Shown: in pieces, positions 1 through 64,000 of the stretch
How positions within the stretch are numbered: the first letter of the stretch is position 1
Layout of the letters: each line of letters begins with the position of its first letter
Source of the DNA: an uncultured Candidatus Saccharibacteria bacterium
GTDB lineage: Bacteria; Patescibacteriota; Minisyncoccia; UBA6257; 2-01-FULL-56-20
Reading direction: 5' to 3'
DNA length: 64,000 bases
Assembly (NCBI GenBank): GCA_964505005.1
Contig: CAZDFQ010000002.1
Coordinates: 92,310 to 156,309, forward strand
Program-made: the position numbers and the translations under genes
Notes under the pieces: generated by a model
Told to the model about the DNA's origin: nothing
Database searches by the model: none
What the model saw: only the letters and a program-made list of their open reading frames with translations

Positions 1-2400
1 TGCCAAGATTTCAATCCCTTTAGTTTTTGCTTCGTTCACGAGAAAAGCGATTCTTTCAATGTCTCCCAGTTCGGCGTTAAGAAGCGCGGCCATGAATTCT
101 TCCGGATAGTGGGCTTTGAGAAAAGCCGTGCGAAAGCCGATTAAGGCGTAGCAGACGCCGTGGCTGCGGTTGAAGCCGTAACGGGCAAACGGCTCGAACC
201 ACTTCCAAATTTCTTTCGCCTTTTTTTCTTCGACGCCATTTCTAACCATCCCTTTGACCATTTTGTCTTCCTGTTCAAGAAGGAGCGATTTTATTTTTTT
301 GCCCACGGCCTTTCTCAAAGTGTCAGCTTCGGAAAAAGTGAAACCAGCCAGCTCCCGGGCGATTTCCATCAATTGTTCCTGATAAAGCATTATTCCATAA
401 GTTCTTTTGAGAATCGGTTCGAGCTTCGGGTGGAGATAAGTTATTTTTTCCCTGCCGTGTTTGCGATTGATGTATTTTGGCACCATGCCGGTTTCCAAAG
501 TTCCCGGTCGGTAGAGCGAAATCATGGCCACGACGTCTTCGAATTCTGTGGGCACCAATTCTTTGAGATAATGCCGCATGCCTTCGCCTTCCAGCTGGAA
601 AACGCCGGTCGTGTCAGCTTTTTGGAGTAATTCGAAAGTCTTTTTGTCATCAAGGCTGAGCTCCGATACTTTTATTTCTTCGCCGCGCAGTTCTTTGATG
701 AGTCGAATCGTTTCTTCGATGATAGTCAGATTTTTCAAGCCCAAGAGGTCCATTTTAAGAAGCCCCAAGTCCTCGATGCTGTGCATTTCGAATTGAGTGA
801 TGACAATGTCTTTGCCCTGCGGGGCAAACTGGAGCGGCACATATTCGGTCAGCGGCTCTTTGGAAATCACCGTACCGCAGGCGTGGACCGAAGCGTGTCT
901 GGCCACGCCCTCTAAGTGTCTGGCTGCGTCAAGAAGTTTTTTGGCATCGTCGTTCGTCTCGTAAAACTCTTTCAATTCCGGCACCTTCTTCACGGCGTCT
1001 TCCAGTTTCAATTGAAAAGGAATGAGTTTGGCAATTTGGTCGCAAAAGCCGTAGCTCAAGCCCATGGCCCGGCCGGCGTCGCGCACCGCGGCCCGGGCCG
1101 CCATGGTTCCGAAAGTAATTATCTGAGCCACCCGATTTTCGCCATATTTTTCGCGGCTGTAAGCCAGCACCTCGTCGCGCCGGGTGTCCGCGAAGTCAAT
1201 GTCGATGTCCGGCATTTGCACCCTTTCCGGATTCAGGAATCGTTCAAAAAGAAGATTGTATTTGAGCGGGTCAACATCGGTGATGCCGAGAATATAGGAA
1301 ACCAAGCTGCCGGCTGAGGAGCCGCGGCCCGGGCCCACGGCAATGCCGTGCGTTTTCGCCCAGGACACCAAATCCTGCACAATGAGGAAATAATCGGCAA
1401 AACCGGTTTTGGTGATGACGCCCAGTTCGTATTCCAGCCGCTCCTTCAATTCCGGTGTTTGTTCATCCGGCGCAAAGCGCTGATTGATTTTTTGATTGAT
1501 TAATTCGCGGAGATATTCGTTGGCTGATTGATTGTTCGGCGTCGGGAAACTCGGCAGGTGGATTTTATTGAGTTCCAGTTCGACATTGCACTGGTCGGCA
1601 ATTTTCGCGGTATTGGCCGCGGCCTCGGGAATTTCTTTGAACACTTCAGCCATTTTCTCCGGGGAAGTCATCGAATAATCGTCGGCTTTCAGAGTCATTC
1701 GGTCATCGTCGCTCAGCCGGCTGCCGGTTTGGACTGCGAGGAGAATGTCATGGTATTCGGAGTCCTCGGCTTCAGCATAATGAATGTCCTGGGTCGCGAC
1801 CAAAGGAGTTTTTGTTGTCCGGCTTAATTCAATCAATCTCCTCCAAACCTTTTTGTGCCACTCCGGATTGAAATTCGGATGATGACCGATTTCCAGAAAG
1901 AAATTTTCCGGACCGAAAATTTCTTTGTATTCATCAATAATGGGTTCCGCTGGCTTGTCGTTCAAAATCGCCTGGACCAATTCGCCGGAATAGCACCCGG
2001 ACAGGGCGATGAGCCCGTCTTTGTACTGGCGCAAGAGGTCTTTATCAACCCGCGGCCGATAATAAAATCCTTCGAGATGCGCTTTGGTAACGAGCTGAAT
2101 CAGATTTTTCCAGCCCTCGTGATTTTTGGCGAGCAGTATCAGATGGTAATAACGTTCGTTCGGCTCGCGGCTGAACCGGTCGCGCGGCGCCACATAAGTT
2201 TCCACGCCTAAAATCGGCTTGAGGCCGGCCGCCTTGGCTTTTTTGTAAAATTCCACGGCACCGTAGAGCGCTCCGTGGTCAGTCAACGCCAGGGCCTCCA
2301 TCCCGAGCGCTTTGGCTTGGCTGATTAAATCGTCAATTTTAGCCAAGCCATCGAGCAGGGAATAGTGAGAATGAGTATGGAGATGAACGAATTTCGACAT
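1..2400 (-). CDS. dnaE: DNA polymerase III alpha subunit, N-terminal part (PHP domain onward). The gene runs off the window start; start codon at 2400-2398.
   Basis: Minus-strand translation begins MSKFVHLHTHSHYSLLDGLAKIDDLISQAKALGMEALALTDHGALYGAVEFYKKAKAAGLKPILGVE..., the classic PHP-domain N-terminus of DnaE. The + strand ORFs at 160-2211 are mirror-frame artefacts. Confidence 0.85.
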   Translation of the reverse strand, partial: MSKFVHLHTHSHYSLLDGLAKIDDLISQAKALGMEALALTDHGALYGAVEFYKKAKAAGLKPILGVETYVAPRDRFSREPNERYYHLILLAKNHEGWKNLIQLVTKAHLEGFYYRPRVDKDLLRQYKDGLIALSGCYSGELVQAILNDKPAEPIIDEYKEIFGPENFFLEIGHHPNFNPEWHKKVWRRLIELSRTTKTPLVATQDIHYAEAEDSEYHDILLAVQTGSRLSDDDRMTLKADDYSMTSPEKMAEVFKEIPEAAANTAKIADQCNVELELNKIHLPSFPTPNNQSANEYLRELINQKINQRFAPDEQTPELKERLEYELGVITKTGFADYFLIVQDLVSWAKTHGIAVGPGRGSSAGSLVSYILGITDVDPLKYNLLFERFLNPERVQMPDIDIDFADTRRDEVLAYSREKYGENRVAQIITFGTMAARAAVRDAGRAMGLSYGFCDQIAKLIPFQLKLEDAVKKVPELKEFYETNDDAKKLLDAARHLEGVARHASVHACGTVISKEPLTEYVPLQFAPQGKDIVITQFEMHSIEDLGLLKMDLLGLKNLTIIEETIRLIKELRGEEIKVSELSLDDKKTFELLQKADTTGVFQLEGEGMRHYLKELVPTEFEDVVAMISLYRPGTLETGMVPKYINRKHGREKITYLHPKLEPILKRTYGIMLYQEQLMEIARELAGFTFSEADTLRKAVGKKIKSLLLEQEDKMVKGMVRNGVEEKKAKEIWKWFEPFARYGFNRSHGVCYALIGFRTAFLKAHYPEEFMAALLNAELGDIERIAFLVNEAKTKGIEILA

Positions 2401-2501
2401 AGTAAAGAGAACGAAAATTCTTTTCAATTGTAATAGATTGTCCGCCGAAAAGGAAGCCTTTTTGCATTTTAGGCGGCTTTTAATAGAATAATAAAGCAAT
2501 T

Positions 2502-2574
2502 GCCACCTTAGCTCAGCTGGTAGAGCAGCACTTTTGTAAAGTGACGGTCCCCGGTTCGAGCCCGGGAGGTGGCT
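2502..2574 (+). tRNA. tRNA-Thr (anticodon TGT)
   Basis: Cloverleaf: acceptor gccacct/aggtggc, D-arm gctcagctggtagagc, anticodon loop tttgtaa, T-arm cccgg-ttcgagc-ccggg, short variable loop. No CCA encoded. Confidence 0.6.
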
Positions 2575-2583
2575 CAAAAAATT

Positions 2584-2994
2584 ATGCAGGACCAATTATT
2601 TTATGTCGGCCAAAAGGCCTTTATCGAGAAGAGTGGCGCAGTTTTGGTGATGTACGATAAAAGCGGTCGGCTTGATTTTCCCGGCGGCAAGATTCAAGAA
2701 AGCGAAGATGACCTCGTTGAATCGTTGAAACGTGAGGTTTTTGAAGAAACCGGTTTGGAGATTGAGGTCGGCGAGCCGTTTTATGTTTGGCATTTTACTT
2801 TACCGCCGGAGCATAAAAATGCCGGCAAAAAAGTTTTTCTCGTCGGGTTCAGGTGCCGTTATGTTGGCGGAGAGTTAAAAGAATCGGCCAGCCATCGCGA
2901 TTACGAGTGGGTGACTCGCGAAACATATGGTAAATTAAATTTCGGAAATTACATCCATTTCAAAGCGCTTGAAAAATATTTTGAGGCCAGGTAA
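2584..2994 (+). CDS. NUDIX hydrolase
   Basis: Nudix box GGKIQESEDDLVESLKREVFEETGLEI (GX5EX7REUXEEXGU). The start was moved to the ATG at 2584 to avoid overlapping the upstream tRNA. Confidence 0.75.
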   Translation: MQDQLFYVGQKAFIEKSGAVLVMYDKSGRLDFPGGKIQESEDDLVESLKREVFEETGLEIEVGEPFYVWHFTLPPEHKNAGKKVFLVGFRCRYVGGELKESASHRDYEWVTRETYGKLNFGNYIHFKALEKYFEAR

Positions 2995-3008
2995 GTTTAA
3001 TAGAGGCC

Positions 3009-3081
3009 GCCGATGTAGCTCAGCTGGTAGAGCAACTCCATGGTAAGGAGTAGGCCGCCGGTTCAAGTCCGGCCATCGGCT
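3009..3081 (+). tRNA. tRNA-Thr (anticodon GGT)
   Basis: Acceptor gccgatg/catcggc, anticodon stem actcc/ggagt with loop atggtaa, T-arm gccgg-ttcaagt-ccggc. Confidence 0.65.
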
Positions 3082-3122
3082 CAATTTACAAAATAGGCTT
3101 TATTTGTTAATATCCCGCCGCA

Positions 3123-3302
3123 ATGGCAAAATTGAAGTATTCAGAAAACTTAATCGCGCTCAAATGTTCGGCCTGCAACCGCCGGAATTATTACACGCGC
3201 AAAAACAAAAAAACTATTGAGCGGAAAATCGAGTTCAAGAAGTTTTGCAAATGGTGTCGAAAACATACATTACATAAAGAGGTTAAAATTACAGGGAAAT
3301 AG
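3123..3302 (+). CDS. rpmG: 50S ribosomal protein L33
   Basis: 59 aa: MAKLKYSENLIALKCSACNRRNYYTRKNKKTIERKIEFKKFCKWCRKHTLHKEVKITGK, with the L33 zinc-ribbon CxxC...CxxC. It is shorter than the ORF-track cutoff, so it was found by manual translation. Confidence 0.8.
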   Translation: MAKLKYSENLIALKCSACNRRNYYTRKNKKTIERKIEFKKFCKWCRKHTLHKEVKITGK

Positions 3303-3498
3303 TTTTCGCACCATTTGCGGGAAAGGGGTTCCGCCAGAGGCGGACAGGCGGGAAAACGGGAGTTTCCCCGTGGCGGAAGTCTTGAAACCGCTGGGTTTCA
3401 AAGAGCGCGAGCGAGTCCACCCAGTTGAGCGAGCGCGAGCAGATGGTGTCACGCACACTATTCACAAGGAGACGAAAATCAGCGGCAAATAGTTTTTT

Positions 3499-3574
3499 GG
3501 GGGCATAGTTTCAATCGGCAAAATATTTCTCTCCAAAAGAAAAGTTCCAGGTTCGAGCCCTGGTGCCCCCGCCA
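3499..3574 (+). tRNA. tRNA-Trp (anticodon CCA), with encoded 3' CCA
   Basis: Acceptor gggggca/tgccccc, anticodon stem tttct/agaaa with loop ctccaaa, T-arm ccagg-ttcgagc-cctgg, then gcca. rpmG followed by tRNA-Trp is a conserved gene order. Confidence 0.6.
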
Positions 3575-3576
3575 TA

Positions 3577-3822
3577 ATGAGGAAAATAACTTTCAACTCC
3601 GTAGCCCAGACTTGTCTCGTGGTTTTTACGATACTGGGATTTTTATTGACTTCGCTGAAATTGCCTCAATATGGTCTTATAGCGGCGCTGATTTCTCAAA
3701 TTTTTTGGCTCTATAGTTCTTACCGGGCCTGGCGTGAAGCCGATCAGATAGGCATATTTATAACGACTATTTTTATAATAATTACGATAGTGTACGGACT
3801 GATAAATTATTGGTTGTTGTAA
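3577..3822 (+). CDS. Small hypothetical membrane protein (81 aa, 2-3 TM). It sits where secE is usually found but does not look like SecE.
   Basis: ORF begins 2 nt after the tRNA-Trp CCA. Hydrophobic segments LVVFTILGFLLTSL, LIAALISQIFWLY and IFITTIFIIITIVYGLINYWLL. Confidence 0.35.
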   Translation: MRKITFNSVAQTCLVVFTILGFLLTSLKLPQYGLIAALISQIFWLYSSYRAWREADQIGIFITTIFIIITIVYGLINYWLL

Positions 3823-3869
3823 TTTGACAGATATTCTGATTTACTATCACCAGCGTTGATGTCTTTACA

Positions 3870-4598
3870 TTGCTTGATAAGGAGGATAAAGCCATGGACG
3901 AATGTCGCGAGGCGCCAGTCAGGCCCTGGAAGCGTCCTGAAACACTTTCCGCTTGGGTCGAAATGTTCGGCAGGATCTACGATGAGCACGACGAGGAGAC
4001 GTACCCCGCCGACAAGGAACTCCTAGCCCGCCTCTATGAAGAATGCCTTCGTCTCTTGGAGCCGCTGCGGAAGGAGCAGTTCGAGAAAATCCGAGCCAGG
4101 TTGCCATACCTCTTCGTATGGTTCGTTGCCTGTTTGAGCCGTGCGAAAGTCGGCCTCGCCCGGGCAGCCTGGCACAAGTATCCCGCGGTCTGCCCCTACA
4201 GGTTCGAAGAAGAGAACTGTACTTGCATCATCATTAGGGGCAGCACCTACCGGCCGGATGATCCGCGACTCATTTCGTATCGGGAGGATATCCGCAAGAT
4301 GCCGCAGTCGCTCTATGAGTGGCAGAGCATGTTCCGCCATCTTTTTGGGGCATGCAACGAGCGGGGGCAGACGACGATGGCGGTTCTCTGCCACTTGGGT
4401 GAAGAGGCACAGGAATTCGGCGAGCAATTCCGGTTCGGGAACAAGGGCAGGATGGAGGAGGCCGCCGATTTCTTCGCTTGGTGGTGCGGGGCCGCGACGA
4501 AACTCGGTATCCAAAATGCGGAGGATCTTCTCTGGCGGCATTACCCCGGAGTGTGCGATGTTTGCGCGCTCCCGCGATGCCGCTGTCCGAAGGTTTGA
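3870..4598 (+). CDS. Cys-rich hypothetical protein with a MazG-like NTP pyrophosphohydrolase-type helical motif, in a GC-rich foreign-looking patch
   Basis: LGEEAQEFGEQFRF...EEAADFFAWWCGAATKLGI resembles the MazG EExxE / EExxD motif pair. C-terminal CDVCALPRCRCP. Local GC is far above neighbouring genes, and overlapping shadow ORFs appear on both strands. Confidence 0.4.
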   Translation: MLDKEDKAMDECREAPVRPWKRPETLSAWVEMFGRIYDEHDEETYPADKELLARLYEECLRLLEPLRKEQFEKIRARLPYLFVWFVACLSRAKVGLARAAWHKYPAVCPYRFEEENCTCIIIRGSTYRPDDPRLISYREDIRKMPQSLYEWQSMFRHLFGACNERGQTTMAVLCHLGEEAQEFGEQFRFGNKGRMEEAADFFAWWCGAATKLGIQNAEDLLWRHYPGVCDVCALPRCRCPKV

Positions 4599-4726
4599 AT
4601 CGGAATGAACTAAGATTGCGGCCTGCTCGATTCTATCGGGTGGGCCGCAAATCATTTCAAAAGGATTTTCGGCAGACGAGCAGCAGTTATCTAACTAATA
4701 TGCTAAAAATGCTAATATAGTTCATT

Positions 4727-5968
4727 GTGTCCGCTTCACTTTCCAAAAAGCAGATTTTCCGGCTCTCCGCGGTTTTTGCTTTGATTTATTTTTTCTCGCC
4801 GAACGGCATGGCTTCTTTGCCCGGCCTGACCGTCAGTTTTCTTTTAAAAGATGTTTTGAAAATAACCGCCACAGCCGCTTCGTATTTCAGCGCGGTTACG
4901 ATTCTCGGCTGGGCAATCAAGCCGCTCTGGGGAATAATTTCCGACACTGTGCCGATTGCCGGTTATCGCCGCAAACCCTATCTCATCATTACGGCAATTT
5001 TGGCAGCCGTTATCTGGTTTTCCCTCGGCCAAATTGAGAATTACACTATCAAAATTTTACTGGTGCTTTTCACTTTATCGTCGTTCGCCTATGCGTTTAT
5101 GGATGTGATTGGTGACGGTTTGATGGTGGAAACCGGCAAGCCCCACAACCTCACTGGCCGGTTCCAGTCAATTCAGTGGACCGCGGTTTATACTGCCTCA
5201 ATCATCACCGGCGTTGCCGGCGGCTGGGTCGCCGAACATCTGAAACCCCAAATCGTCTTTTCTATCAATGCGATTTTCCCTCTTGTTGTTCTCTTAGGGG
5301 TCTTATTGCTTAAAGAAACAAAAGCGCTCGAATATAAAGAGCAGGTCAAAACGAGTTTACGGGCCTTGAAAGAATCATTCAGTAAGCCCACTCTCTGGCT
5401 CTTGGCGTTTTTCCTGTTTTTCTGGACTTTTAGCCCCTCGTTCGGTGCGCCGTTTTTTTATTACGCAGTTGATAATTTGAAATTCGGCAAATTATTTTTC
5501 GGCGTGGTCGGTTCAATCGGCGCGGCAGCGGCGGCTTTGGGTGCGGTGATTTACGGCAAATATCAGCCGAAATTCCGAACTCGTTCCTTGGTAAAATTCG
5601 CTATCATCATCGGCGTCATCGCCACGCTTTTCGATTTGGTTTACTTCACGCCGTTCATTACCCAGCATCTCGAGCGCGCGAGAATGATTTACATTTTGTC
5701 CGCGGCAATTCTCGGCGTCATCGGCAGCATCACTTTTTTGGTGATGCTCAATGCCGCGGCTTTGGCTTCGCCCAGATACAGCGAAGGCACGACTTTTGCC
5801 TTGCTGACCTCCTTCTGGAACATCGGTCTTATCGGTTCGGATATTTTAGGCGGCTATCTTTTCAGTAAAATCGGTTTGCAACCGTTAATCTGGATTTCCG
5901 CTGGGTTCACAGCCGCGGCCTGGCTGATTCTTCCTTATCTCAAATTCGGCGACGAGTCCCGCCCATAA
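4727..5968 (+). CDS. Folate-biopterin transporter (BT1) family MFS permease
   Basis: YFSAVTILGWAIKPLWGIISDTVPIAGYRRKPYLII matches the BT1 family signature. About 12 TM segments. GTG start at 4727; an alternative ATG lies near 4806. Confidence 0.7.
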   Translation: MSASLSKKQIFRLSAVFALIYFFSPNGMASLPGLTVSFLLKDVLKITATAASYFSAVTILGWAIKPLWGIISDTVPIAGYRRKPYLIITAILAAVIWFSLGQIENYTIKILLVLFTLSSFAYAFMDVIGDGLMVETGKPHNLTGRFQSIQWTAVYTASIITGVAGGWVAEHLKPQIVFSINAIFPLVVLLGVLLLKETKALEYKEQVKTSLRALKESFSKPTLWLLAFFLFFWTFSPSFGAPFFYYAVDNLKFGKLFFGVVGSIGAAAAALGAVIYGKYQPKFRTRSLVKFAIIIGVIATLFDLVYFTPFITQHLERARMIYILSAAILGVIGSITFLVMLNAAALASPRYSEGTTFALLTSFWNIGLIGSDILGGYLFSKIGLQPLIWISAGFTAAAWLILPYLKFGDESRP

Positions 5969-6073
5969 TAAAATTATGTGTCGATTTGCATTTTCTCAAT
6001 TATTTTTGTATAATTTAGCCGGTATTTCGGGAAAGTTAGCCGGCCTTACCCAGCCGGCAAGGAGGAGGAAATT

Positions 6074-6256
6074 ATGCGGATTGGGAGGTATTTGTTCAGC
6101 CGCCGGCGGATTTGTCCGTTCTGCGGCTCCGGCTCCGTCACCAAAGTCGGCGAGGAACGGCTGGTCGTCTGCTTGCAGCGGCTGTACTGTTGCAAGCGGT
6201 GCGACCGCACTTTCCGCGGCCGGCGATTTCTCCTCTTTCGGGCTTGCTGGGAATAA
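6074..6256 (+). pseudogene. Remnant of an IS1595-family-like transposase N-terminal zinc-ribbon (60 aa, standalone)
   Basis: Strong RBS aggaggagg 6 nt upstream of the ATG. RRRICPFCGSGSVTKVGEERLVVCLQRLYCCKRCDRTFR resembles the Zn_Tnp_IS1595 ribbon (CPxCG...YxCKxCxxxF). No DDE catalytic domain follows. The surrounding 5970-6410 is GC-rich. Confidence 0.4.
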
Positions 6257-6452
6257 GCCGGCCACAGGCAATCAGGCGTCTCGCCAGATGTTGTTTCAGA
6301 CGACTGGCGAGGCGCCATCTCTTTTATTGTTGCCAGAAAATAAAATTTGGTATAAGCTTCTAAACGCGATGCGAATGACGCGAATGCCATCCGAATGTCG
6401 CGAATAAAAATTTAATTCGTTCGCATTCGTAGTTATTTGTAGCATTTGTAGT

Positions 6453-6815
6453 ATGTTGACTATAAGATTACAGCGCATCGGCAAAAAACATCAGCCAAGC
6501 TACCGCCTGGTGGTGGCTGAAAAACGTTCCAAGCTCGGCGGTCCAGCCAAGGAAGATTTGGGTTTTTACAATCCTCTTCGGAAAGACGCCGGCTTTAAAG
6601 CCGAGCGGATTTTGTACTGGCTCGGCGTCGGCGCCAAGCCCTCGGCCATGGTCCACAATCTTTTGGTCAGACACAATATCCTTAAGGGACCGAAAATAAA
6701 AATTTCCATCAAGAAAAAATCGTCTTCAGAAGCAGCTCCGAAGCCGGCTGAAACCGCTGCCGAATCTTCGGTTGAAATGACGACCGAAATGTCGGCCGAC
6801 GCTTCAACTGCCTAA
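6453..6815 (+). CDS. rpsP: 30S ribosomal protein S16 with a C-terminal low-complexity extension
   Basis: MLTIRLQRIGKKHQPSYRLVVAEKRSKLGGPAKEDLGFYNP... Confidence 0.9.
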   Translation: MLTIRLQRIGKKHQPSYRLVVAEKRSKLGGPAKEDLGFYNPLRKDAGFKAERILYWLGVGAKPSAMVHNLLVRHNILKGPKIKISIKKKSSSEAAPKPAETAAESSVEMTTEMSADASTA

Positions 6816-7100
6816 TTCAATTTAATTTTTTGACAAATATTCTGCAATTTGTATAATCTTTTCATACTTTTCGGCTATTGATGCAAAGATATGCATAACT
6901 TAATTCGGATGGGCGCATTTGTAGTGCGCTATTTGGATGCATAGAAAGGTCGAAAGAAATTCAGCATCACTTGTACATTTGGCAGCGAGGCAACGCAAAA
7001 ATAACCAAACTTTTGTGATTGCCGAGCGAACCAAATGATGGAACGAAGTTCCATGATTTTTGTGGTGAGTTTGGACCACTAGAGTGAGCTTAGAGAATAA

Positions 7101-7397
7101 ATGGCACAAAGCGATCAGGAATTTCTGGAATTTCTCGTCAAGGCGTTGGTTGACCACCCGGACGATGTGAAAGTGGACAGGAAAGTGGACGAGATGGGCG
7201 TGCTTTTGTCTTTGAGGGTTAACCCTCAGGACATGGGACAGGTGGTTGGTCGGCAGGGAGCCACGGCTAAAGCCATCCGCTCGCTGCTTCGAATTGTGGG
7301 AGTGAAGAACAACGCCCGCGTCAATCTGAAAATTGAAGAGCCGGAAGGCAGCACTCGTTCGCCCCGGCCGGCGCCGACCGGAGAAAGCAGTTATTGA
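7101..7397 (+). CDS. KH-domain RNA-binding protein (YlqC/UPF0109 family)
   Basis: VGRQGATAKAIRSLLRIVGVKNNARVNLKI contains the KH GxxG core. Its position after rpsP is conserved. Confidence 0.8.
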   Translation: MAQSDQEFLEFLVKALVDHPDDVKVDRKVDEMGVLLSLRVNPQDMGQVVGRQGATAKAIRSLLRIVGVKNNARVNLKIEEPEGSTRSPRPAPTGESSY

Positions 7398-7458
7398 TTT
7401 TTAATTCGGATGGGCGCATTTGTAGTGCGCTATCCGGATGCCAATAATTGCCAATGCA

Positions 7459-7492
7459 AAAACCGCCCTGAGCTTGTCGAAGGGCGGTTTTT
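7459..7492 (+). terminator. Rho-independent terminator after the KH-protein gene
   Basis: aaaaccgccctgagcttgtcgaagggcggttttt: a GC stem followed by a U-run. Confidence 0.6.
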
Positions 7493-7700
7493 GTTGTGCC
7501 TAATTGACCCCGCACCTTTTGGTAAGAATTCACGCAGCACTTTCTTTCATCATAAAATATATGTAACTCGTGCGCCAAAAGGTGCGGGGTTGACTCTTTT
7601 CACTGTTCTGTGGTAGTTTGGCTTCAGCATAATCCAGCCGCACAGCAATGGGCTGTGAGGGCCGGCCGCTAATGACAATCGAATAGAGGAGGGAACTGCA

Positions 7701-8570
7701 ATGTCTAGAAACTTTCGTGAGTTACTCGAGGCGAAGTGGTCGGAAGGGAAGTTCGTTTGCGTCGGACTCGACAGCGAGTTCGGGAAGATTCCCGAATCTG
7801 CTCGCCGTCCCGGCAACGAGCGCGACATCGATGTCGCCAACACCATCGTCGAGTTCAACCGCGCCATCGTGGAAGCGACCAAGGACATCGTCTGCGCCTA
7901 CAAGCCGAACATCGCGTTTTACGAGGCGCACGGCAGCGAGGGGCTCGCGGCCTTGCACCGCACCATCGTGGACATCCACATTCTCGCGCCGGATGTGCCG
8001 GTGATTCTCGACGCCAAGCGCGCGGACATCGGCAACACCAACAATGGATATTGCCAGATGGCGTTCGAGTGGCTTGGGGCGGATGCGATCACGGTGCATC
8101 CGTACTTCGGAGCCGATGCGCTCCAGCCGTTCCTCGACCGAGCGGATAAGGGCGTTATCGTGCTCTGTCGCACGTCCAACCCGGGTGCAGGCGAGTTCCA
8201 GAATCTGTCCGTGGGCGGCGAGCCGCTCTATCGCTTCGTGGCTCGTTACGTCGCAAGCGAGTGGTGGAACAGGAACGGCAACTGCGCGGTGGTCGTCGGC
8301 GCGACTTATCCCGAGGAGCTTCGGGAAGTCCGCGGCATCGTCGGCGACCTGCCGATTCTCATTCCGGGGGTCGGCTTCCAGCAGAAGGATGTGCCTCTCG
8401 AAGAGCAGGTGCGGCAGGTCGTTTCCGCCGGCAAGGACAGCCGCGGCTGGGGGATGATTATCAATTCCTCGCGCGGCATCATCTTTGCCTCCAAGGGGCC
8501 GGACTTTGCCGAGGCAGCCCGGCGCGAGGCAGGCAAACTCCACGAGCTCATCATCCGCTGCCTTGGCTAG
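7701..8570 (+). CDS. pyrF: Orotidine 5'-phosphate decarboxylase, type 2 (long form)
   Basis: VCVGLDSEF... and DAKRADIGNT (the DxKxxDIxxT active-site motif). About 289 aa, as in type 2 ODCases. GC3 is very high compared with flanking genes. The minus-strand ORF 7722-8618 is a GC shadow ORF. Confidence 0.8.
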   Translation: MSRNFRELLEAKWSEGKFVCVGLDSEFGKIPESARRPGNERDIDVANTIVEFNRAIVEATKDIVCAYKPNIAFYEAHGSEGLAALHRTIVDIHILAPDVPVILDAKRADIGNTNNGYCQMAFEWLGADAITVHPYFGADALQPFLDRADKGVIVLCRTSNPGAGEFQNLSVGGEPLYRFVARYVASEWWNRNGNCAVVVGATYPEELREVRGIVGDLPILIPGVGFQQKDVPLEEQVRQVVSAGKDSRGWGMIINSSRGIIFASKGPDFAEAARREAGKLHELIIRCLG

Positions 8571-8603
8571 CCGGAGCCAAGGCATAGGATGGTAGAAAAG
8601 CGA

Positions 8604-8645
8604 GGGGTCGTTGCTCAAAAGGCAACGACCCCTTTGAAATTTTAT
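8604..8645 (+). terminator. Rho-independent terminator after pyrF
   Basis: ggggtcgttgc-tcaaaag-gcaacgacccc followed by tttgaaatttta. Confidence 0.5.
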
Positions 8646-8686
8646 TTACATTTATGTTATAAATCGTTCGTATTAGATATTCAAAT

Positions 8687-9259
8687 ATGTTGTCAATCAA
8701 CGACCTCAAAAATGGAATAATCGTCAAAATCGGCAGCGACCCCTTTGTCGTTTTGTCGGTTAAGCATCTTCATATGGGCCGGGGCGGTTCGAGCGTGCAA
8801 ACGCGAATCAAGAACCTTAAAACCGGCCAGGTTCTGGAGCGGAATTTCAAGCCCGCGGATGAATTTGAAGAAGCGGAAATCGAGAAAATATCGTGCGTTT
8901 TTATTTACGAGAGCCGCGGCGATTATTGGTTCAATGAAGCCGGGAATCCGAAAAACCGCTTCTCGCTTAAAGCCGACGATTTAGCCGAGTCGGCTCAATT
9001 CCTGAAGCCGAATTTAGAGGTTCAGGCGATAAAATACGATGACAAAATTATCAACATCGAGTTGCCGATAAAAGTTGACTATAAAGTCATTGAGGCGCCG
9101 CCTTCAGTGAAAGGAAATACTGCTCAAGGCGGCAGCAAAGTTGTCATTCTTGAAACCGGCGCCAAAATTTCCACACCCCTTTTTATAAATGCCGGCGACA
9201 TCATCCGGGTCAATACCCAGACCGGCGAATACACGGAACGGGTAGAGAAAGCCGCTTAA
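8687..9259 (+). CDS. efp: Elongation factor P
   Basis: MLSINDLKNGIIVKIGSDPFVVLSVKHLHMGRGGSSVQTRIKNLKTGQVLERNFK...; typical EF-P length. Confidence 0.9.
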   Translation: MLSINDLKNGIIVKIGSDPFVVLSVKHLHMGRGGSSVQTRIKNLKTGQVLERNFKPADEFEEAEIEKISCVFIYESRGDYWFNEAGNPKNRFSLKADDLAESAQFLKPNLEVQAIKYDDKIINIELPIKVDYKVIEAPPSVKGNTAQGGSKVVILETGAKISTPLFINAGDIIRVNTQTGEYTERVEKAA

Positions 9260-9354
9260 TATTCGCATGAGCGCATTCGCATTTTCCGCCAGAGGCGGAC
9301 CCGCCTCTGGCGGGCGCGTCACCTCTAAGGCGCGAGCGAGCGCTTTTCGCATGC

Positions 9355-9621
9355 CTAGAATTGGATTACATACAATCCTTTTTCTTCGATTTCTTTTTTC
9401 TGGCCGTAGTCGTCCAAATTGAATTTCATTACTAATTCAACTTTCTTTTCAAGCCGGCGACCAGTGTAATTTTTTATCTGCGGGTCCCATTCTTCAAGAA
9501 TCAGCATATCGCCTTCTTTGATGTCAAAGTCAGCCAGCCGCAGTTCAAATCTTTTTCGGCCGGAATTGACGGCTTCAAAATTGACCGGCCAGATTTTTTT
9601 CCTAACCCCTGTCATAATCAA
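9355..9621 (-). CDS. Hypothetical small protein (possible ASCH/PUA-like fold, DUF3850-like)
   Basis: 88 aa: MIMTGVRKKIWPVNFEAVNSGRKRFELRLADFDIKEGDMLILEEWD.... The family assignment is only by weak resemblance. Confidence 0.3.
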   Translation of the reverse strand: MIMTGVRKKIWPVNFEAVNSGRKRFELRLADFDIKEGDMLILEEWDPQIKNYTGRRLEKKVELVMKFNLDDYGQKKEIEEKGLYVIQF

Positions 9622-9865
9622 CGAAATTTTTATTTAACGCCTCTAAAATTCTCGCGCCCTTTTCCCCGTAGGAAATAAAGCGTAGGCCGTCAGAGGGTGC
9701 AGGAGTTGCAGAATAATTGCCGCCCCTCTTTATTTTCTCGGTTTATTATGGTTTCTGCTCGCATCACGCTTTTCCCCGTAGGAATTAATTCCTACGGGGT
9801 TTTCTGGCAATTTCCTACGGGGCTTGCGATTGAATTGCCTCTACTTACTGCTCACCACCTACTAC

Positions 9866-10213
9866 TTACTGAGTAGCAAATTTATTATATAGCCAGCCGA
9901 AGACCCAGCCGAGGATAAATCCGAGAATCAGATTTTCGATAACAACTATCACCAGCCCTGTCCAGGAATAACTGAAAAACGGGTGAAAGCCGCCGAGCGT
10001 AGAAATCGTAAGGTAACCGATGCCAGTCAGAAGCGAAAACCCCATCGCCAGTAGCCAGGAGCCGGCGGCCACAATCGCTGCCGTATAGCCCAGCGCCTTA
10101 GGATTGAATTGCATATAGTTTTCATTTTTTGCGACCTTTCTGCTTTGAATATTTAAAAAACTCAATCTACTTCCTGTTTCAGTCGTTTCTCGGCTTCTTC
10201 TTTGGTATCGCAT
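9866..10213 (-). CDS. Hypothetical membrane protein (3 TM). The true start may be the internal Met near 10114.
   Basis: MQFNPKALGYTAAIVAAGSWLLAMGFSLLTGIGYLTISTLGGFHPFFSYSWTGLVIVVIENLILGFILGWVFGWLY. Confidence 0.4.
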   Translation of the reverse strand: MRYQRRSRETTETGSRLSFLNIQSRKVAKNENYMQFNPKALGYTAAIVAAGSWLLAMGFSLLTGIGYLTISTLGGFHPFFSYSWTGLVIVVIENLILGFILGWVFGWLYNKFATQ

Positions 10214-10397
10214 CTTCCGAAAACCCGGCCGGTGGTTTCCGGAAGAATCACATACTTATCTTTGATTTTTTAATCATAACATTCCTGCAGGCTGGCAGAT
10301 AGACAAGGCGCCTGCCAATGTGAAGTCCGCCACGAATTCGTTATGCCTAAGTCGGCTGTTATGCTATAGCACAACACTCGGTTGTTTATTGCGCCCC

Positions 10398-11093
10398 TCA
10401 TAACTCCTCGAGTTTTTTGGCTTGCCCGATGTCAATGTTGCCGATTCTCGTCCGCCGCAATTCTTGAAGCATTGCCGGAACGCCGAGTCGCCGGCCGATT
10501 TCTTCAGCCACCGCCCGAGCATAAGTTCCTTTTTCCGCTTTCATTTCGATTCGGAGAATAATTTGCTTCGGCCACTGGATTATTTTTAGAAGTTTTAGAT
10601 AGAAAATTTTCGTTTGGCGGAATCTCTGTTCAATTGGCAGTCCTCGGCGCGCGTATTTATAAAGGGGAACACCTTTGTGTTTTACAGCTGAATAGTGGGG
10701 GATAGGCAATTCGAGTTCACCCTCCATCTCTTTAAGAATTTTTTTGAGAAACTGAATATCCACTTTTTTTGCCTTTTTGTTATTCTCTAATTCGTTCGAA
10801 TTAGAGAAGATAACTTTCTCTTCTTCGATAATTTTCCCTTCCGGGTCGCCAGTATCAGTGCATCTGCCGAGAAGAACAGCCAGCCGATAGGTTTTCGGCA
10901 AACTGGCATATTCTTTCAGTTTTTTCGTCCCCTTGCCGACGCCGATTATCAGAAGGCCGGTGGCGAACGGGTCCAGGGTGCCGCTGTGCCCCATTTTTTT
11001 GATGCCTAATTTCTTTCTCAATTGCCGGATGACATCAAAAGAGCTTAGGCCTTTCGGTTTATCAATGAAAATTATTTCCGGCGGCTGTTCCAT
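10398..11093 (-). CDS. truB: tRNA pseudouridine(55) synthase TruB. It contains a 26-bp palindrome in-frame.
   Basis: IDKPKGLSSFDVIRQLRKKLGIKKMGHSGTLDPFATGLLIIGVGKGTKKL (TruB catalytic Asp motif) and PHYSAVKHKGVPLYKYARRG. Confidence 0.85.
   Translation of the reverse strand: MEQPPEIIFIDKPKGLSSFDVIRQLRKKLGIKKMGHSGTLDPFATGLLIIGVGKGTKKLKEYASLPKTYRLAVLLGRCTDTGDPEGKIIEEEKVIFSNSNELENNKKAKKVDIQFLKKILKEMEGELELPIPHYSAVKHKGVPLYKYARRGLPIEQRFRQTKIFYLKLLKIIQWPKQIILRIEMKAEKGTYARAVAEEIGRRLGVPAMLQELRRTRIGNIDIGQAKKLEEL
10783..10808. repeat. 26-bp near-perfect palindrome ttctctaattcg-tt-cgaattagagaa lying inside the truB reading frame
   Basis: The left half is the reverse complement of the right half, separated by a 2-nt centre. 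It encodes part of the SNSNELENNK segment of TruB. Confidence 0.6.
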
Positions 11094-11489
11094 TTATCTT
11101 ACTCTGGTTTTCTTATCCAAACGTTTAGCTTGATGCCCCGCCGGCGCGTTATTCTCGTTTTGGTGGGCAGGCAGGGCCGCCAAGTCCGCTGGCGTTCGTA
11201 AATCGTTTTTTCGGCAATAAAACGCCTCGGCGTCCGGAAAGCAGTTTTGCCCCTTTTGGTTCGTCTGGAAGAATAGTTTTTCATCGTTAAAGTAATTTTA
11301 TCAATTCTTCAGGTGACTACAAAATTTAGGGGTAAATTATTTTACCTTTCTTTATTTTTAGAAAAGGCGTCGGTTTATCGAATGGGCGTTGCCGCAGTAG
11401 CGGCAACGCCCTTCTTGCTTTTCAAGTTGTCTAAATCCGCTTTTTTTGTTACATTACGAAAACAGAGTTTTTACAATCCGCCAGCTGAA

Positions 11490-12833
11490 ATGGTTCTCAG
11501 TAAAAGAAAAAATTTAGACAAAAAAGCTCGTGTATTCGTGGCAATGTCCGGCGGCGTGGATTCGTCGGTCGCGGCTTGGCTGTTGCAAAAGCAGGGTTAT
11601 GATGTTATCGGCGTTTTTATGAAATGTGTCGGCCCCTCGACGGGGTTCGGGGTAGACTGTGCCGAGAGCGATGCCGAGGATGCCCGCCGGGTTGCTGAAA
11701 AATTAAGTATTCCTTTTTATGTTTGGGATTTTGAAGAGGAATACAAGCGCCGGGTGATGGATTATATGATTGACGGCTACCGGCAAGGGCTGACGCCGAA
11801 TCCGGATGTGATGTGTAACCGCGAAATTAAATTTGGGCTTTTTTTGGAGAGAGCGCTCGAAATGGGGGCGGATTATGTGGCAACAGGGCACTATGTGCGG
11901 AAACTTTGTTTTGCGAGAACCGGCGTCGCTCCGACTCCGGCGGTCGGAGCGCGCCTGCATCTCGGTTCTGCGGCTCGCTTACGGCGAGACCAAGCCCGCA
12001 GAACCTCCGATAGCTTCTCGCAAAACAAAGTTTCCTTTGGATTGGGTATTGCAAGGGATTTGAATAAGGACCAATCCTACTTCCTCTGGACTCTGAATCA
12101 GGAGCAGTTGAAGCCCTGCCTTTTTCCAATTGGCGATTATCTTAAATCCGAAGTTCGGGAAATCGCCCGTCAAGCCGGTTTGCCGACCGCCGACAAAAAG
12201 GATTCCCAGGGTATTTGTTTTTTGGGTAAGGTAACGCTTGATGAGTTTCTGAAGCAATATATTCCGGCGCGGCGCGGGGCGGTTTTAACGACTACCGGCC
12301 AGGAAATCGGCGAACATCAGGGTGCCCAGTTTTATACAATCGGACAAAGGCATATTTCGATCGCGAATCGCCAAGGGCAAATCGCCAATAGTCAGCCGCT
12401 CTATGTTGCCGAAAAAGATGTTGCAGCTAATATGCTGGTAGTCGCCGAAGGCGAGGACAATCCGATGCTCTATAAAGAGGAAGTTGAATTAAAGGATGTC
12501 AATTTTATCAGCCCAGAACATTCTAACATTCTGCAGAATGTTAGAATGTCAGTATCGGCTCGAGTTCGTTATCGCCAACCGTTGGTACCGGCAATCCTCT
12601 ATAAGCTAAAAGCTAAAAGCTATAAACTCGTTTTTGACCAGCCGGTCAAATTCGTGGCCCCGGGTCAGTCCGCGGTGTTTTACAAAAAGGGACAAGGGAC
12701 AAGGGACCCCGCACCAAAGCCCCGAAGGAGAACAAGTTCCCTACGGGGCAGGCAAGCTTGGTACGGGGCAGGCAAGAGAGAGGGAGAGTTCGAGCTGCTG
12801 GGCGGCGGAATAATAAAAACTGTTATGCTATAG
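11490..12833 (+). CDS. mnmA: tRNA-specific 2-thiouridylase MnmA, enlarged by two in-frame repeat insertions
   Basis: VFVAMSGGVDSSVAAWLL (PP-loop), ATGHYVR, NKDQSYFLW, KKDSQGICFLG and ELLGGGII. About 447 aa from the ATG at 11490, versus about 360 aa for the canonical protein. Upstream hairpin gggcgttgccgc-agta-gcggcaacgccc plus a U-run at 11384-11420. Confidence 0.85.
   Translation: MVLSKRKNLDKKARVFVAMSGGVDSSVAAWLLQKQGYDVIGVFMKCVGPSTGFGVDCAESDAEDARRVAEKLSIPFYVWDFEEEYKRRVMDYMIDGYRQGLTPNPDVMCNREIKFGLFLERALEMGADYVATGHYVRKLCFARTGVAPTPAVGARLHLGSAARLRRDQARRTSDSFSQNKVSFGLGIARDLNKDQSYFLWTLNQEQLKPCLFPIGDYLKSEVREIARQAGLPTADKKDSQGICFLGKVTLDEFLKQYIPARRGAVLTTTGQEIGEHQGAQFYTIGQRHISIANRQGQIANSQPLYVAEKDVAANMLVVAEGEDNPMLYKEEVELKDVNFISPEHSNILQNVRMSVSARVRYRQPLVPAILYKLKAKSYKLVFDQPVKFVAPGQSAVFYKKGQGTRDPAPKPRRRTSSLRGRQAWYGAGKREGEFELLGGGIIKTVML
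11899..12035. repeat. 137-bp palindromic element with perfect 21-bp terminal inverted repeats, inserted in-frame in mnmA
   Basis: Left IR ggaaactttgttttgcgagaa (11899-11919) is the exact reverse complement of the right IR ttctcgcaaaacaaagtttcc (12015-12035). The interior carries nested palindromes such as cgctccgac...gtcggagcg. It encodes a ~45-aa extra block between ATGHYVRK and GLGIARDLNKDQSYFL. Confidence 0.7.
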
Positions 12834-12912
12834 CATAACACCTGCACTTCTTGTTTATACGATTGCCATTTTTCACCAATGGTACAGATTCAGTAATCTT
12901 AGCTTTACAACT

Positions 12913-13482
12913 ATGATTTTATTATTTACTGGGAACGGTAAAGGTAAGACGACCGCTTCGCTTGGGCAGATGGTCCGTGTTCTTGGCCGCGGCAAAAACG
13001 CTTTGATGATTCAATTTATCAAAGGGCTGTGGAAATCAGGAGAAGACGAGTTCGCCAATATGTTTAATGAGACAAGAGACAAGAAACAAGGTAAAAAATC
13101 CGTGTCCCGTGTCCCGTGTCCCATGTTTCAGATTCGCAAAATGGGGCTCGGTTTTGTCGGCATTCTCGGTGATAAACTGCCGCGGAAAGAGCATCAGAAA
13201 GCCGCGGAAAAAGCCCTGGAGTATTTCAAAGACCAGGTAAGAACCGGCCAATGGTATTTAATTGTCCTGGATGAGATTAATGTGGCTGTTTCCTTGGGGC
13301 TGCTTACTGTCAAAGCGGTTAGGGAAGCCATCGAAGATTTTCCCAAAGACCGGCTTTTGATTTTAACCGGCCGCCAGGCCGCGCCGGAACTTATTGAAAT
13401 TGCTGACCTGGTTACGGAAATGAAGGAAATAAAACATCCGTTTAAAGAAGGCAAGCTGGCAGAATACGGCATAGAATTCTGA
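12913..13482 (+). CDS. Cob(I)alamin / corrinoid adenosyltransferase family protein (CobO/BtuR-like P-loop)
   Basis: FTGNGKGKTTASLG P-loop, IQFIKG, LIVLDEI and LILTGRQAAPELIEIADLVTEMKEIKH. It contains an inserted heptamer-repeat block at 13069-13122. Confidence 0.65.
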   Translation: MILLFTGNGKGKTTASLGQMVRVLGRGKNALMIQFIKGLWKSGEDEFANMFNETRDKKQGKKSVSRVPCPMFQIRKMGLGFVGILGDKLPRKEHQKAAEKALEYFKDQVRTGQWYLIVLDEINVAVSLGLLTVKAVREAIEDFPKDRLLILTGRQAAPELIEIADLVTEMKEIKHPFKEGKLAEYGIEF

Positions 13483-13575
13483 ACTTTACATTTGTTTGCC
13501 TCTCTTTTATAATTGCCAATCGAGGGAGAAGTAAAGAATCCCTGTTTTTGTTTCGAAAAGAAAATAATTTTTTCT

Positions 13576-14418
13576 ATGCCTGAAACAACCAATAATAAAA
13601 TTAGTAGTCCTGACAATAATGTTGCAGCCGTTGACTTGTATCCTGATGAACGGTTCAAAGAATTGATTGAGGCCGGCGTCTTTTACGGCCGGAAAAAGAC
13701 CAAGACCAATCCACGGATGAGGCCGTTTATTTTGGCAACCAGAAATAACATTGAAATCATCAATCTCCAGAAAACTTTGGAAGGCCTGGAAAAAGCCCTG
13801 GTTTTTTTGAAAGAAAAATTCAGAAACAAAGAGACAATTCTTTTGGTTGGCACCCAGCCCCAGGCGAGCGACGACACAGCCAAACTCGCCGAAGAATTTA
13901 ATTTGCCTTTAGTGAACACCAGATGGCCCGGTGGACTCCTGACCAATTTCAAAATAATTTCCAAGCGCGTCGATTATTATAAAAAGTTGAAGAGCGAACT
14001 TCAGAGCGGCGCCCTGGAAAAATACACCAAAAAAGAGCGACTGGGCTTTGAGCGGGAAATCCGGCGCTTGAAAGAACTTTTTGCCGGCTTGGAGAATCTC
14101 GTTTCTTTGCCCGGGGCAGTCGTTGTCATTGACTCCAATGTCCATTCAACCGCGATTCGCGAGGCCCGACGCCTGAAAATTCCTATAGTTGCTTATGTTA
14201 ATACTGACGTTGACCCGGAATCAGTTGATTATCCGGTTATTGGCAACACCAAGGCGCGGAAGAGCATCGATTGGTTTTTAAGCAAAGTGGCTGAAGCTCT
14301 TAAAGAAGCAGCAGTAGCGCCAGTTCCAGTAGTCGAAGCTGAAGCGTCGGTCGGGTCAGCCAGCGAAAGTGAAAAAAACCGGCTGACCAAAATATCTGAG
14401 CATCAAGTCAATGGCTGA
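13576..14418 (+). CDS. rpsB: 30S ribosomal protein S2
   Basis: LIEAGVFYGRKKTKTNPRMRPFI...LLVGTQPQA...WPGGLLTNF...AVVVIDSNVHSTAIREARRLKIPIVAYVNTDVDP. Start moved to the ATG at 13576. Confidence 0.9.
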   Translation: MPETTNNKISSPDNNVAAVDLYPDERFKELIEAGVFYGRKKTKTNPRMRPFILATRNNIEIINLQKTLEGLEKALVFLKEKFRNKETILLVGTQPQASDDTAKLAEEFNLPLVNTRWPGGLLTNFKIISKRVDYYKKLKSELQSGALEKYTKKERLGFEREIRRLKELFAGLENLVSLPGAVVVIDSNVHSTAIREARRLKIPIVAYVNTDVDPESVDYPVIGNTKARKSIDWFLSKVAEALKEAAVAPVPVVEAEASVGSASESEKNRLTKISEHQVNG

Positions 14419-14860
14419 CGACGTTCAAATCATAAAAAAATTAAGAGAGATTACTGGCGCCGGCGTAATGGAATGCAAGGAAGCGCTTCGTGAAGCAGCA
14501 GGTGATTTTGACAAGGCAATTAAAATTATTCATGAACGCGGCTTGGCCAAAGTGGAGAAGCGGGCTGGCCGAGAAGCCGGGGCTGGCCTTATTGAATCCT
14601 ACATTCATAATGAGAGAATCGGCGTGTTGGTGGATGTCCGGGCCGAGACGGATTTCGTAGTGCGGAGCGAACCATTCCGCCAATTAGCCCATGAAATTGC
14701 CATGCAGATTGCCGCCCTGGCGCCAGTCGATGTTGAAGAACTTTTGAAACAACCATATATTAAAGATGAGTCGAAAACAATCGGCGATTTGATAAAAGAA
14801 ACCATTGCCAAAGTCGGCGAGAATATAAAAATCAGGGCCTTTTCGCGAATGGAAATATAG
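14411..14860 (+). CDS. tsf: Elongation factor Ts (short ~150 aa form)
   Basis: IKKLREITGAGVMECKEALREAAGDFDKAIKII (UBA-like N-terminus) plus the dimerisation core. An rpsB-tsf operon is the conserved arrangement. Confidence 0.85.
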   Translation: MADDVQIIKKLREITGAGVMECKEALREAAGDFDKAIKIIHERGLAKVEKRAGREAGAGLIESYIHNERIGVLVDVRAETDFVVRSEPFRQLAHEIAMQIAALAPVDVEELLKQPYIKDESKTIGDLIKETIAKVGENIKIRAFSRMEI

Positions 14861-14865
14861 TAGAA

Positions 14866-15012
14866 AAATCAAATATCAAATATCAAAATGCAAAATGACA
14901 GATAAAAATTCAAAAATTATTTACTTTAACCAATTTTAAATTTTACCTTGTCATTTTTCCGCCAAAGGCGGATCAGCCTCGGGCTTGAGATTTTTGAATT
15001 TTGCATTTTTAA
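14866..15012. repeat. Composite element: AT-rich inverted arms (caaaatgcaaaatg...cattttgcattttt) around a GC hairpin ccgccaaaggcgg-atcagcctcgggct. A second copy lies inverted at 38497-38575.
   Basis: The reverse complement of 38505-38575 matches 14951-15010 nearly base for base. Confidence 0.55.
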
Positions 15013-15015
15013 TTT

Positions 15016-15396
15016 ATGATACAGTTCATTCTCACCACCGTTTTAATGGTTTCGCTCGGCACGATTCTTTATCTCGTGGCGCGTTCTTTGCCGCGGATTG
15101 AAGAAGAGCAGCCGGCTGACGGCACGCTTCTTGAACGTTGGGCCGCTTCCGAGATACCGGAAAAAGTTGACGCGGCCTTCAACGGTTTTTTGATGAAATT
15201 CCTCCGTAAGCTTAAAGTGGTTCTTTTGAAAATTGACAACTATTTGACCGACCATCTCAAAAAAATCTCCTCATCCGCCAATGGCGGAGGCAACGACAAG
15301 CCGAAAATTGATTTCAAAGACATCAACGGTTCTGAACCAAACGTTGCCGACATCCCTGTCGGAGTTGAAAAAACGCCGGAATCGGGCGATAATTGA
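15016..15396 (+). CDS. Hypothetical membrane-anchored protein
   Basis: N-terminal TM FILTTVLMVSLGTILYLVA; no recognisable domain. Confidence 0.35.
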   Translation: MIQFILTTVLMVSLGTILYLVARSLPRIEEEQPADGTLLERWAASEIPEKVDAAFNGFLMKFLRKLKVVLLKIDNYLTDHLKKISSSANGGGNDKPKIDFKDINGSEPNVADIPVGVEKTPESGDN

Positions 15397-15513
15397 TTTA
15401 GAAAACTCCTTATCTGCTGAATATTATTGATAGTTGTTGCCTTTTCGTGCAGCGCGCAGGTGGCAGCCAGCCCAAGGCTGGTCGGCCTCGGGCCGAAGCG
15501 GTCAATCTTTTTC

Positions 15514-15765
15514 ATGTATTTTGTTTACATCTTGAAAAGCAATAGGAGCGGTAAGCTTTACAAAGGCTCAACTTCAGATTTAAGACGTCGCCTCAAAGAG
15601 CATAATAACAGAGAAGAATATTCTACAAAAAGTGGCATCCCATGGAAATTGGTCTATTATGAATGTTTTTTGAATAAATCAGACGCGCTTCGAGAAGAGA
15701 AATTTCTTAAATCCGGGAAGGGTAGAGAACGAATTAAATTTTTGTTAAAATATACTTTGAAATAA
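15514..15765 (+). CDS. GIY-YIG nuclease-domain protein (YhbQ/UPF0213-like), ending 3 nt before tRNA-Tyr
   Basis: MYFVYILKSNRSGKLYKGSTSDLRRRLKEHNN (GIY...YIG motifs). Start placed at the ATG 15514 by homology. Confidence 0.7.
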   Translation: MYFVYILKSNRSGKLYKGSTSDLRRRLKEHNNREEYSTKSGIPWKLVYYECFLNKSDALREEKFLKSGKGRERIKFLLKYTLK

Positions 15766-15768
15766 TTT

Positions 15769-15856
15769 GCGCAGGTGGCAGAGCGGTCAATTGCACTTGA
15801 CTGTAAATCAAGCGCCCTTTCGGGCTACGGGGGTTCGAATCCCTCCCTGCGCACCA
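15769..15856 (+). tRNA. tRNA-Tyr (anticodon GTA), long variable arm, encoded CCA
   Basis: Acceptor gcgcagg/cctgcgc, anticodon stem cttga/tcaag with loop ctgtaaa, long variable arm cgccctttcgggctac, T-arm ggggg-ttcgaat-ccctc. Confidence 0.7.
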
Positions 15857-16050
15857 ATCAGGAAAAGTCAATGCCTCGCGGCGGCTGTGCCGCCGCTCGG
15901 CTACCAAATCGTACGGATTTTTTGGGCTCAAAACGGAACTGGCGGTTTTCGGTGGGAAAAGAAAATTTTTTCATAAGGATGTTAAAGTATGAGCTTAGCT
16001 TTGAAAGGTCGACCTTTTTATAAATTATTATAAAAAAATAAAAGATAATT

Positions 16051-16551
16051 ATGGGATTTGAAACTCCTAAGATGCCGTCGCCGGAAGAAATGGCGAAACT
16101 GGAAAAAAGTAGGACATTATCTGATGCGGAATTATTAAAAAATGAGTCAGGATTTCCTGGCGAGGAAACGGCAGAATACAAGTTCGATAAACAAGGCAAT
16201 AAACAACTTGAGGTTCCAGAGGAGGACATAGAAGTTGCGAGGAGAGAAATGAATTCAGAAATAGCCATAAAGAATGCTGATTCTTTTGAAGAGTTAGGGA
16301 CCGCGCTCCTTAAAGATAAAAAATTCACTAGCGAATTAATCGGCCCTTTAGATCAATATGGGATAGAGGGTGTGGTTCGCCAAATCGAACGTTTAAGAAC
16401 AATAAAAAGAAATGGCTCATCAGAATATTTCTATAAAGATTGGATACCAGAAGGTGGAGGCTTAAGAGCAAAAGTTTTTGAATTGATGGAGAGAGAGTTT
16501 GGTAAAGATTGGTTCACAGATATTTCCTGGGGAAAGAAAAAAGAGAAATAG
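16051..16551 (+). CDS. Hypothetical protein (166 aa) in the AT-rich island
   Basis: No recognisable motif; acidic N-terminus. The local GC is well below the window average. Confidence 0.4.
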   Translation: MGFETPKMPSPEEMAKLEKSRTLSDAELLKNESGFPGEETAEYKFDKQGNKQLEVPEEDIEVARREMNSEIAIKNADSFEELGTALLKDKKFTSELIGPLDQYGIEGVVRQIERLRTIKRNGSSEYFYKDWIPEGGGLRAKVFELMEREFGKDWFTDISWGKKKEK

Positions 16552-16770
16552 AATAATCTTTGGTAAATCTTTTTAAGGTATTCTCTCCACAGACTCATTT
16601 TTATTTTCCGCCAAAGAAAAACTTGAAATTGTCAACGGTGTGGCTCCGCCGCAATTCGGATTTTTCGCGGGGGGCTTTCCTCGCCGCCGCAGGCGGCGAA
16701 ATGCGTTCGAACTATTTTAAGTATTCTGCACACTTCGATTTGCTACCGCTCGCTCAGTGTTACGCTAAAA

Positions 16771-17028
16771 ATGATAATTTTTACTAGACATGCTAGAAAT
16801 AAATTTGAAATTCTAAAAAGACATAAATTTTTAGTTCCTGAAAAACAAATTTTTAAAACTATAGAAGAACCAGATTTAATTGATAAATCCCGCTTGCCTA
16901 TTTTGATTGCTCAGCGAAAAATTGACAAAACTTATGTTTTAAGAGTAGTGTATAAAAAGGAAAATGGGATTATAAAAGTAATCACCTTCTACCCGGGGGG
17001 GCGGAAACAATATGAAAAACAAAAATAA
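16771..17028 (+). CDS. DUF4258 (BrnT-like, RelE/ParE superfamily) putative ribonuclease toxin
   Basis: RHARNKFEIL...YVLRVVYKKENGIIKVITFYPGG, the typical DUF4258 C-terminus. It overlaps the next ORF by 17 nt. Confidence 0.55.
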   Translation: MIIFTRHARNKFEILKRHKFLVPEKQIFKTIEEPDLIDKSRLPILIAQRKIDKTYVLRVVYKKENGIIKVITFYPGGRKQYEKQK

Positions 17029-17254
17029 AGCAAAAATTTCATACGAACCAGAGGCCGATGTTTTAATGTGGGAAATTACTGACAAGCCGATTGACTATGC
17101 CAGGGAAATTGGCAATGTTGTTGTTCACTTTACTAAAAACAATACACCGGTCTTAATTGAAATTTTAGAAGCCAGCAAATTTTTAGCCAGAACAAGACAT
17201 CTTGTAAAAGAAAGCAAAATTCCACTTAGAAAATCTGTTTTAGCGACTAGATAA
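17012..17254 (+). CDS. DUF2283 family protein, the usual partner (antitoxin-like) of DUF4258
   Basis: ISYEPEADVLMWEITDKPIDYAREIGNVVVHF matches DUF2283 (YDxExDxL). It is translationally coupled to the upstream ORF. Confidence 0.55.
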   Translation: MKNKNKAKISYEPEADVLMWEITDKPIDYAREIGNVVVHFTKNNTPVLIEILEASKFLARTRHLVKESKIPLRKSVLATR

Positions 17255-17345
17255 AAGCCGCCAAACCTGCCTGCGGCAGGCAGGGGGCCGGGAAAACATC
17301 GGCTCGCTTGCCCGCCGAAGCTTCAGCGGAGGAGGGAACCATATT

Positions 17346-17972
17346 TTGATTTTGGAGGAAAGAAAATTTTTAATCCTTATGATAACGGTTATTTTTGATA
17401 CCGATGGGATGGTTATCCGTCGGGAAATGTATTTTAGCCAGCGTTTTTCACAAGAATTCGGCGTACCAATGGAGAAGATACTTCCATTTTTCGAAAATGA
17501 GTTCCAATCGTGTCTTATTGGCAAAGCCGACTTAAAACAAGAGCTGGCGAAATACCTCAATCAATGGGGATGGAAGAAATTAGTTGACGACTTACTCTCA
17601 TATTGGTTTGCCAATGAAAGCGACATAAATAAAAAGATACTCGGAAGCATAAAATCTTTAAGAGATAGAGGCATACATTGTTATCTGGGCACTAATAATG
17701 AAAAATATAGAGTTCAATATCTTTTTGATAATCTCAGCTTGAAGAATTTTTTTGATGGCGTATTTTCTTCTGCTGAACTCGGATTTTTGAAATCGCAACC
17801 GGAATTTTGGCAGGCAGTTTACGACCGCCTGGGTAAACCGGCTAAATCCGAGGTATTGGTCTGGGACGACGATGAAAAGAATGTCGAGTCGGCAAAAAAT
17901 TTCGGTTTTCGCTCCGAGCTTTATTCCAGTTATAATTCCTATGAGAATCGTATGAAATCATTGGTTAGTTAA
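17346..17972 (+). CDS. HAD-superfamily hydrolase
   Basis: VIFDTDGMV (the DxDG motif I) and C-terminal LVWDDDEKNVESAKNFG (motif IV). The true start is probably the internal Met at about 17376. Confidence 0.65.
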   Translation: MILEERKFLILMITVIFDTDGMVIRREMYFSQRFSQEFGVPMEKILPFFENEFQSCLIGKADLKQELAKYLNQWGWKKLVDDLLSYWFANESDINKKILGSIKSLRDRGIHCYLGTNNEKYRVQYLFDNLSLKNFFDGVFSSAELGFLKSQPEFWQAVYDRLGKPAKSEVLVWDDDEKNVESAKNFGFRSELYSSYNSYENRMKSLVS

Positions 17973-18014
17973 TTATTTTTTACTAACGGAGAAATAAAAT
18001 AATTTCTTAATCAT

Positions 18015-18572
18015 ATGAAATTGAAATCTTTTAATGTCGCCATTTATCCTTCGCTGAGAATTTCTAAAAAAGCAATAAATATTAGTAAAAAATTGAAAAA
18101 GAAAGGCGGATTGTTTGTTTTGGATGGCAGAAATTATTTTCCGCACATAACGCTTTATATGACGGAATTTCCGCTAAAGAATGTGCCGAAAATTAGGAAG
18201 TTACTTCGCGAAATTGCTGGTAAAACAAAACCATTCCGCCTGAATTCTTTGAAATATCAGCAGAGCAGAGACGGTTATATTGAAGTTGCATATCGTAAAT
18301 CTAAACCAATCAGAGAATTTCAAAAGAAAATTATCGCTCTTCTGAATCCTTTGCGTGAAGGCCTGTTGCTCCCGAAAGACAAAGCGCAAATAAATAAATT
18401 AAGCAGAATCCGGCAACATAACATCAAGCGCTACGGCTATCGTAGCGTTGGAGCAGAATTTCCCCCTCATTTAACATTTACCAAGTTAGAAAAATTTAAT
18501 AAATCGGCTCTCACAAATATTCCCAAATCGATTTTTTCATTTAAAGTTGATAGAATCGGTCTTTTCTATTGA
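18015..18572 (+). CDS. 2H phosphoesterase superfamily protein (LigT-like 2'-5' RNA ligase / cyclic phosphodiesterase)
   Basis: Two H-x-T/S-x motifs: FPHITLYM and PPHLTFTKL. Confidence 0.6.
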   Translation: MKLKSFNVAIYPSLRISKKAINISKKLKKKGGLFVLDGRNYFPHITLYMTEFPLKNVPKIRKLLREIAGKTKPFRLNSLKYQQSRDGYIEVAYRKSKPIREFQKKIIALLNPLREGLLLPKDKAQINKLSRIRQHNIKRYGYRSVGAEFPPHLTFTKLEKFNKSALTNIPKSIFSFKVDRIGLFY

Positions 18573-18622
18573 GGCGATTATGGTACTTGCCGTAAATTGA
18601 TAGAAATTTTTGATTTGTCATA

Positions 18623-19126
18623 ATGGACATCCTCTCCCATTCTTTGCTCGGCGCCGCGGTGGTGGCTGACAAAAATCTTCTGTTGCCAGCTTTGGTTTTT
18701 GGCGCCGGGCCGGATTTGCTGAACGGCCTCCCGACTCATCTTTATATGATTCGGAAATTGCGCGCTGAAGGAAAGGAGTGGCCGGAGGTTTTTCGTTCTC
18801 TGGTTACGCCTTATGAGTGGCAAAAAGCGCCTTCTTGGACTCACACGCTTTATCTTAACTTGCATAGTTTGTTTTTCGCCTTTTTGCTGGCCGGCGCTCT
18901 TTATTTTTTCTATCCGGCCTGGCTCATTTTGATGAAGGCCTGGTTTCTTCACATCGGCCTCGATTTCTTTCTTCATCGCGGTTGGTTCGGCATCAAGCCC
19001 TTCTATCCCTTGAGCAACTATCAGTTCAATTTGGTCAACTGGTTCGAGACGCCGCTGAAATATCTGGCCCTGCCGCTTTCTTTAATTGTTTTCATAGCGG
19101 TCTATTTCAGCGGTTGGTTTCGATAG
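18623..19126 (+). CDS. Membrane-bound metal-dependent hydrolase-like protein (DUF457/YdjM family)
   Basis: MDILSHSLLGAAVV N-terminus and a multi-TM body. The antisense ORF 18578-18976 is rejected. Confidence 0.5.
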   Translation: MDILSHSLLGAAVVADKNLLLPALVFGAGPDLLNGLPTHLYMIRKLRAEGKEWPEVFRSLVTPYEWQKAPSWTHTLYLNLHSLFFAFLLAGALYFFYPAWLILMKAWFLHIGLDFFLHRGWFGIKPFYPLSNYQFNLVNWFETPLKYLALPLSLIVFIAVYFSGWFR

Positions 19127-19179
19127 CCCAATGTTCAGGACGATTGAGCGTTTTGTTCTAATTTGGTAGATTAGCCGTA

Positions 19180-19701
19180 ATGCAGGAATACTTTACCGAA
19201 GCCCTGGTTTTGGATAAAGAACCCAACGGCGATTTGGACAGCCGAATAATTATTTTAACCAAGAATTTCGGCAAGTTGATTGCCAAAGCCAAGAGCGCCA
19301 GGAGAATAACTTCTAAGTTGGCCGGGCATCTCGAACCGACTAATTTCATCAAAGTGCGTTTGGTTGAAAAAAACGGGCTTCAGATCGTCGATGCCCTGAA
19401 AACATCGCGGTCAAAAATTCCGCTGGCTGATTTATATTTTTTAAGCCAGCTTTTAGCCGAAGGGGAGCCGGAACCGGCAATCTGGGATTTGCTTTTCAAA
19501 AAAGAGTTTTCTTGGCCAAAAGCCCTGAAAATTTTGGGCTGGGACCCGGATTCGGCTTCTTGCGCGAGCTGTCCGGCTAAAGCCGCATCTTTTCATTTAA
19601 AAACTCAGGAATTTTTTTGCCAGAAGTGCCTGCCTGGCGTCTTCCGGCAGACAGGCTCTTCTAAAATTCCGGCAGCCGAGGTAATATATCTTAATAAATA
19701 A
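19180..19701 (+). CDS. recO: DNA repair protein RecO (short form with C4 zinc motif)
   Basis: TEALVLDKEPNGDLDSRIIILTKNFGKLIAKAKSARR (OB-fold N-terminus) plus CASCP...CQKC. Confidence 0.65.
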   Translation: MQEYFTEALVLDKEPNGDLDSRIIILTKNFGKLIAKAKSARRITSKLAGHLEPTNFIKVRLVEKNGLQIVDALKTSRSKIPLADLYFLSQLLAEGEPEPAIWDLLFKKEFSWPKALKILGWDPDSASCASCPAKAASFHLKTQEFFCQKCLPGVFRQTGSSKIPAAEVIYLNK

Positions 19702-19932
19702 GAGATGTGAACGTTGCTCATGTTTTCCCGCCAGCAGTTTGTCCGAAAATACGCTATCAATTTCCCCGGCGAGGAATTTGCGTTCGCTTCCCGCCCGCCT
19801 GAGTTGCTCTCCCTGCCCGCCCCGCGTTGCGGAGCAAGGCAGGCGGGAGGCAAGTCGGGCGCGGTCGGCCCGCGCGAGGGTTTTCTTAACAAGCCGTTGG
19901 CGACCGAGATAAAATCTATTAGGACTTCAAAA

Positions 19933-21648
19933 ATGAAGAGATTTCTCAAGGCTTTCATTCTGATTGTCTTAATCGCTGGCGCGGGCTGGGCTTATTATTA
20001 CTTTTTTATCAGAGTGCCCCGGCCGAATGTCGGTTTGGAATTTTCCAAACCAAGCCAAGTGCTGGTCGGTCAACCGTTCACCATCGGCGTTTCTTTTTCC
20101 AATTATTCCGACCAGATTCTCAAAAACGCCAGATTGTCGGTTATTCTGCCGGACGGTATTTCTTTTTTGAACGGCACGGCCGGCCAGCGGATTATGGAGC
20201 AGGCCATCGGCGACATCGGGCCGGGCAGCATTAATCAGCAGAGCTTTAACTTAATCGTTTTGAGCGGCAGTCAGACCCTTAAACATCTTGACGCCAAACT
20301 CAGCTACGAAACTGCCGGTTCCTCAGCCGAATTCGAAAGCCAGAGCGGCCTTGACATTCCGGTGGGTCAGTCGGCAATAACGCTCAGCTTCGACATTCCC
20401 CAAAATGTGTTTAGCGGCGCGGATTTCGACCTGACAGTCCGTTACGAAAATAATTCATCCCAGGATTTTAAGAACCTTCGTTTGCGGCTCGATTATCCGC
20501 CTCTTTTCAAATTCAAGAAAGCCGCTCCCGAGGTTTCAACCGCCAATAATCAATGGGATTTTGGAGGTGTTCCTGGGGGAGCGAGCAGCAGCGTCACCAT
20601 CAGCGGCAGCTTAACCGGCCCTGAAGGTTCCTATTACAATTTTCGCGGCATCGTAACCGCTGATTTTTTGGGGCAAAGCTATACGATTTCCGAACAAACC
20701 GCCAATATCTCTCTCTCGGCTTCACCGCTGTCAATAACACCCTCGGTCAATAATTCTTCTGATTATATTTCTCGTTTTGCCGATGATTTGAACTACAAAT
20801 TGCGCTACAGAAACAATTCCAACGCTGTTTTTGAAAATGTCACCATTAAAGCCACTCTTAGCGGAGAACTTTTCGATTTTTCGACGCTCAGGACCAATGG
20901 TTCGTTCGATCCAGCAACAAAAACTCTTACCTGGTTTACGGCTAACACGCCAGCGCTCGCGGCTCTACTGCCCGGCCAGGAAGGCGACGTAACTTTTGAA
21001 ATAAAGCTGAAAAATAATTTCCCCCTTCGGCGGTTGAGCGACAAAAATTATGTTCTGAAACTTCATAATGAGATTAATTCACCAACCGTCCCCCAAGGTA
21101 CGAAAGCCCAACAGACCATCTCCATTGCCGATTTGGAGACAAAAGTGGCTGGTCAACTGGGGCTGAATGCCAAAGCTTTTTGGCGCGACGCTTCTTCGGG
21201 CATTTTGAACAAAGGCCCTTATCCGCCGGTGGTTAATCAGCCGACCCAATACACGATTCACTGGCAGGTCGCCAATTACGCAACCGATGTCAGCGGCGCC
21301 GAGGTGAGCGCTTATCTTCAGTCCGGCAGCCGCTGGACCGGAGTGGTGAAATCGAACACTGACAGCCAGCCGACCTACAACCCTTCCAGCGGCAAGGTCA
21401 TCTGGAACATCGGGAACATTATGGCCACCAAGGGCGTTATCAATGCGCCCCTGGAAGCGATTTTCCAGATTGAATTGACGCCGGCGGCCAATCAAATCAA
21501 TCAGCTGATTACTTTTTTGGGCGAGACGGCGATTCAAGCCCAGGACACTTTTACCGGTTTGACTCTGAACGTTTCGACGCCGGCATTGACTACGGCTCTG
21601 CCTGATGATACAACGATTACCACGCAGAACCGGGGAGTAAAGCAGTAA
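19933..21648 (+). CDS. Large N-terminally anchored surface protein with repeated beta-sandwich-like segments (571 aa)
   Basis: The true start is probably MKRFLKAFILIVLIAGAGWAYYYFF (a TM anchor). The upstream part of the track ORF 19714-19932 overlaps a repeat element. Ser/Thr/Asn-rich extracellular body with recurring SGS/SxS motifs. Confidence 0.5.
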   Translation: MKRFLKAFILIVLIAGAGWAYYYFFIRVPRPNVGLEFSKPSQVLVGQPFTIGVSFSNYSDQILKNARLSVILPDGISFLNGTAGQRIMEQAIGDIGPGSINQQSFNLIVLSGSQTLKHLDAKLSYETAGSSAEFESQSGLDIPVGQSAITLSFDIPQNVFSGADFDLTVRYENNSSQDFKNLRLRLDYPPLFKFKKAAPEVSTANNQWDFGGVPGGASSSVTISGSLTGPEGSYYNFRGIVTADFLGQSYTISEQTANISLSASPLSITPSVNNSSDYISRFADDLNYKLRYRNNSNAVFENVTIKATLSGELFDFSTLRTNGSFDPATKTLTWFTANTPALAALLPGQEGDVTFEIKLKNNFPLRRLSDKNYVLKLHNEINSPTVPQGTKAQQTISIADLETKVAGQLGLNAKAFWRDASSGILNKGPYPPVVNQPTQYTIHWQVANYATDVSGAEVSAYLQSGSRWTGVVKSNTDSQPTYNPSSGKVIWNIGNIMATKGVINAPLEAIFQIELTPAANQINQLITFLGETAIQAQDTFTGLTLNVSTPALTTALPDDTTITTQNRGVKQ

Positions 21649-21687
21649 TATTAGAATGTAGAAAATAGAAAGTAGAATGTAGTGAAT

Positions 21688-23025
21688 ATGGCAGAGAAAT
21701 CAATGGAGAAAATAGTATCACTGGCGAAACGGCGGGGCTTTATTTTCCCAGGCTCAGAAATATACGGCGGCTTGGCCGGCACCTGGGACTACGGCCCTCT
21801 GGGGGTGGAATTGAAAAACAACATCAAAGCCGCCTGGTGGAAACATTTTGTTCAAAGCCGCGACGATATGTACGGCCTTGATTCGGCTATTTTGATGAAT
21901 CCCAAAGTTTGGGAATCTTCCGGCCATGTCGAAGGTTTTGTTGACCCGATGATTGATTGTAAGTCCTGCAAGTCGCGGTTTCGAGCCGACCATTTGGCCG
22001 AGGGGAAGTACGGTGAGGTAAAAACAATCAATGGCCAGCCGGCTTGCCCGGTCTGCGGTCAAACCGAACTGACCGAGGCGCGGAAATTCAACATGATGTT
22101 TAAAACCTTTATCGGGCCGATGGAAGAAACCGCCAGCCAGATTTATCTAAGGCCGGAAAACGCCCAGGGCATGTTCGTTGATTTCAAAAGCGTTTTAGAC
22201 ACGATGCATCCGAAACTGCCCTTTGGCATTGCCCAAATCGGCCGGGCTTTCCGGAACGAAATCACGCCCGGCGATTTCGTTTTCCGGGTGCGCGAATTCG
22301 ATTTGATGGAATTCGAATATTTCATCCATCCCCAAGATTGGGAGAAATTGTTTGAAATGTGGCTTGAAGAAATCAGAAAATGGGGGGATTTTTTGGGGCT
22401 GGACCGGAAAAAATTTTATTACCATGAGATTCCGGACAACGAGCGCGCTCACTATTCCAAACGGACCATTGACATTGAATATGAGTTTCCTTTTGGAATG
22501 AAAGAAGTGTGGGCCATTGCCTACCGGACGGATTACGACCTGAAGCGGCACGAAGAATATTCAGGCAAGGATTTGAGCTATTACGACGAAAAAACCGGCG
22601 AGAAATTCGTGCCGCATGTTCTGGAGCCGACTTTCGGCTTGGACCGCACGGTCCTGGCCGTCATAAGCGAGGGCTATACCGAGGAAAAAGACCGAATCGT
22701 TTTGAAATTATCGCCGAAAATCGCGCCTTACAAAGCAGCGGTTTTCCCGTTATTGGCCAATAAACCGGAACTGGTGAAACTGGCGCGGAAAATTTACGAC
22801 GAATTGCGCAAAGATCCGCCAGCCGGCGGAATGGTGGCCTGGGACGACCGCGGCAACATCGGCAAAAGATATTATTCCCAGGATGAAATCGGCACGCCAT
22901 TCTGTATCACCGTTGATTTTAAAAGTTTGGAGAAAGATGGTGTGACAGTCCGCGACCGCGACACTATGAAACAAGAAAGGATAAAAATCGAAAATATTAT
23001 TGAGTATCTTTCCGAAAAAATTTAG
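21688..23025 (+). CDS. glyQS: Glycyl-tRNA synthetase (dimeric class II GlyQS type)
   Basis: RRGFIFPGSEIYGGLAGTWDYGPLGVELKNNIKAAWWK and FRNEITPGDFVFRVREFDLMEFEYF. Confidence 0.9.
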   Translation: MAEKSMEKIVSLAKRRGFIFPGSEIYGGLAGTWDYGPLGVELKNNIKAAWWKHFVQSRDDMYGLDSAILMNPKVWESSGHVEGFVDPMIDCKSCKSRFRADHLAEGKYGEVKTINGQPACPVCGQTELTEARKFNMMFKTFIGPMEETASQIYLRPENAQGMFVDFKSVLDTMHPKLPFGIAQIGRAFRNEITPGDFVFRVREFDLMEFEYFIHPQDWEKLFEMWLEEIRKWGDFLGLDRKKFYYHEIPDNERAHYSKRTIDIEYEFPFGMKEVWAIAYRTDYDLKRHEEYSGKDLSYYDEKTGEKFVPHVLEPTFGLDRTVLAVISEGYTEEKDRIVLKLSPKIAPYKAAVFPLLANKPELVKLARKIYDELRKDPPAGGMVAWDDRGNIGKRYYSQDEIGTPFCITVDFKSLEKDGVTVRDRDTMKQERIKIENIIEYLSEKI

Positions 23026-23060
23026 ATGTCTAACGTGAACAAGTCGGTCTAGCGCGGATT

Positions 23061-24137
23061 TTGCCACCTCGGATTTACATGAAGAACACGATAGGAATAA
23101 AAAACCCCTTTGGCGCGCTAAGACGTGCAATCGTTGGGATTGTCGATGGCGCCGCCGTACCGACTCTTCATAAAGCGATGATTCCGACTTTACCCCAGAA
23201 ATATCTGTATTTTTTTAAGCAGAATGCAGGCAAGCCATTCCCCGAAAAATATGTTGAAGAAGCAAAAAAAGAACTCGAAAATTTTGTCGGGATTTTAGAG
23301 GGAGAGGACGTGATCGTAGATAGGCCTGACAAGATTGATTTCTCGAAACCCTTTATAACTCCGCATTGGTCGGAGCCAAGCGGGCTGTATGCCGCTATGC
23401 CTCGGGATATACTGCTTGTTGTAAAGAATAAAATTATCGTTGCGCCTATGTCTTGGAGGTGTCGCTACAGAGAAATCGAAGCATATCTCGATTTACTGAC
23501 GCGGTATAAAGAATTCGGGTACGAAATTGTTATCGCCCCCAGACCGGAATTAAAAGACGATTTATATGAACCGGTTGCGGGCGACATCGGAGATACATTT
23601 GAGCCGGTACTCAACGGAAGCGAACCGGTATTTGATGCGGCGGATTTTATTGTGTTAGATAAAATAATAATAGGCCAGAAAAGTCTTGTTACTAACGATG
23701 CTGGGATTAACTGGTTAAAGAGAGAAGTCAGCAATGATTTCAAAATATATATACTGAAATTTAACGACCCCCATCCAATGCATATCGATGCCACATTTCT
23801 GCCGTTGCGGGAAGGCCTTATTCTTATAAATCCTGAGCGAGTGGACGCCGAAACAGTACGTGCTCAACTGCCAACAGAAATAAAATCGTGGGAATTTGTA
23901 GAGGCTCCTTTTCCTGTCATGAAGAGTGATTCCCCGCCGAGGTTTTTTAGCAGCGACTGGTTAAATATGAACATTCTAATGCTGAATTTAAGCATGGCCA
24001 TAGTTGAGGAGAATCAAACGCCCCTGATTACGTTACTCGGGGAGCGCGGTATCAAAGCGATTAGTTGTCCTTTTCAATACTTTCAATGCTTTGGGGGGTC
24101 GTTTCACTGTGCTGTGGTTGAAACTAGCCGGCTATGA
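23061..24137 (+). CDS. Amidinotransferase/DDAH/arginine-deiminase superfamily enzyme (C-terminal GGxxHC catalytic motif)
   Basis: The C-terminus ...CFGGSFHCAVVETSR matches the GGGxHC catalytic-Cys motif of the GME/pentein fold. Confidence 0.45.
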   Translation: MPPRIYMKNTIGIKNPFGALRRAIVGIVDGAAVPTLHKAMIPTLPQKYLYFFKQNAGKPFPEKYVEEAKKELENFVGILEGEDVIVDRPDKIDFSKPFITPHWSEPSGLYAAMPRDILLVVKNKIIVAPMSWRCRYREIEAYLDLLTRYKEFGYEIVIAPRPELKDDLYEPVAGDIGDTFEPVLNGSEPVFDAADFIVLDKIIIGQKSLVTNDAGINWLKREVSNDFKIYILKFNDPHPMHIDATFLPLREGLILINPERVDAETVRAQLPTEIKSWEFVEAPFPVMKSDSPPRFFSSDWLNMNILMLNLSMAIVEENQTPLITLLGERGIKAISCPFQYFQCFGGSFHCAVVETSRL

Positions 24138-25468
24138 AGTTTCTAATCCGCGGCGGCCAGAAATTGAGCGGCGAAATCAACGTCAGCGGCGCCAAAAATT
24201 CCGTGCTCAAAGGAATGGCTGCCTCGGTTTTGTCAGCCAAGCCGGTTATCCTGGACAATGTGCCCTTAATTGAGGACGTTTTCCGGATGCGGGAATTACT
24301 GGAGCATCTCGGCGCTGAAGTGGCCATACCTGCCGGTAGACAGGGAGAAGGCGGCCCGCTTCGCCCGCCCGCTCCGACTCGGAATCGAGGCGAGCGAAGC
24401 GAGGCGAGCCGAACGCTTCGAATCAATCCCTCTTCAATCAAAAAAACCGAACTTAAAAACGAGATTGCTGAACGGCTCCGGGCTTCGATTGTTCTGGCTG
24501 GCCCGGTGCTCGCCCGTTTGGGAAAAGTAAGTTTTCCTCACCCGGGCGGCTGCGTTATCGGCAAAAGACCAATTGATGTTTTTTTGGCTGGCTGGCAGGC
24601 CATGGGCGCTAAGGTCCGGGAAAGCCAAGCTGGTTTTCTGGTTTCGGCCCGAAAATTAAAAGGCAAGGATTTTACTTTCCGCCTGGTCAGCGTTACCGGC
24701 ACGGAAACTTTGATGTTGACCGCGGCTTTGGCCTATGGCAAAACTGTTTTGCGGAATGCCGCGATGGAGCCCGAAATCCCTCACTTGGCGGAATTTCTTA
24801 ACGACTCCGGCGTGAAAATCTCCGGGGCCGGCACCCCGACCATTGAAATTATCGGCAGTAATGGCCGCCTGCTCCATCCCAAAAGTCCTTTTCAAGTCCT
24901 TAGTGACCGGATTGAAGCCGGCAGTTTTCTGATTCTGGGCGCGGCTTTGGGAAGAAAACTGAAAGTAGTTAACTGCATCCCGGAACATCTGACGGCTTTA
25001 ATCGCCGCGCTGCAGGAAGCTGGTGTCGGACTGGAGATTGGTCAGGACTGGATTTCTGTCAGTCAGCCGCGAAAATTAAAAGCCGTGGATGTCCGGACTC
25101 ATGAATACCCCGGCTTCCCAACTGACCTTCAGGCGCCTTGGGCGGTGCTGATGACTCAAGCCCAGGGAGACAGCTTGATTTTCGAAACGATTTTTGAAGG
25201 CCGATTTTCTTACATCGAAGAACTAAAGAGAATGGGCGCGAAAATTTTGACGCTTGACGAGCACCGCATTTTGGTCAAAGGCCCGGCTCATCTTCGCGGC
25301 CGGGAAATTGAAAGCCCGGACTTGCGGGCTGGCTTGGCTTTTGTCATTGCGGCTTTGCTCGCCAAAGGAGAATCAGTAATCAACAACATTTATCAAATCG
25401 ACCGCGGCTACGAAAAAATCGACGAGCGGCTGAAAAATTTAGGCGCGGACATTTCTCGTCTCAGCTGA
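24134..25468 (+). CDS. murA: UDP-N-acetylglucosamine 1-carboxyvinyltransferase MurA, carrying an in-frame ~28-aa repeat-derived insertion
   Basis: MKFLIRGGQKLSGEINVSGAKNSVLK...FPHPGGCVIGKRPIDVFL (catalytic Cys loop) ...LRAGLAFVIAAL. Confidence 0.85.
   Translation: MKFLIRGGQKLSGEINVSGAKNSVLKGMAASVLSAKPVILDNVPLIEDVFRMRELLEHLGAEVAIPAGRQGEGGPLRPPAPTRNRGERSEASRTLRINPSSIKKTELKNEIAERLRASIVLAGPVLARLGKVSFPHPGGCVIGKRPIDVFLAGWQAMGAKVRESQAGFLVSARKLKGKDFTFRLVSVTGTETLMLTAALAYGKTVLRNAAMEPEIPHLAEFLNDSGVKISGAGTPTIEIIGSNGRLLHPKSPFQVLSDRIEAGSFLILGAALGRKLKVVNCIPEHLTALIAALQEAGVGLEIGQDWISVSQPRKLKAVDVRTHEYPGFPTDLQAPWAVLMTQAQGDSLIFETIFEGRFSYIEELKRMGAKILTLDEHRILVKGPAHLRGREIESPDLRAGLAFVIAALLAKGESVINNIYQIDRGYEKIDERLKNLGADISRLS
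24341..24425. repeat. GC-rich palindromic insertion inside murA, encoding QGEGGPLRPPAPTRNRGERSEASRTLRI
   Basis: cgcttcgcccgcccgctccgactcggaatcgaggcgagcgaagcg forms a stem (cgcttcgc/gcgaagcg). It shares cgcccgcccgc with the 50613 element family and cgctccgactc with the mnmA insert. MurA homologs have about 20 residues here; this one has about 50. Confidence 0.55.
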
Positions 25469-25631
25469 AGTTTTTCTTTGCCTCTATTTTAGGTTTATAA
25501 GCGATTTTATTTACTATTATTATATCACATATGTGATTTAGTAATAGTAACTATTTTTAAGCAAACCCTTCCCCTTTTCAAAAATAAATTCAAACATTGT
25601 TTTTTAAAGGTGAGTCGTATTATACTTATTT

Positions 25632-26642
25632 TTGATGTTCACCAGACAAATCGGCATTGATTTAGGTACGGCTAATACCGTGGTTTTTGTGCCTGGCAAA
25701 GGGTTCATTATCAACGAGCCGACCATCGTGGCCTTGCGCAAGCCGGACAATTCTGTTCTGGCGGTCGGCGTTGAAGCCAAAGAGATGCTCGGTCGCACGC
25801 CCGAAGAAATTACGGCTTACAAACCTCTCAAAGACGGCGTCATTGCTGATTATTACATCACTAAGGCGCTCCTTACTTATTTCATTTCCAAAGCCATTGG
25901 TCGGCTGAATTTTTTCAAACCTGATGTGATTGTTTCTGTCCCAGCAGGTGTGACCCAAACTGAGCGCCGAGCCGTCATCAATGCGACTTTGGAAGCCGGC
26001 GCCCGGAATGCTTTCATTGTTCGCGAACCAGTTTTGGCGGCTTTGGGCGCGGGTATCCCCATCAATGCCCGGTCCGGCCATATGGTGGTCAACATCGGCG
26101 GCGGCACTTCTGAAGTAACGGTCATTGCCCTCGGCAGCATCGTTGCCTGGACCAGTTTGCGAGTGGCTGGCAATAAATTCGACCAGGCCATCGCCGATTA
26201 TGTAAAGAAAAAATATTCTTTAGCTATCGGCGAACAGACCGCCGAACAGATAAAAATCGAAATCGGCGCCGCCTTGCCGACCAAGGAAAGGATGGAATAT
26301 CAATTCCGCGGTCGCAACTTAATTACCGGCCTGCCCAAAGACATGATTATTAATGGCAATGAAATCGCCGAAGCCCTTAATCCTTTCTTAACGGAAATCG
26401 TCGGTTCAGTGCAGACGGTTTTTAATGTCACTCCGCCGGAACTGGTGGCTGACATTATGGAAAAGGGGATTATTCTTTCCGGCGGCAGCGCCCAACTCCA
26501 TTATTTGCCGGAATTTTTCGAAAGATACTTGGGGGTTTCCACCTATGTTGCCGAAGACCCGCTCTTCTGCGTGGCCAAAGGTACTGGCCTGATTCTCGAG
26601 CATCTGGATAAGTATAAGCAGACGCTTTTAAATAAAAGATAA
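25632..26642 (+). CDS. mreB: Rod shape-determining protein MreB
   Basis: IGIDLGTANTVVFVPGKGFIINEPTIVAL; actin-like ATPase. Confidence 0.9.
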   Translation: MMFTRQIGIDLGTANTVVFVPGKGFIINEPTIVALRKPDNSVLAVGVEAKEMLGRTPEEITAYKPLKDGVIADYYITKALLTYFISKAIGRLNFFKPDVIVSVPAGVTQTERRAVINATLEAGARNAFIVREPVLAALGAGIPINARSGHMVVNIGGGTSEVTVIALGSIVAWTSLRVAGNKFDQAIADYVKKKYSLAIGEQTAEQIKIEIGAALPTKERMEYQFRGRNLITGLPKDMIINGNEIAEALNPFLTEIVGSVQTVFNVTPPELVADIMEKGIILSGGSAQLHYLPEFFERYLGVSTYVAEDPLFCVAKGTGLILEHLDKYKQTLLNKR

Positions 26643-26757
26643 AATCTTAAATCCAAAGCTTAAATGTCAAATCAAATCCAAAATCCCAATGACAAAAAAT
26701 TTGGATTTTGGGCTTGAGGCTTGATTTGAAATTTGGATTTTGATATTCGGATTTTCA
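26643..26757. repeat. AT-rich nested-palindrome MITE-like element (aaatccaaa / tttggattt family), copy 1
   Basis: About 85% identical to 34322-34435. Internal dyads ccaaaatcccaa...tttggattttggg. Confidence 0.6.
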
Positions 26758-26773
26758 TTAGAAATTTAGTTTT

Positions 26774-27613
26774 ATGATTATTGGCCACCAAGAACTTATC
26801 GACGATTTCAAACGGCTCGCCAGCCAAAACGAGCTTTCTCATAGCTACTTATTTTACGGTTCGCCGCGGGTCGGCAAAAAACTTTTTGCGCTCTGTCTGG
26901 CGAATTTTCTGGAAACCGGAAATTTTTCCGACGAGCCAAGAGTATTGCAGGATGCCTTGCTTATATCGCCAAATGAAAGAGGGATTATCGGCATCGATGA
27001 AATCCGACGAATCAAGAATTTTCTTTCCCAAAAGCCAATCATCAGCCCGAAAAGGACTATGGTTGTCGATGAAGCCGAAAATATGACCGACGAGGCCCAA
27101 AATGCGCTTTTGAAAATTGCCGAAGAACCGCCAGCTTCATCGCTTTTAGTTATAATTAGCAGCGACTCAGAAAAGCTCTGGTTGACCTTGCGGTCTCGGC
27201 TCCAAAGAATATATTTCCCAGCGGTCCCCTTGGCGCTTGTCGAAAAATGGCTCAATCGGAATTTTAGTTTGGAAGAGGCCGAAGCTCATTCTTTAGCGCA
27301 TTTTTCGCGGGGGCAGCCGGGTTTGGCTTGGCGATTCCTTAAAGACGAAAAATTCCGGTCGCTCTATCAAATCGTTGGAACATTTCTGAAGTCGAATTTC
27401 TGGGCCAGACGCAATGTTATAAGAATGCTCTTGGAAGATGACAAGTTTAACATCAATGAATTTTTGGAAGTTCTTTCAATAGCGTTGGCTAACGGCAAAT
27501 TAACGCCTGATAAATTTAATCTTTGGCATGCTTTGCTCCGCTTGCGGTTACAAACTGACTACTTAAATCTTAACCCGCGGCTCCAACTGGAGAATTTAAT
27601 AACTAATAACTGA
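26774..27613 (+). CDS. holB: DNA polymerase III delta-prime subunit (AAA+ clamp-loader)
   Basis: HSYLFYGSPRVGKKLFALCLANFL (Walker A-like) and MVVDEAENMTDEAQNALLKIAEEPP. Confidence 0.7.
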   Translation: MIIGHQELIDDFKRLASQNELSHSYLFYGSPRVGKKLFALCLANFLETGNFSDEPRVLQDALLISPNERGIIGIDEIRRIKNFLSQKPIISPKRTMVVDEAENMTDEAQNALLKIAEEPPASSLLVIISSDSEKLWLTLRSRLQRIYFPAVPLALVEKWLNRNFSLEEAEAHSLAHFSRGQPGLAWRFLKDEKFRSLYQIVGTFLKSNFWARRNVIRMLLEDDKFNINEFLEVLSIALANGKLTPDKFNLWHALLRLRLQTDYLNLNPRLQLENLITNN

Positions 27614-28176
27614 TGACTATGAGTATTGACGCTATCATAAAAGAATTAGACATCTCATTAAATAATCTCTTCAAGCTCCTGAAAGACGAGTTGGCAGCAA
27701 TTAGAGGCAGTCGACCATCCGTCGCCTTGCTGGAAAATGTAAAAGTGAACTATTATGACCAAGTGGTTTCTCTCAAACAACTCGGTTCATTCGGCCTCAA
27801 GCCGCCCCGCGAAATTGAAATCCATGTTTGGGATAAAAACTCTGTCCAGCCGGTTATGAAAGCCGTTGAAGAAGCCAAAATCGGAATGACTATAACCAAT
27901 GATGGCAATGTCATCCGCGCCATCTTACCGGCACTTACCGAGGAACGCCGCCAGGAGTTAATCAAGCTTTCCAAAAAAACCACTGAAGAAATTCGCATCC
28001 AGCTCCGGGCCCATCGCGATGAAGCAGTCAAAAAACTGAAAACCTTAGAAGAAAAAAAAGAAATTACCCAAGATTATTTTTTTCAGGCCAAGGAAAAAAT
28101 CCAGAAAATAATCGATGAAACGAACAAAGGGATAGAGACCGCCCTTAATGATAAAATAAGGGAAATAGAAGGATAA
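27613..28176 (+). CDS. frr: Ribosome recycling factor
   Basis: Full-length RRF: KVNYYDQVVSLKQLGSFGL...RAILPALTEERRQELIKLSKKTTEEIRIQLR. Confidence 0.9.
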   Translation: MTMSIDAIIKELDISLNNLFKLLKDELAAIRGSRPSVALLENVKVNYYDQVVSLKQLGSFGLKPPREIEIHVWDKNSVQPVMKAVEEAKIGMTITNDGNVIRAILPALTEERRQELIKLSKKTTEEIRIQLRAHRDEAVKKLKTLEEKKEITQDYFFQAKEKIQKIIDETNKGIETALNDKIREIEG

Positions 28177-28180
28177 TGTT

Positions 28181-28297
28181 GAATCTCTAATTTCTAAATC
28201 CTAATTTCTAAACAATTTCAAATATCAAAATTCAAAATGGTTTGAGATTTGATATTTGGATTTGTTTAGGATTTAGAGATTAGGATTTAGGATTTTT
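28181..28297. repeat. AT-rich nested palindrome (taggattt/aaatccta family): outer arms aatctctaatttctaaatcctaatttctaaacaa / ttgtttaggatttagagattaggatttaggatt and an inner dyad caaatatcaaa/tttgatatttg
   Basis: Reverse complementarity of the arms seen directly. Related shorter copies at 32095-32160, 32525-32610 and 43715-43745. Confidence 0.55.
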
Positions 28298-28302
28298 AAA
28301 GT

Positions 28303-29358
28303 ATGGCTATCCTAACAATTATTCTCGTCATCATCGGACTTTCGCTTTTGATTTTGGGTCATGAAGCCGGGCATTTTCTCCTGGCCAGAATCTTTGGCTT
28401 GAAAGTCGATGAATTCGGTTTTGGTTTTCCGCCGCGAATCACGGCCAGAAAAAAGGGCGAGACCGAGTATAGTATCAATTGGCTGCCGTTCGGCGGCTTT
28501 GTAAAAATCGCCGGCGAAGAAGAAATTGCCAGCGGCGGACTGGAAGAACTGGAATCATTGCCTTTGGAAGAAAAAAGGCGTTATTTCTTTTTTCAGCCCA
28601 TTTGGAAACGATTTTCGGTTATTGCGAGCGGCGTCTTGGTTAATTTTCTCATCGGCTGGCTTTTGATTTCTTTCATATTTATGGTCGGCACCCCGCCTTT
28701 GTTGGTTGTCAGCAGCGTCCAAAAAAACTCGCCAGCTGAAAAAGCGGGGATAATGACCGGGGATGTGATAAAGAATTTCATTTTGGCAAGAGATTTCATT
28801 GATTTCGTTAATCAGCGCCGCGGCCAGCTCACCGCCATTGAAATCAGGCGAGGCAGCCAGGAATTGAGTTTTAAGGTAACGCCGCGGCTGAATACCGGGC
28901 CGACCGAGGGCCCGCTGGGCGTGTTTTTGGCCGAAGCCGGTGTGTCGCCTCGTGGTGTCTTCAGCGCCCTTCAAGAAGGGCTCAAACAGTCATTTTTTAT
29001 TGCCGGAATGACGGCGGTTGCCTTTTATAAGCTCCTCAAAAACTTGTTTCTTCATGGCTCGCTTTTGGAAGGAGTGGTTGGCCCGCTTGGAATTTTCGCG
29101 GTGGCCACCGAAACCGGCCGAGTCGGAACGCTTTATCTTCTTCAGCTTATCGGTGTTATTTCACTCAATCTGGCAGTTATTAATCTGATTCCTTTTCCAG
29201 CTTTGGATGGCGGCCGATTGTTTCTGCTCTTAGTCGAAAAAATCAAGGGTTCGCCGATTTCTTTAAAGTTTCAGATGTGGGTCAATCGTTTTGGGTTCAT
29301 CTTACTTATTCTTTTAATGGTCTTAATTACCATCCGCGACATCAGCCAGTGGTTCTAA
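28303..29358 (+). CDS. rseP: RIP zinc metalloprotease RseP (site-2 protease, M50) with PDZ domain
   Basis: HEAGHFLLAR (HExxH) and the C-terminal NLIPFPALDGGRLF (LDG motif). Confidence 0.85.
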   Translation: MAILTIILVIIGLSLLILGHEAGHFLLARIFGLKVDEFGFGFPPRITARKKGETEYSINWLPFGGFVKIAGEEEIASGGLEELESLPLEEKRRYFFFQPIWKRFSVIASGVLVNFLIGWLLISFIFMVGTPPLLVVSSVQKNSPAEKAGIMTGDVIKNFILARDFIDFVNQRRGQLTAIEIRRGSQELSFKVTPRLNTGPTEGPLGVFLAEAGVSPRGVFSALQEGLKQSFFIAGMTAVAFYKLLKNLFLHGSLLEGVVGPLGIFAVATETGRVGTLYLLQLIGVISLNLAVINLIPFPALDGGRLFLLLVEKIKGSPISLKFQMWVNRFGFILLILLMVLITIRDISQWF

Positions 29359-29477
29359 AGATATAATATGAATACTACGAATCTTTTTATGAATACTACG
29401 AATCTTTTAACGAATGATACTAATTAAACTTATTTGTAGCATTCGTATGTCATTCGCAGCATTCGCATTATGTTTTT

Positions 29478-30230
29478 ATGATTGAAGAGCCGAGAATTAT
29501 TTATGAAGACAAGAATTTCGTGGCCGCGGCCAAGCCGGCTGGCCTGCTTACCCACCCGCTAAAAGATAAAAACTATAAGCTAAAAGCCGAGGAGTACACC
29601 TTGACCGATTGGCTTGTTCGAAAATATCCGGAGATGAAGACCGTCGGCGATGCTCCGGAAACCTGCCCGACTTCGCATGGACGAAGTCCAGGCGGGCGGG
29701 TCCGCCCCGGCATTGTTCACCGCTTGGATAAAGATACTTCAGGTATTTTACTGGCCGCGAGAAACCAAAAATATTTTAAATATCTGAAGTCGCTTTTTAA
29801 GAATCGCCAGATTAAAAAAACTTATCTGGCGGTTGTTTTCGGCCGATTAAGAGATAAAGAGGGAACAATCGCCAAAGCAGTTAAAATCAAGAAAGGCACC
29901 GTCAAAAGAACGGTTTTCAGGGGCAAAATGGCCAAAGAAGCCCTGACGCATTACCGAGTGAAAAAGGTTTTCAAGATAGGAGGCGAAGAATTTTCTTTTT
30001 TGGAAATCGTTCCGGAAACCGGCCGGACGCATCAAATAAGAGTCCATCTTGCTTCAATCGGGCACCCGATTGTGGGCGACCGAATTTACGGCTTCAAAAA
30101 AACAGCCGCTACCCGATACCCGCTACCCGATACCCGATTGATGCTCCACGCCTATTCGCTGGAATTTTCCACCGAAGAGGGAAAGAGGATTAAACTGGAA
30201 GCCGAACCGCCTGACACAATGATGATATAA
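29478..30230 (+). CDS. RluA-family pseudouridine synthase, with a short tandem-repeat-encoded insertion
   Basis: GIVHRLDKDTSGILLAAR (the HRLD catalytic motif). Confidence 0.8.
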   Translation: MIEEPRIIYEDKNFVAAAKPAGLLTHPLKDKNYKLKAEEYTLTDWLVRKYPEMKTVGDAPETCPTSHGRSPGGRVRPGIVHRLDKDTSGILLAARNQKYFKYLKSLFKNRQIKKTYLAVVFGRLRDKEGTIAKAVKIKKGTVKRTVFRGKMAKEALTHYRVKKVFKIGGEEFSFLEIVPETGRTHQIRVHLASIGHPIVGDRIYGFKKTAATRYPLPDTRLMLHAYSLEFSTEEGKRIKLEAEPPDTMMI

Positions 30231-30293
30231 TGCGGATTGTGCGGATAGTGATGCGGATGATGCTGAAATATTATATTTTAGTGAATACTGATT

Positions 30294-30686
30294 ATGACAA
30301 AACATAAACTTATTTATTCTGAACTCACCTATAAAATCAACGGTATTCTATTTCGCGTTGCCAAAAAATTAGGCAGATATAGAAACGAAAAACAATATGG
30401 CGATGCAATAGAAGAAAGTCTCAAAGAAGAAAGAATCAGCTATGAGCGAGAAAAGTTTTTACCCGAGTCTTTTGCCGGCGAAGTTAAACATAGAAATAAA
30501 GTAGATTTTCTTATAGAAGACAGGGTTATCTTGGAAGTGAAAGCCAAACCGTTTATTACCAAAAGTGATTATTATCAGACAATGAGATACTTAAAATCTT
30601 TGAATAAAAAACTGGCAATCCTGGTTAATATGCGGCGCTATGTTATAGCACCTAAACGCATATTAAATAAGGATGCTAATGAGTGA
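30294..30686 (+). CDS. GxxExxY family protein
   Basis: YKINGILFRVAKKLGRYRNEKQYGDAIEESLKE...VDFLIEDRVILEVKAK; the GxxExxY-type (TIGR04256-like) architecture. Confidence 0.65.
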   Translation: MTKHKLIYSELTYKINGILFRVAKKLGRYRNEKQYGDAIEESLKEERISYEREKFLPESFAGEVKHRNKVDFLIEDRVILEVKAKPFITKSDYYQTMRYLKSLNKKLAILVNMRRYVIAPKRILNKDANE

Positions 30687-30891
30687 TAAATATAATATCG
30701 CCGGTAATAGGACTAGAGAATACCTTTCCGCATAATCCGCAAGTTATTTCGCGCCATCCGCATTATGTCGAAGTTATCCACAGCCCCCTATTTACCCCCC
30801 CCGCATTTGCTATTATTTATATTAAGCGGTGCTATTTAATACTTCCATTTTATTTAAGGTCGAAATTTAAAGGCAAAACAGACATTTTATT

Positions 30892-31482
30892 ATGCCTCAG
30901 GAACCAAAGGGCTTTACCCTTATTGAGCTTTTAATCGTGGTCGCCATTATCGCCATTTTGGCCGTGGTCGTGATTCTAACCTTGAACCCGGCGCAGCTGC
31001 TCGCTCAGGCCCGGGATGCCCAGAGAATATCTGATATGTCCACCTTAAAAAGCGCCATCTCCTTCTACTTAGCTGATGTGAGTTCGCCGGGCGGCAATGG
31101 TTCGAGCTGGACATCCAGCAAATGTTATAGTTCCAATAGCACCTCAACGCCATCAACTGCGGGCTGCGGAGGCCGAATGGCTGGCACTGACACTACCACC
31201 ACCAGCACCACGCCGACAAAAACCGACGGCACTGGCTGGATACCCATAAATTTCGGCGCCATCAGTTCTGGCTCGCCGTTGGGCACCGAACCGGTTGACC
31301 CCATTAACAACGCCACCTATTTTTACAGCTTTGCCACCAATGGTTCGTCCAACTGGCAGTTTGAGATTGACGCGGCTATGGAAAGTTCCAAGTACGGAGC
31401 CAGCGGCTCCAGCGATGTGGTGACCACTGATGGCGGCAACAGCAGTAGTACTTATGAAGTGGGGACTAAATTGGATTTGTAA
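30892..31482 (+). CDS. Type IV pilin (major pilin candidate) with class III signal peptide and Thr/Ser-rich C-terminal region
   Basis: MPQEPKG|FTLIELLIVVAIIAILAVVVIL: a G-F cleavage site with E at +5. C-terminal TTTTSTTPTKTDGTG. Confidence 0.8.
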   Translation: MPQEPKGFTLIELLIVVAIIAILAVVVILTLNPAQLLAQARDAQRISDMSTLKSAISFYLADVSSPGGNGSSWTSSKCYSSNSTSTPSTAGCGGRMAGTDTTTTSTTPTKTDGTGWIPINFGAISSGSPLGTEPVDPINNATYFYSFATNGSSNWQFEIDAAMESSKYGASGSSDVVTTDGGNSSSTYEVGTKLDL

Positions 31483-31510
31483 ATAAGCATCTTTTTACTA
31501 TTATCTTAGG

Positions 31511-32089
31511 ATGGCCGGGCTCTCTTTGACCGACAGATTCGGCGTGGTAATTTTGATTTTGGCGGAAGTCGCTCTTATCTTTCGGCGCCCGGTGCTCATC
31601 GGTTATCTTAAATCAGTTTGGTTGTTCAGCTTAATCGCTGTTTTCGGCTCTTCTTTTTACCTGGCTTGGCTCCAGTATCAGGCCTGGGCCAGCAGCGGCT
31701 CTTTCGGGAAATTTCTTCTGCCGCCCTATCAGAAGATTTATTTTTTTTATTATGTGGGCTGGCGGATTTTTACTCCTTGGTTAGTCGCTCTGGCCGCGGC
31801 TATTATCATCAGCCAGTTGGCTGGTTTTTTAAATAAACGATTTGGCGAAAAATTTTTAGAGCCGGAGGAAATTAAGCTATTAGCTCTTGGTATTTTTTTG
31901 ACCGGCTGGCCCGGTCTTCTCTTTTTTATTGCCGTCGCGTTATTCAGCGGTTTACTGTGGTCAGTCACTTATCATTTTCTGGGCAAAGGCCGGGCGCCGC
32001 TTTTTTATTTATGGCTGCCGGCGGCAATTTTTGCTATACTGATAGAAAGCATGTTGCCATCGGAGATATTAAATGTATTTATCCTTTAA
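31511..32089 (+). CDS. Polytopic membrane protein with a divergent prepilin-peptidase-like motif
   Basis: PEEIKLLALGIFLTGW aligns to the A24 peptidase GGDVKLLAALGAWLGW block, but with Glu where the catalytic Asp is expected. Only 192 aa and no N-terminal Cys cluster. Confidence 0.35.
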   Translation: MAGLSLTDRFGVVILILAEVALIFRRPVLIGYLKSVWLFSLIAVFGSSFYLAWLQYQAWASSGSFGKFLLPPYQKIYFFYYVGWRIFTPWLVALAAAIIISQLAGFLNKRFGEKFLEPEEIKLLALGIFLTGWPGLLFFIAVALFSGLLWSVTYHFLGKGRAPLFYLWLPAAIFAILIESMLPSEILNVFIL

Positions 32090-32160
32090 TTCGTTGCCGT
32101 TCTTATTCAATTTTCTTTTAAAATCCTAAATTCTAAATCCTAAACTCTAAATAAATTCCA

Positions 32161-32523
32161 ATGGCCGAAATTCAAAATTCTAAACAATACGACTTAGAAA
32201 AACGGACCTTAGAATTTGCAAGAAATGTAAGATTGTTTATTAAAAAATTACCGCGGACGTTATCAAATACAAAAGACACAAAACAAGCCATCAGGTCATC
32301 CGGTTCCATCGGCGCAAATTATATTGAAGCCAACGAATCTTTAAGCAAAAAAGATTTCTCTATGAGAATTAAGATTTGTCGTAAAGAGGCAAAAGAGACA
32401 GAATACTGGTTGCAGCTTTTGGATACCGGAGGAGAAGTCGGATTAGAAAACGAAAAGGAGAATCTTATAAAAGAGGCTATTGAACTAAGAAAGATTTTCG
32501 GCTCTATCTTGAAAAAATCATAA
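32161..32523 (+). CDS. Four-helix-bundle protein (23S rRNA intervening-sequence protein family)
   Basis: LEFARNVRLFIKKLP...SIGANYIEANESLSKKDF...EYWLQLL matches TIGR02436. It is flanked by AT-rich inverted repeats. Confidence 0.75.
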   Translation: MAEIQNSKQYDLEKRTLEFARNVRLFIKKLPRTLSNTKDTKQAIRSSGSIGANYIEANESLSKKDFSMRIKICRKEAKETEYWLQLLDTGGEVGLENEKENLIKEAIELRKIFGSILKKS

Positions 32524-32608
32524 TAGGTTTGCTAAAAGTTTTGGTCATTTGAATTTAGGATTTTGAATTTATTTAGGATTTAGATATTAGGATTTAGGAT
32601 TTATTTTT

Positions 32609-34321
32609 ATGCGCCTCCCCGTACCTATCCCCCAGCTTAAAGACAAATTGCTTCAGGAGAATCTTATTTCTCCAGAACGTTTCGACGCCCTGCTCGCCGA
32701 AGTTGAAAGGAAGAAAGAAAACATTCTCGATGTTTTGGTTTCAGAAAACATCGTTGAAAGAAATTACATAAATGAATTCGTCGCTTCCGCGCTGGGAGTT
32801 GAGCTGGCTAATTTGTCAGCAAAAAAAATTGATGAAAATGTCGTCAAGCTGTTGCCCGAAGACCTGGCCCGGCAACGCCGCGTTATTTTATTCGGCAAAG
32901 AGCCGGATGGCGCGCTTGAGGTGGCGATGGCTGAGCCGAGCGACCTTGAAACCATTGAATTTTTGGAAGAACGCCTGAAAGCAAAAGTTAAACCGTATTT
33001 AGCAACCCCAGAAGATTTAAACCGCAGCTTTTCGATTTACGGCTTGGAATTAACTCAAAATTTCAAAAAAATTATTGAAGAGAATATCCAGGAATCGCTC
33101 CGCAGCCGCACTAAGACCATTGAAGAAGCGGCGGCCCAGTTGCCGATTGTTGCTATCGTTGACAATCTTTTATCTTACGCTACTTCCTTGCGCGCTTCTG
33201 ACATTCATCTGGAAATTTTGGAAGAAGATACGCTCGTCAGATACCGCATTGATGGCATCCTTTATGAGATTTTAAGAATTCCCAAAGAAGTTCATCCGGC
33301 TTTGGTAGCGCGGATTAAAATTTTAAGCGGTCTTAAAATCGACGAACATTATAAACCTCAGGACGGTCGATTCCGTCACAGTGTTGCTAATCAGGTTGTC
33401 GATGTCCGGGTCTCGGTGATGCCGACTTTTTACGGCGAGAAAATAGAGATGCGGCTGCTGGAATCAACCGAGAGACCTTTGTCGCTTGAAGAATTGGGGA
33501 TGCTTGAGGAAGTTGAAAAAATTGTTTCGGAAAATTTGAAAAAGGCCTATGGGATGATTTTAGTTTGCGGGCCGACCGGTTCCGGAAAGACAACGACTCT
33601 TTACGCTATGATGAATATTTTGAATAAACCGACGGTGAACATCGTGACCATCGAAGACCCGATTGAGTACAACATCCGCTATGTCAATCAGACGCAGATT
33701 AATCCGGCGGCCGGCATTACTTTTGCTTCGGGGTTGCGCTCTATTTTACGACAAGACCCCAATATAATTATGGTCGGTGAAGTCAGGGACAGCGAGACGG
33801 CCGGCATAGCGGTGCAGTCGGCACTGACCGGGCACCTGATTCTTTCTTCGCTCCATACTAATGACGCGCCAACGGCCGTACCTCGGCTTTTTGACTTGGA
33901 GGTGCCGCCGTTTTTGGTGGCGGCCACTCTTAACTTAGTGGTGGCTCAGCGTTTGGTCAGAAAAATCTGCACTCAATGCATTTACTCATACAAGATAACG
34001 CCGGCCATCAAAGAGTCAGTCGAAGAACAGCTTGGAGTTTTAGGCATAAAAGGCGGAGAAACCATCCCCACCATTCTTTTTAAAGGTAAAGGATGTCCGG
34101 CTTGCAATTTTGCCGGCTATCGGGGCCGACTCGGCATCTTCGAAATTTTAGAGATTAATGAATCAATCAAAAAAACGATAATTGACCCGCGCTTTAGCTT
34201 AGAAACCGTCCGCCAGGCCGTCAGAGAAAACAGCTTCAAAACGATGTTCGAAGACGGTTTATTGAAGGTTCAACTGGGATTGACTACAATTGAAGAAGTA
34301 CTGAGAGTGATAAGAGAATAA
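32609..34321 (+). CDS. pilB: Type IV pilus assembly ATPase PilB (GspE family)
   Basis: N-terminal T2SSE_N domain. LVCGPTGSGKTTTLYAMM Walker A; Asp/His boxes; C-terminal tetracysteine CPACNFAGYRGRLG. Confidence 0.9.
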   Translation: MRLPVPIPQLKDKLLQENLISPERFDALLAEVERKKENILDVLVSENIVERNYINEFVASALGVELANLSAKKIDENVVKLLPEDLARQRRVILFGKEPDGALEVAMAEPSDLETIEFLEERLKAKVKPYLATPEDLNRSFSIYGLELTQNFKKIIEENIQESLRSRTKTIEEAAAQLPIVAIVDNLLSYATSLRASDIHLEILEEDTLVRYRIDGILYEILRIPKEVHPALVARIKILSGLKIDEHYKPQDGRFRHSVANQVVDVRVSVMPTFYGEKIEMRLLESTERPLSLEELGMLEEVEKIVSENLKKAYGMILVCGPTGSGKTTTLYAMMNILNKPTVNIVTIEDPIEYNIRYVNQTQINPAAGITFASGLRSILRQDPNIIMVGEVRDSETAGIAVQSALTGHLILSSLHTNDAPTAVPRLFDLEVPPFLVAATLNLVVAQRLVRKICTQCIYSYKITPAIKESVEEQLGVLGIKGGETIPTILFKGKGCPACNFAGYRGRLGIFEILEINESIKKTIIDPRFSLETVRQAVRENSFKTMFEDGLLKVQLGLTTIEEVLRVIRE

Positions 34322-34435
34322 AAATCCAAATGTCAAAATCCAAATTCCAAATCAAATCCAAAATCCCAATGGCAAAAATTTGGATTTTGAACTTCGAGCT
34401 TGATTTGACATTTGAGTTTTAGATTTAGGATTTTA
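34322..34435. repeat. AT-rich nested-palindrome MITE-like element, copy 2
   Basis: See 26643-26757. Confidence 0.6.
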
Positions 34436-34443
34436 ATATATTC

Positions 34444-35649
34444 ATGCTTTATCGCTACACCGCTTCGGATAAAACAGGCAAAATCGTCGAAGATGAATTG
34501 GAAGCCGATGATTTAAACCAGGCGCTTCACTACCTGGCCTCCAGAGAGCTTCGGCCGATTTCCGTCAAGCCGTTGCGCACTGAACGCGCCGGCTTATTAG
34601 GAGCGTTCCGCGGCATCACCACCGCTGATAAAATTTTCCTGACGAAATATTTAGCTTTGATGCTTAAAGTCGGAACCGACCTTCTTTCCGCCATTAATAT
34701 TTTAATCGCCGATTTCGACAAACCCGCAATGAGGAATTTTCTTCTTGAAATTCGGGAGAATCTCAGCCGGGGGAGACCGTTCTATCAGGCCTTTGCCGAA
34801 CATCCCAAAGATTTTTCCGTTGTTTTTATAAATCTTATCAAAGCTTCTGAAGTTTCCGGCAATCTCCAGCAGACCTTTGAAAGCTTGAGTGTTTCTTTGC
34901 AGCGGGAAGCCGAGCTCAGGTCGAACATCCGTTCGGCCTTCGTCTATCCGATTATTCTTTCGATTATGGCCATTGTCATCATCGCTTTTCTAGTTACTTT
35001 CGCTCTGCCGAGAATTGCCACCGCTTTTTCTCAAACCGGAATAAGACCGCCATTTTTTTCAAGAATCGTTTTTGGCGTCGGTCTTTTCATTGGTCAGAAT
35101 ATTTATCTTCTGACAATTATTTTTTTGGCAATTGTCATTCCGGCTGTTTATTTCTTTTGGCAAAATCCAGTAGGCCGAAAAATCATGAGTCAATTATTGA
35201 TGCGCTTACCGGTTATCAGAGGGATTTACCGGGACCTGGCCATTCAAAGATTCGCTTCAACTTTCAGCGCCTTGATGGAAGCCGGTCTGCCGATAATTCA
35301 GGCGACTACTGTTACGGCCGAAGTCGTTGGTCATGAAGATTTCCGATTCAGCTTGATGAGAATCGCCGACGAAGGACTGACCAAGGGACTGACCATTGGA
35401 GAGGCGTTCCGGCGCGAAGAAGTCTTTCCTAAAGTTGTTACCAACCTCGTTGCTATTTCGGAGAAGGCGGGTCACCTTGGAGAAGTCCTGAAGACCTTGG
35501 CTGATTTTTATCAATCGAATGTCGAAGCCGGCATCCGCACGCTGGTTTCTTTTCTTGAACCGGCCCTGCTCCTCATTATGGGACTATTGGTGGCCACCAT
35601 TGCTTTGGCTATTATCGTGCCAATTTATCAGTTAACCGCCCAATTCTAA
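34444..35649 (+). CDS. pilC: Type IV pilus platform protein PilC (GspF family)
   Basis: Two T2SSF repeats: LSRGRPFYQAFAEHPKDFSVVFINLIKASEVSGNL and the second GxxL repeat. Confidence 0.9.
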   Translation: MLYRYTASDKTGKIVEDELEADDLNQALHYLASRELRPISVKPLRTERAGLLGAFRGITTADKIFLTKYLALMLKVGTDLLSAINILIADFDKPAMRNFLLEIRENLSRGRPFYQAFAEHPKDFSVVFINLIKASEVSGNLQQTFESLSVSLQREAELRSNIRSAFVYPIILSIMAIVIIAFLVTFALPRIATAFSQTGIRPPFFSRIVFGVGLFIGQNIYLLTIIFLAIVIPAVYFFWQNPVGRKIMSQLLMRLPVIRGIYRDLAIQRFASTFSALMEAGLPIIQATTVTAEVVGHEDFRFSLMRIADEGLTKGLTIGEAFRREEVFPKVVTNLVAISEKAGHLGEVLKTLADFYQSNVEAGIRTLVSFLEPALLLIMGLLVATIALAIIVPIYQLTAQF

Positions 35650-35698
35650 GACCTATAGGGCCATAAGTCCTATAGGTCCTATAAGTCCTATATGTTTA

Positions 35699-36166
35699 AT
35701 GTTTAATAAAGGCACAACTTTAGTCGAGCTTATCATCGTCGTTGCCTTAATCAGCATTCTCGCGGTTTTCTCTTTTTTTACTCTTCTGCAGAGAAAAGGT
35801 CAGAATGATTTTGATAATGCGGGCCAGAGTATGGCGGCAATGCTTCGCGAAGCGAGAAGCCGCTCGGTCAGCCAAAGCTCGAGCACCAGCTGGGGCGTCC
35901 ATTTCGAAAATAGTACAACCACAACTCCTTTCTACGCTCTTTTCCCCGGAAGCTATGCGACCGCCACTATCATCGGTTATTATCGTCTGCCGACAACCGT
36001 CGGCTATGTTACTTCAAGCCTTGCTTCAGGCGCCTCTAAAGAAATAACTTTTTCTCAGATAACCGGCTTGGCCTCTCAATCAACCTCGATTGCCATTTAC
36101 AGCTTAAGCAATTCGGCAAATTCTTCGACTATCAATGTGGCTTCTTCAGGCGCCGTCAGCTACTAA
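35699..36166 (+). CDS. Pilin-like protein with prepilin N-terminal cleavage/methylation domain
   Basis: MFNKG|TTLVELIIVVALISILAVF, with E at +5. Confidence 0.7.
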   Translation: MFNKGTTLVELIIVVALISILAVFSFFTLLQRKGQNDFDNAGQSMAAMLREARSRSVSQSSSTSWGVHFENSTTTTPFYALFPGSYATATIIGYYRLPTTVGYVTSSLASGASKEITFSQITGLASQSTSIAIYSLSNSANSSTINVASSGAVSY

Positions 36167-36336
36167 CCGAAGAATCTAGAATCTAGAATTTAGAAAATAT
36201 GAAACTTCGTTTCATCAATTGGTTCGCTCGGCGAAAATAAATGTATAATTCATTTACTTTCTCCTCGCTGCCAATTGTAGAATCTAGAATTTGAAAATTG
36301 GTAAAATATGTAAGACGGTAGCAGTGGCGATAAAAA

Positions 36337-36984
<648 letters not shown>

Positions 36985-37118
36985 ATGATTCGTATTTAAA
37001 GACCACATAATCCGAATATACGAATGCACCCGAATAACCCGAATTATAATCGCTTTATTCGGAACATTCGGATATATTCGGGTATTCGGATTATGCGATA
37101 CATCCTAATTTAACATAA

Positions 37119-37994
37119 ATGCCTAAAACTTTCTCAAAAAATTTTTTCGGCCTACTTGTTTTCTTAGCGCTCATTTTTTTAAACATTTTTATTCTTTCAA
37201 ACATTGCCGAATCAGCCACTAACATCAGCGCCTCAACTACTGCTCACTGGGCCTGGAATGATATTATCGGCTGGATAGATTTTTACAATACGAATACGAT
37301 AACCGTCAGCTCCTACAATTTGACTGGCTATGCCAGTTCTTCGGCCGGCGACATTTCTCTTGACTGCCATACGACGAGAAACGGGAACATTTGTTCTCAA
37401 AGCAATTATCAGGTGACGAACGACGGCAGCGGTAATCTTTCCGGTTTCGGCTGGAACGACCAGTACGGCTGGGTAAGTTTTGACTGCAATAATAACGGCG
37501 GCTGTGGCCAGTCCAATTATCGGGTTTATATTGATGGCAGCGGCAATTTCTGGAATTACGCCTGGAATGACACCATCGGCTGGATAAGCTTCAATTGCGC
37601 CGACCCCGGCGTTTGCGGAACATCCAATTACAAAGTAGTAACGAGCTGGGCGGCTACTTCGGCCATCGGTTATCTTGATTCCAGTACCTACGACACCGGC
37701 TCGGCAAGCGGCGCCCAGTTGAATTCTGTTTTGTGGCATGGCAATCTGCCATCTGGCACGGCCGTGCGCTTCCAGTTTGCGGTAAGTAATTCCTCGAGCG
37801 GGCCCTGGACTTTTGTCGGCACGGATGGCACGAGCAATACTTATTACAACACCGGCCCAGATGCCTCGCTGAAGCTCGATTATACTTTTTTCAACAATTT
37901 CCGTTATTTCCGCTACCGGGGGTATCTGGTCTCGGATTTGGCGCAGCGCTTGACCCCCCGCGTGGACGAAGTGCTTGTGAACTGGAGCCCTTAG
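37119..37994 (+). CDS. Secreted protein with three internal ~45-aa Cys-containing repeats (W-N-D-x-x-G-W-[IV]-[DS]-F-x-C...C-[GS]-x-S-N-Y); candidate pilus-associated adhesin
   Basis: Signal peptide MPKTFSKNFFGLLVFLALIFLNIFILSNIAES. Repeats AWNDIIGWIDF...C...ICSQSNYQV, GWNDQYGWVSFDCNNNGGCGQSNYRV and AWNDTIGWISFNCADPGVCGTSNYKV. Confidence 0.5.
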   Translation: MPKTFSKNFFGLLVFLALIFLNIFILSNIAESATNISASTTAHWAWNDIIGWIDFYNTNTITVSSYNLTGYASSSAGDISLDCHTTRNGNICSQSNYQVTNDGSGNLSGFGWNDQYGWVSFDCNNNGGCGQSNYRVYIDGSGNFWNYAWNDTIGWISFNCADPGVCGTSNYKVVTSWAATSAIGYLDSSTYDTGSASGAQLNSVLWHGNLPSGTAVRFQFAVSNSSSGPWTFVGTDGTSNTYYNTGPDASLKLDYTFFNNFRYFRYRGYLVSDLAQRLTPRVDEVLVNWSP

Positions 37995-38057
37995 TTTAGA
38001 ATCTAGAATTTAGAAAGTAGAATTTAGGAGCAATTTTGTTATTATTTAGGATAGGGT

Positions 38058-38495
38058 ATGAATATTCTACTTTCTACTTTCTATTTTCTACCTTCTCGTA
38101 AGGGGCAGACCGCTCTTTCCCTGGTTTTCCTGATAGGCATAGTTATAGTTTCTATAGGAGCGACAATCGCATTTTTATCCTCGAGTTTTTTGAGTTCGGG
38201 CTACGGATTTCAGGCGGCCAACCGGGCCTTAGCCATTGCGACCGCCGGAGTCGAGGACGGCTTGGTAAAATTAATTCGGAACAAAGATTTTTCAGCCGGA
38301 ACGCCTTATTCCGTTCCCGTTGACAATGATTCAGCGACCGTTACAGTCACTCAGAACTCTCCCGTTGCCGGCCAAGCAACCATTATTTCTTCCGGGACAG
38401 CCCTCTTCCGTCAGAGAAAAATTCAGGTTATTGTGGCGATAAACAGCACCACCAGCGAAGTCAGCGTTATTTCCTGGCAGCTTCTGACCCTATAA
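38058..38495 (+). CDS. Pseudopilin-like protein; its 5' end carries the same heptamer repeat as 36337
   Basis: MNILLSTFYFLPSRKG|QTALSLVFLIGIVIVSIGATIAF. Confidence 0.45.
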   Translation: MNILLSTFYFLPSRKGQTALSLVFLIGIVIVSIGATIAFLSSSFLSSGYGFQAANRALAIATAGVEDGLVKLIRNKDFSAGTPYSVPVDNDSATVTVTQNSPVAGQATIISSGTALFRQRKIQVIVAINSTTSEVSVISWQLLTL

Positions 38496-38586
38496 TAAAA
38501 ATGCAAAATGCAAGGTTCAAAAATCTCAGCCCGAGGCTGATCCGCCTTGGGCGGAGAGATTTGATTTTTGAATTCATATAGAATAT

Positions 38587-40185
38587 ATGGACATGAATGA
38601 TTTAGCCAACAATCTCGACTCCATAAAAAGTGAGCGGGCCGCGACAACTGGAAAAAGCGCGGCAGTTCTTCCGTTCCTGTTGGACAAATTTTTGTCGTTT
38701 TTGCGGGCGAAAGCCAGGGTTGCTGGTCTAGAAATTTCCGACACGGCCTTACGCTTTGTTTATTTTAAGGATGGTCTGCCGGAAGCAATTAGCTTGCGTC
38801 TGCCGCCAGGAATCATTGAAAACGGAGAAATAAAAAATCCAGGAGATTTTGTTGATGCCTTGAAGGAGCTGCGCCAGCGAATTCCAAGTGAATTCGTTGG
38901 CGGCCCATTATCGTCCAGAAAAAATCCCGTTAACGTCGTTGTGACTTTGAGCTCAGTTCGTATCTACATTCAAGTTTTTAGCCTGCCTTTAGTAAAAGAA
39001 GAAAATTTGGAAGAAGCGATTCAGCTTAACATTCGGATGATTTCTCCGGTGGACCTTTCTCAAGCTTATGCTGGCTGGCAACTTGTAAATCAGAATCAGA
39101 ATGAGCTTCGGATAGAAATTTTGACGGCTTTTGCCAGCAAGTCGTTCATCGACCAGTTAAGCGCCTTTTTGAAAGAGGGAGGATTTTCTCCATTAGCTAT
39201 AGAATCCGGCGCTCTATCTTTGACTCGCTTGGTTCGCGAGAAAGGCGCGGGCTTTGAGAGAAACAAATTCTATCTTATTTTGAATATCGATAACCAAGGT
39301 CTTCAATTTTTGATTATAAAGCGAGGCCAGCTTAATTTTGAATATTTTACCTCTTGGGAAGACATTCGAGGTGAAGCCAAGGAAATTTCTTGGCGCGATT
39401 TCGAAGCCGCTATTAAAAAAAATCTTCACCAAGTGCTCAATTTTTACAGCAGTCATTGGTCTGAGCCGCTTACCGACATCTTCTTTGTCACCCCAAGTTT
39501 TGTCGAAGAAATAGAAAAAATCATCAGAGAAAATTTTTCTTTGAATGTCAACCAATTAAAATTGAGATTTGGAGAACCAGTCCCGAAAGAGTGGTTTGGA
39601 GCAATCGGTGCCGCCCTTCGCGGTGAGCTATCCCGTTTTCAAGACCACGACATAAATCTTTTGGGGATACCAGTTCAGGAAGAATTCCGCCGGCAGGAAA
39701 TAATCTATTTCTTGCGATTCTGGGAACTTTTGATACCCGCGTCTCTCGGTTTGCTTCTGGTGGCCTTCAGTTTGGCTTACTATTTTACCGCTAATCTTAG
39801 TCGTTCTCTTGAATCGCAAGCGGCTTTTCTGACTGTTGGCGAGCAAGTTAAAGAAATCAATTCTCTTCAATCTCAGATTAATGATTTTAATCAATCCGTT
39901 TCCTTAATTGCTTCTTTACAGAATTCCTTGAAGCCAAAAATGACTATTTTAAATAAGATTGATTCTTTGGTGGTTGCCAAAGGATTGATTCTCGACCGCC
40001 TGTATCTTCAGCCCGGCGGCTTGCCGGCGGTCCTGAGCGGTGAAGCGCCGTCGCAGGACCAGATTCTTGACTTCAAAAATTCTTTAGCAGCGGATCAGGC
40101 ATTTCAAAATATCAACCTGCCGCTCGCTGATATTCAGCCAAGAGGGGACGGATTTTCGTTCACCATAAACTTCACTTTGAAATAG
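38587..40185 (+). CDS. pilM: Type IV pilus assembly protein PilM (actin-like) fused to a PilN/PilO-like TM plus coiled-coil C-terminal region
   Basis: N-terminal actin-like fold (ALRFVYFKDG...NVVVTLSSVRIYIQVFSLP...). A TM segment follows (LIPASLGLLLVAFSLAYYF), then a coiled coil (LESQAAFLTVGEQVKEINSLQSQINDFN) and a periplasmic domain. Confidence 0.7.
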   Translation: MDMNDLANNLDSIKSERAATTGKSAAVLPFLLDKFLSFLRAKARVAGLEISDTALRFVYFKDGLPEAISLRLPPGIIENGEIKNPGDFVDALKELRQRIPSEFVGGPLSSRKNPVNVVVTLSSVRIYIQVFSLPLVKEENLEEAIQLNIRMISPVDLSQAYAGWQLVNQNQNELRIEILTAFASKSFIDQLSAFLKEGGFSPLAIESGALSLTRLVREKGAGFERNKFYLILNIDNQGLQFLIIKRGQLNFEYFTSWEDIRGEAKEISWRDFEAAIKKNLHQVLNFYSSHWSEPLTDIFFVTPSFVEEIEKIIRENFSLNVNQLKLRFGEPVPKEWFGAIGAALRGELSRFQDHDINLLGIPVQEEFRRQEIIYFLRFWELLIPASLGLLLVAFSLAYYFTANLSRSLESQAAFLTVGEQVKEINSLQSQINDFNQSVSLIASLQNSLKPKMTILNKIDSLVVAKGLILDRLYLQPGGLPAVLSGEAPSQDQILDFKNSLAADQAFQNINLPLADIQPRGDGFSFTINFTLK

Positions 40186-40277
40186 CAATTCGAATCTACG
40201 AATGCATCAGAATGCCCTGAATAAATCCAGAAAAAATATTAAATTTATCTGGCTGAATTCGGAATATTCGGATGAAA

Positions 40278-40970
40278 TTAGGATTGTTTGGGTTGCTTAT
40301 AAAATTTCTTCCCAATCTCTTCAAACGCCTGAGCAAGAGTCTTTTTATCCCGACTGTTGATTTTTTTAAGCACAAATTCGCCCGCTTTCATTCTGAAAGC
40401 CGCTGATTCACGCAGATTTTTACGCTGATTTATGCTGATATTATCCGCGTTTATCTGCGTTTCTAATCCGCGTTTATCGGCGTTCCGGCGGATACCTATC
40501 CGCAGTCGCCAGAAATTTTTCGTTTTAAGTTTCCGAATGACCGATTCTACTCCTTGATGTCCTGCCGAGCTCCGGCCGAAGGAAATCTTATATTTGCCTA
40601 ATTCGATATCTGAGTCGTCATGAACTATTAAAACTTCTTGCGGCTGGAGGTGATATTTTTTTAAAGTTTTGTCAACAAAATTTCCCGATTCATTCATATG
40701 GGTTCCGGCTTTTAGCAGTTTAAATTTATGAAATTTCGTTTCCTCAATTAGTTCGCCCCGCCCGCCTGAGTTGCTCAGGCAAGTCGGGCGGGTCGTCGAA
40801 AACAAACTGGTGTTTGCTTTCTTCTCGCTGCCGATTGGAAAATTTAAGAGAGGATTTTTACTTAGATAATCGACAGCCAAAAACCCAACATTATGGTAGG
40901 TGCCTTCGTACCTTTTTCCAGGATTGCCCAGGCCAATGATGATTTTAATTTTAGAAAGCTCCTTAAACAT
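40278..40970 (-). CDS. pth: Peptidyl-tRNA hydrolase, carrying an in-frame repeat-element insertion
   Basis: IIIGLGNPGKRYEGTYHNVGFLAVDYL...KFKLLKAGTHMNESGNFV...LIVHDDSDIELGKYKISFGRSSAGHQGVESVI. 230 aa versus about 190 aa for the canonical protein. Confidence 0.8.
   Translation of the reverse strand: MFKELSKIKIIIGLGNPGKRYEGTYHNVGFLAVDYLSKNPLLNFPIGSEKKANTSLFSTTRPTCLSNSGGRGELIEETKFHKFKLLKAGTHMNESGNFVDKTLKKYHLQPQEVLIVHDDSDIELGKYKISFGRSSAGHQGVESVIRKLKTKNFWRLRIGIRRNADKRGLETQINADNISINQRKNLRESAAFRMKAGEFVLKKINSRDKKTLAQAFEEIGKKFYKQPKQS
40745..40840. repeat. Copy of the cccgcccgcctgagttgctcaggcaagtcgggcggg-core element, inserted in-frame in pth
   Basis: About 85% identical over ~95 bp to the intergenic copy at 50613-50730, including the ...tttgctttcttctcgctgccgattgg right arm. 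Confidence 0.7.
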
Positions 40971-41189
40971 GATGTCAATCTGCGGATGAAATGCGAATTA
41001 GGCGAATCAGGAGGCTAAGTGAACATAATTTACATTCGCAGTATTCGCACAAAGATTCGCATCATTCGCATTATGTCAAGCGGCTCGACCGATGCGAATG
41101 ACCCGAATTATACACGAATGACACGAATAGATTAAAAATGTGATACAGCCCTTGAATTCTCTATTTCTATACTATACAATACCCCATTA

Positions 41190-41738
41190 ATGAAGCAATT
41201 CTTAGCGTCGTTTCTTGAAGTTGTTGAGATAGTCATTGTTGCCTTTGGGGCAGTTTTTTTAATCCGGAGTTTTCTTGTTCAGCCGTTTTTAGTGAGCGGT
41301 TCGAGTATGGTCCCCAACTTTTCAAATGGCGACTATCTTTTGGTGGATGAAGTTACCTATCGTTTTCGGCCGCCCGAACGGGGCGAGGTGGTTGTTTTTC
41401 GCTACCCCAAAGATGACTCGGTTTATTTCATTAAAAGAATAATCGGACTTCCCGGCGAGCGAGTCCAAATTAAAGACGGTCAATTGATTGTCTTCAATAA
41501 GGAGTATCCTTCAGGACTAAGATTAAATGAAAAATATCTTCCGCTCGGCCTGACAACAGCAGGAAATCTAATCTTTCAGGTTCCGGAAAATGATTATTTT
41601 GTTTTGGGGGATAATCGGTCTTACAGTCTTGATTCGAGAACTTGGGGGATGTTGCCAGTCAATGATATTGTCGGCTTGGTCCAGTTGCGACTGTGGCCCC
41701 CGACTTCTTTCAAGGTTTTTGCGGCGCCGCCATATTAA
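41190..41738 (+). CDS. lepB: Signal peptidase I (S26)
   Basis: VSGSSMVPNF (catalytic Ser box), FIKRIIGLPGERV (Lys box) and GDNRSYSLDSRTWG. Confidence 0.85.
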   Translation: MKQFLASFLEVVEIVIVAFGAVFLIRSFLVQPFLVSGSSMVPNFSNGDYLLVDEVTYRFRPPERGEVVVFRYPKDDSVYFIKRIIGLPGERVQIKDGQLIVFNKEYPSGLRLNEKYLPLGLTTAGNLIFQVPENDYFVLGDNRSYSLDSRTWGMLPVNDIVGLVQLRLWPPTSFKVFAAPPY

Positions 41739-41781
41739 TAATAAGTCCTATTAGTCCTATAAGTCCTATTGGTCCTATATT

Positions 41782-43110
41782 ATGAGAATAAAGAAAACAA
41801 GCGAGAAAAAAAATAAAAAAAATGTAGAAGTTATTTTGCGGGCGCCGCGAGGTATGCACGATGTACTGCCGGCTGAAATGGGTTGGTGGGATAAAATTTG
41901 GAAAGCCGTCGATAAACTGGCTGATTTTTATAATTTTCAACAAATTGAGACCCCGATTTTAGAATATGCCGCCCTGTTCCAAAGGGGCGTCGGCGAGGAA
42001 ACCGACCTGGTTGCTAAAGAAATGTATTATGTAAAAACAAAAGGCGAAGATGCTTTAGTGCTTCGACCGGAGGGCACGGCGCCAATGGCCCGAGCTTATC
42101 TTGAACACCACCTCGGCCGAACCTCTTCTCTTCAGAAATTGTTCTATAAAGGGCCGATGTTCCGTCACGAACGTCCCCAAGCCGGCCGTTTCCGCCAGAG
42201 CACCCAGGCCGGTTTTGAGATAATCGGCGGCCCCAATGATTCAATCTACGATGCCCAGATTATTTTGGTATTCGAACGACTATTAGAAGAACTCAAAATT
42301 AAAAATCCGGTTCTTAAAATAAATTCCATCGGTTGCCGGGTCTGCCGGCCGCTGTACAAACGCCAGCTCCAGAGTTATTACAAGGACAAAGAAAAGAAGC
42401 TTTGTCTTGATTGTCAGCGCCGGCTTAAAACCAATCCGCTGCGACTTCTCGATTGCAAAAACGAATCCTGCCAGCCGTTTAAAAGCAGCGCGCCCAATCT
42501 TCTTGATAAACTCTGCACGGCTTGCAACTCTCATTTCAAAAGCGTTCTCGAATATCTTGAGGAATTGAATTTGCCGTATCTGGTGGATAACACTCTGGTT
42601 CGCGGCCTTGATTATTACAATCGGACGGTTTTCGAATTTTTCGTTGAGGGTTCGGGTTCGGAAGTCGGCGCTTTGGCCGGCGGCGGCCGGTATGATTACC
42701 TTGTCGAGATGCTCGGCGGCCGGCTGACGCCGGCGGTCGGCGGCGCTGTGGGCATCGAGCGTCTAATTGCGGTTATGAAAGCCCGGGGGATTGAAGCGTC
42801 GAAACAACCAGCCAAAAAAGTTTTCATCATCCATGTCGGAGAGCTGGCTAAGAAAAAATCGTTGAATCTTTTGGAAGCTTTGCGGAACGCCGGAATTTCG
42901 GCCAGCGAAGCCCTGAGCCGCGATTCGCTCAAAACCCAGTTACGGCTGGCTGACCGCGAAGGCGTCAAGATCGCTTTGATTTTCGGCCAAAAGGAAATTT
43001 TTGAAAATAGCATTATCATTCGAGATTTTGAAACCCACTTGCAGGAAACGGTGCCAATGGATAAAATCGTCGAGGAAGTAAAAGTCCGGCTGAAGAATAA
43101 AAAAGATTAG
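41782..43110 (+). CDS. hisS: Histidyl-tRNA synthetase
   Basis: LRAPRGMHDVLP, class II motifs (...LRPEGTAPMARAY..., FRHERPQAGRFRQSTQAGFEIIG, GGGRYD) and a C-terminal anticodon-binding domain. Confidence 0.9.
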   Translation: MRIKKTSEKKNKKNVEVILRAPRGMHDVLPAEMGWWDKIWKAVDKLADFYNFQQIETPILEYAALFQRGVGEETDLVAKEMYYVKTKGEDALVLRPEGTAPMARAYLEHHLGRTSSLQKLFYKGPMFRHERPQAGRFRQSTQAGFEIIGGPNDSIYDAQIILVFERLLEELKIKNPVLKINSIGCRVCRPLYKRQLQSYYKDKEKKLCLDCQRRLKTNPLRLLDCKNESCQPFKSSAPNLLDKLCTACNSHFKSVLEYLEELNLPYLVDNTLVRGLDYYNRTVFEFFVEGSGSEVGALAGGGRYDYLVEMLGGRLTPAVGGAVGIERLIAVMKARGIEASKQPAKKVFIIHVGELAKKKSLNLLEALRNAGISASEALSRDSLKTQLRLADREGVKIALIFGQKEIFENSIIIRDFETHLQETVPMDKIVEEVKVRLKNKKD

Positions 43111-43289
43111 AAATAGCCCCCTAAATCAATTTATATTCGCAGCATTCGCATCTATTCGCCCGCCCGCCTGAGTTGCTCAGGCAAGTCGGGCAGGTAGATT
43201 CGCATTATATTCAAGCCGCTTGACATAATGCGAATGATGCGAATCATATGCGAATGTCGCGAAAAACCGGATTATGATAGATTAAAATT

Positions 43290-43709
43290 ATGGACTGCCT
43301 TTTTTGTAAAATCGGGGGAAAGGAAATTCCTTCGGAAATGATTTATGAAGATGAGGCCACTTTCGCGGTACTCGACATCCACCCGCGGGCGCCAGGACAT
43401 ACGATGGTGATGCCGAAAGTTCACCGCGAGACAATCCTTGATTTGAAAGAAAATGAATTCCAGCCGCTTTTTTCAGCCGTCAAGAATACCGCTGAGCTTC
43501 TCAAAAAGGCATTGGCGCCAGCTGGTTTCACCATCGGCATAAATCAGGGTAAAGCCAGCGGCCAAACCATCGACCATCTTCACATTCACATTATTCCCCG
43601 TTTTAATAATGACGGCGGTGGTTCAATCCATTCAGTAGTGGATAATCCGCCGGATAAAGATATTGCTGAAATCGCCAAAATGATAATGATAAAGAAAGGT
43701 CAAAATTAA
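43290..43709 (+). CDS. HIT-family (histidine triad) hydrolase
   Basis: HLHIHIIPR, the HxHxHxx triad. Confidence 0.85.
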   Translation: MDCLFCKIGGKEIPSEMIYEDEATFAVLDIHPRAPGHTMVMPKVHRETILDLKENEFQPLFSAVKNTAELLKKALAPAGFTIGINQGKASGQTIDHLHIHIIPRFNNDGGGSIHSVVDNPPDKDIAEIAKMIMIKKGQN

Positions 43710-43747
43710 GGGGAGGATTTGTTTAGGATTTAGGATTTTATTTTAAT

Positions 43748-43966
43748 ATGCCAACCATTGAAACAAAAAAACGCCAAGGAGAATCAACCAGTTCGTTTCT
43801 TCACCGGTTCTCTAAAAGAGTTAAACAAAGCGGCCTAATTAAGGAGTTCAGAAAGCGAAAATTCCGGGAGCGACCAATAAGTCGACAGAAAAGAAAACTC
43901 TCGGCACTTCATCGTGAAAATAAAAAAGCGGAACTGAAAAGGCTCAAAAAATTAGGCCTCCTCTAA
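43748..43966 (+). CDS. rpsU: 30S ribosomal protein S21
   Basis: MPTIETKKRQGESTSSFLHRFSKRVKQSGLIKEFRKRKFRERPISRQKRK. Confidence 0.8.
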   Translation: MPTIETKKRQGESTSSFLHRFSKRVKQSGLIKEFRKRKFRERPISRQKRKLSALHRENKKAELKRLKKLGLL

Positions 43967-44132
43967 GCATCCGAATAGCGCGCCTCCGCCCCTGGCTTCA
44001 GCAATCCGAATGTGCCCACCCGGATGAAATAAGCATAATGCGAAAATTGCGAATAATATTATATACAAATATTGCGAAATTTTCCGCATCATTCGCATAA
44101 TTAATTCGTAGATCTGCATTATGTTCAATTAA

Positions 44133-44585
44133 ATGGAAAACCTCAAAGACAAAATAGAAAACGACCTGAAGAACGCCCTGAAGAGCGGCCGGACAGATAA
44201 TGCTAATATTTTGCGTTTTTTACTGGCCCAGCTTCATAATCGCGAAATTGAAAAAAGAAGCACTGGTCAGGCGCCGACTCTGGCCGACGAAGAAGTTACC
44301 GAAGTTCTTCAAAAAGAAGTGAAAAAAAGAAAGGAAGCCATCGAGCTTTTTCAGAAAGGCGGCCGCTTAGAACTTGCCGGCAAAGAAGAAAAAGAACTCG
44401 CCTTGATAAACGAATATCTGCCGGCTCAGCTGAGCCGCGAAGAGCTGGAAAAAATTATTGATGAGCTGAAAAACAGCGGCTTGACCGACTTTAATTCTTT
44501 GATGAAGGAAGCAATGAAAAAAGTTAAGGGCCGGGCCAACGGCAAACTGGTGAGCGAAGTCGTGAAAGAAAAACTGAGGGGTTGA
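44133..44585 (+). CDS. GatB/YqeY domain protein
   Basis: LKNALKSGRTDNANILRFLLAQL...EIEL...; conserved rpsU-yqeY linkage. Confidence 0.8.
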   Translation: MENLKDKIENDLKNALKSGRTDNANILRFLLAQLHNREIEKRSTGQAPTLADEEVTEVLQKEVKKRKEAIELFQKGGRLELAGKEEKELALINEYLPAQLSREELEKIIDELKNSGLTDFNSLMKEAMKKVKGRANGKLVSEVVKEKLRG

Positions 44586-44586
44586 G

Positions 44587-45003
44587 ATGACAAAGAAATT
44601 CGGGGTCCGCGCAAAAAATATCCATTTGGAGCGCAAATTAAAGATAATTTCCAAGAATCTATTGAAAACTATCGGCAAAAATGGCTCCAAACAAGTGGAT
44701 ATTTTTTTATTAAGCCACCGGGAAATGACGATTTTAAAGAAGAAATTCCTGCCCAAAGAGAGGGGATCGGCCAATGTTTTGTCTTTTGCCGAGCCGAAAA
44801 ACTGGCCGGTTTTGAACAAAAAGACGAGGAAGCTCGGCGAGGTTTATCTCAACCGGGATTTGGCAAAAGGGGATGCCAAAGAACTGAGCCGGCTCCTTAT
44901 CCACGGAGTTCTCCATCTTTTGGGCTATGACCACCAGAAAAAAAATGATAGGATAAAAATGGAACGAATGGAAAAGAAAGTAATTGAGCAATTGGATAAT
45001 TAA
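44587..45003 (+). CDS. ybeY: Endoribonuclease YbeY (rRNA maturation factor)
   Basis: LLIHGVLHLLGYDH (H3xH5xH zinc motif). Confidence 0.8.
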   Translation: MTKKFGVRAKNIHLERKLKIISKNLLKTIGKNGSKQVDIFLLSHREMTILKKKFLPKERGSANVLSFAEPKNWPVLNKKTRKLGEVYLNRDLAKGDAKELSRLLIHGVLHLLGYDHQKKNDRIKMERMEKKVIEQLDN

Positions 45004-45057
45004 GTAATTTTTCGGTTAACCCAATAACTCACTTACTCAATAACTTATTATCATATT

Positions 45058-46275
45058 ATGAATTATATCGTCGGCCTTGACATCGGCACCTCCATGCTCA
45101 AAGCGGCCGTGGCCGAAATTAAAAACAACCGGCCGGTCCTCCGGGCCGTTTTTAAAGAACCGGCCGTCGGCTTAAGGCACGGCGCGGTCATTGAAATCGG
45201 TGAAGTTTCGCCGGCCGTGGGCCGGCTTTTCAGCGAGGTGAAAAAAAATTACAAGCCGGCCCTGAAAAATGTCTATATCAACATCGGCACCCCGCAGATA
45301 AAAGTTCAGGCCTCCCGCGGGATTGTGCCGGTCTCCCGGGCCGACAGCGAGATTTACCGCGACGACATCGAAAAAGCCGTCAAAGCCAGCCAGGCGATAA
45401 ACCTCCCCCAGAACCGGCTGATTATCCACAATGTCACCCGGGAATTCATCGTTGACGGCGTGGGAGACATCATCGACCCCCTGGGATTGAGCGGCAGCCG
45501 TTTGGAGGTCAATTGTTTCGTCATCGATGCTTTCAGTCCTCATGTGAAAAATTTGATGAGGGCCGTGGAAATCGCCGGCGCCAGAATTTCCGGACTGGTT
45601 TTCAATTCTTTAATATCGAGCCGGGCGGCTTTAAGTAAATCTCAGAAAGATTTGGGGACGGTTCTAATTGACATCGGTTCCGGCGTGACGAGCTTCGCCG
45701 TTTTTGAAGAAAATAAATTGGTCGGCGCCGGCATCATTCCTTTGGGTGCCGGCAATATAACCAACGATTTGGCCGTCGGCCTGAAGATTCCGGTGGCTGC
45801 CGCGGAAAATCTGAAGCTCCACTACGGTTATGCTTTGGCGAAAGAAGTAAGTTCAAAAGAAACGATTGAGCTTAAAAAATTTTCTCCGAATGATAAGGGT
45901 ATGGCTTCGCGGCGTTTTATGGCCGAGATAATCGAGTCGCGGCTTGCCGAAATTCTGGAATTCGTCGATAATGAACTGAAATCGTTCGGGAAATCGGGCA
46001 AGCTGGCTGGCGGTGTGGTCCTGGTCGGCGGCGGCGCGAAAATGCCCGGCCTGACCGAACTCGCCAAACAAGAGCTGAAACTTTCCGCTCAAATCGGCCT
46101 GACCCTGCGCGAGGAATGGGGAAACGAAGGCAATGACTTCCTCGATGTTTTCGAGGACCCGGAATTCGTCAATGCCTTGGGCTTGGTTCTCTGGGCTTTT
46201 GACAACGAACGCCGCCAGTCGTCAGCAGTTTCCATTTCCAAATTCAAGGATTTCTGGAAATATTTTATGCCCTAA
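45058..46275 (+). CDS. ftsA: Cell division protein FtsA
   Basis: MNYIVGLDIGTSMLKAAVAE; actin-like with the SHS2 insert. Confidence 0.85.
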   Translation: MNYIVGLDIGTSMLKAAVAEIKNNRPVLRAVFKEPAVGLRHGAVIEIGEVSPAVGRLFSEVKKNYKPALKNVYINIGTPQIKVQASRGIVPVSRADSEIYRDDIEKAVKASQAINLPQNRLIIHNVTREFIVDGVGDIIDPLGLSGSRLEVNCFVIDAFSPHVKNLMRAVEIAGARISGLVFNSLISSRAALSKSQKDLGTVLIDIGSGVTSFAVFEENKLVGAGIIPLGAGNITNDLAVGLKIPVAAAENLKLHYGYALAKEVSSKETIELKKFSPNDKGMASRRFMAEIIESRLAEILEFVDNELKSFGKSGKLAGGVVLVGGGAKMPGLTELAKQELKLSAQIGLTLREEWGNEGNDFLDVFEDPEFVNALGLVLWAFDNERRQSSAVSISKFKDFWKYFMP

Positions 46276-46417
46276 ATGAAATCCTGAAATGGGGTATATA
46301 AATTCGTAGCATTCGCATCCATTCGCAGATTAGCATTATATTCAAGCCGCTTAACCATAATGCGAATGACCCGAATTATATATGCGAATGATGCGAAAAA
46401 TAATTAAGATTAAGATT

Positions 46418-47635
46418 ATGAAGATGAAAAGGGTCCATCCGAGAATCAAAAAGGAGAAAACGAGCAATGCTTCGATAAACATCAAGGTTGTCGGCATTGG
46501 CGGCGGTGGCGGCAATGCGGTATCCCGAATGAGCAGGAATTTCATCCGCGGCGTGGAATTCATCGCCATTAACACCGACCATCAGGATTTGGACCACACC
46601 TCGGTCCGCCGGAAAATTTACATCGGCCGAAATCTGACCAGGGGCCTGGGCACGGGCATGAACCCCGAGCTCGGCCGCCAGGCCGCTGAAGAGAACCGGA
46701 GTGAAATCGCCGAGACCCTGAAAGGCGCGGATTTGATTTTTATCGCCGCGGGCCTGGGCGGCGGCACCGGCAGTGGGGCCGCGCCAGTGGTCGCGGAGAT
46801 CGCCAAACAATCCGGCGCCCTGACCCTGGCTTTCGTGACCAGACCATTTGCTTTCGAAGGCGTGCAGCGCGAGCGCATTGCTCAGGAAGGCATTGTCAAG
46901 CTCCGCGACAAAGTGGACGCTTTAGTTGTCGTGCCCAATGACCGAATCTTCAGCATTATCTCCAAAGACACGCCGCTTCTGAAGGCCTTTGAAGCCATCG
47001 ACGATGTTCTGCGGAACGCGCTTCAGGGCATTGTCGAGCTGATTGTGGTGCCGGGCATTATCAATCTCGATTTCGCCGATGTGAAATCGATTATGGAAGG
47101 CACCGGCGCGGCGATTGTGGGCTTGGGCGTGGCGGCCGGACCGGAGCGGGCCGTGGAAGCGGTGCGCCAGGCGATAAATTCGCCGCTTCTCGAAATCAGC
47201 GCCGAAGGCGCCAAGGGCATTTTGCTCGGCGTGGCCGGCGGCCGGGACTTGAAAATGAATGAAGTTAACGAAGCAGCGCGGCTGGTGGCCCAGGCCGCGG
47301 ACCCGGCAGCGAGAATCATTTTCGGCGCCTACCGCGACCGGAACATCAGGCCGAACCAGCTGAAAATAATTCTCATTGCCACCGGTCTCAACGGCCTGAC
47401 GCACGCCAATTCTCTTTTCGGGACTTTTCAGGCCAAGCGGGAAAATTTGCTCAAAGAGGAAAAAGAGCCACCGTCGAGGTTAGACGAATCGCCGATTGCC
47501 GGCTCCAAAGAAAAAATTTCTCCCTTAGCTGCTGATAAAACTGCTTACCCCGAATCAAAAAAGAAACCTCCTAAAGCCGACAAGGACAGCGAAATCTGGG
47601 ACATTCCTACTTTCCTGCGTAAAAAGAGAAAGTAG
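46418..47635 (+). CDS. ftsZ: Cell division protein FtsZ. Start chosen at the ATG 46418; the track ORF begins at 46382, inside the promoter repeat.
   Basis: IKVVGIGGGGGNAVSRM...GGGTGSGAAPVVAEIAK (tubulin signature) and a C-terminal DIPTFLRKKR tail. Confidence 0.9.
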   Translation: MKMKRVHPRIKKEKTSNASINIKVVGIGGGGGNAVSRMSRNFIRGVEFIAINTDHQDLDHTSVRRKIYIGRNLTRGLGTGMNPELGRQAAEENRSEIAETLKGADLIFIAAGLGGGTGSGAAPVVAEIAKQSGALTLAFVTRPFAFEGVQRERIAQEGIVKLRDKVDALVVVPNDRIFSIISKDTPLLKAFEAIDDVLRNALQGIVELIVVPGIINLDFADVKSIMEGTGAAIVGLGVAAGPERAVEAVRQAINSPLLEISAEGAKGILLGVAGGRDLKMNEVNEAARLVAQAADPAARIIFGAYRDRNIRPNQLKIILIATGLNGLTHANSLFGTFQAKRENLLKEEKEPPSRLDESPIAGSKEKISPLAADKTAYPESKKKPPKADKDSEIWDIPTFLRKKRK

Positions 47636-47699
47636 GAATGTCCCAAGGGAAGGGGGTCGGTCAATCCACTCACCCCGACCCCCGGCTTAAGAAACCTCC

Positions 47700-48000
47700 G
47701 GTTTCTTACGTCGCTCGCTACGCTTGCTCCTATTTTTCCACCACGGGGTGAGCGGTGCGCTTCTCCCGCATCGGAAGGCAAGGAGCGAAGCGACTGTCGG
47801 AAACCGAGGGTGTCCGAGATAGTGGGGGCGGGAGAAGCGCGAAGAACGGCAGTTTCCCGTGTAGGAAATTACTCAAAACCGAGAGGTTGTGAGGGAGCTC
47901 CGACGAATGTCGGAGCGACGGGGAATTCCCGACCTTTTTGAGAAGGAAGAAAAGGTAGAGTAAATTCCATACCCCTTTAACATAAAATAGAGGCTCTCTC
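47700..48000 (+). ncRNA. Candidate structured non-coding RNA of unknown class. Strand uncertain.
   Basis: About 300 bp without a credible ORF, GC-rich. It has long-range complementarity gcgcttctcccgc (47757-47769) / gcgggagaagcgc (47833-47845) and local hairpins (gctccgac-gaat-gtcggagc). A promoter-like ttgaaa...tataat lies at 48035-48075, just before the next gene. Confidence 0.25.
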
Positions 48001-48091
48001 CACTCGATGCTCTATCGTCTACCCCAAAATGACTTGAAATTGCTTGCGTTCCATAAGTATAATAGTATAATTTACTCGAAGAATTAAAAAT

Positions 48092-48478
48092 ATGGCAGCA
48101 CGAGAAAACGAAGTGGTCAAAAAAGTAATCACATTTATTCAGAAACAACAATCGGAACGCTTCCGCGTGCTTAACAATACTGCTGGGTCGGATAAAAAGA
48201 TTATAAACGGACAGTTTCCAGACATTATCTTCTTACAGAAAGAACCGCCTCCGAACAATAACATATTGTTTGTGATGAGGGTGGAGAATGGAGGTAATAT
48301 GGTTGATAGCATCCCGGTATGGAGAGCGCTTGGAAGTGCGCCGAGTGCTTTTTATATCGTTGTCCCCAAAAATAAGGTGGATGAAGCGAAAAAACTTGCT
48401 ATTGCTACGGGTGTTCGAGCGCGATTTGCATGGTTCGAAATGGAGGGAGATAAAGTAAAACAAGTTAACTATGAGTAA
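48092..48478 (+). CDS. Hypothetical protein (128 aa), first gene of an overlapping pair
   Basis: No recognised motif. GC is lower than in flanking housekeeping genes. Its stop overlaps the next ATG by 8 nt (atgagtaa). Confidence 0.4.
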   Translation: MAARENEVVKKVITFIQKQQSERFRVLNNTAGSDKKIINGQFPDIIFLQKEPPPNNNILFVMRVENGGNMVDSIPVWRALGSAPSAFYIVVPKNKVDEAKKLAIATGVRARFAWFEMEGDKVKQVNYE

Positions 48479-48923
48479 TCTTATTATCGGTGCGTTACTT
48501 GCAGTTTTCGGCGGCTACATCGGCGACGAGATTCGTTCTTGGCGACAACGTTGCAACGAACGAAAGGCAATTAAGATTTCTCTTTGCGACGAACTTAGTA
48601 TAATAGAATCAACGATAAACAATATGCATCAAGTTTGGGAAAATGCCAAAGTTTTTCCACAAAACTTCGTTGCCGATTTATTATCCAATACCATTGCTTA
48701 CGACGGCCTTCGGACAAGGCTGTTTCTTATAAAGGATGCTACACTTCGGAAGAAAATAGTTGCTTTTTACAAGAAACTTAGGGACACAGTAAAGAAAACC
48801 GAAGGGAAAATTGGTACCCTTGCTCAAACACCAGAAGCGGCTGCGGAACAAAATGCTTTTGACACTTCATTTCAAACGCTCGGAACAGAAGCCAAAGATA
48901 TTAAAGAGGCTCTCGAAAAATAA
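48471..48923 (+). CDS. Hypothetical N-terminally membrane-anchored protein (150 aa), translationally coupled to 48092
   Basis: MSNLIIGALLAVFGGYIGDEI (TM), then a helical soluble domain. Confidence 0.4.
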   Translation: MSNLIIGALLAVFGGYIGDEIRSWRQRCNERKAIKISLCDELSIIESTINNMHQVWENAKVFPQNFVADLLSNTIAYDGLRTRLFLIKDATLRKKIVAFYKKLRDTVKKTEGKIGTLAQTPEAAAEQNAFDTSFQTLGTEAKDIKEALEK

Positions 48924-49059
48924 TTGTTTTAGAATGTCCTATTCTGTAAATTATGTTTCTACGAGATAGATTCGAAGTTGTTCATAATTTGTCTATCCTT
49001 CTATCGATTTATTGAGTGTCAGCGGTTCCGTTTCCATTGACTCGCCGGTGATTTTTGAT

Positions 49060-49187
49060 TAACCGGCCGCCGATAATTGCCCGATTTGTTTTTTAATACG
49101 GACAGGTCTTCCTTCTGTATATTTTTCAATCTTGGCAATGGAGTCCGCTATATCCTTGATGTAGAGCTCGGGTTTTCTTTTAGACAT
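49060..49187 (-). pseudogene. Truncated HepT (DUF86) toxin remnant overlapping the MNT stop (42 codons, then a stop)
   Basis: Minus-strand translation MSKRKPELYIKDIADSIAKIEKYTEGRPVRIKKQIGQLSAAG*. The N-terminus matches HepT (LxDIxxxIxxIExY). Its ATG overlaps the MNT stop in the atgtctaa arrangement. It is far shorter than the ~110-140 aa of intact HepT. Confidence 0.45.
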
Positions 49188-49512
49188 AAATTGTTTCCTG
49201 AAGAATATCTGCCTTAATGGCGTCTTTCAGCGCTTTTTTGGAAATCAAATCAACCTTTCTCCCCAGAACCTCGCTTAAAAAATTTTCCAAGCGTATAAAA
49301 TCGAAGAATCCGATGGGCGCGTCGAATTCAACGAGAATATCGACGTCACTCCCGTTTTTTTGTTCTTCGCGGGCGAAAGAGCCGAAAATACCCAGTTTTT
49401 TTATATGAAATCTGGACTTCAATAACGGCAGCTGGGCGCTTATTTTCTTTCTTATCTCTTCTTTTTCCGTTTCCATAAATTCAACTATAGGTGATATTTT
49501 GCGGCCCCGCAA
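49180..49512 (-). CDS. Nucleotidyltransferase-domain protein (MNT/MntA-type antitoxin)
   Basis: GIFGSFAREEQKNGSDVDILVEF, the GSxxRGxxxxxSDxD polymerase-beta-like NTase motif. Confidence 0.75.
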   Translation of the reverse strand: MRGRKISPIVEFMETEKEEIRKKISAQLPLLKSRFHIKKLGIFGSFAREEQKNGSDVDILVEFDAPIGFFDFIRLENFLSEVLGRKVDLISKKALKDAIKADILQETIYV

Positions 49513-49544
49513 GACGGCAGACGATTATGCGACCGCTAAAATTT

Positions 49545-50594
49545 TTATTCCTCGTTTTCCTGCGGCCGCTCCAGCGTTAGCGGCTCCGCGCCGATGGCTT
49601 CGCCGGTGATTTTCAAAATGTCCTTATCGATTTTGGAAAATTCTTTGTAGGCCGTGTTGTAGCTGGAAACGGTTTGACCGAGATTTTTGCCGACTTTGAG
49701 CAGAAAGTCGTCGAATTTCGAAAGATGGGTGGTCAGTTTTTCGATTTCTTTTTTTATCTCTTCGGTTGATTCCTGAATTTTGAACGCTCGCAAGGCCTGG
49801 AAAAGAACCTGTAGGTAAGCGGCAAAGGTCGTCGGCGAAACGATAATCACATGTTTTTCATTATAGGCGTAATCAACTAGGTCGCGGGTACTGGATTTGA
49901 CCGCGCCGACTTGATTGACGAGTAGGTCGTAATAAATCGCTTCCGAGGGAATGAACATAAAAGCGAGGTTCACGGTCCCTTCCTCGGGCTTGATGTATTT
50001 GGCGGTTTCGTCGATTCTTGATTTTAAGTCAGCCACGAATTGTTTTTCCAACCGCTCGCGGACTCCGGCATCTGCTTCGTTTATCAAGCGGTTGTAATTT
50101 TCCAAACTGAATTTGGAGTCAATCGGCACGATTTGGTTGCCGATGAAAATCACCGCATCCACCACCGTGCCGTCTTTGAAAGGATATTGCATTTGATAAC
50201 TCGATGGCGGGAGAACATTTCGGAGAATCGTTTCCAGATAATATTCGCCAAGTACACCTCGCTGTTTCGGGTTTTTCAGAATGTCCTGAAGCGTACGCAA
50301 CTGCTCGGTGATGTTCATTACCTGTTTCTGACCTTCGCCGACCTTAGTCAACTCCTGGGTAATTTCTTTGATGATTTTCGCACTCTCGCCGAATTGCTCG
50401 CGGAAAGCCCGGGTCGATTCGCCGAGTTTATTATCCATCGTGCGGGCCAATTCATTCAACTGGTTTTGAATGAGAAGAAGCGACTGGTCGGCCTCTTTTC
50501 TTCTGCTTTGGCTCTGGAGAATATAGAAAAGAATGCCGAAACCGGCCAAAAGTAAGAAAATTAGGATGAAAAGAAGCGTTGATTCCATATTCAT
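49545..50594 (-). CDS. rmuC: DNA recombination protein RmuC
   Basis: N-terminal TM and coiled coil, then RGVLGEYYLETIL...PIDSKFSLENY...FIPSEAIYYDL. Confidence 0.85.
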   Translation of the reverse strand: MNMESTLLFILIFLLLAGFGILFYILQSQSRRKEADQSLLLIQNQLNELARTMDNKLGESTRAFREQFGESAKIIKEITQELTKVGEGQKQVMNITEQLRTLQDILKNPKQRGVLGEYYLETILRNVLPPSSYQMQYPFKDGTVVDAVIFIGNQIVPIDSKFSLENYNRLINEADAGVRERLEKQFVADLKSRIDETAKYIKPEEGTVNLAFMFIPSEAIYYDLLVNQVGAVKSSTRDLVDYAYNEKHVIIVSPTTFAAYLQVLFQALRAFKIQESTEEIKKEIEKLTTHLSKFDDFLLKVGKNLGQTVSSYNTAYKEFSKIDKDILKITGEAIGAEPLTLERPQENEE

Positions 50595-50612
50595 TCGGAT
50601 GTGCCTATTCGT

Positions 50613-50730
50613 ATGAAGCTCCGCTTCATCAATCGGTTCGGCCCGCCCGCCTGAGTTGTTCAGGCAAGTCGGGCGGGTCGGCGAAAATAAATGCTTCGCA
50701 TTTACTTTCTCCTCGCTGCCGATTGTAAGG
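50613..50730. repeat. Full-length intergenic copy of the GC-core palindromic element (left arm atgaagctccgcttcat hairpin, core cccgcccgcctgagttgttcaggcaagtcgggcggg, right arm ...tttactttctcctcgctgccgattgtag)
   Basis: Related copies: 40745-40840 (in pth), 43160-43200 (core only), 19787-19870 (core with a nested insertion), 36199-36290 and 56233-56314 (arms without the core). Confidence 0.7.
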
Positions 50731-50942
50731 CCTTTCGGATACTTAATTTTAACACAATTCTTGACAAATTAGAATCAGAGCCTCTCAAAATCCTGAGATG
50801 GGGATAACTCCGTTTTCCCTAAATCACTTTATCTGTTAATATTGAAAATTATTCTTGTTGCGTTCCGGCGCAGAGACTATTTGCATACTAAACTCGTAAT
50901 TTATAATTCGCATATGCCGATTCGCTAAGGCATTCGCATACT

Positions 50943-51092
50943 ATGAAAAGCCATTATTACTGCAAAAAGTGCGACATTTATTTTTACGAAGAAGATAAAT
51001 TTCCGAACATCAACCGGATTCATTTTGAATGCGGTTCCCGGGCAAAACTTCTTAAATATTTCCCGGAACTTGAGAAAAAAGAGGAGGAGTAA
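50943..51092 (+). CDS. Small zinc-ribbon protein candidate (49 aa)
   Basis: MKSHYYCKKCDIYFYEEDKFPNINRIHFECGSRAKLLKYFPELEKKEEE (CxxC...C). Below the ORF-track size cutoff; no clear RBS. Confidence 0.25.
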   Translation: MKSHYYCKKCDIYFYEEDKFPNINRIHFECGSRAKLLKYFPELEKKEEE

Positions 51093-51186
51093 TCACTAAT
51101 AATGCGAATAACAGCAAATAACGCTAATACATTTTATTCGCGTTATTGAAAATAAATTAGCGTTATTCGCGATTACTACTTATTAG

Positions 51187-51786
51187 ATGGAATCGTTCAT
51201 CTCTCATTATCTTCTGGCTTGGCAGCCGCTCGGCTATCTGCTCGCTTTTTTGGGAATGATTTTGGAAGGCGAAGTTCTCCTGATACTGGCCGGTTTTTTG
51301 ACCAGCCAGGGTTATTTTAATTTTTTTTATATGTTTGCCGCTCTTTTACTGGGAGCGCTGTTTGGCGATTTTTTCTGGTATCGGTTCGGCCACTATCTTT
51401 TCAACACCTCCGGCCTGAAATTTCCAGAATGGCTTCACCGGCTGTCCCATCCTCTGGACATTCATTTGCGGGACCGGCCGAGAAAAACAATTTTCATTTC
51501 CAAATTCGTTTATGGCGCAAACCGCGCGACCTTGATGCGGGCCGGCGCCTCGGGTGTCAGCTTAAAAGATTTTTTTGAAAGCAATGTCTATGCCAATATC
51601 GTCTGGATTATCGTGATCGGCGGCCTGGGCTATTTATTCGGTGCTTCCTTAGCGCTCCTTAAAAAATACATCCGCTTAGCCGAGCTGGTGATTTTGATAA
51701 GCGTAATTATATTTTTGTTCGCCAGCCATTTCCTTGTCCTCAGATACAAGGATAAGCACGAAGAAGATGAATTAGAAAATGGTTAA
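51187..51786 (+). CDS. DedA-family (SNARE-associated/TVP38) membrane protein
   Basis: ISKFVYGANRATLMRAGASGVSLKDFF core motif; 4-5 TM. Confidence 0.75.
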   Translation: MESFISHYLLAWQPLGYLLAFLGMILEGEVLLILAGFLTSQGYFNFFYMFAALLLGALFGDFFWYRFGHYLFNTSGLKFPEWLHRLSHPLDIHLRDRPRKTIFISKFVYGANRATLMRAGASGVSLKDFFESNVYANIVWIIVIGGLGYLFGASLALLKKYIRLAELVILISVIIFLFASHFLVLRYKDKHEEDELENG

Positions 51787-53050
51787 AACGAAGCATCCTG
51801 GGAACTTTTGGCGAGCACTCGGCCCGGGCCTGATTACCGGCGCTTCGGATGACGACCCCTCGGGGATTCTGACCTATCTTCAGGGAGGCGCGGTGCTCGG
51901 CTTCGGCGCGCTCTGGACCGCTTTGGTTACTTTGCCGATGATGTACGCGGTTCAGGAAATGGCTGGCCGCATCGGTTTGGTGACTCAAAAAGGCCTGCTC
52001 AGAATCATTAAAGAAAATTATTCGAGAAAAATTCTTTTCCTCATCGCTTTTATTTCGATTGTTGTCATCACCATCAACATCGGCGCGGACCTCTTGGCTA
52101 TCGGCGTGGCGGTCCAGGGGCTGGCGCCGGTCAGCAATTTAATCCTTTTGCCGCTGGCCGCTACCATCATTCTTCTCGCGGTGATATTTTTTTCCTATCA
52201 GCGTTTTGCCGGCATTCTCAAATGGCTGACTTTAACTCTTTTTTTCTATGTTTTAGCAGTTATTTACTTGAAAATCGATTGGTCGGTGGCTCTTAAAGCC
52301 ACGCTTATTCCGAGAGTGTCGTTTTCTTTGGAGAATGCTTTTCTGCTCGCGGCGATTTTCGGCACCACTGTTTCCCCCTATCTTTTTTTCTGGCAGGCCA
52401 ACGAGGAGATAGAAGAGAAAGAGGAAAAAAGGCGCGACAAGCCAATTCGCCGGCTGCTCATCACCAAGAATGAACTTAAAAATTTAAAGGAAGACACTTT
52501 TATCGGCATGCTTTTTTCCAATGTTGTTACCTGGTTTATCTTTGCCGGCGCGACCAAGCTTTTTCAAACAACTAACTCAACTGCCGGCCTGGCGACTTTC
52601 CAACAGGCCTCGCTGGTTTTGAAACCGCTTCTCGGCGATTTCGCCTATCTGGCTTTTACTTTGGGAATAATCGGCACTGGATTTCTCGCGATTCCGGTGT
52701 TAGCCGGCAATATCGGCTATATGTTCGCCGAAATTTTCGATTGGCCCGAGGGCATAAATAAAAAATTCCACGAAGCCAGAGGATTTTACATCGCCATCGT
52801 CTCAGCCACGATTTTGGGAATGTTCATTAACTTCTTCCGCTTTGACCCGATAACCCTTCTCATTTACACCGCGGTCCTTTATACTTTCATAACTCCGCCG
52901 ATAATTTACATAATTCTTAAAATTTCCAATAACAACGAACTTATGAGGGGCCGCATCAATTCGGCCGCTTCCAACATTTTGGGAGCGATAACCCTGGCGA
53001 TTTCTTTATTGCTGGCCGTATTTTATCTGATACTCGCTTTTCGGAAGTAA
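51779..53050 (+). CDS. NRAMP-family divalent metal (Mn2+/Fe2+) transporter
   Basis: ALGPGLITGASDDDPSGILTYLQGGAVLGFGALWTALVTLPMMYAVQEMAGRIGLVTQKGL matches the Nramp consensus (GPG...DPGN...Q.GA..GY.LLW...MxxxxQxxxxRLG.VTG). Confidence 0.8.
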   Translation: MVKTKHPGNFWRALGPGLITGASDDDPSGILTYLQGGAVLGFGALWTALVTLPMMYAVQEMAGRIGLVTQKGLLRIIKENYSRKILFLIAFISIVVITINIGADLLAIGVAVQGLAPVSNLILLPLAATIILLAVIFFSYQRFAGILKWLTLTLFFYVLAVIYLKIDWSVALKATLIPRVSFSLENAFLLAAIFGTTVSPYLFFWQANEEIEEKEEKRRDKPIRRLLITKNELKNLKEDTFIGMLFSNVVTWFIFAGATKLFQTTNSTAGLATFQQASLVLKPLLGDFAYLAFTLGIIGTGFLAIPVLAGNIGYMFAEIFDWPEGINKKFHEARGFYIAIVSATILGMFINFFRFDPITLLIYTAVLYTFITPPIIYIILKISNNNELMRGRINSAASNILGAITLAISLLLAVFYLILAFRK

Positions 53051-53129
53051 CCCCGGCTTTTCCTCTTAAATTTAAGTATGTTAGAATTAAAGGCAATATT
53101 AAAGGTCGTTAAGACAATAAATTGAACGA

Positions 53130-53438
53130 ATGGATAAAAAAATTTTGTGGGCGTTGATTGCAATAGTGATTATTGCTGCAGCCGTTTATTATTTGACGCT
53201 TGGCCGCCGAGGCGCCGTTCCTAATCAAGCACAAGCTCCCTCGGTTGTGCCGCCGACAGCAGGAGAAACGGCTACGCAGATGCAGCCGACCAGCGACCCC
53301 GATGCCATTGTTTCCGGTCTTCTTCAGGATACCTCGGCGCTGCCGTCAACTCCGGCTGAGTCAGACCCGACGCTCTTGAACGCTAATGACCAGACAATAA
53401 GTAACTTCGATCAATCCCTGAATACTAGCCAGTTTTAG
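53130..53438 (+). CDS. Hypothetical membrane-anchored Pro/Thr/Ser-rich protein
   Basis: TM ILWALIAIVIIAAAVYYL, then a low-complexity tail. Confidence 0.3.
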   Translation: MDKKILWALIAIVIIAAAVYYLTLGRRGAVPNQAQAPSVVPPTAGETATQMQPTSDPDAIVSGLLQDTSALPSTPAESDPTLLNANDQTISNFDQSLNTSQF

Positions 53439-53449
53439 AGATTAGAAAC

Positions 53450-54250
53450 ATGAAAAAATCAATAAACATTATATTTGCTCTAACTGTAATCACCGGTCTT
53501 GTTCCAGTATTAGTTTCAGCTCAAGTTGCGACAACCTCTGCTCCGGCTAATCGGTCTGGAGCAGCTAAAGGCGGATTTTGCGAAAGATTATCGTCGCAGT
53601 TTCCCGGCTTGTCCCAGCGATTGACGAATGAGGCCTCGAACTTCCAGAATAGAAATAACAGTCGCCAGCAGGACATTGATAACCGCTGGATCGGATTTTT
53701 GTCGAGCGAAAAGGAGCGGCGCCAGGCGCGGAATAATGTGCTTTCAGAGAGTTTTTCGCGGCTTGAAGCTCAAGAAAAAAATGACGCCCAGAAACAGGCA
53801 ATCGCCGTTTTTGAAGCAGCAGTCCGTTCAGCCATCGAAACGAGAAACAAGGCCTTTGACGCGGCGCTCGAAGTTTTCCATCAGGGCGTAAAAGACGCGC
53901 TTCAGAAAAGAGAGCAGTCAACGGAAAACGCCTTGAAAGCAATGGCCGAATCGGTAAAAGCCAGCCAACAGAAAGCGGAACAGGATTGCAGCGCCGGCGT
54001 CAGCCCCCAGACCGTGCGTCAAACTTTCGTGGCGGCCGTCACCGCAGCCAGAAAAAATTTGCAGCCGGCGCGTTCTTCGAACGACGCTTTCAGGACGACA
54101 ATGCAGAATTTGACGCAGATCAAGAATGCGGCTTTGAAAAAAGCTCAGGATGATTTCCGAACAGCCCTGGAAGCCGCCCGTTCGGTTTTGAAAGCGGCCC
54201 TGGGAACTGCTACTTCTACGCCGGCAGCTTCAACATCAAGCGGGCAATAA
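53450..54250 (+). CDS. Secreted alpha-helical hypothetical protein (signal peptide, Ala/Gln/Lys-rich)
   Basis: Signal peptide MKKSINIIFALTVITGLVPVLVSAQVA. Terminator ccgtctg-attctaatcgga-gacgg plus a T-run at 54278-54318. Confidence 0.4.
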   Translation: MKKSINIIFALTVITGLVPVLVSAQVATTSAPANRSGAAKGGFCERLSSQFPGLSQRLTNEASNFQNRNNSRQQDIDNRWIGFLSSEKERRQARNNVLSESFSRLEAQEKNDAQKQAIAVFEAAVRSAIETRNKAFDAALEVFHQGVKDALQKREQSTENALKAMAESVKASQQKAEQDCSAGVSPQTVRQTFVAAVTAARKNLQPARSSNDAFRTTMQNLTQIKNAALKKAQDDFRTALEAARSVLKAALGTATSTPAASTSSGQ

Positions 54251-54376
54251 GGTCAGTCAGATTTCAATTTTTTAAGCTGCTTAAAACCGTCTGATTCTAA
54301 TCGGAGACGGCAGATTTTTTGTTGATAAATAGAATTTGCCTGTAAAAATTCAACTTGATATACTTTTATACAATAT

Positions 54377-54778
54377 ATGGTTAAATCCTGGACATCAATC
54401 ATTTTATTTATAAGTTTTGCGGGAATCGCGGTACTTGGCGCTCTGGCTATGAATCATGTGGGGAATGCCTATCATGGCTGCCTGGCGGCCACGGCTGGCG
54501 TGACCTCCTGCGCCAATGAAAACAATCCCTTCGCCTCCGCTATTTTTCACCTCGATGTCTTTAAAAGTTTTTCCACGGCAGCCGTTGTCAGTTCAATTAC
54601 GCTTCTTCTGGCAGCCGCTCTTCTGTTTGCTTTCTGGTTGATTTTTGACGTAAATCTTCCGGTGGCCGCCGGACAATCTTTTTCGCTGCTCCTAAAACCC
54701 GAGCCGGACAATCCTCCTTTCAAGAAACATTTCATCCAGTGGCTGGCTTTCCACGAGAACAGTCCGACGACTAAATAG
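54377..54778 (+). CDS. Hypothetical membrane protein (2 TM, Cys/His-containing loop)
   Basis: SIILFISFAGIAVLGALAMNHVGNAYHGCLAATAGVTSC... Confidence 0.35.
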   Translation: MVKSWTSIILFISFAGIAVLGALAMNHVGNAYHGCLAATAGVTSCANENNPFASAIFHLDVFKSFSTAAVVSSITLLLAAALLFAFWLIFDVNLPVAAGQSFSLLLKPEPDNPPFKKHFIQWLAFHENSPTTK

Positions 54779-54936
54779 GGGCGCCTTACTTCAGAGCGAC
54801 ATTCGTCGAGTTCTCTCTTGGAGGCGCCTTTCCATCCCCATTGAAAGGGGATTTTTGTTGTTTCAAATCAAGTCAACTTAAAATAATTAATTCGGATGGG
54901 CGTATCCGTAGCGCGCTATTCGAATGCCAATCAATC

Positions 54937-55440
54937 ATGAAAAACAATATAATTATACTTATACTTGTCATCACGGCAGCCGTTGTCGGATTCATTCTCT
55001 GGAATGGAAAGTCGTCTAGACCGGCAGAAACCGTCAACCTTATAACCGGCCTTACTTCGGCTAATTTAAACGAAGCGATTCCGGTTTATGATTTCGGTTC
55101 GGTGTCAATGTTCAAAGGCAATGTCGAACACGACTTCGCCGTCAAAAACACGACCGACAGCGAGCTTCTCGTAACCGGCGCGGAAACATCCTGCATGTGC
55201 ACGCGGGCGGTCTTGAAACTGCCGGACGGTCGGGAGATGGGCCCCTTCGGGATGCCGGGCCACGGCTTCAATCCCTCGCTCAATGTTAACATCAAGCCAG
55301 GAGAGTCATTAGTAGTCAGAGCTATTTTCGACCCGGCGGCTCACGGCCCGGCCGGCGTCGGCTTAGTGGAACGGCAGATTCTTCTTTCGACTAACAAAGG
55401 TCAGCTCATGATGCAATTCCGCGCCCAAGTAACACCATGA
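54937..55440 (+). CDS. DUF1573 domain protein (membrane-anchored beta-sandwich with SCxCT motif)
   Basis: YDFGSVSMFKGNVEHDFAVKNTTDSELLVTGAETSCMCTRAVLKLPDG...IKPGESLVVRAIFD matches DUF1573 (FDFG...SCGCT...PGE). Start at the ATG 54937. Confidence 0.6.
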   Translation: MKNNIIILILVITAAVVGFILWNGKSSRPAETVNLITGLTSANLNEAIPVYDFGSVSMFKGNVEHDFAVKNTTDSELLVTGAETSCMCTRAVLKLPDGREMGPFGMPGHGFNPSLNVNIKPGESLVVRAIFDPAAHGPAGVGLVERQILLSTNKGQLMMQFRAQVTP

Positions 55441-56231
55441 CGAACAATCTATTTCGAAGCAAGCTTTTTTGGCTTGGCTTGGCAGTAGTCCTTTTAATCG
55501 GCGCCGGCTTGTTTTTGGGCTCAATGGCCAGCGCGCCGCTCCTCTATAAATTCTCCAATTCCGGTACCTGGTTTATACCGCTTTTAGTGGCCGCGGCGGT
55601 TACTGACAGCATTAACATCTGCGCTTTCTCGGTCTTGCTGCTGACCGTGGCTTTCCTCATCAGTCTCGGCCGAGTCCGGACCAGCATTATGAAAATCGGC
55701 TTCAGCTACATCGCCGGCATCTTCATTGTCTATCTGCTTATCGGCTTAGGCATTCTCCAGGCGCTTCACCTCTTCAACACCCCGCACTTTATGGCTAAAG
55801 TCGGCGCGACGCTTCTTATCGTTCTGGGAGCCATTAACATCATCAATGAATTTTTCCCGGCCTTTCCTCTAAAATTGCGCCTTCCCCAGGCGGCCCACGG
55901 CAAAATGGCCGAGCTCATGGAAAAAGGGTCAATGCCAACGGCCTTTCTTTTGGGAGGTCTGGTCGGTCTTTGCGAGTTTCCTTGCACCGGCGGTCCTTAT
56001 CTGATGGTCTTAGGGCTTCTTCACGATAAAGCCACCTACTTCAAGGGAGTTGCTTATCTCTTCCTTTATAATCTCATCTTCATTCTGCCGTTAGTGGCCA
56101 TCCTGATTCTGGCGAGCAACAAGGATTTGCTCGGCAAGGTGCAGGAATGGAGAAAGGTCGAAGCCAAAAATATGCGGTTCTGGATAGGCATCGCAATGAT
56201 TGTCTTGGGCCTGCTTATTTTTGCGCTGTGA
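55437..56231 (+). CDS. ccdA: Cytochrome c biogenesis protein CcdA-like (DsbD-family transmembrane thiol-disulfide transporter)
   Basis: DSINICAFSVLL and GLCEFPCTGGPYL (the two conserved Cys in TM segments); 6+ TM. Confidence 0.75.
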   Translation: MTNNLFRSKLFWLGLAVVLLIGAGLFLGSMASAPLLYKFSNSGTWFIPLLVAAAVTDSINICAFSVLLLTVAFLISLGRVRTSIMKIGFSYIAGIFIVYLLIGLGILQALHLFNTPHFMAKVGATLLIVLGAINIINEFFPAFPLKLRLPQAAHGKMAELMEKGSMPTAFLLGGLVGLCEFPCTGGPYLMVLGLLHDKATYFKGVAYLFLYNLIFILPLVAILILASNKDLLGKVQEWRKVEAKNMRFWIGIAMIVLGLLIFAL

Positions 56232-56423
56232 TATGAAGCTTCGCTTCATCATTTGGTTCACCCGGCAATCACAAGAATCTTTTTGTTCTTGAGTTGCCTC
56301 GTTGCCAAATGTAGAATTAAATATAATGCGAATGGCGCGAATTCTTATGCGAATGTTGCGAATATTTTAATAAACCCCTCTGCGGTTATTCGTATCATTC
56401 GCACACATTCGTAAATTGGCATT

Positions 56424-56945
56424 ATGTTAATTATGGACGCCAATTCACAAAAATACCAAGAGCTGATTAAAAAAATCGAGGCGCTTAAAAAATCGGACAA
56501 GGTCGATTTGTCCACGGACGAGGACTTGAGCTTGGCGGTGATGAACCTGATTAGCCTGGAAGAACATTTTTTCTTCACCGCCGAAAAGACCGGTAAAGGA
56601 GAGTATCTTGATTTGCTCAATGAGGTACGGGCGCTGCGGAAATCATTGCTGGCTCGTTTGATTGACAAGCACGAAGGCGAAACCTGGTGCGCGAGCAAAC
56701 ATTTGCTGGCCGCGACCATGCGGTTGCTCGAAGTCGGCACCAAACTGCATTCGGACAATAAAAAGAAAGAAGCTAAAGAAATATTCGATTATGCCCATCG
56801 TTTGTATTCCATTTTCTGGGGGTTGCGCTTGAAACTTCTTGATACCAAAGGATTAAGAGAAGCAGCTGCCGAATCGGCGAAGGCGGACAAACCCTGGACT
56901 CTCGAAGATATCGTCAATAAACTGGTTGACTGTTGCGATGAGTGA
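56424..56945 (+). CDS. Hypothetical cytoplasmic helical protein
   Basis: No motif recognised. Confidence 0.35.
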   Translation: MLIMDANSQKYQELIKKIEALKKSDKVDLSTDEDLSLAVMNLISLEEHFFFTAEKTGKGEYLDLLNEVRALRKSLLARLIDKHEGETWCASKHLLAATMRLLEVGTKLHSDNKKKEAKEIFDYAHRLYSIFWGLRLKLLDTKGLREAAAESAKADKPWTLEDIVNKLVDCCDE

Positions 56946-57034
56946 TAAAAAATCAAAAATCCCCGCCTGCGCCGACCCGCACTTCGCCGTTGACTTCAGC
57001 AGGGAGAGGGCTTCGGCGGGCAGGAAAAATCAAA

Positions 57035-57412
57035 ATGCAAAATTACAATTCAAAATTTAAAATTTTAATATTTTTAATTGTCATTTTAATCTTTGCATTT
57101 TTATTTTTGATTTGGCAGCGAGGTAGCGGCACGGCACCGCAGAATTTACTCGACTCTCTTGCTAAATGTCTGGCCTCGAAGGGTATAACAATGTACGGCG
57201 CCTATTGGTGCCCGCATTGCCAGAACGAGAAAGCAGCTTTCGGCAGTTCGTTCAGATATATTCCCTATGTGGAGTGCGCGGAAAATCCGCAAAAATGTCT
57301 GGAGGTCGGCATCAAGGGTTATCCAACCTGGATTTTCTCGGATGGCCGGCGCTTTGAAGGCGAGCAAGGGCTTCAGCGGCTGGCGCAGGAAAGCGGCTGC
57401 CCATTGCCGTAA
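57035..57412 (+). CDS. Membrane-anchored thioredoxin-fold protein (WCPHC active site)
   Basis: TM ILIFLIVILIFAFLFLIW, then MYGAYWCPHCQNEKAAFG (CxxC). Confidence 0.7.
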   Translation: MQNYNSKFKILIFLIVILIFAFLFLIWQRGSGTAPQNLLDSLAKCLASKGITMYGAYWCPHCQNEKAAFGSSFRYIPYVECAENPQKCLEVGIKGYPTWIFSDGRRFEGEQGLQRLAQESGCPLP

Positions 57413-57442
57413 AATCACGAATCACAAATCATAAATCACGAA

Positions 57443-58447
57443 TTGAGAATTATGGAAAACGATATTCAAAAACCTGAAGAAAAGAGAAAAAATGGCTTCT
57501 TGCTGCCGCTAAGCATTCTGCTTTCAACGTTTATCCTTGCCGGTGCCTGGATTTACACGACTGGTTTGAAAACAGCCAAAGTCGGGCAGCGGCCTTTGGC
57601 GGCGGCCAATGTCCAGCAATCTCTGCTGGAAGGGAAATTATTGCCTTCTCAAGGAATTGTTCTACCGGTTCGCTGGGGCGATTCGGGTGCGAAGCTCGTA
57701 AAAGCCGGCGTAATTGATGGTGGGAAATTCGAATCGCTCTACAATCGGCAGGGAGAAGAAAGCAAACGAAGTTTGTTTTCGGCGAGCGAACCGATTGATG
57801 AAGCGGAAGCTTCATACGCGAATCGTTCGGTTTCTCTCAATGAGCTCAGGCGATTGCTCTACGGAGAGGATAATGGCAATTTAAAAATTACCCGGGAAAA
57901 TTCCGGAATCATCGTCAATCTTCTGTGGGCTTTAGGTCTGGGTAACAAAAACGCGATTTTGGAGAGGGGGCCGATGGCTGACCCGCGTTATATTACTGCT
58001 AATTTCGCTTCCACCGGCGGCTGGACAATTGCCAAAGGCAGCGCGATGGAACATTACAGCAAACATGAGTTTGTTACTTTAACGCCAGAACAGCAGGCAT
58101 TGGTAGAAAGAGTCAGTCAAAATATCTATCGGCCGTGTTGCGACAATGCCACTTATTTTCCGGACTGCAACCACGGGATGGCCATGCTCGGCCTGCTCGA
58201 GCTGATGGCTTCGCAAGGCGTTTCCGAGGAGGAAATGTACCGGGCAGCGCTTAAAGTAAATTCGTTTTGGTTTCCGGATGTTTACCTGACGATTGCCAAA
58301 TATTTTGAGTCAAAGGGGATTGATTGGAGCCAGACGGATTCCAAAGAGGTCTTGAGCTATAATTTTTCGAGTGCCAGCGGCTACCAGCGGATTTTGAGCC
58401 AGGTCGCGCCGCCGGAAATCAATTCTAGCAGCGGTTGCGGCGTCTAA
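57443..58447 (+). CDS. Membrane-anchored Cys-rich extracytoplasmic protein of unknown family, paralog A (YRPCCDN...DCNHG...C-terminal GCGV)
   Basis: TM LLPLSILLSTFILAGAWIY. Homologous over about 250 aa to the C-terminal half of 60946-62436. Confidence 0.5.
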   Translation: MRIMENDIQKPEEKRKNGFLLPLSILLSTFILAGAWIYTTGLKTAKVGQRPLAAANVQQSLLEGKLLPSQGIVLPVRWGDSGAKLVKAGVIDGGKFESLYNRQGEESKRSLFSASEPIDEAEASYANRSVSLNELRRLLYGEDNGNLKITRENSGIIVNLLWALGLGNKNAILERGPMADPRYITANFASTGGWTIAKGSAMEHYSKHEFVTLTPEQQALVERVSQNIYRPCCDNATYFPDCNHGMAMLGLLELMASQGVSEEEMYRAALKVNSFWFPDVYLTIAKYFESKGIDWSQTDSKEVLSYNFSSASGYQRILSQVAPPEINSSSGCGV

Positions 58448-58528
58448 GCGGTTTCTAAATTATCCCCACCTCTCTTGCATAAATACCCCGTAGGGGTATA
58501 ATTAGAATTATAGGCGAGCGATAATAAA

Positions 58529-58912
58529 ATGGATTTCGATTATACAGTTAAAACTTCAAAAGCTTTTGATTCAGTCGTGAAAGCGGTGGAAGAAGAAACC
58601 GCCAAAGCCGGCTTCCGGGTTTTGTATATCCACGATGTCCAGAATGCTTTGGCGGAAAAGGGTTTTGAAATCGAGCCGTTCAAAATCATCGAAATCTGCA
58701 ACGCCAAATCCGCTTATGCCGTTTTGAAAGCCGATATTAAAATCGGGCTCTGCCTGCCCTGCAAAATCAATGTCTATGTCAAAAACGGCGAAACTTACAT
58801 TTCCGGAATGCGGCCGCTTGTCCTCAAGCAGTTTTTCCCGGCTGCCGATTTGGGTGACCTGCCGGAAGAAGTGGACCGCCTTATCAGGTCAATAGTAGAT
58901 AATTCAAAATAA
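58529..58912 (+). CDS. DUF302 domain protein
   Basis: FDSVVKAVEEETAKAGFRVLYIHDVQNALAEKGFEIEPFKIIEICN matches DUF302. Confidence 0.7.
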   Translation: MDFDYTVKTSKAFDSVVKAVEEETAKAGFRVLYIHDVQNALAEKGFEIEPFKIIEICNAKSAYAVLKADIKIGLCLPCKINVYVKNGETYISGMRPLVLKQFFPAADLGDLPEEVDRLIRSIVDNSK

Positions 58913-58975
58913 TATATACTATGAAAAATACCTGCGGCATTTTTAAAGGTCGAATCAAAAACATTCGATTGTCTT

Positions 58976-59251
58976 ATGGAGCTTGACAAGAATAAATTCG
59001 CCTTGGCAGCCAGCGCAGCGCTGGGAATAGTCTATGTCGTCTGCGCCGTGTTCGTGACGCTCTGGCCGGATTTTTCTTTGAAGCTTTTCGGCTGGCTGGT
59101 TCATCTGGTCAATGTCGACAAGTTCGCCGGTGGCGTGGCGGTAACCGCTTCCGGATTGATTATCGGCTTGGTTCAGGTGTTGGTTTACTCCTATATTATC
59201 GGTTATCTTTTCGCCTGGCTGCATAACCGGTTTCTGAAACCGCGCCCCTAA
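58976..59251 (+). CDS. Small 2-TM membrane protein (hypothetical)
   Basis: LAASAALGIVYVVCAVFVTLW and ASGLIIGLVQVLVYSYIIGYLF. Confidence 0.4.
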   Translation: MELDKNKFALAASAALGIVYVVCAVFVTLWPDFSLKLFGWLVHLVNVDKFAGGVAVTASGLIIGLVQVLVYSYIIGYLFAWLHNRFLKPRP

Positions 59252-59267
59252 GCAGAAAACAACTTAG

Positions 59268-60131
59268 ATGGAACTACTTTTAAGCGCATCGCTCGTGGCG
59301 GCTTTCGTGGCGGGGGTGGCGGCTCTTTTCGCGCCCTGCTGCATCACGGTTCTTCTGCCAGCTTATCTCGCTTCCATTTTCCGGGAACGGTACAAAGTGT
59401 TTTTGATGACCTTTATATTTTCTCTCGGGATACTGGCGGTGTTCCTGCCGATCGGCCTGGGAGCAGCGGCGCTGGGACAATTCTTCAGTCAATATCACAA
59501 CGTCATTTTCGGTGCTGGCGCGGTTTTCCTGATTTTGCTGGGGTTTATTCTCCTAACCGGCAGTCACTTTTCACTGCCGTTCCGGGCCAACCCCTCTCTT
59601 AAAAAGCACAATGCCCTTTCTGTTTTTGTTCTGGGCGCCTTTTCCGGAGTGGCGACCGCTTGTTGCGCTCCGGTTTTGGCAGGGGTGTTGGCTCTGGCGG
59701 TTTTGCCCGGCTCTATATTGTGGGGCGGGCTTTACACTTTGAGTTATGTTTTCGGTCTGGTCGCGCCCCTCTTCTTCCTGTCTCTTGTTCTGGATAAGAC
59801 AAATTTTACCCAGAAGTTCAGCAGCGTCTTCCGGAAGCCGCTGGAATATTCGGTTGGTGGAAGGAAGTTCAGTATCGCAGTTTCCGAAGCAATCTCTGGT
59901 ATCACTTTTTTGGGAATGGGGACATTGATTCTTTATCTGGCCTTGACAAACAAACTTTTCGTTCATTCTGAATATCAGGTAAGCATCAATATATTTCTTA
60001 CAAAAATTTTGAATTCGGTGAATGGTTTTATAAAGGTCGTACCCGAATTTGTTTGGGCGGTTCTCTTGGTCGCAGCAATCGCCCTCCTCATCAGCCGCGT
60101 CAGGTCCCTGCTTCGGAAGGAAAAACTTTAA
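59268..60131 (+). CDS. DsbD_2/CcdA-like transmembrane protein with paired Cys motifs (second paralog in the island)
   Basis: LFAPCCITVLLPAYL and GVATACCAPVLAGVLALA. Confidence 0.6.
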   Translation: MELLLSASLVAAFVAGVAALFAPCCITVLLPAYLASIFRERYKVFLMTFIFSLGILAVFLPIGLGAAALGQFFSQYHNVIFGAGAVFLILLGFILLTGSHFSLPFRANPSLKKHNALSVFVLGAFSGVATACCAPVLAGVLALAVLPGSILWGGLYTLSYVFGLVAPLFFLSLVLDKTNFTQKFSSVFRKPLEYSVGGRKFSIAVSEAISGITFLGMGTLILYLALTNKLFVHSEYQVSINIFLTKILNSVNGFIKVVPEFVWAVLLVAAIALLISRVRSLLRKEKL

Positions 60132-60266
60132 TTTAATCTCAATGACTTCTGCTCTTTATTCCTGCGCCTTTAAATTGTTGATATTGCCGATCTGATGTGG
60201 TAAAATTAATCATAAATCAATTAAAATCCTCCTCAACCCAAGAGTTTCGGGGGATAAAGAACAATT

Positions 60267-60893
60267 ATGAAAAAGAACGCAACAACAATAGCCTCCGTCA
60301 TAGTAGTCATTCTGGTTGCGGGAGCGTTGCTTTATATTGGTGGCGGAAATAAATCATCCACCACTGCCCAGCCCTCCGCCCTCGACTCCAGGTATAGCGG
60401 AACAGCGAATGTTCCCTACGCGTCATTGAATAACCTCGTTGGGAAACCGGTGCCGGCCTTCTCGCTGGCGGACGGCAGCGGTAAGATTTACTTGTCAGAC
60501 AGCTTGCGCGGTAAGAAGACCGTTCTTTTTTTCACGGAAGGGCTGATGTGTTACCCGGCCTGCTGGAATCAGATTGTCGCCTTTACCAAGGACGTGCGCT
60601 TCAGGGATAGCAACACCCTGGTGCTTTCAGTGGTCGTTGAGTCAAAAGAAGATTGGCAGAAAGCAATCAACCAGATGCCGGAGCTGGCTCAGGCGGCGGT
60701 ACTCTTTGATAGCGACTCGACCGTATCAAAGCAGTTAGGTATGCTCACGGCGCCCTCTTCAATGCACCCGGGATCGCTGCCGGGCCACACCTATCTGCTC
60801 GTGGATAAAAACGGAATCATCAGATACGTCTTGGACGATCCAACGATGAGTATCCGCAATGATCAGCTGATATCAGAGATAGCGAAATTATAG
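60267..60893 (+). CDS. SCO1/SenC-like copper chaperone (thioredoxin fold, CxxxC + His)
   Basis: TM anchor, then KTVLFFTEGLMCYPACWNQ (CxxxC as in Sco CPDVCP) and ...GHTYLLVDKNGIIRYV (the conserved His / LxDxxG block). Confidence 0.55.
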   Translation: MKKNATTIASVIVVILVAGALLYIGGGNKSSTTAQPSALDSRYSGTANVPYASLNNLVGKPVPAFSLADGSGKIYLSDSLRGKKTVLFFTEGLMCYPACWNQIVAFTKDVRFRDSNTLVLSVVVESKEDWQKAINQMPELAQAAVLFDSDSTVSKQLGMLTAPSSMHPGSLPGHTYLLVDKNGIIRYVLDDPTMSIRNDQLISEIAKL

Positions 60894-60945
60894 AGATGAT
60901 AAAAGTAAAAGCTGGACGCTCTCTTTAATTGGACGCCGGTCAAGC

Positions 60946-62436
60946 CTATACTCCGCAGCCGGCGCCGCCCTGCTTTTGCGGCAAAAGACCGGGGTTTTTG
61001 GCAATAATCTCTTGAAACGGCTGGCCGATATTTTTTGCCCAGCCGGGGCCACTCGAATAGTTAAAGCCCATAATTTCTTTGGAATTGATATCTTCCCAGG
61101 CGGTGTTTTTGGCGAGTTTGTAGTAAAGCGCGGTCTCAAGGTAGATTTGCGGAAACCAGAAGGAATTGAACCGCAATGCGACTCGGTAGAGTTCTTCTTT
61201 GGAAAGCCCTTGCGAGGCGCCGAGTTCGATTAAACCTAAAAGAGCTGAGCCGTGGTTGCAGTCTTGAAAGAAAGTTGAGTTGCCGCAGCAGGGTCGGTAA
61301 GTGTTTTGCGCGACCTCTAAGGCAAGCGCTTCCTCGCTCGGCGTGAGCTTTACGATATTGAATTTGTTGAAATATTTGCCGCCGTTGTCTTCTTTGCCGA
61401 GCGTCCAGCCGCCGGTGGAGGCGAAATTGAAAAGGGAGTCGCCGTTGACCGGACTTTTTTCGTTAAATTGGGTTTTATTGGCAAGCCCCATGGGCCAGAG
61501 GAGGTTGACCAAAAGGCCGGCATTGGCGGCATCTATTTTTAGCGGTTCGCCTGAGGGTTGGCTGAGAATCAGAAGTTCCTTTTCGTTTATACCGCGGCCG
61601 GCGTAAATCTTCCGGAATTTTTCAGGGTCAATGACGCCGTTTTCTACCAGTTTGACGATGGCGTCGCCGAAAACAATTCTCGTCTGAAATCCAGCCGGCG
61701 GCAGCACCTTGGCGACGACTTCGTCGTAGAGAGTGCTGCCGGTTTTGGCGTTTTGAGTATTCTGGATTCGGTTCATAAGAAGCGTGCCGTTTTTTGCCGC
61801 TGCGCTGGCTGCAACCTGTTCTTGATTCCAAAGCGGCATTGCCAAAAAAAGAATCAAAAATAGAACCGCCAGAAGCGTCGGATAAGATAACAATGAGTCG
61901 GCTTTCGCGGGAGCAGTCGCTGCCGCCTCAGGTTTTACTTCGCAGGTTTCGCAATTTGCCGCGCCAGACAATTTTTTTGCGGATAGTGCCAGTGCGACTC
62001 CGAAAAATGCCGCGCTCAAAAATTTCAGCTCCAGTCCTTTGAGAGGCAGAATGGCAACGCCGCCGGCAATACCGATTACCGAAAAAAGAAACGAACCGCA
62101 AATAGGGCAAGCCGCGGCAAAGGCTCCGAAGGTAGCGCCAAAGACATTGCCTCCCTGGGCTTTAATGCTCTTAAGTTTGGAATGTTGCCACGAATACACC
62201 GCGATCGCCAGGCTCATTCCGAAGAGCGCCACACTCAAAAGCGTTAAGATAACATACGGCCAGAAGTAGAGCGGAACGCCTCTATACATTGAATAGAAAT
62301 TCACCCAGGTGGTGGTTTTGGAGAGCAGCCACCAGTAAAGAAGGCCGAGACCAAACGCTCCGTCAATCGCAACCAGTAGATAGAGCGGCTTCCGGAAGAT
62401 GATTTTTACAACTGACGAAAATGTTTCATGCGCCAT
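60946..62436 (-). CDS. Polytopic membrane domain (CPICG motif) fused to a Cys-rich extracytoplasmic domain, paralog B of 57443
   Basis: N-terminal ~200 aa with multiple TM segments and CPICGSF. The C-terminal half carries YRPCCGNSTFFQDCNHGSALLGLIELGASQG...GCGV, aligning with paralog A. Confidence 0.5.
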   Translation of the reverse strand: MAHETFSSVVKIIFRKPLYLLVAIDGAFGLGLLYWWLLSKTTTWVNFYSMYRGVPLYFWPYVILTLLSVALFGMSLAIAVYSWQHSKLKSIKAQGGNVFGATFGAFAAACPICGSFLFSVIGIAGGVAILPLKGLELKFLSAAFFGVALALSAKKLSGAANCETCEVKPEAAATAPAKADSLLSYPTLLAVLFLILFLAMPLWNQEQVAASAAAKNGTLLMNRIQNTQNAKTGSTLYDEVVAKVLPPAGFQTRIVFGDAIVKLVENGVIDPEKFRKIYAGRGINEKELLILSQPSGEPLKIDAANAGLLVNLLWPMGLANKTQFNEKSPVNGDSLFNFASTGGWTLGKEDNGGKYFNKFNIVKLTPSEEALALEVAQNTYRPCCGNSTFFQDCNHGSALLGLIELGASQGLSKEELYRVALRFNSFWFPQIYLETALYYKLAKNTAWEDINSKEIMGFNYSSGPGWAKNIGQPFQEIIAKNPGLLPQKQGGAGCGV

Positions 62437-62577
62437 TTGTTTCTATTATATTATAGCAAGAAAAAGCTTTCCATCAACCCCCAGTCAGTTTGATGGTCTG
62501 TTGGTTTTTGAAATCAGGGAAACTTATCCACAGCAGGAATAATTGACAAGTAGGAGGTAGGGGTATAAGGTATAAAT

Positions 62578-62850
62578 ATGCTGGACAAGAAATTGAAGAA
62601 AAGGTCTATTCACCGCGCGAAAATCATTCGTGGCCAGGTGGACGGCCTCATTAAGGCCGTCGAAAAAGAAGTGTACTGCCCCGAGCTTTTGGCCCAGTCG
62701 CTGGCCATTCAAAGGTCGCTCAAAAGTCTTGACGCCTTTCTTCTGGAGAATCATCTCCGAACCCATGTGAAGCGCCAATTGGGCCGCCGCGGCGGAGAAG
62801 AAAAGGCCGTCAGAGAATTAATCAGGATTTATACGTTGTCAAACAAATAA
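62578..62850 (+). CDS. csoR: CsoR/RcnR/FrmR-family metal-sensing transcriptional repressor
   Basis: RAKIIRGQVDGLIKAVEKEVYCPELLAQSLAIQRSLKSLDAFLLENHLRTHV: the conserved Cys in the alpha2 helix and His in the alpha3 helix, typical of CsoR. Confidence 0.7.
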   Translation: MLDKKLKKRSIHRAKIIRGQVDGLIKAVEKEVYCPELLAQSLAIQRSLKSLDAFLLENHLRTHVKRQLGRRGGEEKAVRELIRIYTLSNK

Positions 62851-63008
62851 TCAAAATCAAGATGTTAAATTTCAACTTACTGGCCGAATTATAATCTCAT
62901 TGGATTCCCCAAAGAATACGGCGATGCTTATAAAATCTGGCGCCTGGAAAAGGTAGAAATAACCAAGGCCCAAACAAAAGAAACTACTATCAGCTTAGTT
63001 CAAAGCCA

Positions 63009-63899
63009 GTGAAAAAAATTATTGTAGTCATTTTGGCCATCGGCGTTTTAATCGCAGGTTTTTTGTTTGTTAAAAATGTATTTTTCAATCACCCCTATTA
63101 TAAAGTTGATTTTTCAAAACAATATCTCGCGGCTGCATCGGACGTTCCCGGTTTTGAGATTAAAAAAAGCAGTTCGGTTTTTATCGCCTATTATCATCCG
63201 AGGAGCGAAACAAGAGCCAATAGCGCCTTAGCGACATTAGAACAGGCCGGCTTGCCTTTGTATAAAAAATATTTGGGGATTGTTCCAAAAGAAATTTCTA
63301 TTTATTTAGCGGATAAAGTTGATGAATATATTAGAATTTCCGACTTCCCGGGCGGTAAAGAAGGCGTTAAAGTTGGCGACGGCTCATCGCCTAACGGCCG
63401 AATTTACTTGTACAAACCATTTGATTTTTTGACCTTAGCCCAGGAAGCGATGGTCATTCACGAAGGAACGCATGCGGTGATATATCAATTTTTAGGCAAT
63501 ATGCGCTACTTGCCGAGTTTTTTAAATGAGGGCTTGGCTCATTTTATTGAATACATTTTTAAATCCGGACCGGATTTTGAGCCTCTCCGCGAAATTAATC
63601 CGATTTTGATAAAAGCAGCAAAAACCGGTGGTCCCAAGATTCTGACTATTTCCGAGCTTGACCAAAAATGCGAGGGGTTTATCAGCGACGAAACTCAGAG
63701 CGGCCTCTGTCGCGCAGAAGGAACTTTTATTGTTTGGTATATCAACAAAAATTACGGCGACGGTGTTTGGGGGAAATTTTTAACCGAGCTCAAACAAACC
63801 CAAAATTGGCAGAAATCTTTGCGCGCTGTAACCGGTAGAACAACCGAAGAATTAGAACGGGAAGCCAGAGAGCAATTAAAATTAATGGCCAGCAAATGA
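63009..63899 (+). CDS. Membrane-anchored gluzincin-type zinc metallopeptidase-like protein (HExxH-x18-E)
   Basis: HEGTHAVIYQFLGNMRYLPSFLNEGLAHF: HExxH followed 18 residues later by the Glu of an LNEG block, as in M1-type gluzincins. N-terminal TM. Confidence 0.5.
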   Translation: MKKIIVVILAIGVLIAGFLFVKNVFFNHPYYKVDFSKQYLAAASDVPGFEIKKSSSVFIAYYHPRSETRANSALATLEQAGLPLYKKYLGIVPKEISIYLADKVDEYIRISDFPGGKEGVKVGDGSSPNGRIYLYKPFDFLTLAQEAMVIHEGTHAVIYQFLGNMRYLPSFLNEGLAHFIEYIFKSGPDFEPLREINPILIKAAKTGGPKILTISELDQKCEGFISDETQSGLCRAEGTFIVWYINKNYGDGVWGKFLTELKQTQNWQKSLRAVTGRTTEELEREAREQLKLMASK

Positions 63900-63910
63900 A
63901 TTTTAAAATA

Positions 63911-64000
63911 TGACCTTTCTGGAAAAACCCGAGCTTATCATTGCGGTGGGCGCGATAGCGGTTATCTCATTTCTTTTAGTTATAATTCTTTCACTGATTA
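63911..64000 (+). CDS. 5' end of a membrane-protein ORF continuing beyond the window
   Basis: MTFLEKPELIIAVGAIAVISFLLVIILSL... Confidence 0.2.

Follow-up and report, generated by a model that had tools for sequence, protein, structure and literature searches.

The window, by which we mean the whole 64-kb stretch of DNA analysed here, encodes at 3894-4598 a stand-alone all-alpha NTP pyrophosphohydrolase of the MazG superfamily, built of two domains and carrying cysteine knuckles. Its family is uncurated, and its architecture is undescribed by current family libraries. Taken as a whole, the reading that we favor, with fair though incomplete confidence, is that of a tandem MazG-like enzyme with one active site and a pyrimidine dNTP as substrate, the gene for which was probably acquired laterally. 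The features of the gene and its immediate surroundings are listed below.

3881..3887, + strand: Shine-Dalgarno-like AAGGAGG, 6 nt before ATG 3894 (read from the sequence)
3894..4598, + strand: 234-aa CDS for a stand-alone MazG-like NTP pyrophosphohydrolase of tandem build, with two Cys knuckles (homology, GC3, AF2)
3933..4178, + strand: N-terminal MazG-like half, residues 14-95, catalytically degenerate (alignment A1)
4179..4226, + strand: first knuckle, residues 96-111, Y-P-x-x-C100-x2-R103-x5-C109-x-C111 (alignment A1)
4302..4541, + strand: C-terminal MazG-like half, residues 137-216, metal-binding motif intact
4542..4586, + strand: second knuckle, residues 217-231, Y217-P-G-V-C221-x2-C224-x4-C229-x-C231 (alignments A1 and A2)
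4614..4652, + strand: GC-rich stem-loop, 16 nt past the stop codon, no clean T-run (inverted repeat)
4023..4655, - strand: shadow ORF, 210 aa, by-product of high GC and not a gene (ORF list)
4141..4608, + strand: shadow ORF, 155 aa, Arg/Ser/Gly-rich, a typical off-frame reading of GC-rich DNA (ORF list)

A tandem MazG-like protein with two cysteine knuckles

An earlier note on this DNA described a CDS of 242 aa. An ORF of that length is present when the sequence is read mechanically from the TTG at 3870, but the protein is more likely to start at ATG 3894 and to comprise 234 aa, because AAGGAGG precedes this codon and an independent Logan assembly yields this 234-aa gene call too. The two long shadow ORFs that the note saw overlapping the CDS have exactly the coordinates it gave; the plus-strand frame from 3894 is taken as the real one on the grounds of homology and third-position GC. 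There is practically no chance that the patch is a GC-rich element without coding function, or that the true gene is to be sought in another of the overlapping ORFs. Three long ORFs do overlap here and no curated HMM is matched, but this explanation is already refuted by the strong homology in the 3894 frame, and it also conflicts with GC by codon position in that frame (0.60/0.45/0.72), with a confident AF2 fold prediction and with the conservation of catalytic and Cys columns in the family alignment. Beyond the stop codon, the RNA fold of 4596-4670 (-31.6 kcal/mol, z=-5.07) was equaled in stability by 0 of 200 shuffles, and the stem-loop is probably a terminator or 3' stabilizer. A scan for consensus promoters and terminators returned nothing above shuffled expectation and left the stem-loop uncalled.

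The predicted protein has the four-helix all-alpha NTP-PPase fold, and its AF2 model (pLDDT 93.5, pTM 0.90) resembles dimeric dUTPases and MazG. Its halves are 26% identical over 89 aa (E=1e-6, with secondary HSPs also seen), and in the family pattern each MazG-like half is followed by a CxxC-x5-CxC knuckle. Of the motif residues, the N-terminal half retains E49/E50; the third Glu is missing, as is ExxD. The C-terminal half, on the other hand, displays a complete EExxE-(12-28)-ExxD arrangement in columns conserved across the family: E170-E171-A-Q-E174 (nt 4401-4415), 14 residues, and then E189-A-A-D192 (nt 4458-4469). In alignment A1, C100, C109 and C111 of the first knuckle are invariant and at least 90% of members have Cys at position 103, where the window protein has R; the stretch is non-helical in the AF2 model. 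All four cysteines of the second knuckle (C221, C224, C229, C231) occur in at least 90% of A1, and in A2 they do not vary. The EExxE/EExxD-like MazG helices and the CxC-rich C-terminus reported in the earlier note are thus both present. Because module and knuckle are duplicated in tandem, one chain mimics a MazG/dUTPase dimer. Judging from the motifs, the N-terminal half is a degenerate structural partner and the single active site would lie in the C-terminal half. The knuckles are likely to be zinc sites that brace the helical bundle.

Neither Pfam nor NCBIfam matched the window protein even at E<=10, and the curated MazG models (PF03819, PF12643, TIGR00444) do not reach it. Word-indexed searches were uninformative, finding only the protein itself or, with the family alignment as query, only 3 proteins, so an exhaustive HMMER search was needed. 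Among 1.84 billion cluster representatives, it detected 335 representative homologues at E<=1e-3, the best of them 41–42% identical. The window protein scores E=4.7e-73 against the resulting family profile. Pfam MazG PF03819 matches 34 of 40 family members, and the A1 family profile matches solved structures in the PDB, most clearly 1vmg (E=6.7e-15) and also YpjD, E. coli MazG, PRA-PH, DCTPP1 and MazZ. It is this transitive evidence, together with that from the family profile, that upholds membership in the MazG superfamily, and the earlier identification of a MazG-like protein stands. A literature search turned up nothing specific on this architecture or on MazG in CPR.

Composition, surroundings and origin of the gene

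The GC content of 3870-4598 is 58.3%, compared with a mean of 46.3% (sd 4.6%) for 730-bp windows (z=+2.6); a value this high is reached by only 1.4% of the 730-bp windows in the 64 kb. The CDS itself has 58–59% GC and a GC3 of 72%, in a window of 46% GC; its GC3 of 0.72 compares with a mean of 0.51 (sd 0.08) among 68 ORFs. In 100-bp steps, GC climbs at the left border from 35% (3801-3900) to 58% (3901-4000) and falls at the right border from 57% (4501-4600) through 46% (4601-4700) to 39% (4701-4800). Since these steps coincide with the ends of the CDS, the patch corresponds to the gene itself. The rise in GC described in the earlier note is therefore real, but it extends over about 700 bp rather than about 870 bp. 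Three other patches in the window have at least 55% GC:

7241-8921: PyrF-like gene, peak 64%
46381-47941: FtsZ, peak 62%
24111-25041: at least 55% GC

The PyrF-like gene (62% GC, GC3 0.81) is more extreme than the MazG-like gene. Among core genes, FtsZ (55.5% GC, GC3 0.67) is also rich in GC, and so, in the same window, are FtsA (GC3 0.63) and the 5' part of MurA. The objection foreseen in the earlier note, that such patches might be common in core genes, thus applies in part.

The gene lies downstream of a cluster of three tRNA genes:

2502-2575: tRNA-Thr (ARAGORN)
3009-3082: tRNA-Thr (ARAGORN)
3499..3574, + strand: tRNA-Trp (CCA), the nearest tRNA (ARAGORN; Rfam tRNA 55.6 bits)

The tRNA-Thr/Thr/Trp cluster named in the earlier note is confirmed, with tRNA-Trp ending 319 bp upstream of the MazG-like start and an 81-aa membrane ORF in between. 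The neighboring genes encode DnaE, NUDIX, L33, the 81-aa membrane ORF, MFS/BT1, S16, KhpA, PyrF and EF-P. An Rfam scan of 2400-6500 recovered the three tRNAs and, apart from a ctRNA match below threshold, nothing else; no riboswitch lies between the MazG-like gene and the MFS transporter.

Several observations bear on where the gene came from. Its GC excess over the flanks (+0.12) exceeds that at all 68 homologue loci (mean +0.005, sd 0.036, max +0.079). For the MFS gene next to it, orthologues reach 70–76% identity, compared with 41–42% for the best homologue of the MazG-like protein. A GC excess of 12% with sharp, gene-sized borders and the lack of a close orthologue make lateral acquisition from a higher-GC lineage probable. 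Composition alone is weak evidence of transfer here, however, because FtsZ (GC3 0.67) and PyrF (GC3 0.81) are GC-rich as well. An empty-site comparison through the MFS neighbor found 69–75% identical orthologues in wholly different surroundings, and synteny around the MFS gene was not conserved in the nearest sampled relatives. The 81-aa gene at locus L030 has no homology to the 81-aa ORF of the window.

The main competitor to lateral acquisition, to which we give a minority but still appreciable chance, is that this is a native, vertically inherited housekeeping gene, its GC excess reflecting intrinsic gene-to-gene heterogeneity of the genome. The GC-rich FtsZ, FtsA and MurA sequences in the same window fit such heterogeneity, the family is typical of CPR genomes, and no mobile-element features were found. 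What tips the balance the other way is a GC excess more than 3 sd beyond the homologue loci, the sharpness of the gene-sized borders, and the fact that no orthologue above 42% identity occurs in the 1.84 billion cluster representatives while the adjacent MFS gene has many at 70–76%. The earlier note went further and proposed a phage- or plasmid-type MazG, which implies an element inserted beside the tRNA cluster. MazG is frequent among the auxiliary genes of phages, MazG and ThyX co-occur in phage, and the aberrant composition and the tRNA-Trp 319 bp away would suit such an event. Nevertheless, this proposal is already largely refuted, and we consider it very improbable. No att-like direct repeat of any tRNA 3' end was found in 2400-6500, which yielded only tRNA-to-tRNA similarity and short chance repeats; no integrase, recombinase, transposase or phage gene is among the neighbors; and the foreign-looking segment is only one gene in length. 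Searches for relatives were equally negative: tblastn against 50,697 phage and 72,556 plasmid records came back empty, structural comparison with BFVD gave no match at E<=0.001, and the motif brought up no true family member in viral contigs, the single IMG/VR match being a chance hit. Of the usual marks of an island, the gene therefore shows compositional deviation (+12% GC, GC3 0.72), as do FtsZ and PyrF, and none of the att, mobile-gene or phage/plasmid-homologue marks. In sum, the earlier suggestion of a horizontally acquired gene survives as far as aberrant composition and a plausible lateral acquisition are concerned, but not with respect to a phage or plasmid route or tRNA-targeted integration.

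Distribution, genomic context and possible functions of the family

Members of the family were sampled with a degenerate DNA motif for W.K[YF]P..C..C.....C.C, which covers part of the family and is bound to miss the window gene because of R103. In GTDB species representatives, 24 of 27 motif matches were true members: 17 from CPR-type bacteria (16 named, 1 unclassified), 5 from archaea (4 DPANN, 1 Thermoproteota) and 2 from Chloroflexi. Metagenome contigs added 57 further members by motif. As drawn from this one motif of partial coverage, the family belongs mainly to ultra-small organisms, CPR bacteria (Patescibacteria) and DPANN archaea. The window, too, comes from CPR, of Parcubacteria type to judge by the names that orthologues of its neighboring gene carry.

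Tmk is a near neighbor in 16 of 72 non-redundant loci, lying on the same strand directly upstream in 9 and directly downstream in 4, and ThyX is a neighbor in 3. For example, locus L013, the protein of which is among the closest relatives (41% identity), has the order tmk-mazG-thyX-deoC. The window gene is not beside tmk or thyX, and the 64 kb contain no tmk, thyX, deoC, nusG or rplK, so that the argument from thymidylate context is borrowed from relatives. Six relatives have L11 nearby, in some cases together with NusG. Descent from an rpmG-tRNA-Trp-secE-nusG-rplK neighborhood was considered for the window locus and rejected: neither tRNA nor L33 occurs near the relatives at the L11 loci, and nusG and rplK are missing from the window.

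We infer that the enzyme would use its single active site to convert a (deoxy)nucleoside triphosphate to the monophosphate and pyrophosphate, with Mg2+ bound at EExxE...ExxD. The likeliest substrate would be a pyrimidine dNTP (dUTP or dCTP), because relatives adjoin thymidylate kinase and sometimes lie between tmk and thyX; a specificity for dUTP/dUDP is suggested only by these neighborhoods of relatives. Such a (d)NTP pyrophosphatase may feed the thymidylate pathway, by supplying dUMP or dCMP, or sanitize it. More tentatively, and with odds that we put clearly below even, the tandem MazG and Cys-knuckle family may represent the dUTPase/dCTPase-type enzyme of many CPR and DPANN genomes, having taken the place of a canonical enzyme by non-orthologous displacement and being encoded with tmk/thyX, with the intact module later recruited by conflict proteins. 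Both CPR bacteria and DPANN archaea probably rely for the most part on nucleotides that they scavenge, and for many of their genes no function has been assigned. Were the proposal true, the family would provide dUMP for thymidylate synthesis in organisms living in this way, and the module would have been recruited repeatedly as an NTP-hydrolyzing or -sensing head of TIR, CHAT, GGDEF, deaminase and PNP conflict proteins of other lineages. In any case, a widespread MazG-derived family recurring beside tmk/thyX is a concrete candidate for one of the steps in the thymidylate and dNTP-sanitation pathway of CPR and DPANN.

The window protein could instead be a component of a nucleotide-centered anti-phage system, either as a dNTP-depleting effector or as a degrader or sensor of a nucleotide signal. 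Elsewhere, homologous modules of full length form fusions with GGDEF (P0048, P0050, P0067, P0077), TIR (P0054), CHAT (P0064, P0107), an AID/APOBEC-like deaminase (P0084) and a PNP_UDP phosphorylase domain (P0090), and most of the fused modules retain their catalytic residues. These fusions indicate that part of the family has roles other than housekeeping. MazG domains have been predicted, though not validated, as defense domains (PMC13092281; bioRxiv 10.64898/2026.01.15.699771), and patchy distribution and foreign composition would suit accessory genes. Yet the copy in the window is stand-alone and has housekeeping neighbors with no defense genes among them, PADLOC-DB gave 0 matches for the window protein and 40 relatives, and the main conserved neighbor of stand-alone members is Tmk. 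We therefore regard a defense role for this copy as unlikely. What this means for the window itself is more modest: a single, well-defined accessory nucleotide-metabolism gene, probably laterally acquired, and no mobile element.

Comparison with known all-alpha NTP pyrophosphohydrolases

The protein illustrates neatly how a homodimeric enzyme can become a pseudo-dimer within one chain, in which one half is dead and putative zinc knuckles have been added. Its nearest known counterparts, 1vmg (S. solfataricus SSO3215), YpjD (B. subtilis, 2gta) and the PF03819/PF12643 proteins, are single-domain chains of about 95–120 aa that form homodimers or tetramers. In contrast, the window protein fuses two modules in one chain, the N-terminal one being catalytically degenerate. 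1vmg also has no Cys knuckle, and the profile alignment stops just before it. E. coli MazG (PDB 3cra, 265 aa) and other tandem-domain MazG proteins lack Cys knuckles and link their domains differently, and the window protein falls below the TIGR00444 and NF007113 models. Sequence identity to the dimeric all-alpha dUTPases (C. jejuni 1w2y, phage 5myd, L. major 2yay) is only 8–13%, and Pfam dUTPase_2 does not match the window protein. DCTPP1 (E about 1e-4) and MazZ (7ody, E=0.014) are reached through the family profile. Although these and the integron and phage MazG house-cleaning enzymes are distant relatives, single-domain tetramers without knuckles, the same chemistry is expected of them and of the window protein, namely conversion of a dNTP to dNMP and PPi.

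A tandem MazG variant with cysteine knuckles

The gene at 3894-4598 on the plus strand encodes a diverged protein of the MazG superfamily that belongs to an uncurated architectural variant, in which two MazG-like halves in tandem form a pseudo-dimer and carry cysteine knuckles. It had been noted earlier as a 242-aa CDS, which is a mechanical ORF from TTG 3870; the gene itself is real and encodes 234 aa from ATG 3894, almost certainly the true start, with AAGGAGG 6 nt before it. An independent assembly of this sequence carries the same 234-aa gene call. The two long overlapping ORFs of the earlier note (4023-4655, minus; 4141-4608, plus) are present but are shadow frames, which are usual over GC-rich genes. 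The frame of 3894 shows GC of 0.60/0.45/0.72 at the three codon positions, and homology lies exclusively in it.

Taken alone, the protein has no match in Pfam, NCBIfam or PADLOC, no significant one in PHROGs and a marginal one in the PDB, to SSO3215/1vmg (E=0.58); in a word-indexed search of 5.8 billion proteins it matched itself alone. Searched exhaustively with HMMER, 1.84 billion cluster representatives yielded 335 homologues at E<=1e-3 (102 at E<=1e-10 and 12 at E<=1e-30), with top identities of 38-42%. The profile of an alignment of 40 family members matched 1vmg (E=6.7e-15), YpjD 2gta (1.4e-6) and E. coli MazG 3cra (1.1e-5) as well as 5ie9, PRA-PH, DCTPP1 and MazZ, with all MazG-type PDB matches on the C-terminal half, and 34 of the 40 members matched the Pfam MazG family PF03819. 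These matches and the knuckle cysteines bear out the earlier description of the protein as MazG-like and Cys-rich.

A tandem internal duplication is seen in the alignment and as secondary HSPs between the target and its relatives; within the target, residues 14-115 and 133-234 share 26% identity over 89 aa (E=1e-6). The consensus of a half runs L..WQ.MF..IYG..N..., an EE helix, a hydrophobic F/W helix and W.KYPG.C..C.....C.C, which contains the knuckle. Each of the eight knuckle cysteines is fully or almost fully conserved in the alignment; position 103 is Arg in the target and Cys in at least 90% of members. The MazG metal-binding signature E170-E171-x-x-E174 ... E189-x-x-D192 survives in the C-terminal half (E171, E174 and D192 invariant, E170 and E189 in at least 90% of members), and the N-terminal half keeps the first EE alone, with no ExxD. 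A confident AlphaFold2 model built on the alignment (pLDDT 93.5, pTM 0.90) shows ten helices, with the two knuckle stretches (residues 96-123 and 217-234) non-helical. The protein thus has the all-alpha NTP pyrophosphohydrolase fold and forms a pseudo-dimer within a single chain, in which one site is intact and the other degenerate.

Occurrence was surveyed with a degenerate DNA motif for W.K[YF]P..C..C.....C.C, for which ~2 chance matches were estimated in 596 Gb; it captures part of the family, and the taxon counts describe that part. With one genome per GTDB species, 27 loci matched and 24 proved to be true members by hmmsearch, the other three (Bacteroidales, Oscillospiraceae, Chitinophagales) fitting the chance expectation. 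Metagenomes yielded 68 loci with the motif, 57 of them carrying a family member. The variant occurs mainly in CPR and DPANN genomes; the named CPR groups are Saccharibacteria, Nealsonbacteria, Liptonbacteria, Yanofskybacteria, Giovannonibacteria, Paceibacterota and other Parcubacteria. By the names attached to orthologues of its MFS/BT1 gene, the window too comes from a CPR organism of Parcubacteria type.

Loci confirmed by motif and hmmsearch
Named CPR/Patescibacteria: 16
Unclassified 'bacterium': 1
DPANN archaea: 4 (Nanoarchaeia, Woesearchaeota x2, Parvarchaeota)
Thermoproteota archaeon: 1
Chloroflexi: 2

Both Chloroflexi genomes have two paralogues ~0.7 kb apart (L027, 4465-5394 and 6058-6774, gap 664 bp; L015, 717-1676 and 2375-3094, gap 699 bp). 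Each copy of the L027 pair (Ardenticatenaceae) is 11% below flank GC, which points to transfer into Chloroflexi from a donor of low GC that may have been CPR-like.

Composition, surroundings and origin of the gene

The GC-rich patch beside the tRNA cluster is real: positions 3870-4598 have 58.3% GC against a window mean of 46.3% (sd 4.6% for 730-bp windows; z=+2.6), and 1.4% of 730-bp windows are equally high. At 100-bp resolution, GC is 35% at 3801-3900, 58% at 3901-4000, 52-63% over 4001-4600, 46% at 4601-4700 and 39% at 4701-4800, giving abrupt borders that match the ends of the CDS and a length of exactly one gene. Its GC3 is 0.72, with a mean of 0.51 (sd 0.08) among 68 ORFs of at least 100 aa, and PyrF alone exceeds it after reading in the true frame. 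The patch is not unique, as other segments above 55% GC lie at 7241-8921 (a PyrF-like gene), 46381-47941 (FtsZ) and 24111-25041. The three tRNA genes were found as described, within 2502-3574, in the following order.

Gene order around the target
DnaE, minus strand
tRNA-Thr
NUDIX gene, 2569-2994, plus strand
tRNA-Thr
L33
tRNA-Trp
Three-TM 81-aa ORF, 3577-3822, plus strand
MazG-like target gene, 3894-4598, plus strand
BT1/MFS transporter
S16
KhpA
PyrF, 7701-8570, plus strand
EF-P

Several features of this neighborhood were recorded. The GTG start of the NUDIX gene overlaps the end of the first tRNA-Thr by 7 nt, and NUDIX genes also lie near family members at loci L003, L006, L018 and L023. The 81-aa ORF has three predicted hydrophobic segments and 38% GC, among the lowest of the window ORFs examined, with no Pfam match and no homologue in any family locus. 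A stem-loop at ~4614-4652 (inverted repeat I10), 16 nt past the target stop codon (-31.6 kcal/mol, z=-5.1), is probably a transcript terminator or stabiliser; it has no clean T-run and was not called by a consensus terminator scan. Rfam found nothing above threshold beyond the three tRNAs in 2400-6500, with a sub-threshold ctRNA match at 6225-6330 (26 bits, E=0.037). A 143-aa ORF at 5976-6450, between the MFS gene and rpsP, may be non-coding: GC2 (0.60) exceeds GC3 (0.50), the translation is low-complexity Ala/Gly/Ser/Arg, an antisense ORF overlaps it and it has no Pfam match. It is called as a gene on the Logan assembly. No gene in the window deviates more in composition than the PyrF-like one (Pfam OMPdecase, E=4e-29; 62% GC, GC3 0.81), and both of its strands carry long shadow ORFs. 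In L029, the closest partly syntenic contig (S16-KhpA-x-EF-P), an unrelated 255-aa gene without a Pfam match stands in its place. Like the target, the PyrF-like gene may be an acquired gene of nucleotide metabolism.

Gene-minus-flank GC averages +0.005 (sd 0.036, maximum +0.079) in 68 homologue loci with adequate flanks and is +0.12 for the target, so high GC is not a family property. No homologue above 42% identity was found among the 1.84 billion cluster representatives, while the adjacent MFS gene has many orthologues at 70-76% (Wolfebacteria, Liptonbacteria, Giovannonibacteria and Nealsonbacteria among the MFS/BT1 names). With the GC3 and the sharp one-gene borders, these observations favor the horizontal acquisition proposed earlier, and we consider it moderately probable that the gene came laterally from a higher-GC cellular lineage. 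The same observations count against a native gene in a heterogeneous genome, which we hold to be possible though rather unlikely. In its favor, FtsZ (46382-47635, plus; 55.5% GC, GC3 0.67) and FtsA (45058-46275, plus; GC3 0.63) are both clearly above the window-mean GC, so GC-rich patches also occur in core genes of the source genome. The earlier note had named such core genes as evidence against acquisition, and these two partly bear this out and limit the compositional argument. Synteny in the nearest sampled relatives is so scrambled that an empty-site comparison fails, which also limits the case for transfer.

Integration of phage or plasmid cargo at a tRNA, also raised earlier on account of the tRNA-adjacent position and aberrant composition, is very improbable. 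A search for att-like repeats of a tRNA 3' end found none, and no integrase or transposase is among the neighbors. The protein had no tblastn match in 50,697 phage and 72,556 plasmid records and no Foldseek match in BFVD at E<=0.001, and the single IMG/VR contig with the motif carried no family member. Within the annotated first ~23 kb, the tRNA-adjacent segment 15427-18600 is more island-like in appearance than the target. There, a GIY-YIG nuclease ORF (15427-15765) ends 3 nt before tRNA-Tyr (15769-15856), followed by a 35-38% GC stretch (16001-18400) encoding an unknown 166-aa protein, a HAD hydrolase and a LigT-like 2'-5' RNA ligase.

Gene context of relatives and a possible role

The only frequent neighbor of family members is thymidylate kinase (Pfam Thymidylate_kin, E=1e-41), present at 16 of 72 non-redundant loci; chance adjacency within two genes was estimated at ~0.5% for genomes of ~800 genes. 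Same-strand tmk is directly upstream in nine cases and directly downstream in four, with start codon overlap in some (for example L013 and L014), and the association extends across deep CPR lineages such as Saccharibacteria and Giovannonibacteria.

Other neighbors among the 72 loci
Ribosomal protein L11: 6 loci, NusG too in some
PurF-like amidotransferase: 4 loci
ThyX: 3 loci
DeoC: 3 loci
NUDIX: 3-4 loci

L013, whose protein ranks among those nearest to the target (41% identity), has the order tmk - MazG-like - thyX - deoC. None of tmk, thyX, deoC, nusG or rplK lies within the 64-kb window. The closest relative, also at 41%, is at L075 (5932-8173), flanked by a divergently oriented AEP-like primase domain protein and, downstream, a methylpurine-DNA glycosylase; its context is DNA repair, not tmk.

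Because relatives adjoin tmk and thyX, we infer from gene context that family members probably act as pyrimidine dNTP pyrophosphatases. Such an enzyme would convert dUTP to dUMP or dCTP to dCMP, and the product would pass to ThyX and then Tmk. A defence role for the stand-alone target gene is a minority reading, prompted by homologues of 350-570 aa, some of which join the whole tandem module to GGDEF (P0048, P0050, P0067, P0077), TIR (P0054), CHAT (P0064, P0107), AID/APOBEC-like deaminase (P0084) or PNP_UDP phosphorylase (P0090) domains. These partners are typical of nucleotide-centred conflict systems, and a defence function has been predicted for MazG domains but not validated (PMC13092281; bioRxiv 10.64898/2026.01.15.699771). 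Against it, PADLOC, in a scan of the target and the 40 aligned members, matched none of them. Most fused homologues keep the catalytic E-E-E-E-D residues, and in a ~360-aa subset that includes the TIR fusion the degenerate half is the C-terminal one instead.

NCBIfam has no model specific to the tandem knuckle architecture, members matching generic MazG/HisE models weakly, and no description of tandem MazG with Cys knuckles was found in the literature. The neighborhood link to thymidylate metabolism is a property of the variant. The biochemistry predicted for it is as expected for the MazG superfamily, and the architecture, lineage spread, tmk/thyX link and immune-type fusions merit follow-up.

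Follow-up and report, generated by a model that had tools for sequence, protein, structure and literature searches.

The Rickettsia palindromic elements (RPE; Ogata et al. 2000, 2002) are repeats of about 150 bp that are found in-frame in housekeeping genes, as described in PMC10969869. They are the closest known analogue of the element analyzed here, which lies as a palindromic segment in the mnmA gene of a 64-kb stretch of DNA (the window, that is, the whole stretch that was analyzed). RPEs and the present element are both palindromic repeats of ~100-150 bp that occur in intergenic DNA and in-frame in unrelated housekeeping genes, and both are translated as extra segments that are compatible with the protein fold and common to orthologs across species (PMC10969869). 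A palindromic element of RPE-like size is found here in mnmA in many lineages, in uvrA at one locus (L189) and, among the matches listed, at about 24 intergenic sites. The two are likened by description, as analogues and not as members of one family: the host phylum (CPR) is unrelated; the present element is a heavily covarying three-way junction with an outer stem specific to each copy; it is read in at least two or three frames, whereas RPEs are described as coding for one conserved peptide in a single frame; and copies within coding sequences are a minority of the present family (3 of 24 among the matches listed).

Several other families of bacterial repeats invite comparison. REPs are 20-40 bp long and carry a GTAG/CGTC tag (PMC3733652). 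Like the REP/BIME, ERIC, Correia and BOX/RUP/SPRITE repeats, for which roles in mRNA stability and termination have been proposed, the present element is dispersed, mostly intergenic, hairpin-forming and often located just 3' of genes. It differs from REP/BIME in its length of 125-165 nt, in its branched form and in being defined by loop motifs and not by stem sequence; CGTC is present at the foot of one inner hairpin (P2, see below) in some copies only, and no RAYT-type gene was seen. Bacterial MITEs are likewise small, non-coding and repeated, with terminal inverted complementarity and occasional in-frame fusions. However, MITEs are recognized by conserved terminal inverted repeats, and the terminal arms of the present element are unconserved, differing in every copy; no target-site duplication was found, nor was a parent IS among the ORFs read around the two copies of L144.

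Integron attC and other structure-defined sites in single-stranded DNA have stems of free sequence and a conserved structure. The present element resembles attC in its Watson-Crick-only pairing, its few conserved unpaired bases and its strand specificity, but the family comes without cassette arrays, R'/R'' GTTRRRY boxes or integrase context, and its copies adjoin or lie inside housekeeping genes. Mitochondrial byp/GC clusters and the T4 gene 60 element are also GC-rich hairpins inside protein-coding genes. The ribosome skips over those elements, which need not be in frame; the copies described here are open and in phase.

The palindromic segment of mnmA

The features of the locus in the window are as follows.

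11490-12833, + strand: mnmA, tRNA 2-thiouridine(34) synthase, the host gene (PDB 2DER and Pfam matches)
11899-11919, + strand: 5' arm of the outer stem P1, copy-specific in the family (perfect complement of 12015-12035)
11919-11922, + strand: ACCG junction motif between P1 and P2, nearly invariant (31-sequence alignment)
11922-11955, + strand: P2 hairpin, made up of GGCG, a bulged T, a 10-bp stem, the loop and the return strand (fold and covariation)
11935-11943, + strand: conserved loop motif of P2, CTCCGGCGG, with family consensus CUCCAGCGG (fold and alignment)
11957-12014, + strand: bulged hairpin P3, with base (A)TCTCGG...CCTCCGATAG (fold, covariation and 31-copy alignment)
11974-11988, + strand: apical hairpin of P3 (fold)
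11988-11995, + strand: conserved 3' bulge of P3, GACCAAGC (motif invariant or nearly so across 31 copies)
12015-12035, + strand: 3' arm of P1 (complement of the 5' arm, and fold)

The host gene was identified by its match to PDB 2DER (E = 1.4e-86) and to Pfam PF03054, PF20259 and PF20258 (HUP, PRC-barrel and C-terminal barrel domains). Translation probably begins with the ATG at 11490; a start at 11382 is implied by P0001, a 483-aa database product that matches at 100%. The segment at 11899-12035 lies in-frame between the motifs ATGHYVR and NKDQSYF and leaves the frame open, as had been described in the original prediction. The inverted repeats reported there are also exact in coordinates and sequence: GGAAACTTTGTTTTGCGAGAA at 11899-11919 is the perfect 21-nt reverse complement of 12015-12035. 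With up to three mismatches allowed, the arm sequence occurs only at these two places in the 64 kb (0.01 expected; none of 100 shuffles reached two), and the predicted terminal repeat thus does not recur in the window beyond its own two arms, because the outer stem is specific to each copy, as shown below. The element has a GC content of 61%, compared to 49% in the remainder of mnmA and 46% in the window.

The segment is 137 nt long, which is not a multiple of 3, and as delimited it therefore cannot be the inserted unit. Relative to the shortest MnmA orthologs the net excess is 42 residues (54 versus 12 between the two motifs); the extra segment is real, and the proposed size of ~45 added residues is corrected accordingly. 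E. coli MnmA has 16 residues in this interval and not ~14, as had been supposed. No direct repeat is visible in the sequence that flanks the mnmA copy (...TATGTGC / element / TTTGGAT...); the insertion is old and comes without an empty site from a close relative.

The interior is itself palindromic, as had been claimed. The RNA fold of positions 11889-12045 has a free energy of -86.3 kcal/mol (z = -8.5) and none of 200 shuffled sequences was equally stable. In this fold the 21-bp outer stem P1 encloses two inner hairpins, P2 and the bulged P3. P2 is the cgctccgac/gtcggagcg palindrome pointed out earlier. The related motif cgctccgactc was thought to be shared with an insertion in murA, but it has 3 matches in the window with at most one mismatch versus 0.8 expected, a number equaled in 5 of 100 shuffles. 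The murA insert itself (24330-24420) received no score with either of the two covariance models described below and was rejected as a member of the family, as were two other mnmA inserts.

The interval between GHY and KDQSYF is highly variable in length. It spans 25-81 residues, motifs included, in 81 Patescibacteria loci, and the stretch between the motifs ranges from 12 to 105 residues in 120 MnmA homologs, all of which are from Patescibacteria wherever the source is named (Liptonbacteria, Wolfebacteria, Jorgensenbacteria, Paceibacterota). The interval holds many unrelated inserts. Several of these are strong hairpins (e.g., L014 at -68.7 kcal/mol), and others are AT-rich, low-complexity and non-folding (e.g., L019 at -12 kcal/mol). 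MnmA thus has a hot spot here that is permissive to insertion. In the AlphaFold model residues ~141-180 have pLDDT values of 43-52 and lie between strands E136-142 and E181-186, while the remaining MnmA is confidently folded. Part of RKLCFAR, an extension of the first of these strands, is encoded by the 5' arm of P1. The ~40 encoded residues are therefore predicted to form a disordered loop at the tip of a beta-hairpin that leaves the fold undisturbed.

Orthologous copies and their reading frames

At least 28 of the 120 MnmA homologs contain a segment of 54-68 residues with the peptide signature ...TG..PA....DQARRxSE(S/T)F.... Once the insert is set aside, they share only 60-74% identity with each other and with the query. 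The DNA of nine such orthologs was examined (L001, L003, L012, L065, L082-L085 and L148), and all but one have the same three-way junction, with free energies of -58 to -100 kcal/mol over the GHY-to-KDQSYF interval. In the exception, L082, the sequence is recognizable but the fold is lost (-32 kcal/mol) and mnmA is intact, from which it follows that the element can decay.

Comparison to the closest ortholog, L001, illustrates how the structure has been preserved. P1 differs by a single compensatory change of U-A to C-G, and P3 is the same except for 3 nt in a loop; the stem sequence of P2 is wholly different and its pairing is retained. Perfect arms are thus accounted for by maintained pairing and not by youth. 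Identity within the element follows that of its flanks (0.84 versus 0.65-0.71 for the window and L001; 0.51 versus 0.63 for the window and L003, the most distant), as vertical descent predicts. The insertion had been proposed to be recent on the basis of its perfect repeats, and a same-length segment in orthologs from unrelated lineages had been named beforehand as the observation that would speak against this. The homolog comparison found just such segments, homologous and of similar length, at the same position in many Parcubacteria MnmA proteins of 60-74% identity. These comparisons show the mnmA copy to be old and, as far as sequences can tell, vertically inherited. On a neighbor-joining tree of MnmA the presence and absence of the element requires ~17 changes, so repeated gain at the hot spot may also apply and is possible on these sequences. 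One early gain followed by many losses or replacements appears to fit best with the frame, site and divergence data. In L018 the element is found at the mnmA site in the opposite orientation, and this inverted copy could have arisen through recombination between the P1 arms.

The encoded peptide is less constant than the nucleotide sequence. When three-frame translations were compared, other MnmA homologs were found to use another frame, or a mixture of frames, for the element (P0073-type, SARSSGEPQ; P0065/L012-type, ETKL...RDVPQ), and the peptide profile of the alternative frame is weak, with 33% column identity. The uvrA copy in L189 reads the conserved motifs as LQR/TKP, where mnmA reads them as PA/DQA. 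Copies in coding sequences therefore use two or three frames at the least, and the different frame in uvrA places the conservation at the nucleotide level. In a set of 10 mnmA genes synonymous change is saturated in the flanks, where the third bases of invariant codons have a mean pairwise identity of 0.46; the motif bases of these genes hardly vary, even at the third codon positions of xCU, GCG and CAA. All of the copies in coding sequences are open and in phase, including three that were found without an open reading frame criterion. Most likely, then, the element is translated through and not removed.

Three-way-junction elements dispersed in Parcubacteria

With filters off, covariance model R1 matched the window only at the mnmA copy, at 133 bits on the sense strand versus 29 bits on the antisense strand, and a model built from 31 copies agrees. 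Among the matches listed, 28 further copies were found outside mnmA by covariance model, most of them intergenic. Across 85 loci centered on mnmA, the matches outside that gene were two in L005, one in L002 and one in L029, all intergenic; those in L005 lie directly after efp and upstream of murI. Metagenome contigs were then scanned, blind to strand and context, with the pattern ACCG N12-13 TCCNGCGG N38-58 GAYCAAGC, which yielded at least 120 loci, and the model confirmed at least 24 elements in 22 of these. As a negative control the identical pattern was applied to viral contigs, where none of 28 matches passed the model; these are chance matches.

Among the 24 matches listed, two occupy the mnmA site already described (L148, L181), one is in-frame in uvrA, two abut the 5' edge of ORFs for secreted proteins and the remainder are intergenic. 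Nine of the intergenic copies listed start 0-24 nt past the stop codon of a co-oriented gene. Orientation could be assigned for 21 of the non-mnmA copies among the matches listed; 18 of these are sense and 3 antisense (binomial p = 0.0015). In L099 two copies lie head-to-head between convergent genes, each of them sense to its own gene. Two copies occur within 1.3-21 kb of each other in L093, L099, L144 and L005, compared to one in the 64-kb window. The covariance model found no second copy in ~168 kb of sequence from genomes with the mnmA copy.

There is little sign of mobility genes or of insertion boundaries around these copies. The two copies in L144 form an inverted pair that follows clpP and tyrS, and tyrS is the gene between them. 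No transposase or mobility gene was found nearby, where the ORFs are membrane pyrophosphatase-like, clpP and tyrS, and no other candidate mobility gene was seen adjoining copies. A tblastx search with both flanks of 22 non-mnmA sites (counting the adjacent pair of L099 as one) revealed no target-site duplication or usable empty site; comparators were obtained only for the efp-mnmA spacer of L005, and these are too diverged to define boundaries. Rfam 15 has no overlap with the mnmA copy even at E values up to 10 and none with the two copies of L144, and at gathering score it identifies only 4 tRNAs in the whole window. No description of this element family was found in the literature. The family thus consists of palindromic three-way-junction elements of about 125-165 nt that are absent from Rfam and are dispersed in Parcubacteria (Paceibacteria-type Patescibacteria/CPR).

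The pairing in these elements was evaluated in two alignments. When 8 mnmA copies were aligned with MAFFT alone, RNAalifold predicted 44 pairs, 38 of which have compensatory double changes. The 31-copy alignment was fitted to the covariance model, and the independent MAFFT result concurs with it. In the 31 copies 93.5% of pair cells are canonical, versus 56.6% in shuffled alignments and 35-46% when the partners are slid by 1-3 columns. Of the 44 pairs 42 covary, with a score of 0.888 versus 0.20, and none of 500 shuffles reached 0.888. P2 has 7 of 8 pairs covarying and 96.7% of its cells paired, and in P3 (helices 4-6) 19 of 20 pairs covary. P1 covaries as well and differs in every copy, even between the two of L005, and often reaches well past the model (L127, L115, L161, L005). 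The arms had been interpreted as terminal inverted repeats, a role that calls for a conserved transposase binding end and does not agree with this pattern.

The stems are free in sequence and four unpaired motifs are near-invariant: ACCG, CUCCAGCGG, GACCAAGC and CUCCGAGA. In terms of the 31-copy structure the conserved unpaired sites are ACCG at the P1/P2 junction and the P2 loop CU-CCAGC-GG, and those of P3 are its base, CUCUCG...CUCCGAGAG, and the 3' bulge. With the conserved U-G at the closing position of the P2 loop left out, the 1,297 pair cells contain only 18 G-U versus 29 A-C combinations. Pairing is in essence confined to the Watson-Crick type, with symmetry between the two strands. 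Base pairing is maintained almost wholly through Watson-Crick compensatory change. Judged by these alignments, the element is conserved as a nucleic-acid structure, a three-way junction, and not as protein.

Two functional assignments were considered for the family and rejected. A U-tract after the stem, the sign of an intrinsic terminator, is not consistently present across copies. Mimicry of a tRNA anticodon for autoregulation by MnmA does not suit a family whose copies mostly have nothing to do with mnmA, and the loops are unlike the anticodon loops of Glu, Lys and Gln tRNAs.

Origin and maintenance of the element

The structural and evolutionary description of the element can be given with high confidence; as to mechanism, we moderately prefer selfish palindromic DNA to a functional RNA module. 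What we consider the probable explanation is a dispersed three-way-junction element with a single, old entry into mnmA that is kept as a folded strand and is selfish palindromic DNA resembling RPE/REP. The element would have entered mnmA once, early in the clade, at the surface-exposed beta-hairpin tip that lies between GHY and KDQSYF, and would be translated there as a tolerated, disordered loop of ~40 residues. The selected or self-maintaining unit would be the folded single strand and not the peptide, with a putative trans-acting protein reading the conserved loops on that strand. The stems may be kept perfect by intra-strand templated correction of quasi-palindromes, by selection or by both, and in mnmA the element would ride as a passenger at a site that tolerates it.

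The evidence on the level at which the structure acts points in two directions. Helices that are selected as RNA normally tolerate many G-U pairs, and the arms of DNA palindromes can stay identical via intra-strand template switching at quasi-palindromes. The scarcity of G-U and the Watson-Crick-only pairing therefore favor a hairpin at the DNA level. On the other hand, the strong preference for the sense orientation, the location directly behind stop codons and the preservation of the loops with no second copy in ~168 kb favor a role at the RNA or host level. With no second copy, conservation of the loops in situ is not easily ascribed to an active selfish family, and a host function fits better; the 18 to 3 ratio of orientations among the matches listed is also compatible with an RNA-level role. 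Gradual templated correction leaves unexplained why P2 is wholly different between the window and L001 when P1 and P3 are nearly identical.

These same observations make it possible, if on balance unlikely, that the element is a cis-acting RNA module of benefit to the host. It would fold in the transcript, with loops that bind a protein or RNase and an outer stem of 21-35 bp as an RNase III-type substrate, and would set 3' ends, stabilize upstream mRNAs or release its core of ~100 nt as a small RNA. Within mnmA it would act as a regulator of that gene's own mRNA. Nucleotide-level purifying selection in a vertically inherited copy argues for such a module, as do the predominance of sense copies, the nine intergenic copies (among the matches listed) that closely follow a co-oriented stop codon, the head-to-head pair of L099 and the difference of 133 versus 29 bits between strands. 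Against it, G-U is rarer than A-C, a uniform U-tract after the stem and a match to Rfam are lacking, some copies are antisense (that of L018 even at the mnmA site) and L082 has lost the fold with mnmA intact; moreover, the short spacers of compact genomes may alone put any 140-nt element near a stop codon. A broader proposal is that of a new, Parcubacteria-specific functional structured nucleic acid, under long purifying selection even in-frame in mnmA and uvrA. This could be an RNA module, with a two-hairpin core of ~100 nt freed by cleavage of the outer stem and acting via three invariant loops, or a strand-specific single-stranded DNA site for a recombinase or replication factor. We regard it as doubtful.

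The other explanations fare considerably worse. Removal of the element, either at the RNA level through excision and religation or through bypassing by the ribosome as in byp and T4 gene 60, would leave mature MnmA without the insert, and a very stable GC-rich hairpin in a gene of lower GC does resemble the byp/GC-cluster elements. It is nevertheless very improbable, since skipped elements need no frame and all coding-sequence copies keep theirs; matching take-off and landing codons are absent at the flanks and a match to a ribozyme or intron family is lacking. Scarcely credible is the model of the original prediction, a recent MITE with transposase-type terminal inverted repeats. Its MITE-like portrayal does hold for a small non-coding hairpin of a dispersed repeat family that keeps the frame open, but not for conserved terminal repeats. 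The perfect 21-bp arms, the elevated GC content and the dispersal of the family are as this model expects; orthologous copies whose divergence matches that of their flanks, arms that are copy-specific and covarying, the lack of a visible target-site duplication and the absence of a second copy in the window are not. Selection on the peptide as a sub-domain of MnmA of ~45 residues, with the palindromy of the DNA incidental, is as hard to believe. MnmA copies do have the common peptide motifs PA...DQARRxSE(S/T)F, but the underlying nucleotide motifs are also present between genes and, in another frame, in uvrA, the frame changes among MnmA homologs contradict it, the stems alter amino acids freely while pairing is kept, and the segment is predicted to be disordered.

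If this account is true, a well-supported structured element without an Rfam entry would join the little-known non-coding repertoire of CPR, and selfish palindromes in protein-coding genes, known mainly from Rickettsia, would extend to another lineage with reduced genomes. Here the nucleic-acid structure would visibly be the conserved thing, being read in several frames and fixed at synonymous sites. The locus also illustrates that perfect inverted arms are no proof of recent insertion, and that the GHY-KDQSYF loop of MnmA accommodates from 12 to more than 68 residues. Such inserts inflate the lengths of CPR proteins and create spurious "hypothetical" ORFs in the spacers between genes.

In-frame inserts in mnmA and a putative murA

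Apart from its hairpin element, which belongs to the family of dispersed three-way-junction hairpin repeats in Parcubacteria, the mnmA gene of the window carries two further in-frame inserts, and another lies in the gene originally named murA:

12516-12551, perfect palindrome of ~16 nt (acattctaacattctg c agaatgttagaatgt), C-terminal half of mnmA
12690-12785, second GC-rich insert (QGTRDPAPKPRRRTSSLRGRQAWYGAGKREG), 3' end of mnmA, ahead of the conserved LLGGGII C-terminus
24330-24420, GC-rich insert, putative murA

The palindrome codes for EHSNILQNVRMS, about 4 residues of which are absent from E. coli MnmA, and folds at -20.9 kcal/mol (z = -6.1). The RNA structure of the GC-rich insert at the 3' end is weak (z = -1.0), and AlphaFold gives the residues that it encodes pLDDT values of 40-54. 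Neither of these mnmA inserts was recognized as a family member by the two covariance models (the second of them built from 31 copies). The murA insert forms a hairpin of moderate stability (-47.1 kcal/mol, z = -2.6). The original prediction had linked it to the mnmA element through a common motif; the 11-mer is indeed present in both, but such sharing is at chance level and the murA insert has no match to the family covariance models.

The deposited start of P0001, the 483-aa database product of this mnmA, lies 36 codons 5' of the ATG at 11490 (window 11382-11489). This start is probably too far upstream, since homology to other MnmA sequences begins just past that ATG (MVLSKRKNLDKKARVFVAMSGGVDS).

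Other repeats in the window

A separate repeat family is present in the window, the copies of which begin with UAUGAAgCUUCGcUUCAUCAAUuGGUUCG:

6971-7059 (-), UAUGAAgCUUCGcUUCAUCAAUuGGUUCG repeat
36198-36282 (+), UAUGAAgCUUCGcUUCAUCAAUuGGUUCG repeat
40727-40806 (+), UAUGAAgCUUCGcUUCAUCAAUuGGUUCG repeat
50612-50691 (+), UAUGAAgCUUCGcUUCAUCAAUuGGUUCG repeat
56232-56316 (+), UAUGAAgCUUCGcUUCAUCAAUuGGUUCG repeat
57764-57805 (-), UAUGAAgCUUCGcUUCAUCAAUuGGUUCG repeat

Two of the copies, at 40727-40806 and 50612-50691, have a bulged, GC-rich hairpin (GCCCGCCUGAG...CUCAGGCAAGUCGGGCGGG) directly after the leader, and this hairpin also occurs at 43129-43208 without the UAUGAAgCUUCGcUUCAUCAAUuGGUUCG leader. 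The z-scores of the folds range from -2.7 to -5.9. Partial matches of this hairpin to the P3 part of the covariance model (the second, bulged inner hairpin) are weak and non-significant (E 0.4-0.7).

Many spacers of the window are crowded with short repeats that fall into two types. These are GCGAATG/CATTCGC and TTTAGGATT/AATCCTAAA, and they frequently form inverted pairs. Examples fall in two lists:

First list: 6354-6456, 29440-29473, 41028-41130, 43129-43266, 46296-46403, 56322-56368
Second list: 26640-26760, 28185-28300, 32115-32604, 34317-34435

Within proteins of relatives, repeats of these kinds show up as odd stretches of peptide, such as ANNESQTNKR...IRY and IQNSKIKNQN...KFKI in MnmA.

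Family copies at other loci and inserts in MnmA homologues

Two other loci, L099 and L189, carry members of the hairpin family:

L099 2571-2722 (+), family member
L099 2744-2880 (-), family member
L189 7351-10104 (-), uvrA with a family element at 8424-8558

The L099 pair lies head-to-head between convergent genes, 21 nt apart. Each copy has the orientation of its own gene and follows that gene at a distance of 13-24 nt. Beside its family element the L189 UvrA has additional low-complexity inserts, STRIDTQIDSDKHQRKSEFDQSKF and SRINSDKTRTNSDVIGVNQSRNQSKSG, which look like translated spacer-type repeats.

The orthologous MnmA of L001 (mnmA at 10001-11413) has ANGESHTNKRIRGKLVNSRQIRY as an insert within its C-terminal domain. 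This peptide closely resembles SANNESQTNKRMKEFANSERIRY, carried by other homologues at the GHY-KDQSYF site, the stretch between two conserved motifs where the mnmA element sits (homologues listed beside L001 for this comparison: P0078, P0055, P0100, P0120). Judged by this likeness of sequence, one repeat type occupies two different positions within the MnmA protein family. A different conserved hairpin insert is found at the GHY-KDQSYF site in L014 (4502-4651), and likewise in P0005, P0085 and P0108; it encodes ...GVSGATPKSYPSQ... and folds at -68.7 kcal/mol with a stem of ~18 bp, which suggests that a second structured family uses this hot spot of mnmA.

Follow-up and report, generated by a model that had tools for sequence, protein, structure and literature searches.

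The hairpin element described here has its closest known analogue in the Rickettsia palindromic elements (RPEs). According to the summary of Ogata et al. (2000) in PMC10969869, RPEs are small, palindromic, hairpin-forming and dispersed sequences of ~100-150 bp that lie in frame in unrelated housekeeping genes of a reduced genome, where they occupy tolerated regions and are translated together with the host protein; several families coexist per genome, and each family encodes one conserved peptide. REPs and REPINs, which are mobilised by RAYT transposases, are GC-rich imperfect palindromes of 20-40 nt tagged with GTAG or CGTC. Their units can pair into larger structures, some REPs are intragenic, and REP spread is thought to be strand-specific and to proceed via single-stranded hairpins (PMC3733652). 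Heptameric simple sequence repeats (SSRs), such as GGGAATC of Xanthomonas or the GGGGA(C/T)T and STRR repeats of Nostoc, have been reported to be over-represented, and polymerase slippage has been put forward as a hypothesis for this (Mrazek et al. 2007; PMC4692102). Lastly, the SSR contingency loci of Haemophilus and Neisseria carry a short tandem repeat within a coding sequence (CDS), the unit length of which is not a multiple of three.

The insertion site in MnmA

The locus to be compared with these systems lies near the 3' end of mnmA in a CPR (Paceibacteria-type) genome, of which a stretch of 64,000 nt, hereafter the window, was analysed. The features of the gene are listed below.

11490-12833, + strand: mnmA CDS (tRNA 2-thiouridine(34) synthase), 447 aa, identified through Pfam, PDB and orthologs
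11895-12056, + strand: second in-frame structured repeat element in mnmA, ~140-160 nt with three helices, unrelated to the hairpin element
12518-12549, + strand: perfect 32-nt palindrome in mnmA, (AACATTCT)x2 plus its inverse, in frame, encoding HSNILQNVRM
12687-12707, + strand: perfect microsatellite (AAGGGAC)x3, equivalent to GGGACAA units; 21 nt or 7 codons, in frame, encoding KGQGTRD
12707-12776, + strand: nested-hairpin repeat element, ~70 nt, matched by covariance model R1 at 12702-12784 with 102 bits
12777-12794, + strand: purine-rich tail AGAGAGGGAGAGTTCGAG, encoding REGEFE
12821-12840, + strand: 20-nt palindrome TGTTATGCTATAGCATAACA, overlapping the mnmA stop codon

Pfam recognises the complete set of MnmA domains in the ORF, namely tRNA_Me_trans HUP, the PRC-barrel and the C-terminal barrel, three in number (E=1.7e-73), the PDB MnmA structure 2DER matches it with E=1.4e-86, and its product shares 55-66% identity with Paceibacteria/CPR MnmA orthologs. 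The original prediction of an in-frame C-terminal insertion in MnmA was borne out. The segment from SAVFY to LLGGG comprises 37 residues in this protein and 5 in 83 of 115 orthologs, so that the insertion amounts to ~32 residues and is in frame; in a second count, the segment had 4-5 residues in 57 of 62 loci. The predicted translation of the insert includes the stretch PKPRRRTSSLRGRQAWYGAGK, and 11 of the ~33 inserted residues are K or R. ELLGGGII, which the columns of the ortholog alignment identify as the invariant last strand of MnmA, is kept despite the insert.

The AlphaFold model gives pLDDT values below 50 for residues 405-429, located between strands 394-400 and 434-446. The insert is thus predicted with low confidence as a disordered loop between the last two beta-strands of the C-terminal barrel. 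In the alignment with orthologs that had been recommended as a check, most orthologs lack the insertion, and 32 of the 115 (about a quarter) carry other inserts of 8-43 aa at the same site. Some of these are internally repeated, and their sequences are unrelated to each other. The C-terminal site of mnmA is therefore an insertion hot spot. Together, the low pLDDT and the length variation among orthologs mark a tolerated surface position in mnmA, the one host gene to which this statement refers. The purine-rich tail at the end of the insert is likely to be what is left of a short insert of greater age, common to relatives, as judged from a comparison of DNA and peptides in which AKEGSSLE of L001, AKEGSNICE of L083 and GKGEYE of L082 were likened to REGEFE.

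Further repeats were found elsewhere in mnmA and in the window. The element at 11895-12056 adds ~42 aa after GHYVR. It has a minimum free energy of -86 kcal/mol (z=-9.0), and a comparison of 5 orthologs showed compensatory changes at 27 of 40 pairs. Model R2, which represents this element, also detected it twice between genes in L004, although the mnmA of L004 is without it, and the 53-aa peptide of this mid-gene site gave 0 matches among protein representatives. The peptide SNIL(Q/K/E)NVGM, which resembles the translation of the 32-nt palindrome, occurs in a subset of MnmA orthologs, and the mnmA of L084 carries AATATTCT x2 at the site of this palindrome. The TGTTATGCTATAGCATAACA palindrome gives MnmA an atypical C-terminal extension, KTVML, orthologs ending ~4-5 residues earlier; a second copy (95% identical) is present at 10357-10376, downstream of truB. 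A further element, of ~90-125 nt, has a 28-nt GC hairpin nested in it. One copy lies between genes at 50612-50727, another is part of the reading frame of pth at 40722-40846, and a copy without the GC hairpin is in frame in the gene at 57443-58447. Altogether, such repeat elements of the window concern MnmA, Pth, an RluA-type pseudouridine synthase and the product of the gene at 57443-58447, while MurA has a GC-rich hairpin insert. Many of the short spacers that separate co-directional genes are taken up by composite hairpins, and the genome is rich in arrays and palindromes that look as if they had arisen de novo.

Heptamer arrays and the period-7 excess

Tandem Repeats Finder (TRF) reported the heptamer tract in mnmA as AAGGGAC x3.0 with 100% matches at 12687-12707, which places it 126-146 nt before the last position of the CDS (12833). 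Arrays of GGGACAM are also present in the gene after mnmA, at 13069 (+ strand) and 13102 (- strand), and the mnmA of L082 contains an imperfect array, (GGGTCAR)x4, at the equivalent codon position and in frame. Exact period-7 runs in the window numbered 9, compared to 0.15 expected from dinucleotide shuffles of the window. Period 7 alone was enriched, no enrichment in the window being observed for periods 2-6 and 8-24. The 29 arrays of period 7 or 14 in the window were distributed over intergenic regions (16), CDSs (12) and one edge, in a window that is 84% coding, such that 16 of the 29 fall in the non-coding 16%. The same period-7 bias was seen in many other Patescibacteria loci. Heptamer arrays are thus a genome-wide and lineage-wide compositional feature with a mostly intergenic location, and the array in mnmA is an ordinary member of this genome-wide excess.

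The enrichment was specific for period 7 and its arrays were predominantly intergenic, as in the published heptameric SSRs, and the (GGGACAA)3 tract belongs to this over-represented kind. Both sets of arrays also have G-rich units of the GGGNNNN type, 3-5 units per array and occasional inverted pairs (PMC4692102). The arrays described here differ from the published ones in that the host is a CPR bacterium, in that many different units are used, and in that they form arms of long intergenic hairpins or lie in frame within genes.

A dispersed hairpin element

The ~70-nt element that follows the heptamer tract is composed of the parts listed here, together with its weak relatives in an upstream spacer.

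12707-12717, + strand: outer 5' arm
12719-12732, + strand: inner 5' arm
12733-12736, + strand: loop
12737-12749, + strand: inner 3' arm
12750-12757, + strand: spacer
12758-12768, + strand: outer 3' arm
12769-12776, + strand: conserved 3' tail CAGGCAAG
9757-9838, no strand assigned: intergenic palindromes of the CCCCGTAGG/CCTACGGGG hairpin module, weak relatives of the element

A basic module, CCCCGAAGG-loop-CCTACGGGG-CAGGCAAG, is present twice, as the inner and the outer hairpin, each with a conserved mismatch. The heptamers and 15-mers had originally been described as tandem repeats. Indeed, the heptamer is perfectly repeated three times and there are two exact copies of the 15-mer TACGGGGCAGGCAAG, at 12742-12756 and 12762-12776; however, the two 15-mers are not strictly tandem, as 5 nt separate them and their starts are 20 nt apart, and they form a 20-nt direct repeat of which 16 positions are identical. 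They are read in two different frames in mnmA. Each consists of the 3' arm of a hairpin plus the CAGGCAAG that follows this arm, and the view that the 15-mers are local tandem duplications had to be given up, since they are arms of a dispersed hairpin element. The suggested link to palindromes in the spacer at 9622-9865 did hold: CCTACGGGG is common to both, and R1, a model built from the element, matches the spacer at 9757-9838 on both strands (E=0.008-0.02). CCTACGGGG occurs 6 times in the window versus 0.18 expected, namely four times as palindromes in the spacer at 9664-9822, once in the mnmA insert and once at 58486.

With RNAfold, the 68-nt core of the element (12705-12772) reached -32 kcal/mol with z=-3.9, and the z-values of five element copies ranged from -2.9 to -3.9, which indicates a stable hairpin. 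Significance is confined to this core, as the whole 121-nt mnmA region folded with z=-0.9. In the aligned copies, pairing is kept in 94-95% of the cells, with 4 compensatory pairs (CG<->GC and CG<->AU), and the observed covariation score was reached by 0 of 500 shuffles in alignment A5, which had itself been fitted to the model. No copy has a stop codon in any of its three sense frames, and in each copy TAG is present in one antisense frame. Scans of Rfam with gathering and with permissive thresholds gave nothing relevant to the elements.

Dispersal is not visible within the window, where BLAST of the insert returned matches of 9-13 nt only and R1 found one full copy (in mnmA) plus the weak spacer relatives. 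Near-identical copies were detected on other metagenome contigs (L093, L094, L096, L097, L098 and L099), with ~90-95% identity over ~66-83 nt in at least 7 other genes. In valS of L093, 66 nt of the element recur with ~95% identity, and an extra hairpin is nested in this copy. Six-frame peptide searches, made in a protein database and as such blind to intergenic copies, identified in-frame copies in genes for a phosphoglucomutase-family protein (two copies, in frames a and c), a metallophosphoesterase, HPF (hpf), ribosomal protein L22 (rplV), a histidine kinase and an Elp3-like radical-SAM protein; among these, 2 hosts new at that point came from a second, less sensitive query with a 946-aa concatenate, which gave no other matches. 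R1 scored 66-106 bits on the DNA of six copy-bearing loci, always in sense orientation. In tsaD of L093 it matched a clear copy that has heptamer arrays on its flanks (1589-1638, 40 bits); a second match in this gene, at 1039-1119, is weak and partial (E=0.63), so that L093 has two clear copies and this weak one in 6 kb. In ~440 kb from mnmA loci of other CPR the element was absent.

The sense orientation is shared by each of the 8 clear copies inside genes, all three frames are used, and all host ORFs are intact. The sites lie at unrelated positions in unrelated genes, orthologs of which are without the element. Judged by their sequences, these highly similar copies in unrelated genes represent dispersal of the element, across contigs that are unbinned and could come from fairly close relatives of this organism. 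Its presumed boundaries, target site and mobility follow from the similarity between copies. In the flanks of the aligned copies there are no terminal inverted repeats beyond the hairpin itself and no shared target-site duplications, and an assignment as a MITE was therefore rejected. We found no description of such elements in CPR in the literature, the coverage of which was incomplete, and this is no proof of novelty.

The element appears to behave in the same way as the RPEs, to which we do not claim that it belongs. Compared with the RPE account cited above, it is likewise small, palindromic, hairpin-forming and dispersed, it lies in frame in unrelated housekeeping genes of a reduced genome, where it would be translated with the host protein, its position is tolerated in the case of mnmA, and several families seem to coexist. 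Unlike RPEs, it is, in this family, only ~70 nt long, it has a duplicated hairpin module with conserved mismatches, it uses all three sense frames instead of encoding one conserved peptide per family, and it is often embedded in or adjoining heptamer microsatellites. A relation in sequence or lineage (CPR versus Alphaproteobacteria) is not evident. With REPs and REPINs the element shares GC-rich imperfect palindromes of 20-40 nt that pair into larger structures and can be intragenic. Membership of the REP/RAYT group was nevertheless rejected: the unpaired GTAG or CGTC end tag is missing, GTAG/CTAC lying inside the stem, and the ends fall between (G)AAA and CCCCG and between GGGG and CAGGCAAG. 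In addition, the copies observed are not numerous, and none of the clear ones is extragenic.

Origin of the insert and its implications

We propose, with a probability of roughly 0.7, that a permissive surface loop of MnmA has been expanded in frame and in layers, by a heptamer array and a dispersed hairpin element. The two kinds of repetitive DNA that appear to pervade this genome would have built the insert at a beta-turn, presumably a permissive one, between the last two strands of the C-terminal barrel. The first layer would be (GGGACAA)x3, a period-7 microsatellite of the kind generally ascribed to polymerase slippage; the reading frame is kept, since three units amount to 21 nt. One copy of the nested hairpin directly 3' of the array would be the second layer, derived from a dispersed and presumably non-autonomous mobile element. 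The ribosome would read through both, and MnmA would tolerate the resulting disordered, Arg/Lys-rich loop of ~32 residues. We infer that the element is selfish or neutral, not useful. As to how it spread, a strand-specific mechanism acting in trans on single-stranded-DNA hairpins, in the style of IS200/IS605 or REP/RAYT, may be offered as a weak guess.

The strict sense orientation of the genic copies could reflect selection at the level of RNA or peptide instead of a neutral passenger. A functional RNA hairpin in the mRNA, for example a determinant of processing or stability or a ribosome-pausing site, would account for this orientation, and the maintenance of both stems by compensatory changes and the similar composite hairpins in many short spacers between co-directional genes also speak for it. 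Nevertheless, we consider such a function unlikely. The copies share neither gene nor position and are missing from orthologs, the antisense strand folds better than the sense strand (-40 versus -32 kcal/mol), Rfam contains no match, and arm-to-arm correction in palindromic DNA can mimic covariation. Moreover, gene orientation is confounded with the replication strand, because one strand of the window carries ~68 of its 77 ORFs.

It is rather improbable, too, that the peptide itself has been exapted, the Arg/Lys-rich loop being retained for added tRNA contacts at the C-terminal barrel. The high content of K and R and the expansion of this site in about a quarter of the orthologs would fit such a role, as would the E. 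coli MnmA-tRNA complex 2DER, in which, as we assume, the C-terminal domain helps to hold the tRNA. However, the genes of other proteins use three different frames of the element DNA and, therefore, the peptide is not what is conserved. Orthologs carry inserts of unrelated sequence at this site, the loop is predicted to be unstructured, and its basic composition follows from purine- and G-rich DNA.

The original prediction had regarded the heptamer as a substrate for slipped-strand frameshifting, in other words as a contingency locus in which slippage of (GGGACAA)n toggles MnmA. In favour of this view, a perfect 7-nt repeat lies inside the CDS, as in Haemophilus and Neisseria, a change by one unit in either direction shifts the frame with loss of the invariant ELLGGGII strand, and period-7 arrays are evidently prone to slippage in this lineage. 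We regard it as very unlikely all the same. Phase-variable tracts are usually much longer than 3 units, and the present one has 3 units in 21 nt. It is situated at the 3' end of a housekeeping gene for tRNA modification and not in the promoter or the 5' part of the CDS of a gene for surface structures, restriction-modification or virulence, where slippage would give ON/OFF states, slipped alleles would merely replace the last strand of MnmA, and L082 keeps its imperfect 4-unit array in frame at the same site. The pattern is also genome-wide, non-adaptive and mostly intergenic. A gapped exact pattern spanning the tract had no match in the genome and metagenome contig collections, and a peptide-seeded scan of metagenomes yielded no close ortholog with the same insert, the valS copy surfacing instead. 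A look-up of the exact protein in the contig index gave no record. The slipped-strand switch is thus not supported, and a false lead has been removed, as there is no evidence for phase variation of MnmA.

MnmA modifies tRNA-Lys, which made a programmed -1 frameshift at AAA AAG (12684-12689) an attractive idea. This candidate was rejected: the site precedes the hairpin by ~17 nt versus an expected spacer of 5-9 nt, and it is not conserved, L001 having TAC TTG CCC and L082 TAC AAG AAG.

Lastly, a purely local origin of hairpin and 15-mers by template switching or duplication, which the internally repeated arms and the richness of the genome in arrays and palindromes of de novo appearance might suggest, is contradicted by the 90-95% identical copies in genes on other contigs, and a spurious repeat from assembly or sequencing is hardly credible either, for although metagenome assembly can go wrong at repeats, the insert leaves the frame and the invariant C-terminal strand intact and the same element is present in independent JGI, ENA and Logan assemblies.

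The layered-expansion reading may have a wider counterpart, which we put forward tentatively: CPR/Paceibacteria genomes might harbour an undescribed guild of coding-compatible hairpin elements that lack stop codons in the sense direction and nest, and that have settled in housekeeping genes because there is so little room between the genes of a tiny genome. At least 4 families could then be present in the window, namely the ~70-nt nested hairpin, the ~150-nt three-helix element, the ~90-125-nt element and the 28-nt GC hairpin, and it is conceivable, if somewhat doubtful, that these insert into each other and into heptamer arrays. Equally speculative is the notion that strict sense orientation and maintained pairing betray strand-specific single-stranded-DNA transposition or an RNA-level function. 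Such a guild, if it exists, would account for a large part of the lineage-specific insertions to which CPR proteins owe their odd appearance.

If these views are correct, many puzzling differences in length and many low-complexity inserts in housekeeping proteins of CPR/Patescibacteria would be repeat elements and microsatellites, not functional domains, and the same would hold for ValRS, TsaD, L22 and HPF on other contigs. This would raise the questions of what mobilises the hairpins, why the genic copies are sense-only, and whether such inserts seed disordered RNA-binding loops. It would also affect annotation, alignment-based phylogeny and structure prediction for a large uncultured radiation, and it would provide, beside Rickettsia, a second natural system in which selfish DNA resides inside essential genes of a reduced genome.

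An in-frame insertion in a probably permissive loop of MnmA

The window derives from a CPR (candidate phyla radiation) bacterium of the Patescibacteria, Paceibacteria-type. Its closest MnmA relatives show 55-66% identity, the best being from Candidatus Liptonbacteria, Wolfebacteria and Jorgensenbacteria MAGs, and the Liptonbacteria contig L001 (GCA_016204335.1) is syntenic with the window (efp, DUF3850, truB, mnmA, cobO-like, rpsB, tsf). No close strain of the source organism was found in the searched genome and metagenome collections. The relevant features of mnmA are:

11490-12833, + strand: mnmA ORF, with all three Pfam MnmA domains and a match to E. coli MnmA (2DER) at 1.4e-86
12687-12707: perfect array of AAGGGAC x3.0 (TRF)
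12742-12756 and 12762-12776: two copies of the exact 15-mer TACGGGGCAGGCAAG

The original prediction of an in-frame insertion containing heptamer and 15-mer sequences was borne out by alignment to orthologs, as the SAVFY-to-LLGGG span has 37 residues in the window, as against 5 residues in 83 of 115 MnmA orthologs and 4-5 residues in 57 of 62 fetched loci. This confirmed an in-frame insertion of about 32 codons. The heptamer is indeed perfect and threefold and the 15-mer is present twice, but the 15-mers are not strictly tandem: they start 20 nt apart, resulting in a 20-nt direct repeat that is read in two frames (LRGRQA and YGAGK).

The AlphaFold model of the window MnmA (mean pLDDT 79) places strands at residues 394-400 and 434-446. 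Because pLDDT values are below 50 for residues 405-411 and 414-429, the insert is predicted to be an unstructured loop in the last beta-hairpin of the C-terminal barrel. This position is an insertion hot spot: 32 of the 115 orthologs have other inserts here, 8-43 residues long and unrelated to one another. The inserts of P0062 and P0120 are internally repeated, and locus L084 carries a 39-nt x2.5 tandem repeat containing a CAAAATC-UUCG-GATTTTG hairpin. Since the ortholog of L082 (P0029, about 60% identity) has (GGGTCAR)x4 at exactly the codon position of the window array (segment KKCHGSRVRGQGKGEYE, window counterpart KKGQGTRD...GAGKREGEFE), the window insert looks like an L082-type heptamer insert plus one further insertion. 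The two arrays would be either homologous or convergent.

A dispersed nested-hairpin element

The core of the insert (12705-12772) folds into a nested hairpin (-32 kcal/mol, z=-3.9), while folding of the larger 121-nt mnmA region was not significant. The outer stem is CCCCGCACCAA/TTGGTACGGGG and the inner stem GCCCCGAAGG/CCTACGGGGC, each with one mismatch at an equivalent position. The supposed 15-mer repeats correspond to the arms of this hairpin, which is a dispersed element. A peptide-seeded metagenome scan gave an unexpected match in the valyl-tRNA synthetase gene of JGI contig Ga0210017_1000263 (L093), where the DNA of the insert (...PEPRRRT...LRGRQAWYGAG...) is about 95% identical to window 12711-12776 and an additional 36-nt hairpin is nested in the loop of the element. 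Hosts were also sought in the protein database with six-frame translations of the element. A phosphoglucomutase-family protein contains two in-frame copies, read in two different frames, and further in-frame copies are present in a metallophosphoesterase, the ribosome hibernation factor HPF, ribosomal protein L22, a histidine kinase and an Elp3-like radical-SAM protein. The element DNA of the fetched loci L094-L099 aligns over about 83 nt with a mean column identity of about 84%.

Across the copies, pairing holds in 94-95% of cells, with the caveat that the alignment (A5) had been fitted to the model. The outer stem alternates between CACC/GGTA and AAGG/CCTA among copies (CG<->GC at two pairs), and the L099 copy shows a CG->AU compensation. 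All 8 of the 8 clear gene-internal copies lie on the coding strand, with all three sense frames in use, and antisense-frame translations, which were part of both peptide queries of the protein database, gave no matches. None of the three sense frames is interrupted in any copy, and a TAG is present in one antisense frame of each.

The covariance model of the element (R1) scores 66-106 bits for in-gene copies on other contigs and 102 bits for the mnmA copy. In the window it also weakly matches the palindromes of the 9757-9838 spacer (E~0.01-0.02, both strands), which have in common with the element a CCCCGTAGG/CCTACGGGG module that occurs 6 times in the window versus 0.18 expected. The link initially drawn between the insert and the spacer palindromes was therefore a good clue.

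L093 tsaD has an R1 copy at 1589-1638 (40 bits) and a weak partial one at 1039-1119 (E=0.63), both inside direct heptamer arrays. Besides hairpin elements, L093 tsaD (805-2127) and valS (2341-4761) contain several in-frame Lys-rich inserts (KSKIKNKKSKI, SNIQHLSPNIQYLIPNIQ) encoded by AAAATCA-type heptamer arrays. This TsaD has 440 aa, which is longer than expected for a family of about 340 aa.

Heptamer arrays and other repeats

Exact period-7 runs number 9 in the window versus 0.15 in dinucleotide shuffles, and among periods 2-24 there is no other enrichment except for the multiple 14. Of the 29 period-7 or period-14 arrays detected by TRF, 16 fall in the non-coding 16% of the window, 12 in ORFs and 1 at an edge. 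Many other Patescibacteria mnmA loci show the same bias, and the mnmA heptamer is a member of this genome-wide pattern. A bias of this kind has been attributed to polymerase slippage (PMC4692102).

The neighbouring CobO-like gene also contains the GGGACAM unit, at 13069 (+) and 13102 (-):

12913-13482: CobO-like gene, with in-frame arrays GAGACAA x3 and CCGTGTC x3.9 at 13069-13126 (NETRDKKQGKKSVSRVPCP)

Both arrays belong to the heptamer family of the mnmA tract, the CCGTGTC array being inverted; at this position the L001 ortholog carries a stretch of almost equal length that is unrelated in sequence. Many intergenic spacers are long hairpins with arms of 7-9-mer arrays, often with a central GC-rich hairpin. 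The arms of those listed here are tandem 7-10-mers (AAATCCT, TTCTAGA, ATTCGCA and others), and several are centred on a CCGCCAAAGGCGG-type GC-rich hairpin.

28187-28290, 26649-26740, 34322-34443, 37006-37095, 14861-15015, 38496-38586 and 43111-43289: long imperfect array-armed hairpins in short spacers between co-directional genes

Separately, gene 32161-32523, which encodes a 120-aa member of the '23S rRNA intervening sequence protein' family (PF05635, E=1.3e-14), lies between AAATCCT x4.6 upstream (32121-32152) and AGGATTT x7.7 downstream (32548-32603), an arrangement that resembles a cassette with inverted heptamer arrays at its borders. The thioredoxin-like ORF 56942-57412 contains an 84-nt AT-rich heptamer hairpin (57025-57108) whose T-rich arm encodes the hydrophobic helix predicted at the N-terminus, ILIFLIVILIFAFLFLI, which would point either to a membrane anchor supplied by the repeat or to a misassigned start codon. 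Two pilin-like genes with an N-terminal methylation motif have TTTCTAC arrays (x4.7 at 36346-36378, x4.6 at 38065-38096) in their putative leader peptides (LLSTFYFLLS).

Such repeat elements abound both in mnmA and elsewhere in the genome. A second one in mnmA has three helices:

11895-12056: three-helix element of about 150 nt, in frame, adding about 42 aa after GHYVR
L001 6394-6548, L002 3477-3644, L011 4360-4523 and L083 634-795: same mnmA site in relatives

It folds at -86 kcal/mol (z=-9), and across 5 orthologs 27 of its 40 base pairs show compensatory changes. Copies share the hairpin loop CUCC(A/G/U)GCGG as well as the motifs GACCAAGC and CUCCGAG, while their outer stems are entirely different. 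Rfam gave no match for it. Its own covariance model (R2) found two intergenic copies in opposite orientations in L004, at 3563-3716 (+) and 1514-1680 (-), and L004 mnmA itself lacks the element. Inserts of this size occupy the GHYVR site in about 40 of the 115 orthologs.

A pth-family repeat of about 90-125 nt, ATGAAGCTTCGCTTCATCA...CTCGGCGAAAA...TTCTCCTCGCTGCC, occupies intergenic spacers and lies in frame in two genes:

50612-50727: intergenic composite with nested 28-nt GC hairpin
40722-40846: the same composite, in frame in pth, a minus-strand gene
36198-36282 and 6971-7060: intergenic, without the GC hairpin
57738-57816: without the GC hairpin, in frame in gene 57443-58447
56232-56320: further location

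The 28-nt hairpin CCGCCTGAGTTGYTCAGGCAAGTCGGGC has 3 exact or near-exact copies versus 0 expected (40762, 43164, 50647), all on the + strand whatever the gene orientation. A diverged copy forms an in-frame translated insert in an RluA-type pseudouridine synthase (29637-29729, APETCPTSHGRSPGGRVR), and murA has another translated GC-rich hairpin insert (24317-24436, GRQGEGGPLRPPAPTRNRGERSEASR). The MnmA residues HSNILQNVRM are encoded in frame by a perfect 32-nt palindrome (12518-12549), (AACATTCT)x2 plus inverse; the peptide SNIL(Q/K/E)NVGM occurs only in a subset of orthologs at 55-65% identity, and at this site L084 has AATATTCT x2 and L001 GCGAATAA x4. A 20-nt palindrome, TGTTATGCTATAGCA(T/C)AACA, overlaps the mnmA stop codon (12821-12840), giving the extension KTVML, and recurs at 10357-10376, about 20 nt past the truB stop; lacking a T-run, it does not qualify as a classical terminator. 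The GC-rich hairpin CCGCCAGAGGCGGACCCGCCTCTGGCGG (...SARGG(S/P)A(F/S)GG...), a candidate for another dispersed family, was seen in frame near the N-terminus of orthologs P0045 and P0093, at the L003 mid-site (GESASGGK) and at window 9267-9330, downstream of efp.

Interpretation of the mnmA insert

On the best-supported reading of the segment, a permissive loop was expanded in frame by two layers of repetitive DNA, a heptamer microsatellite and one copy of the dispersed nested-hairpin element. The element would be translated as a disordered basic loop that MnmA tolerates. Rickettsia palindromic elements are likewise in-frame, translated and tolerated palindromic insertions (PMC10969869); the likeness is one of behaviour, and no homology is claimed. 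The hairpin architecture and strand bias suggest spread via a single-stranded-DNA mechanism, but the orientation of the element relative to genes is confounded with replication strand, as about 68 of the 77 window ORFs lie on one strand. Less probably, the hairpin element may have a role at the RNA level, or the basic loop of MnmA may have been exapted. Slipped-strand phase variation of mnmA as a contingency locus, the mechanism originally proposed, does not fit the length of the tract, the type of gene or the position, and AAA-AAG at 12684-12689 followed by the hairpin has neither the spacing nor the conservation of a -1 frameshift signal. The alignment of the copies lacks the unpaired GTAG/CGTC end tag of REPs (PMC3733652), and the element shows no MITE-type TIR or TSD.

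An excess of heptameric simple sequence repeats and in-frame palindromic elements are both already known kinds of phenomena; neither was found reported for CPR in the searchable literature. A phase-variable MnmA is unsupported. The hairpin-element family appears to be a previously unreported variation on these known kinds: its nested hairpin is modular, can be read in any of the three sense frames, occurs in sense orientation only and is nested with heptamer arrays.
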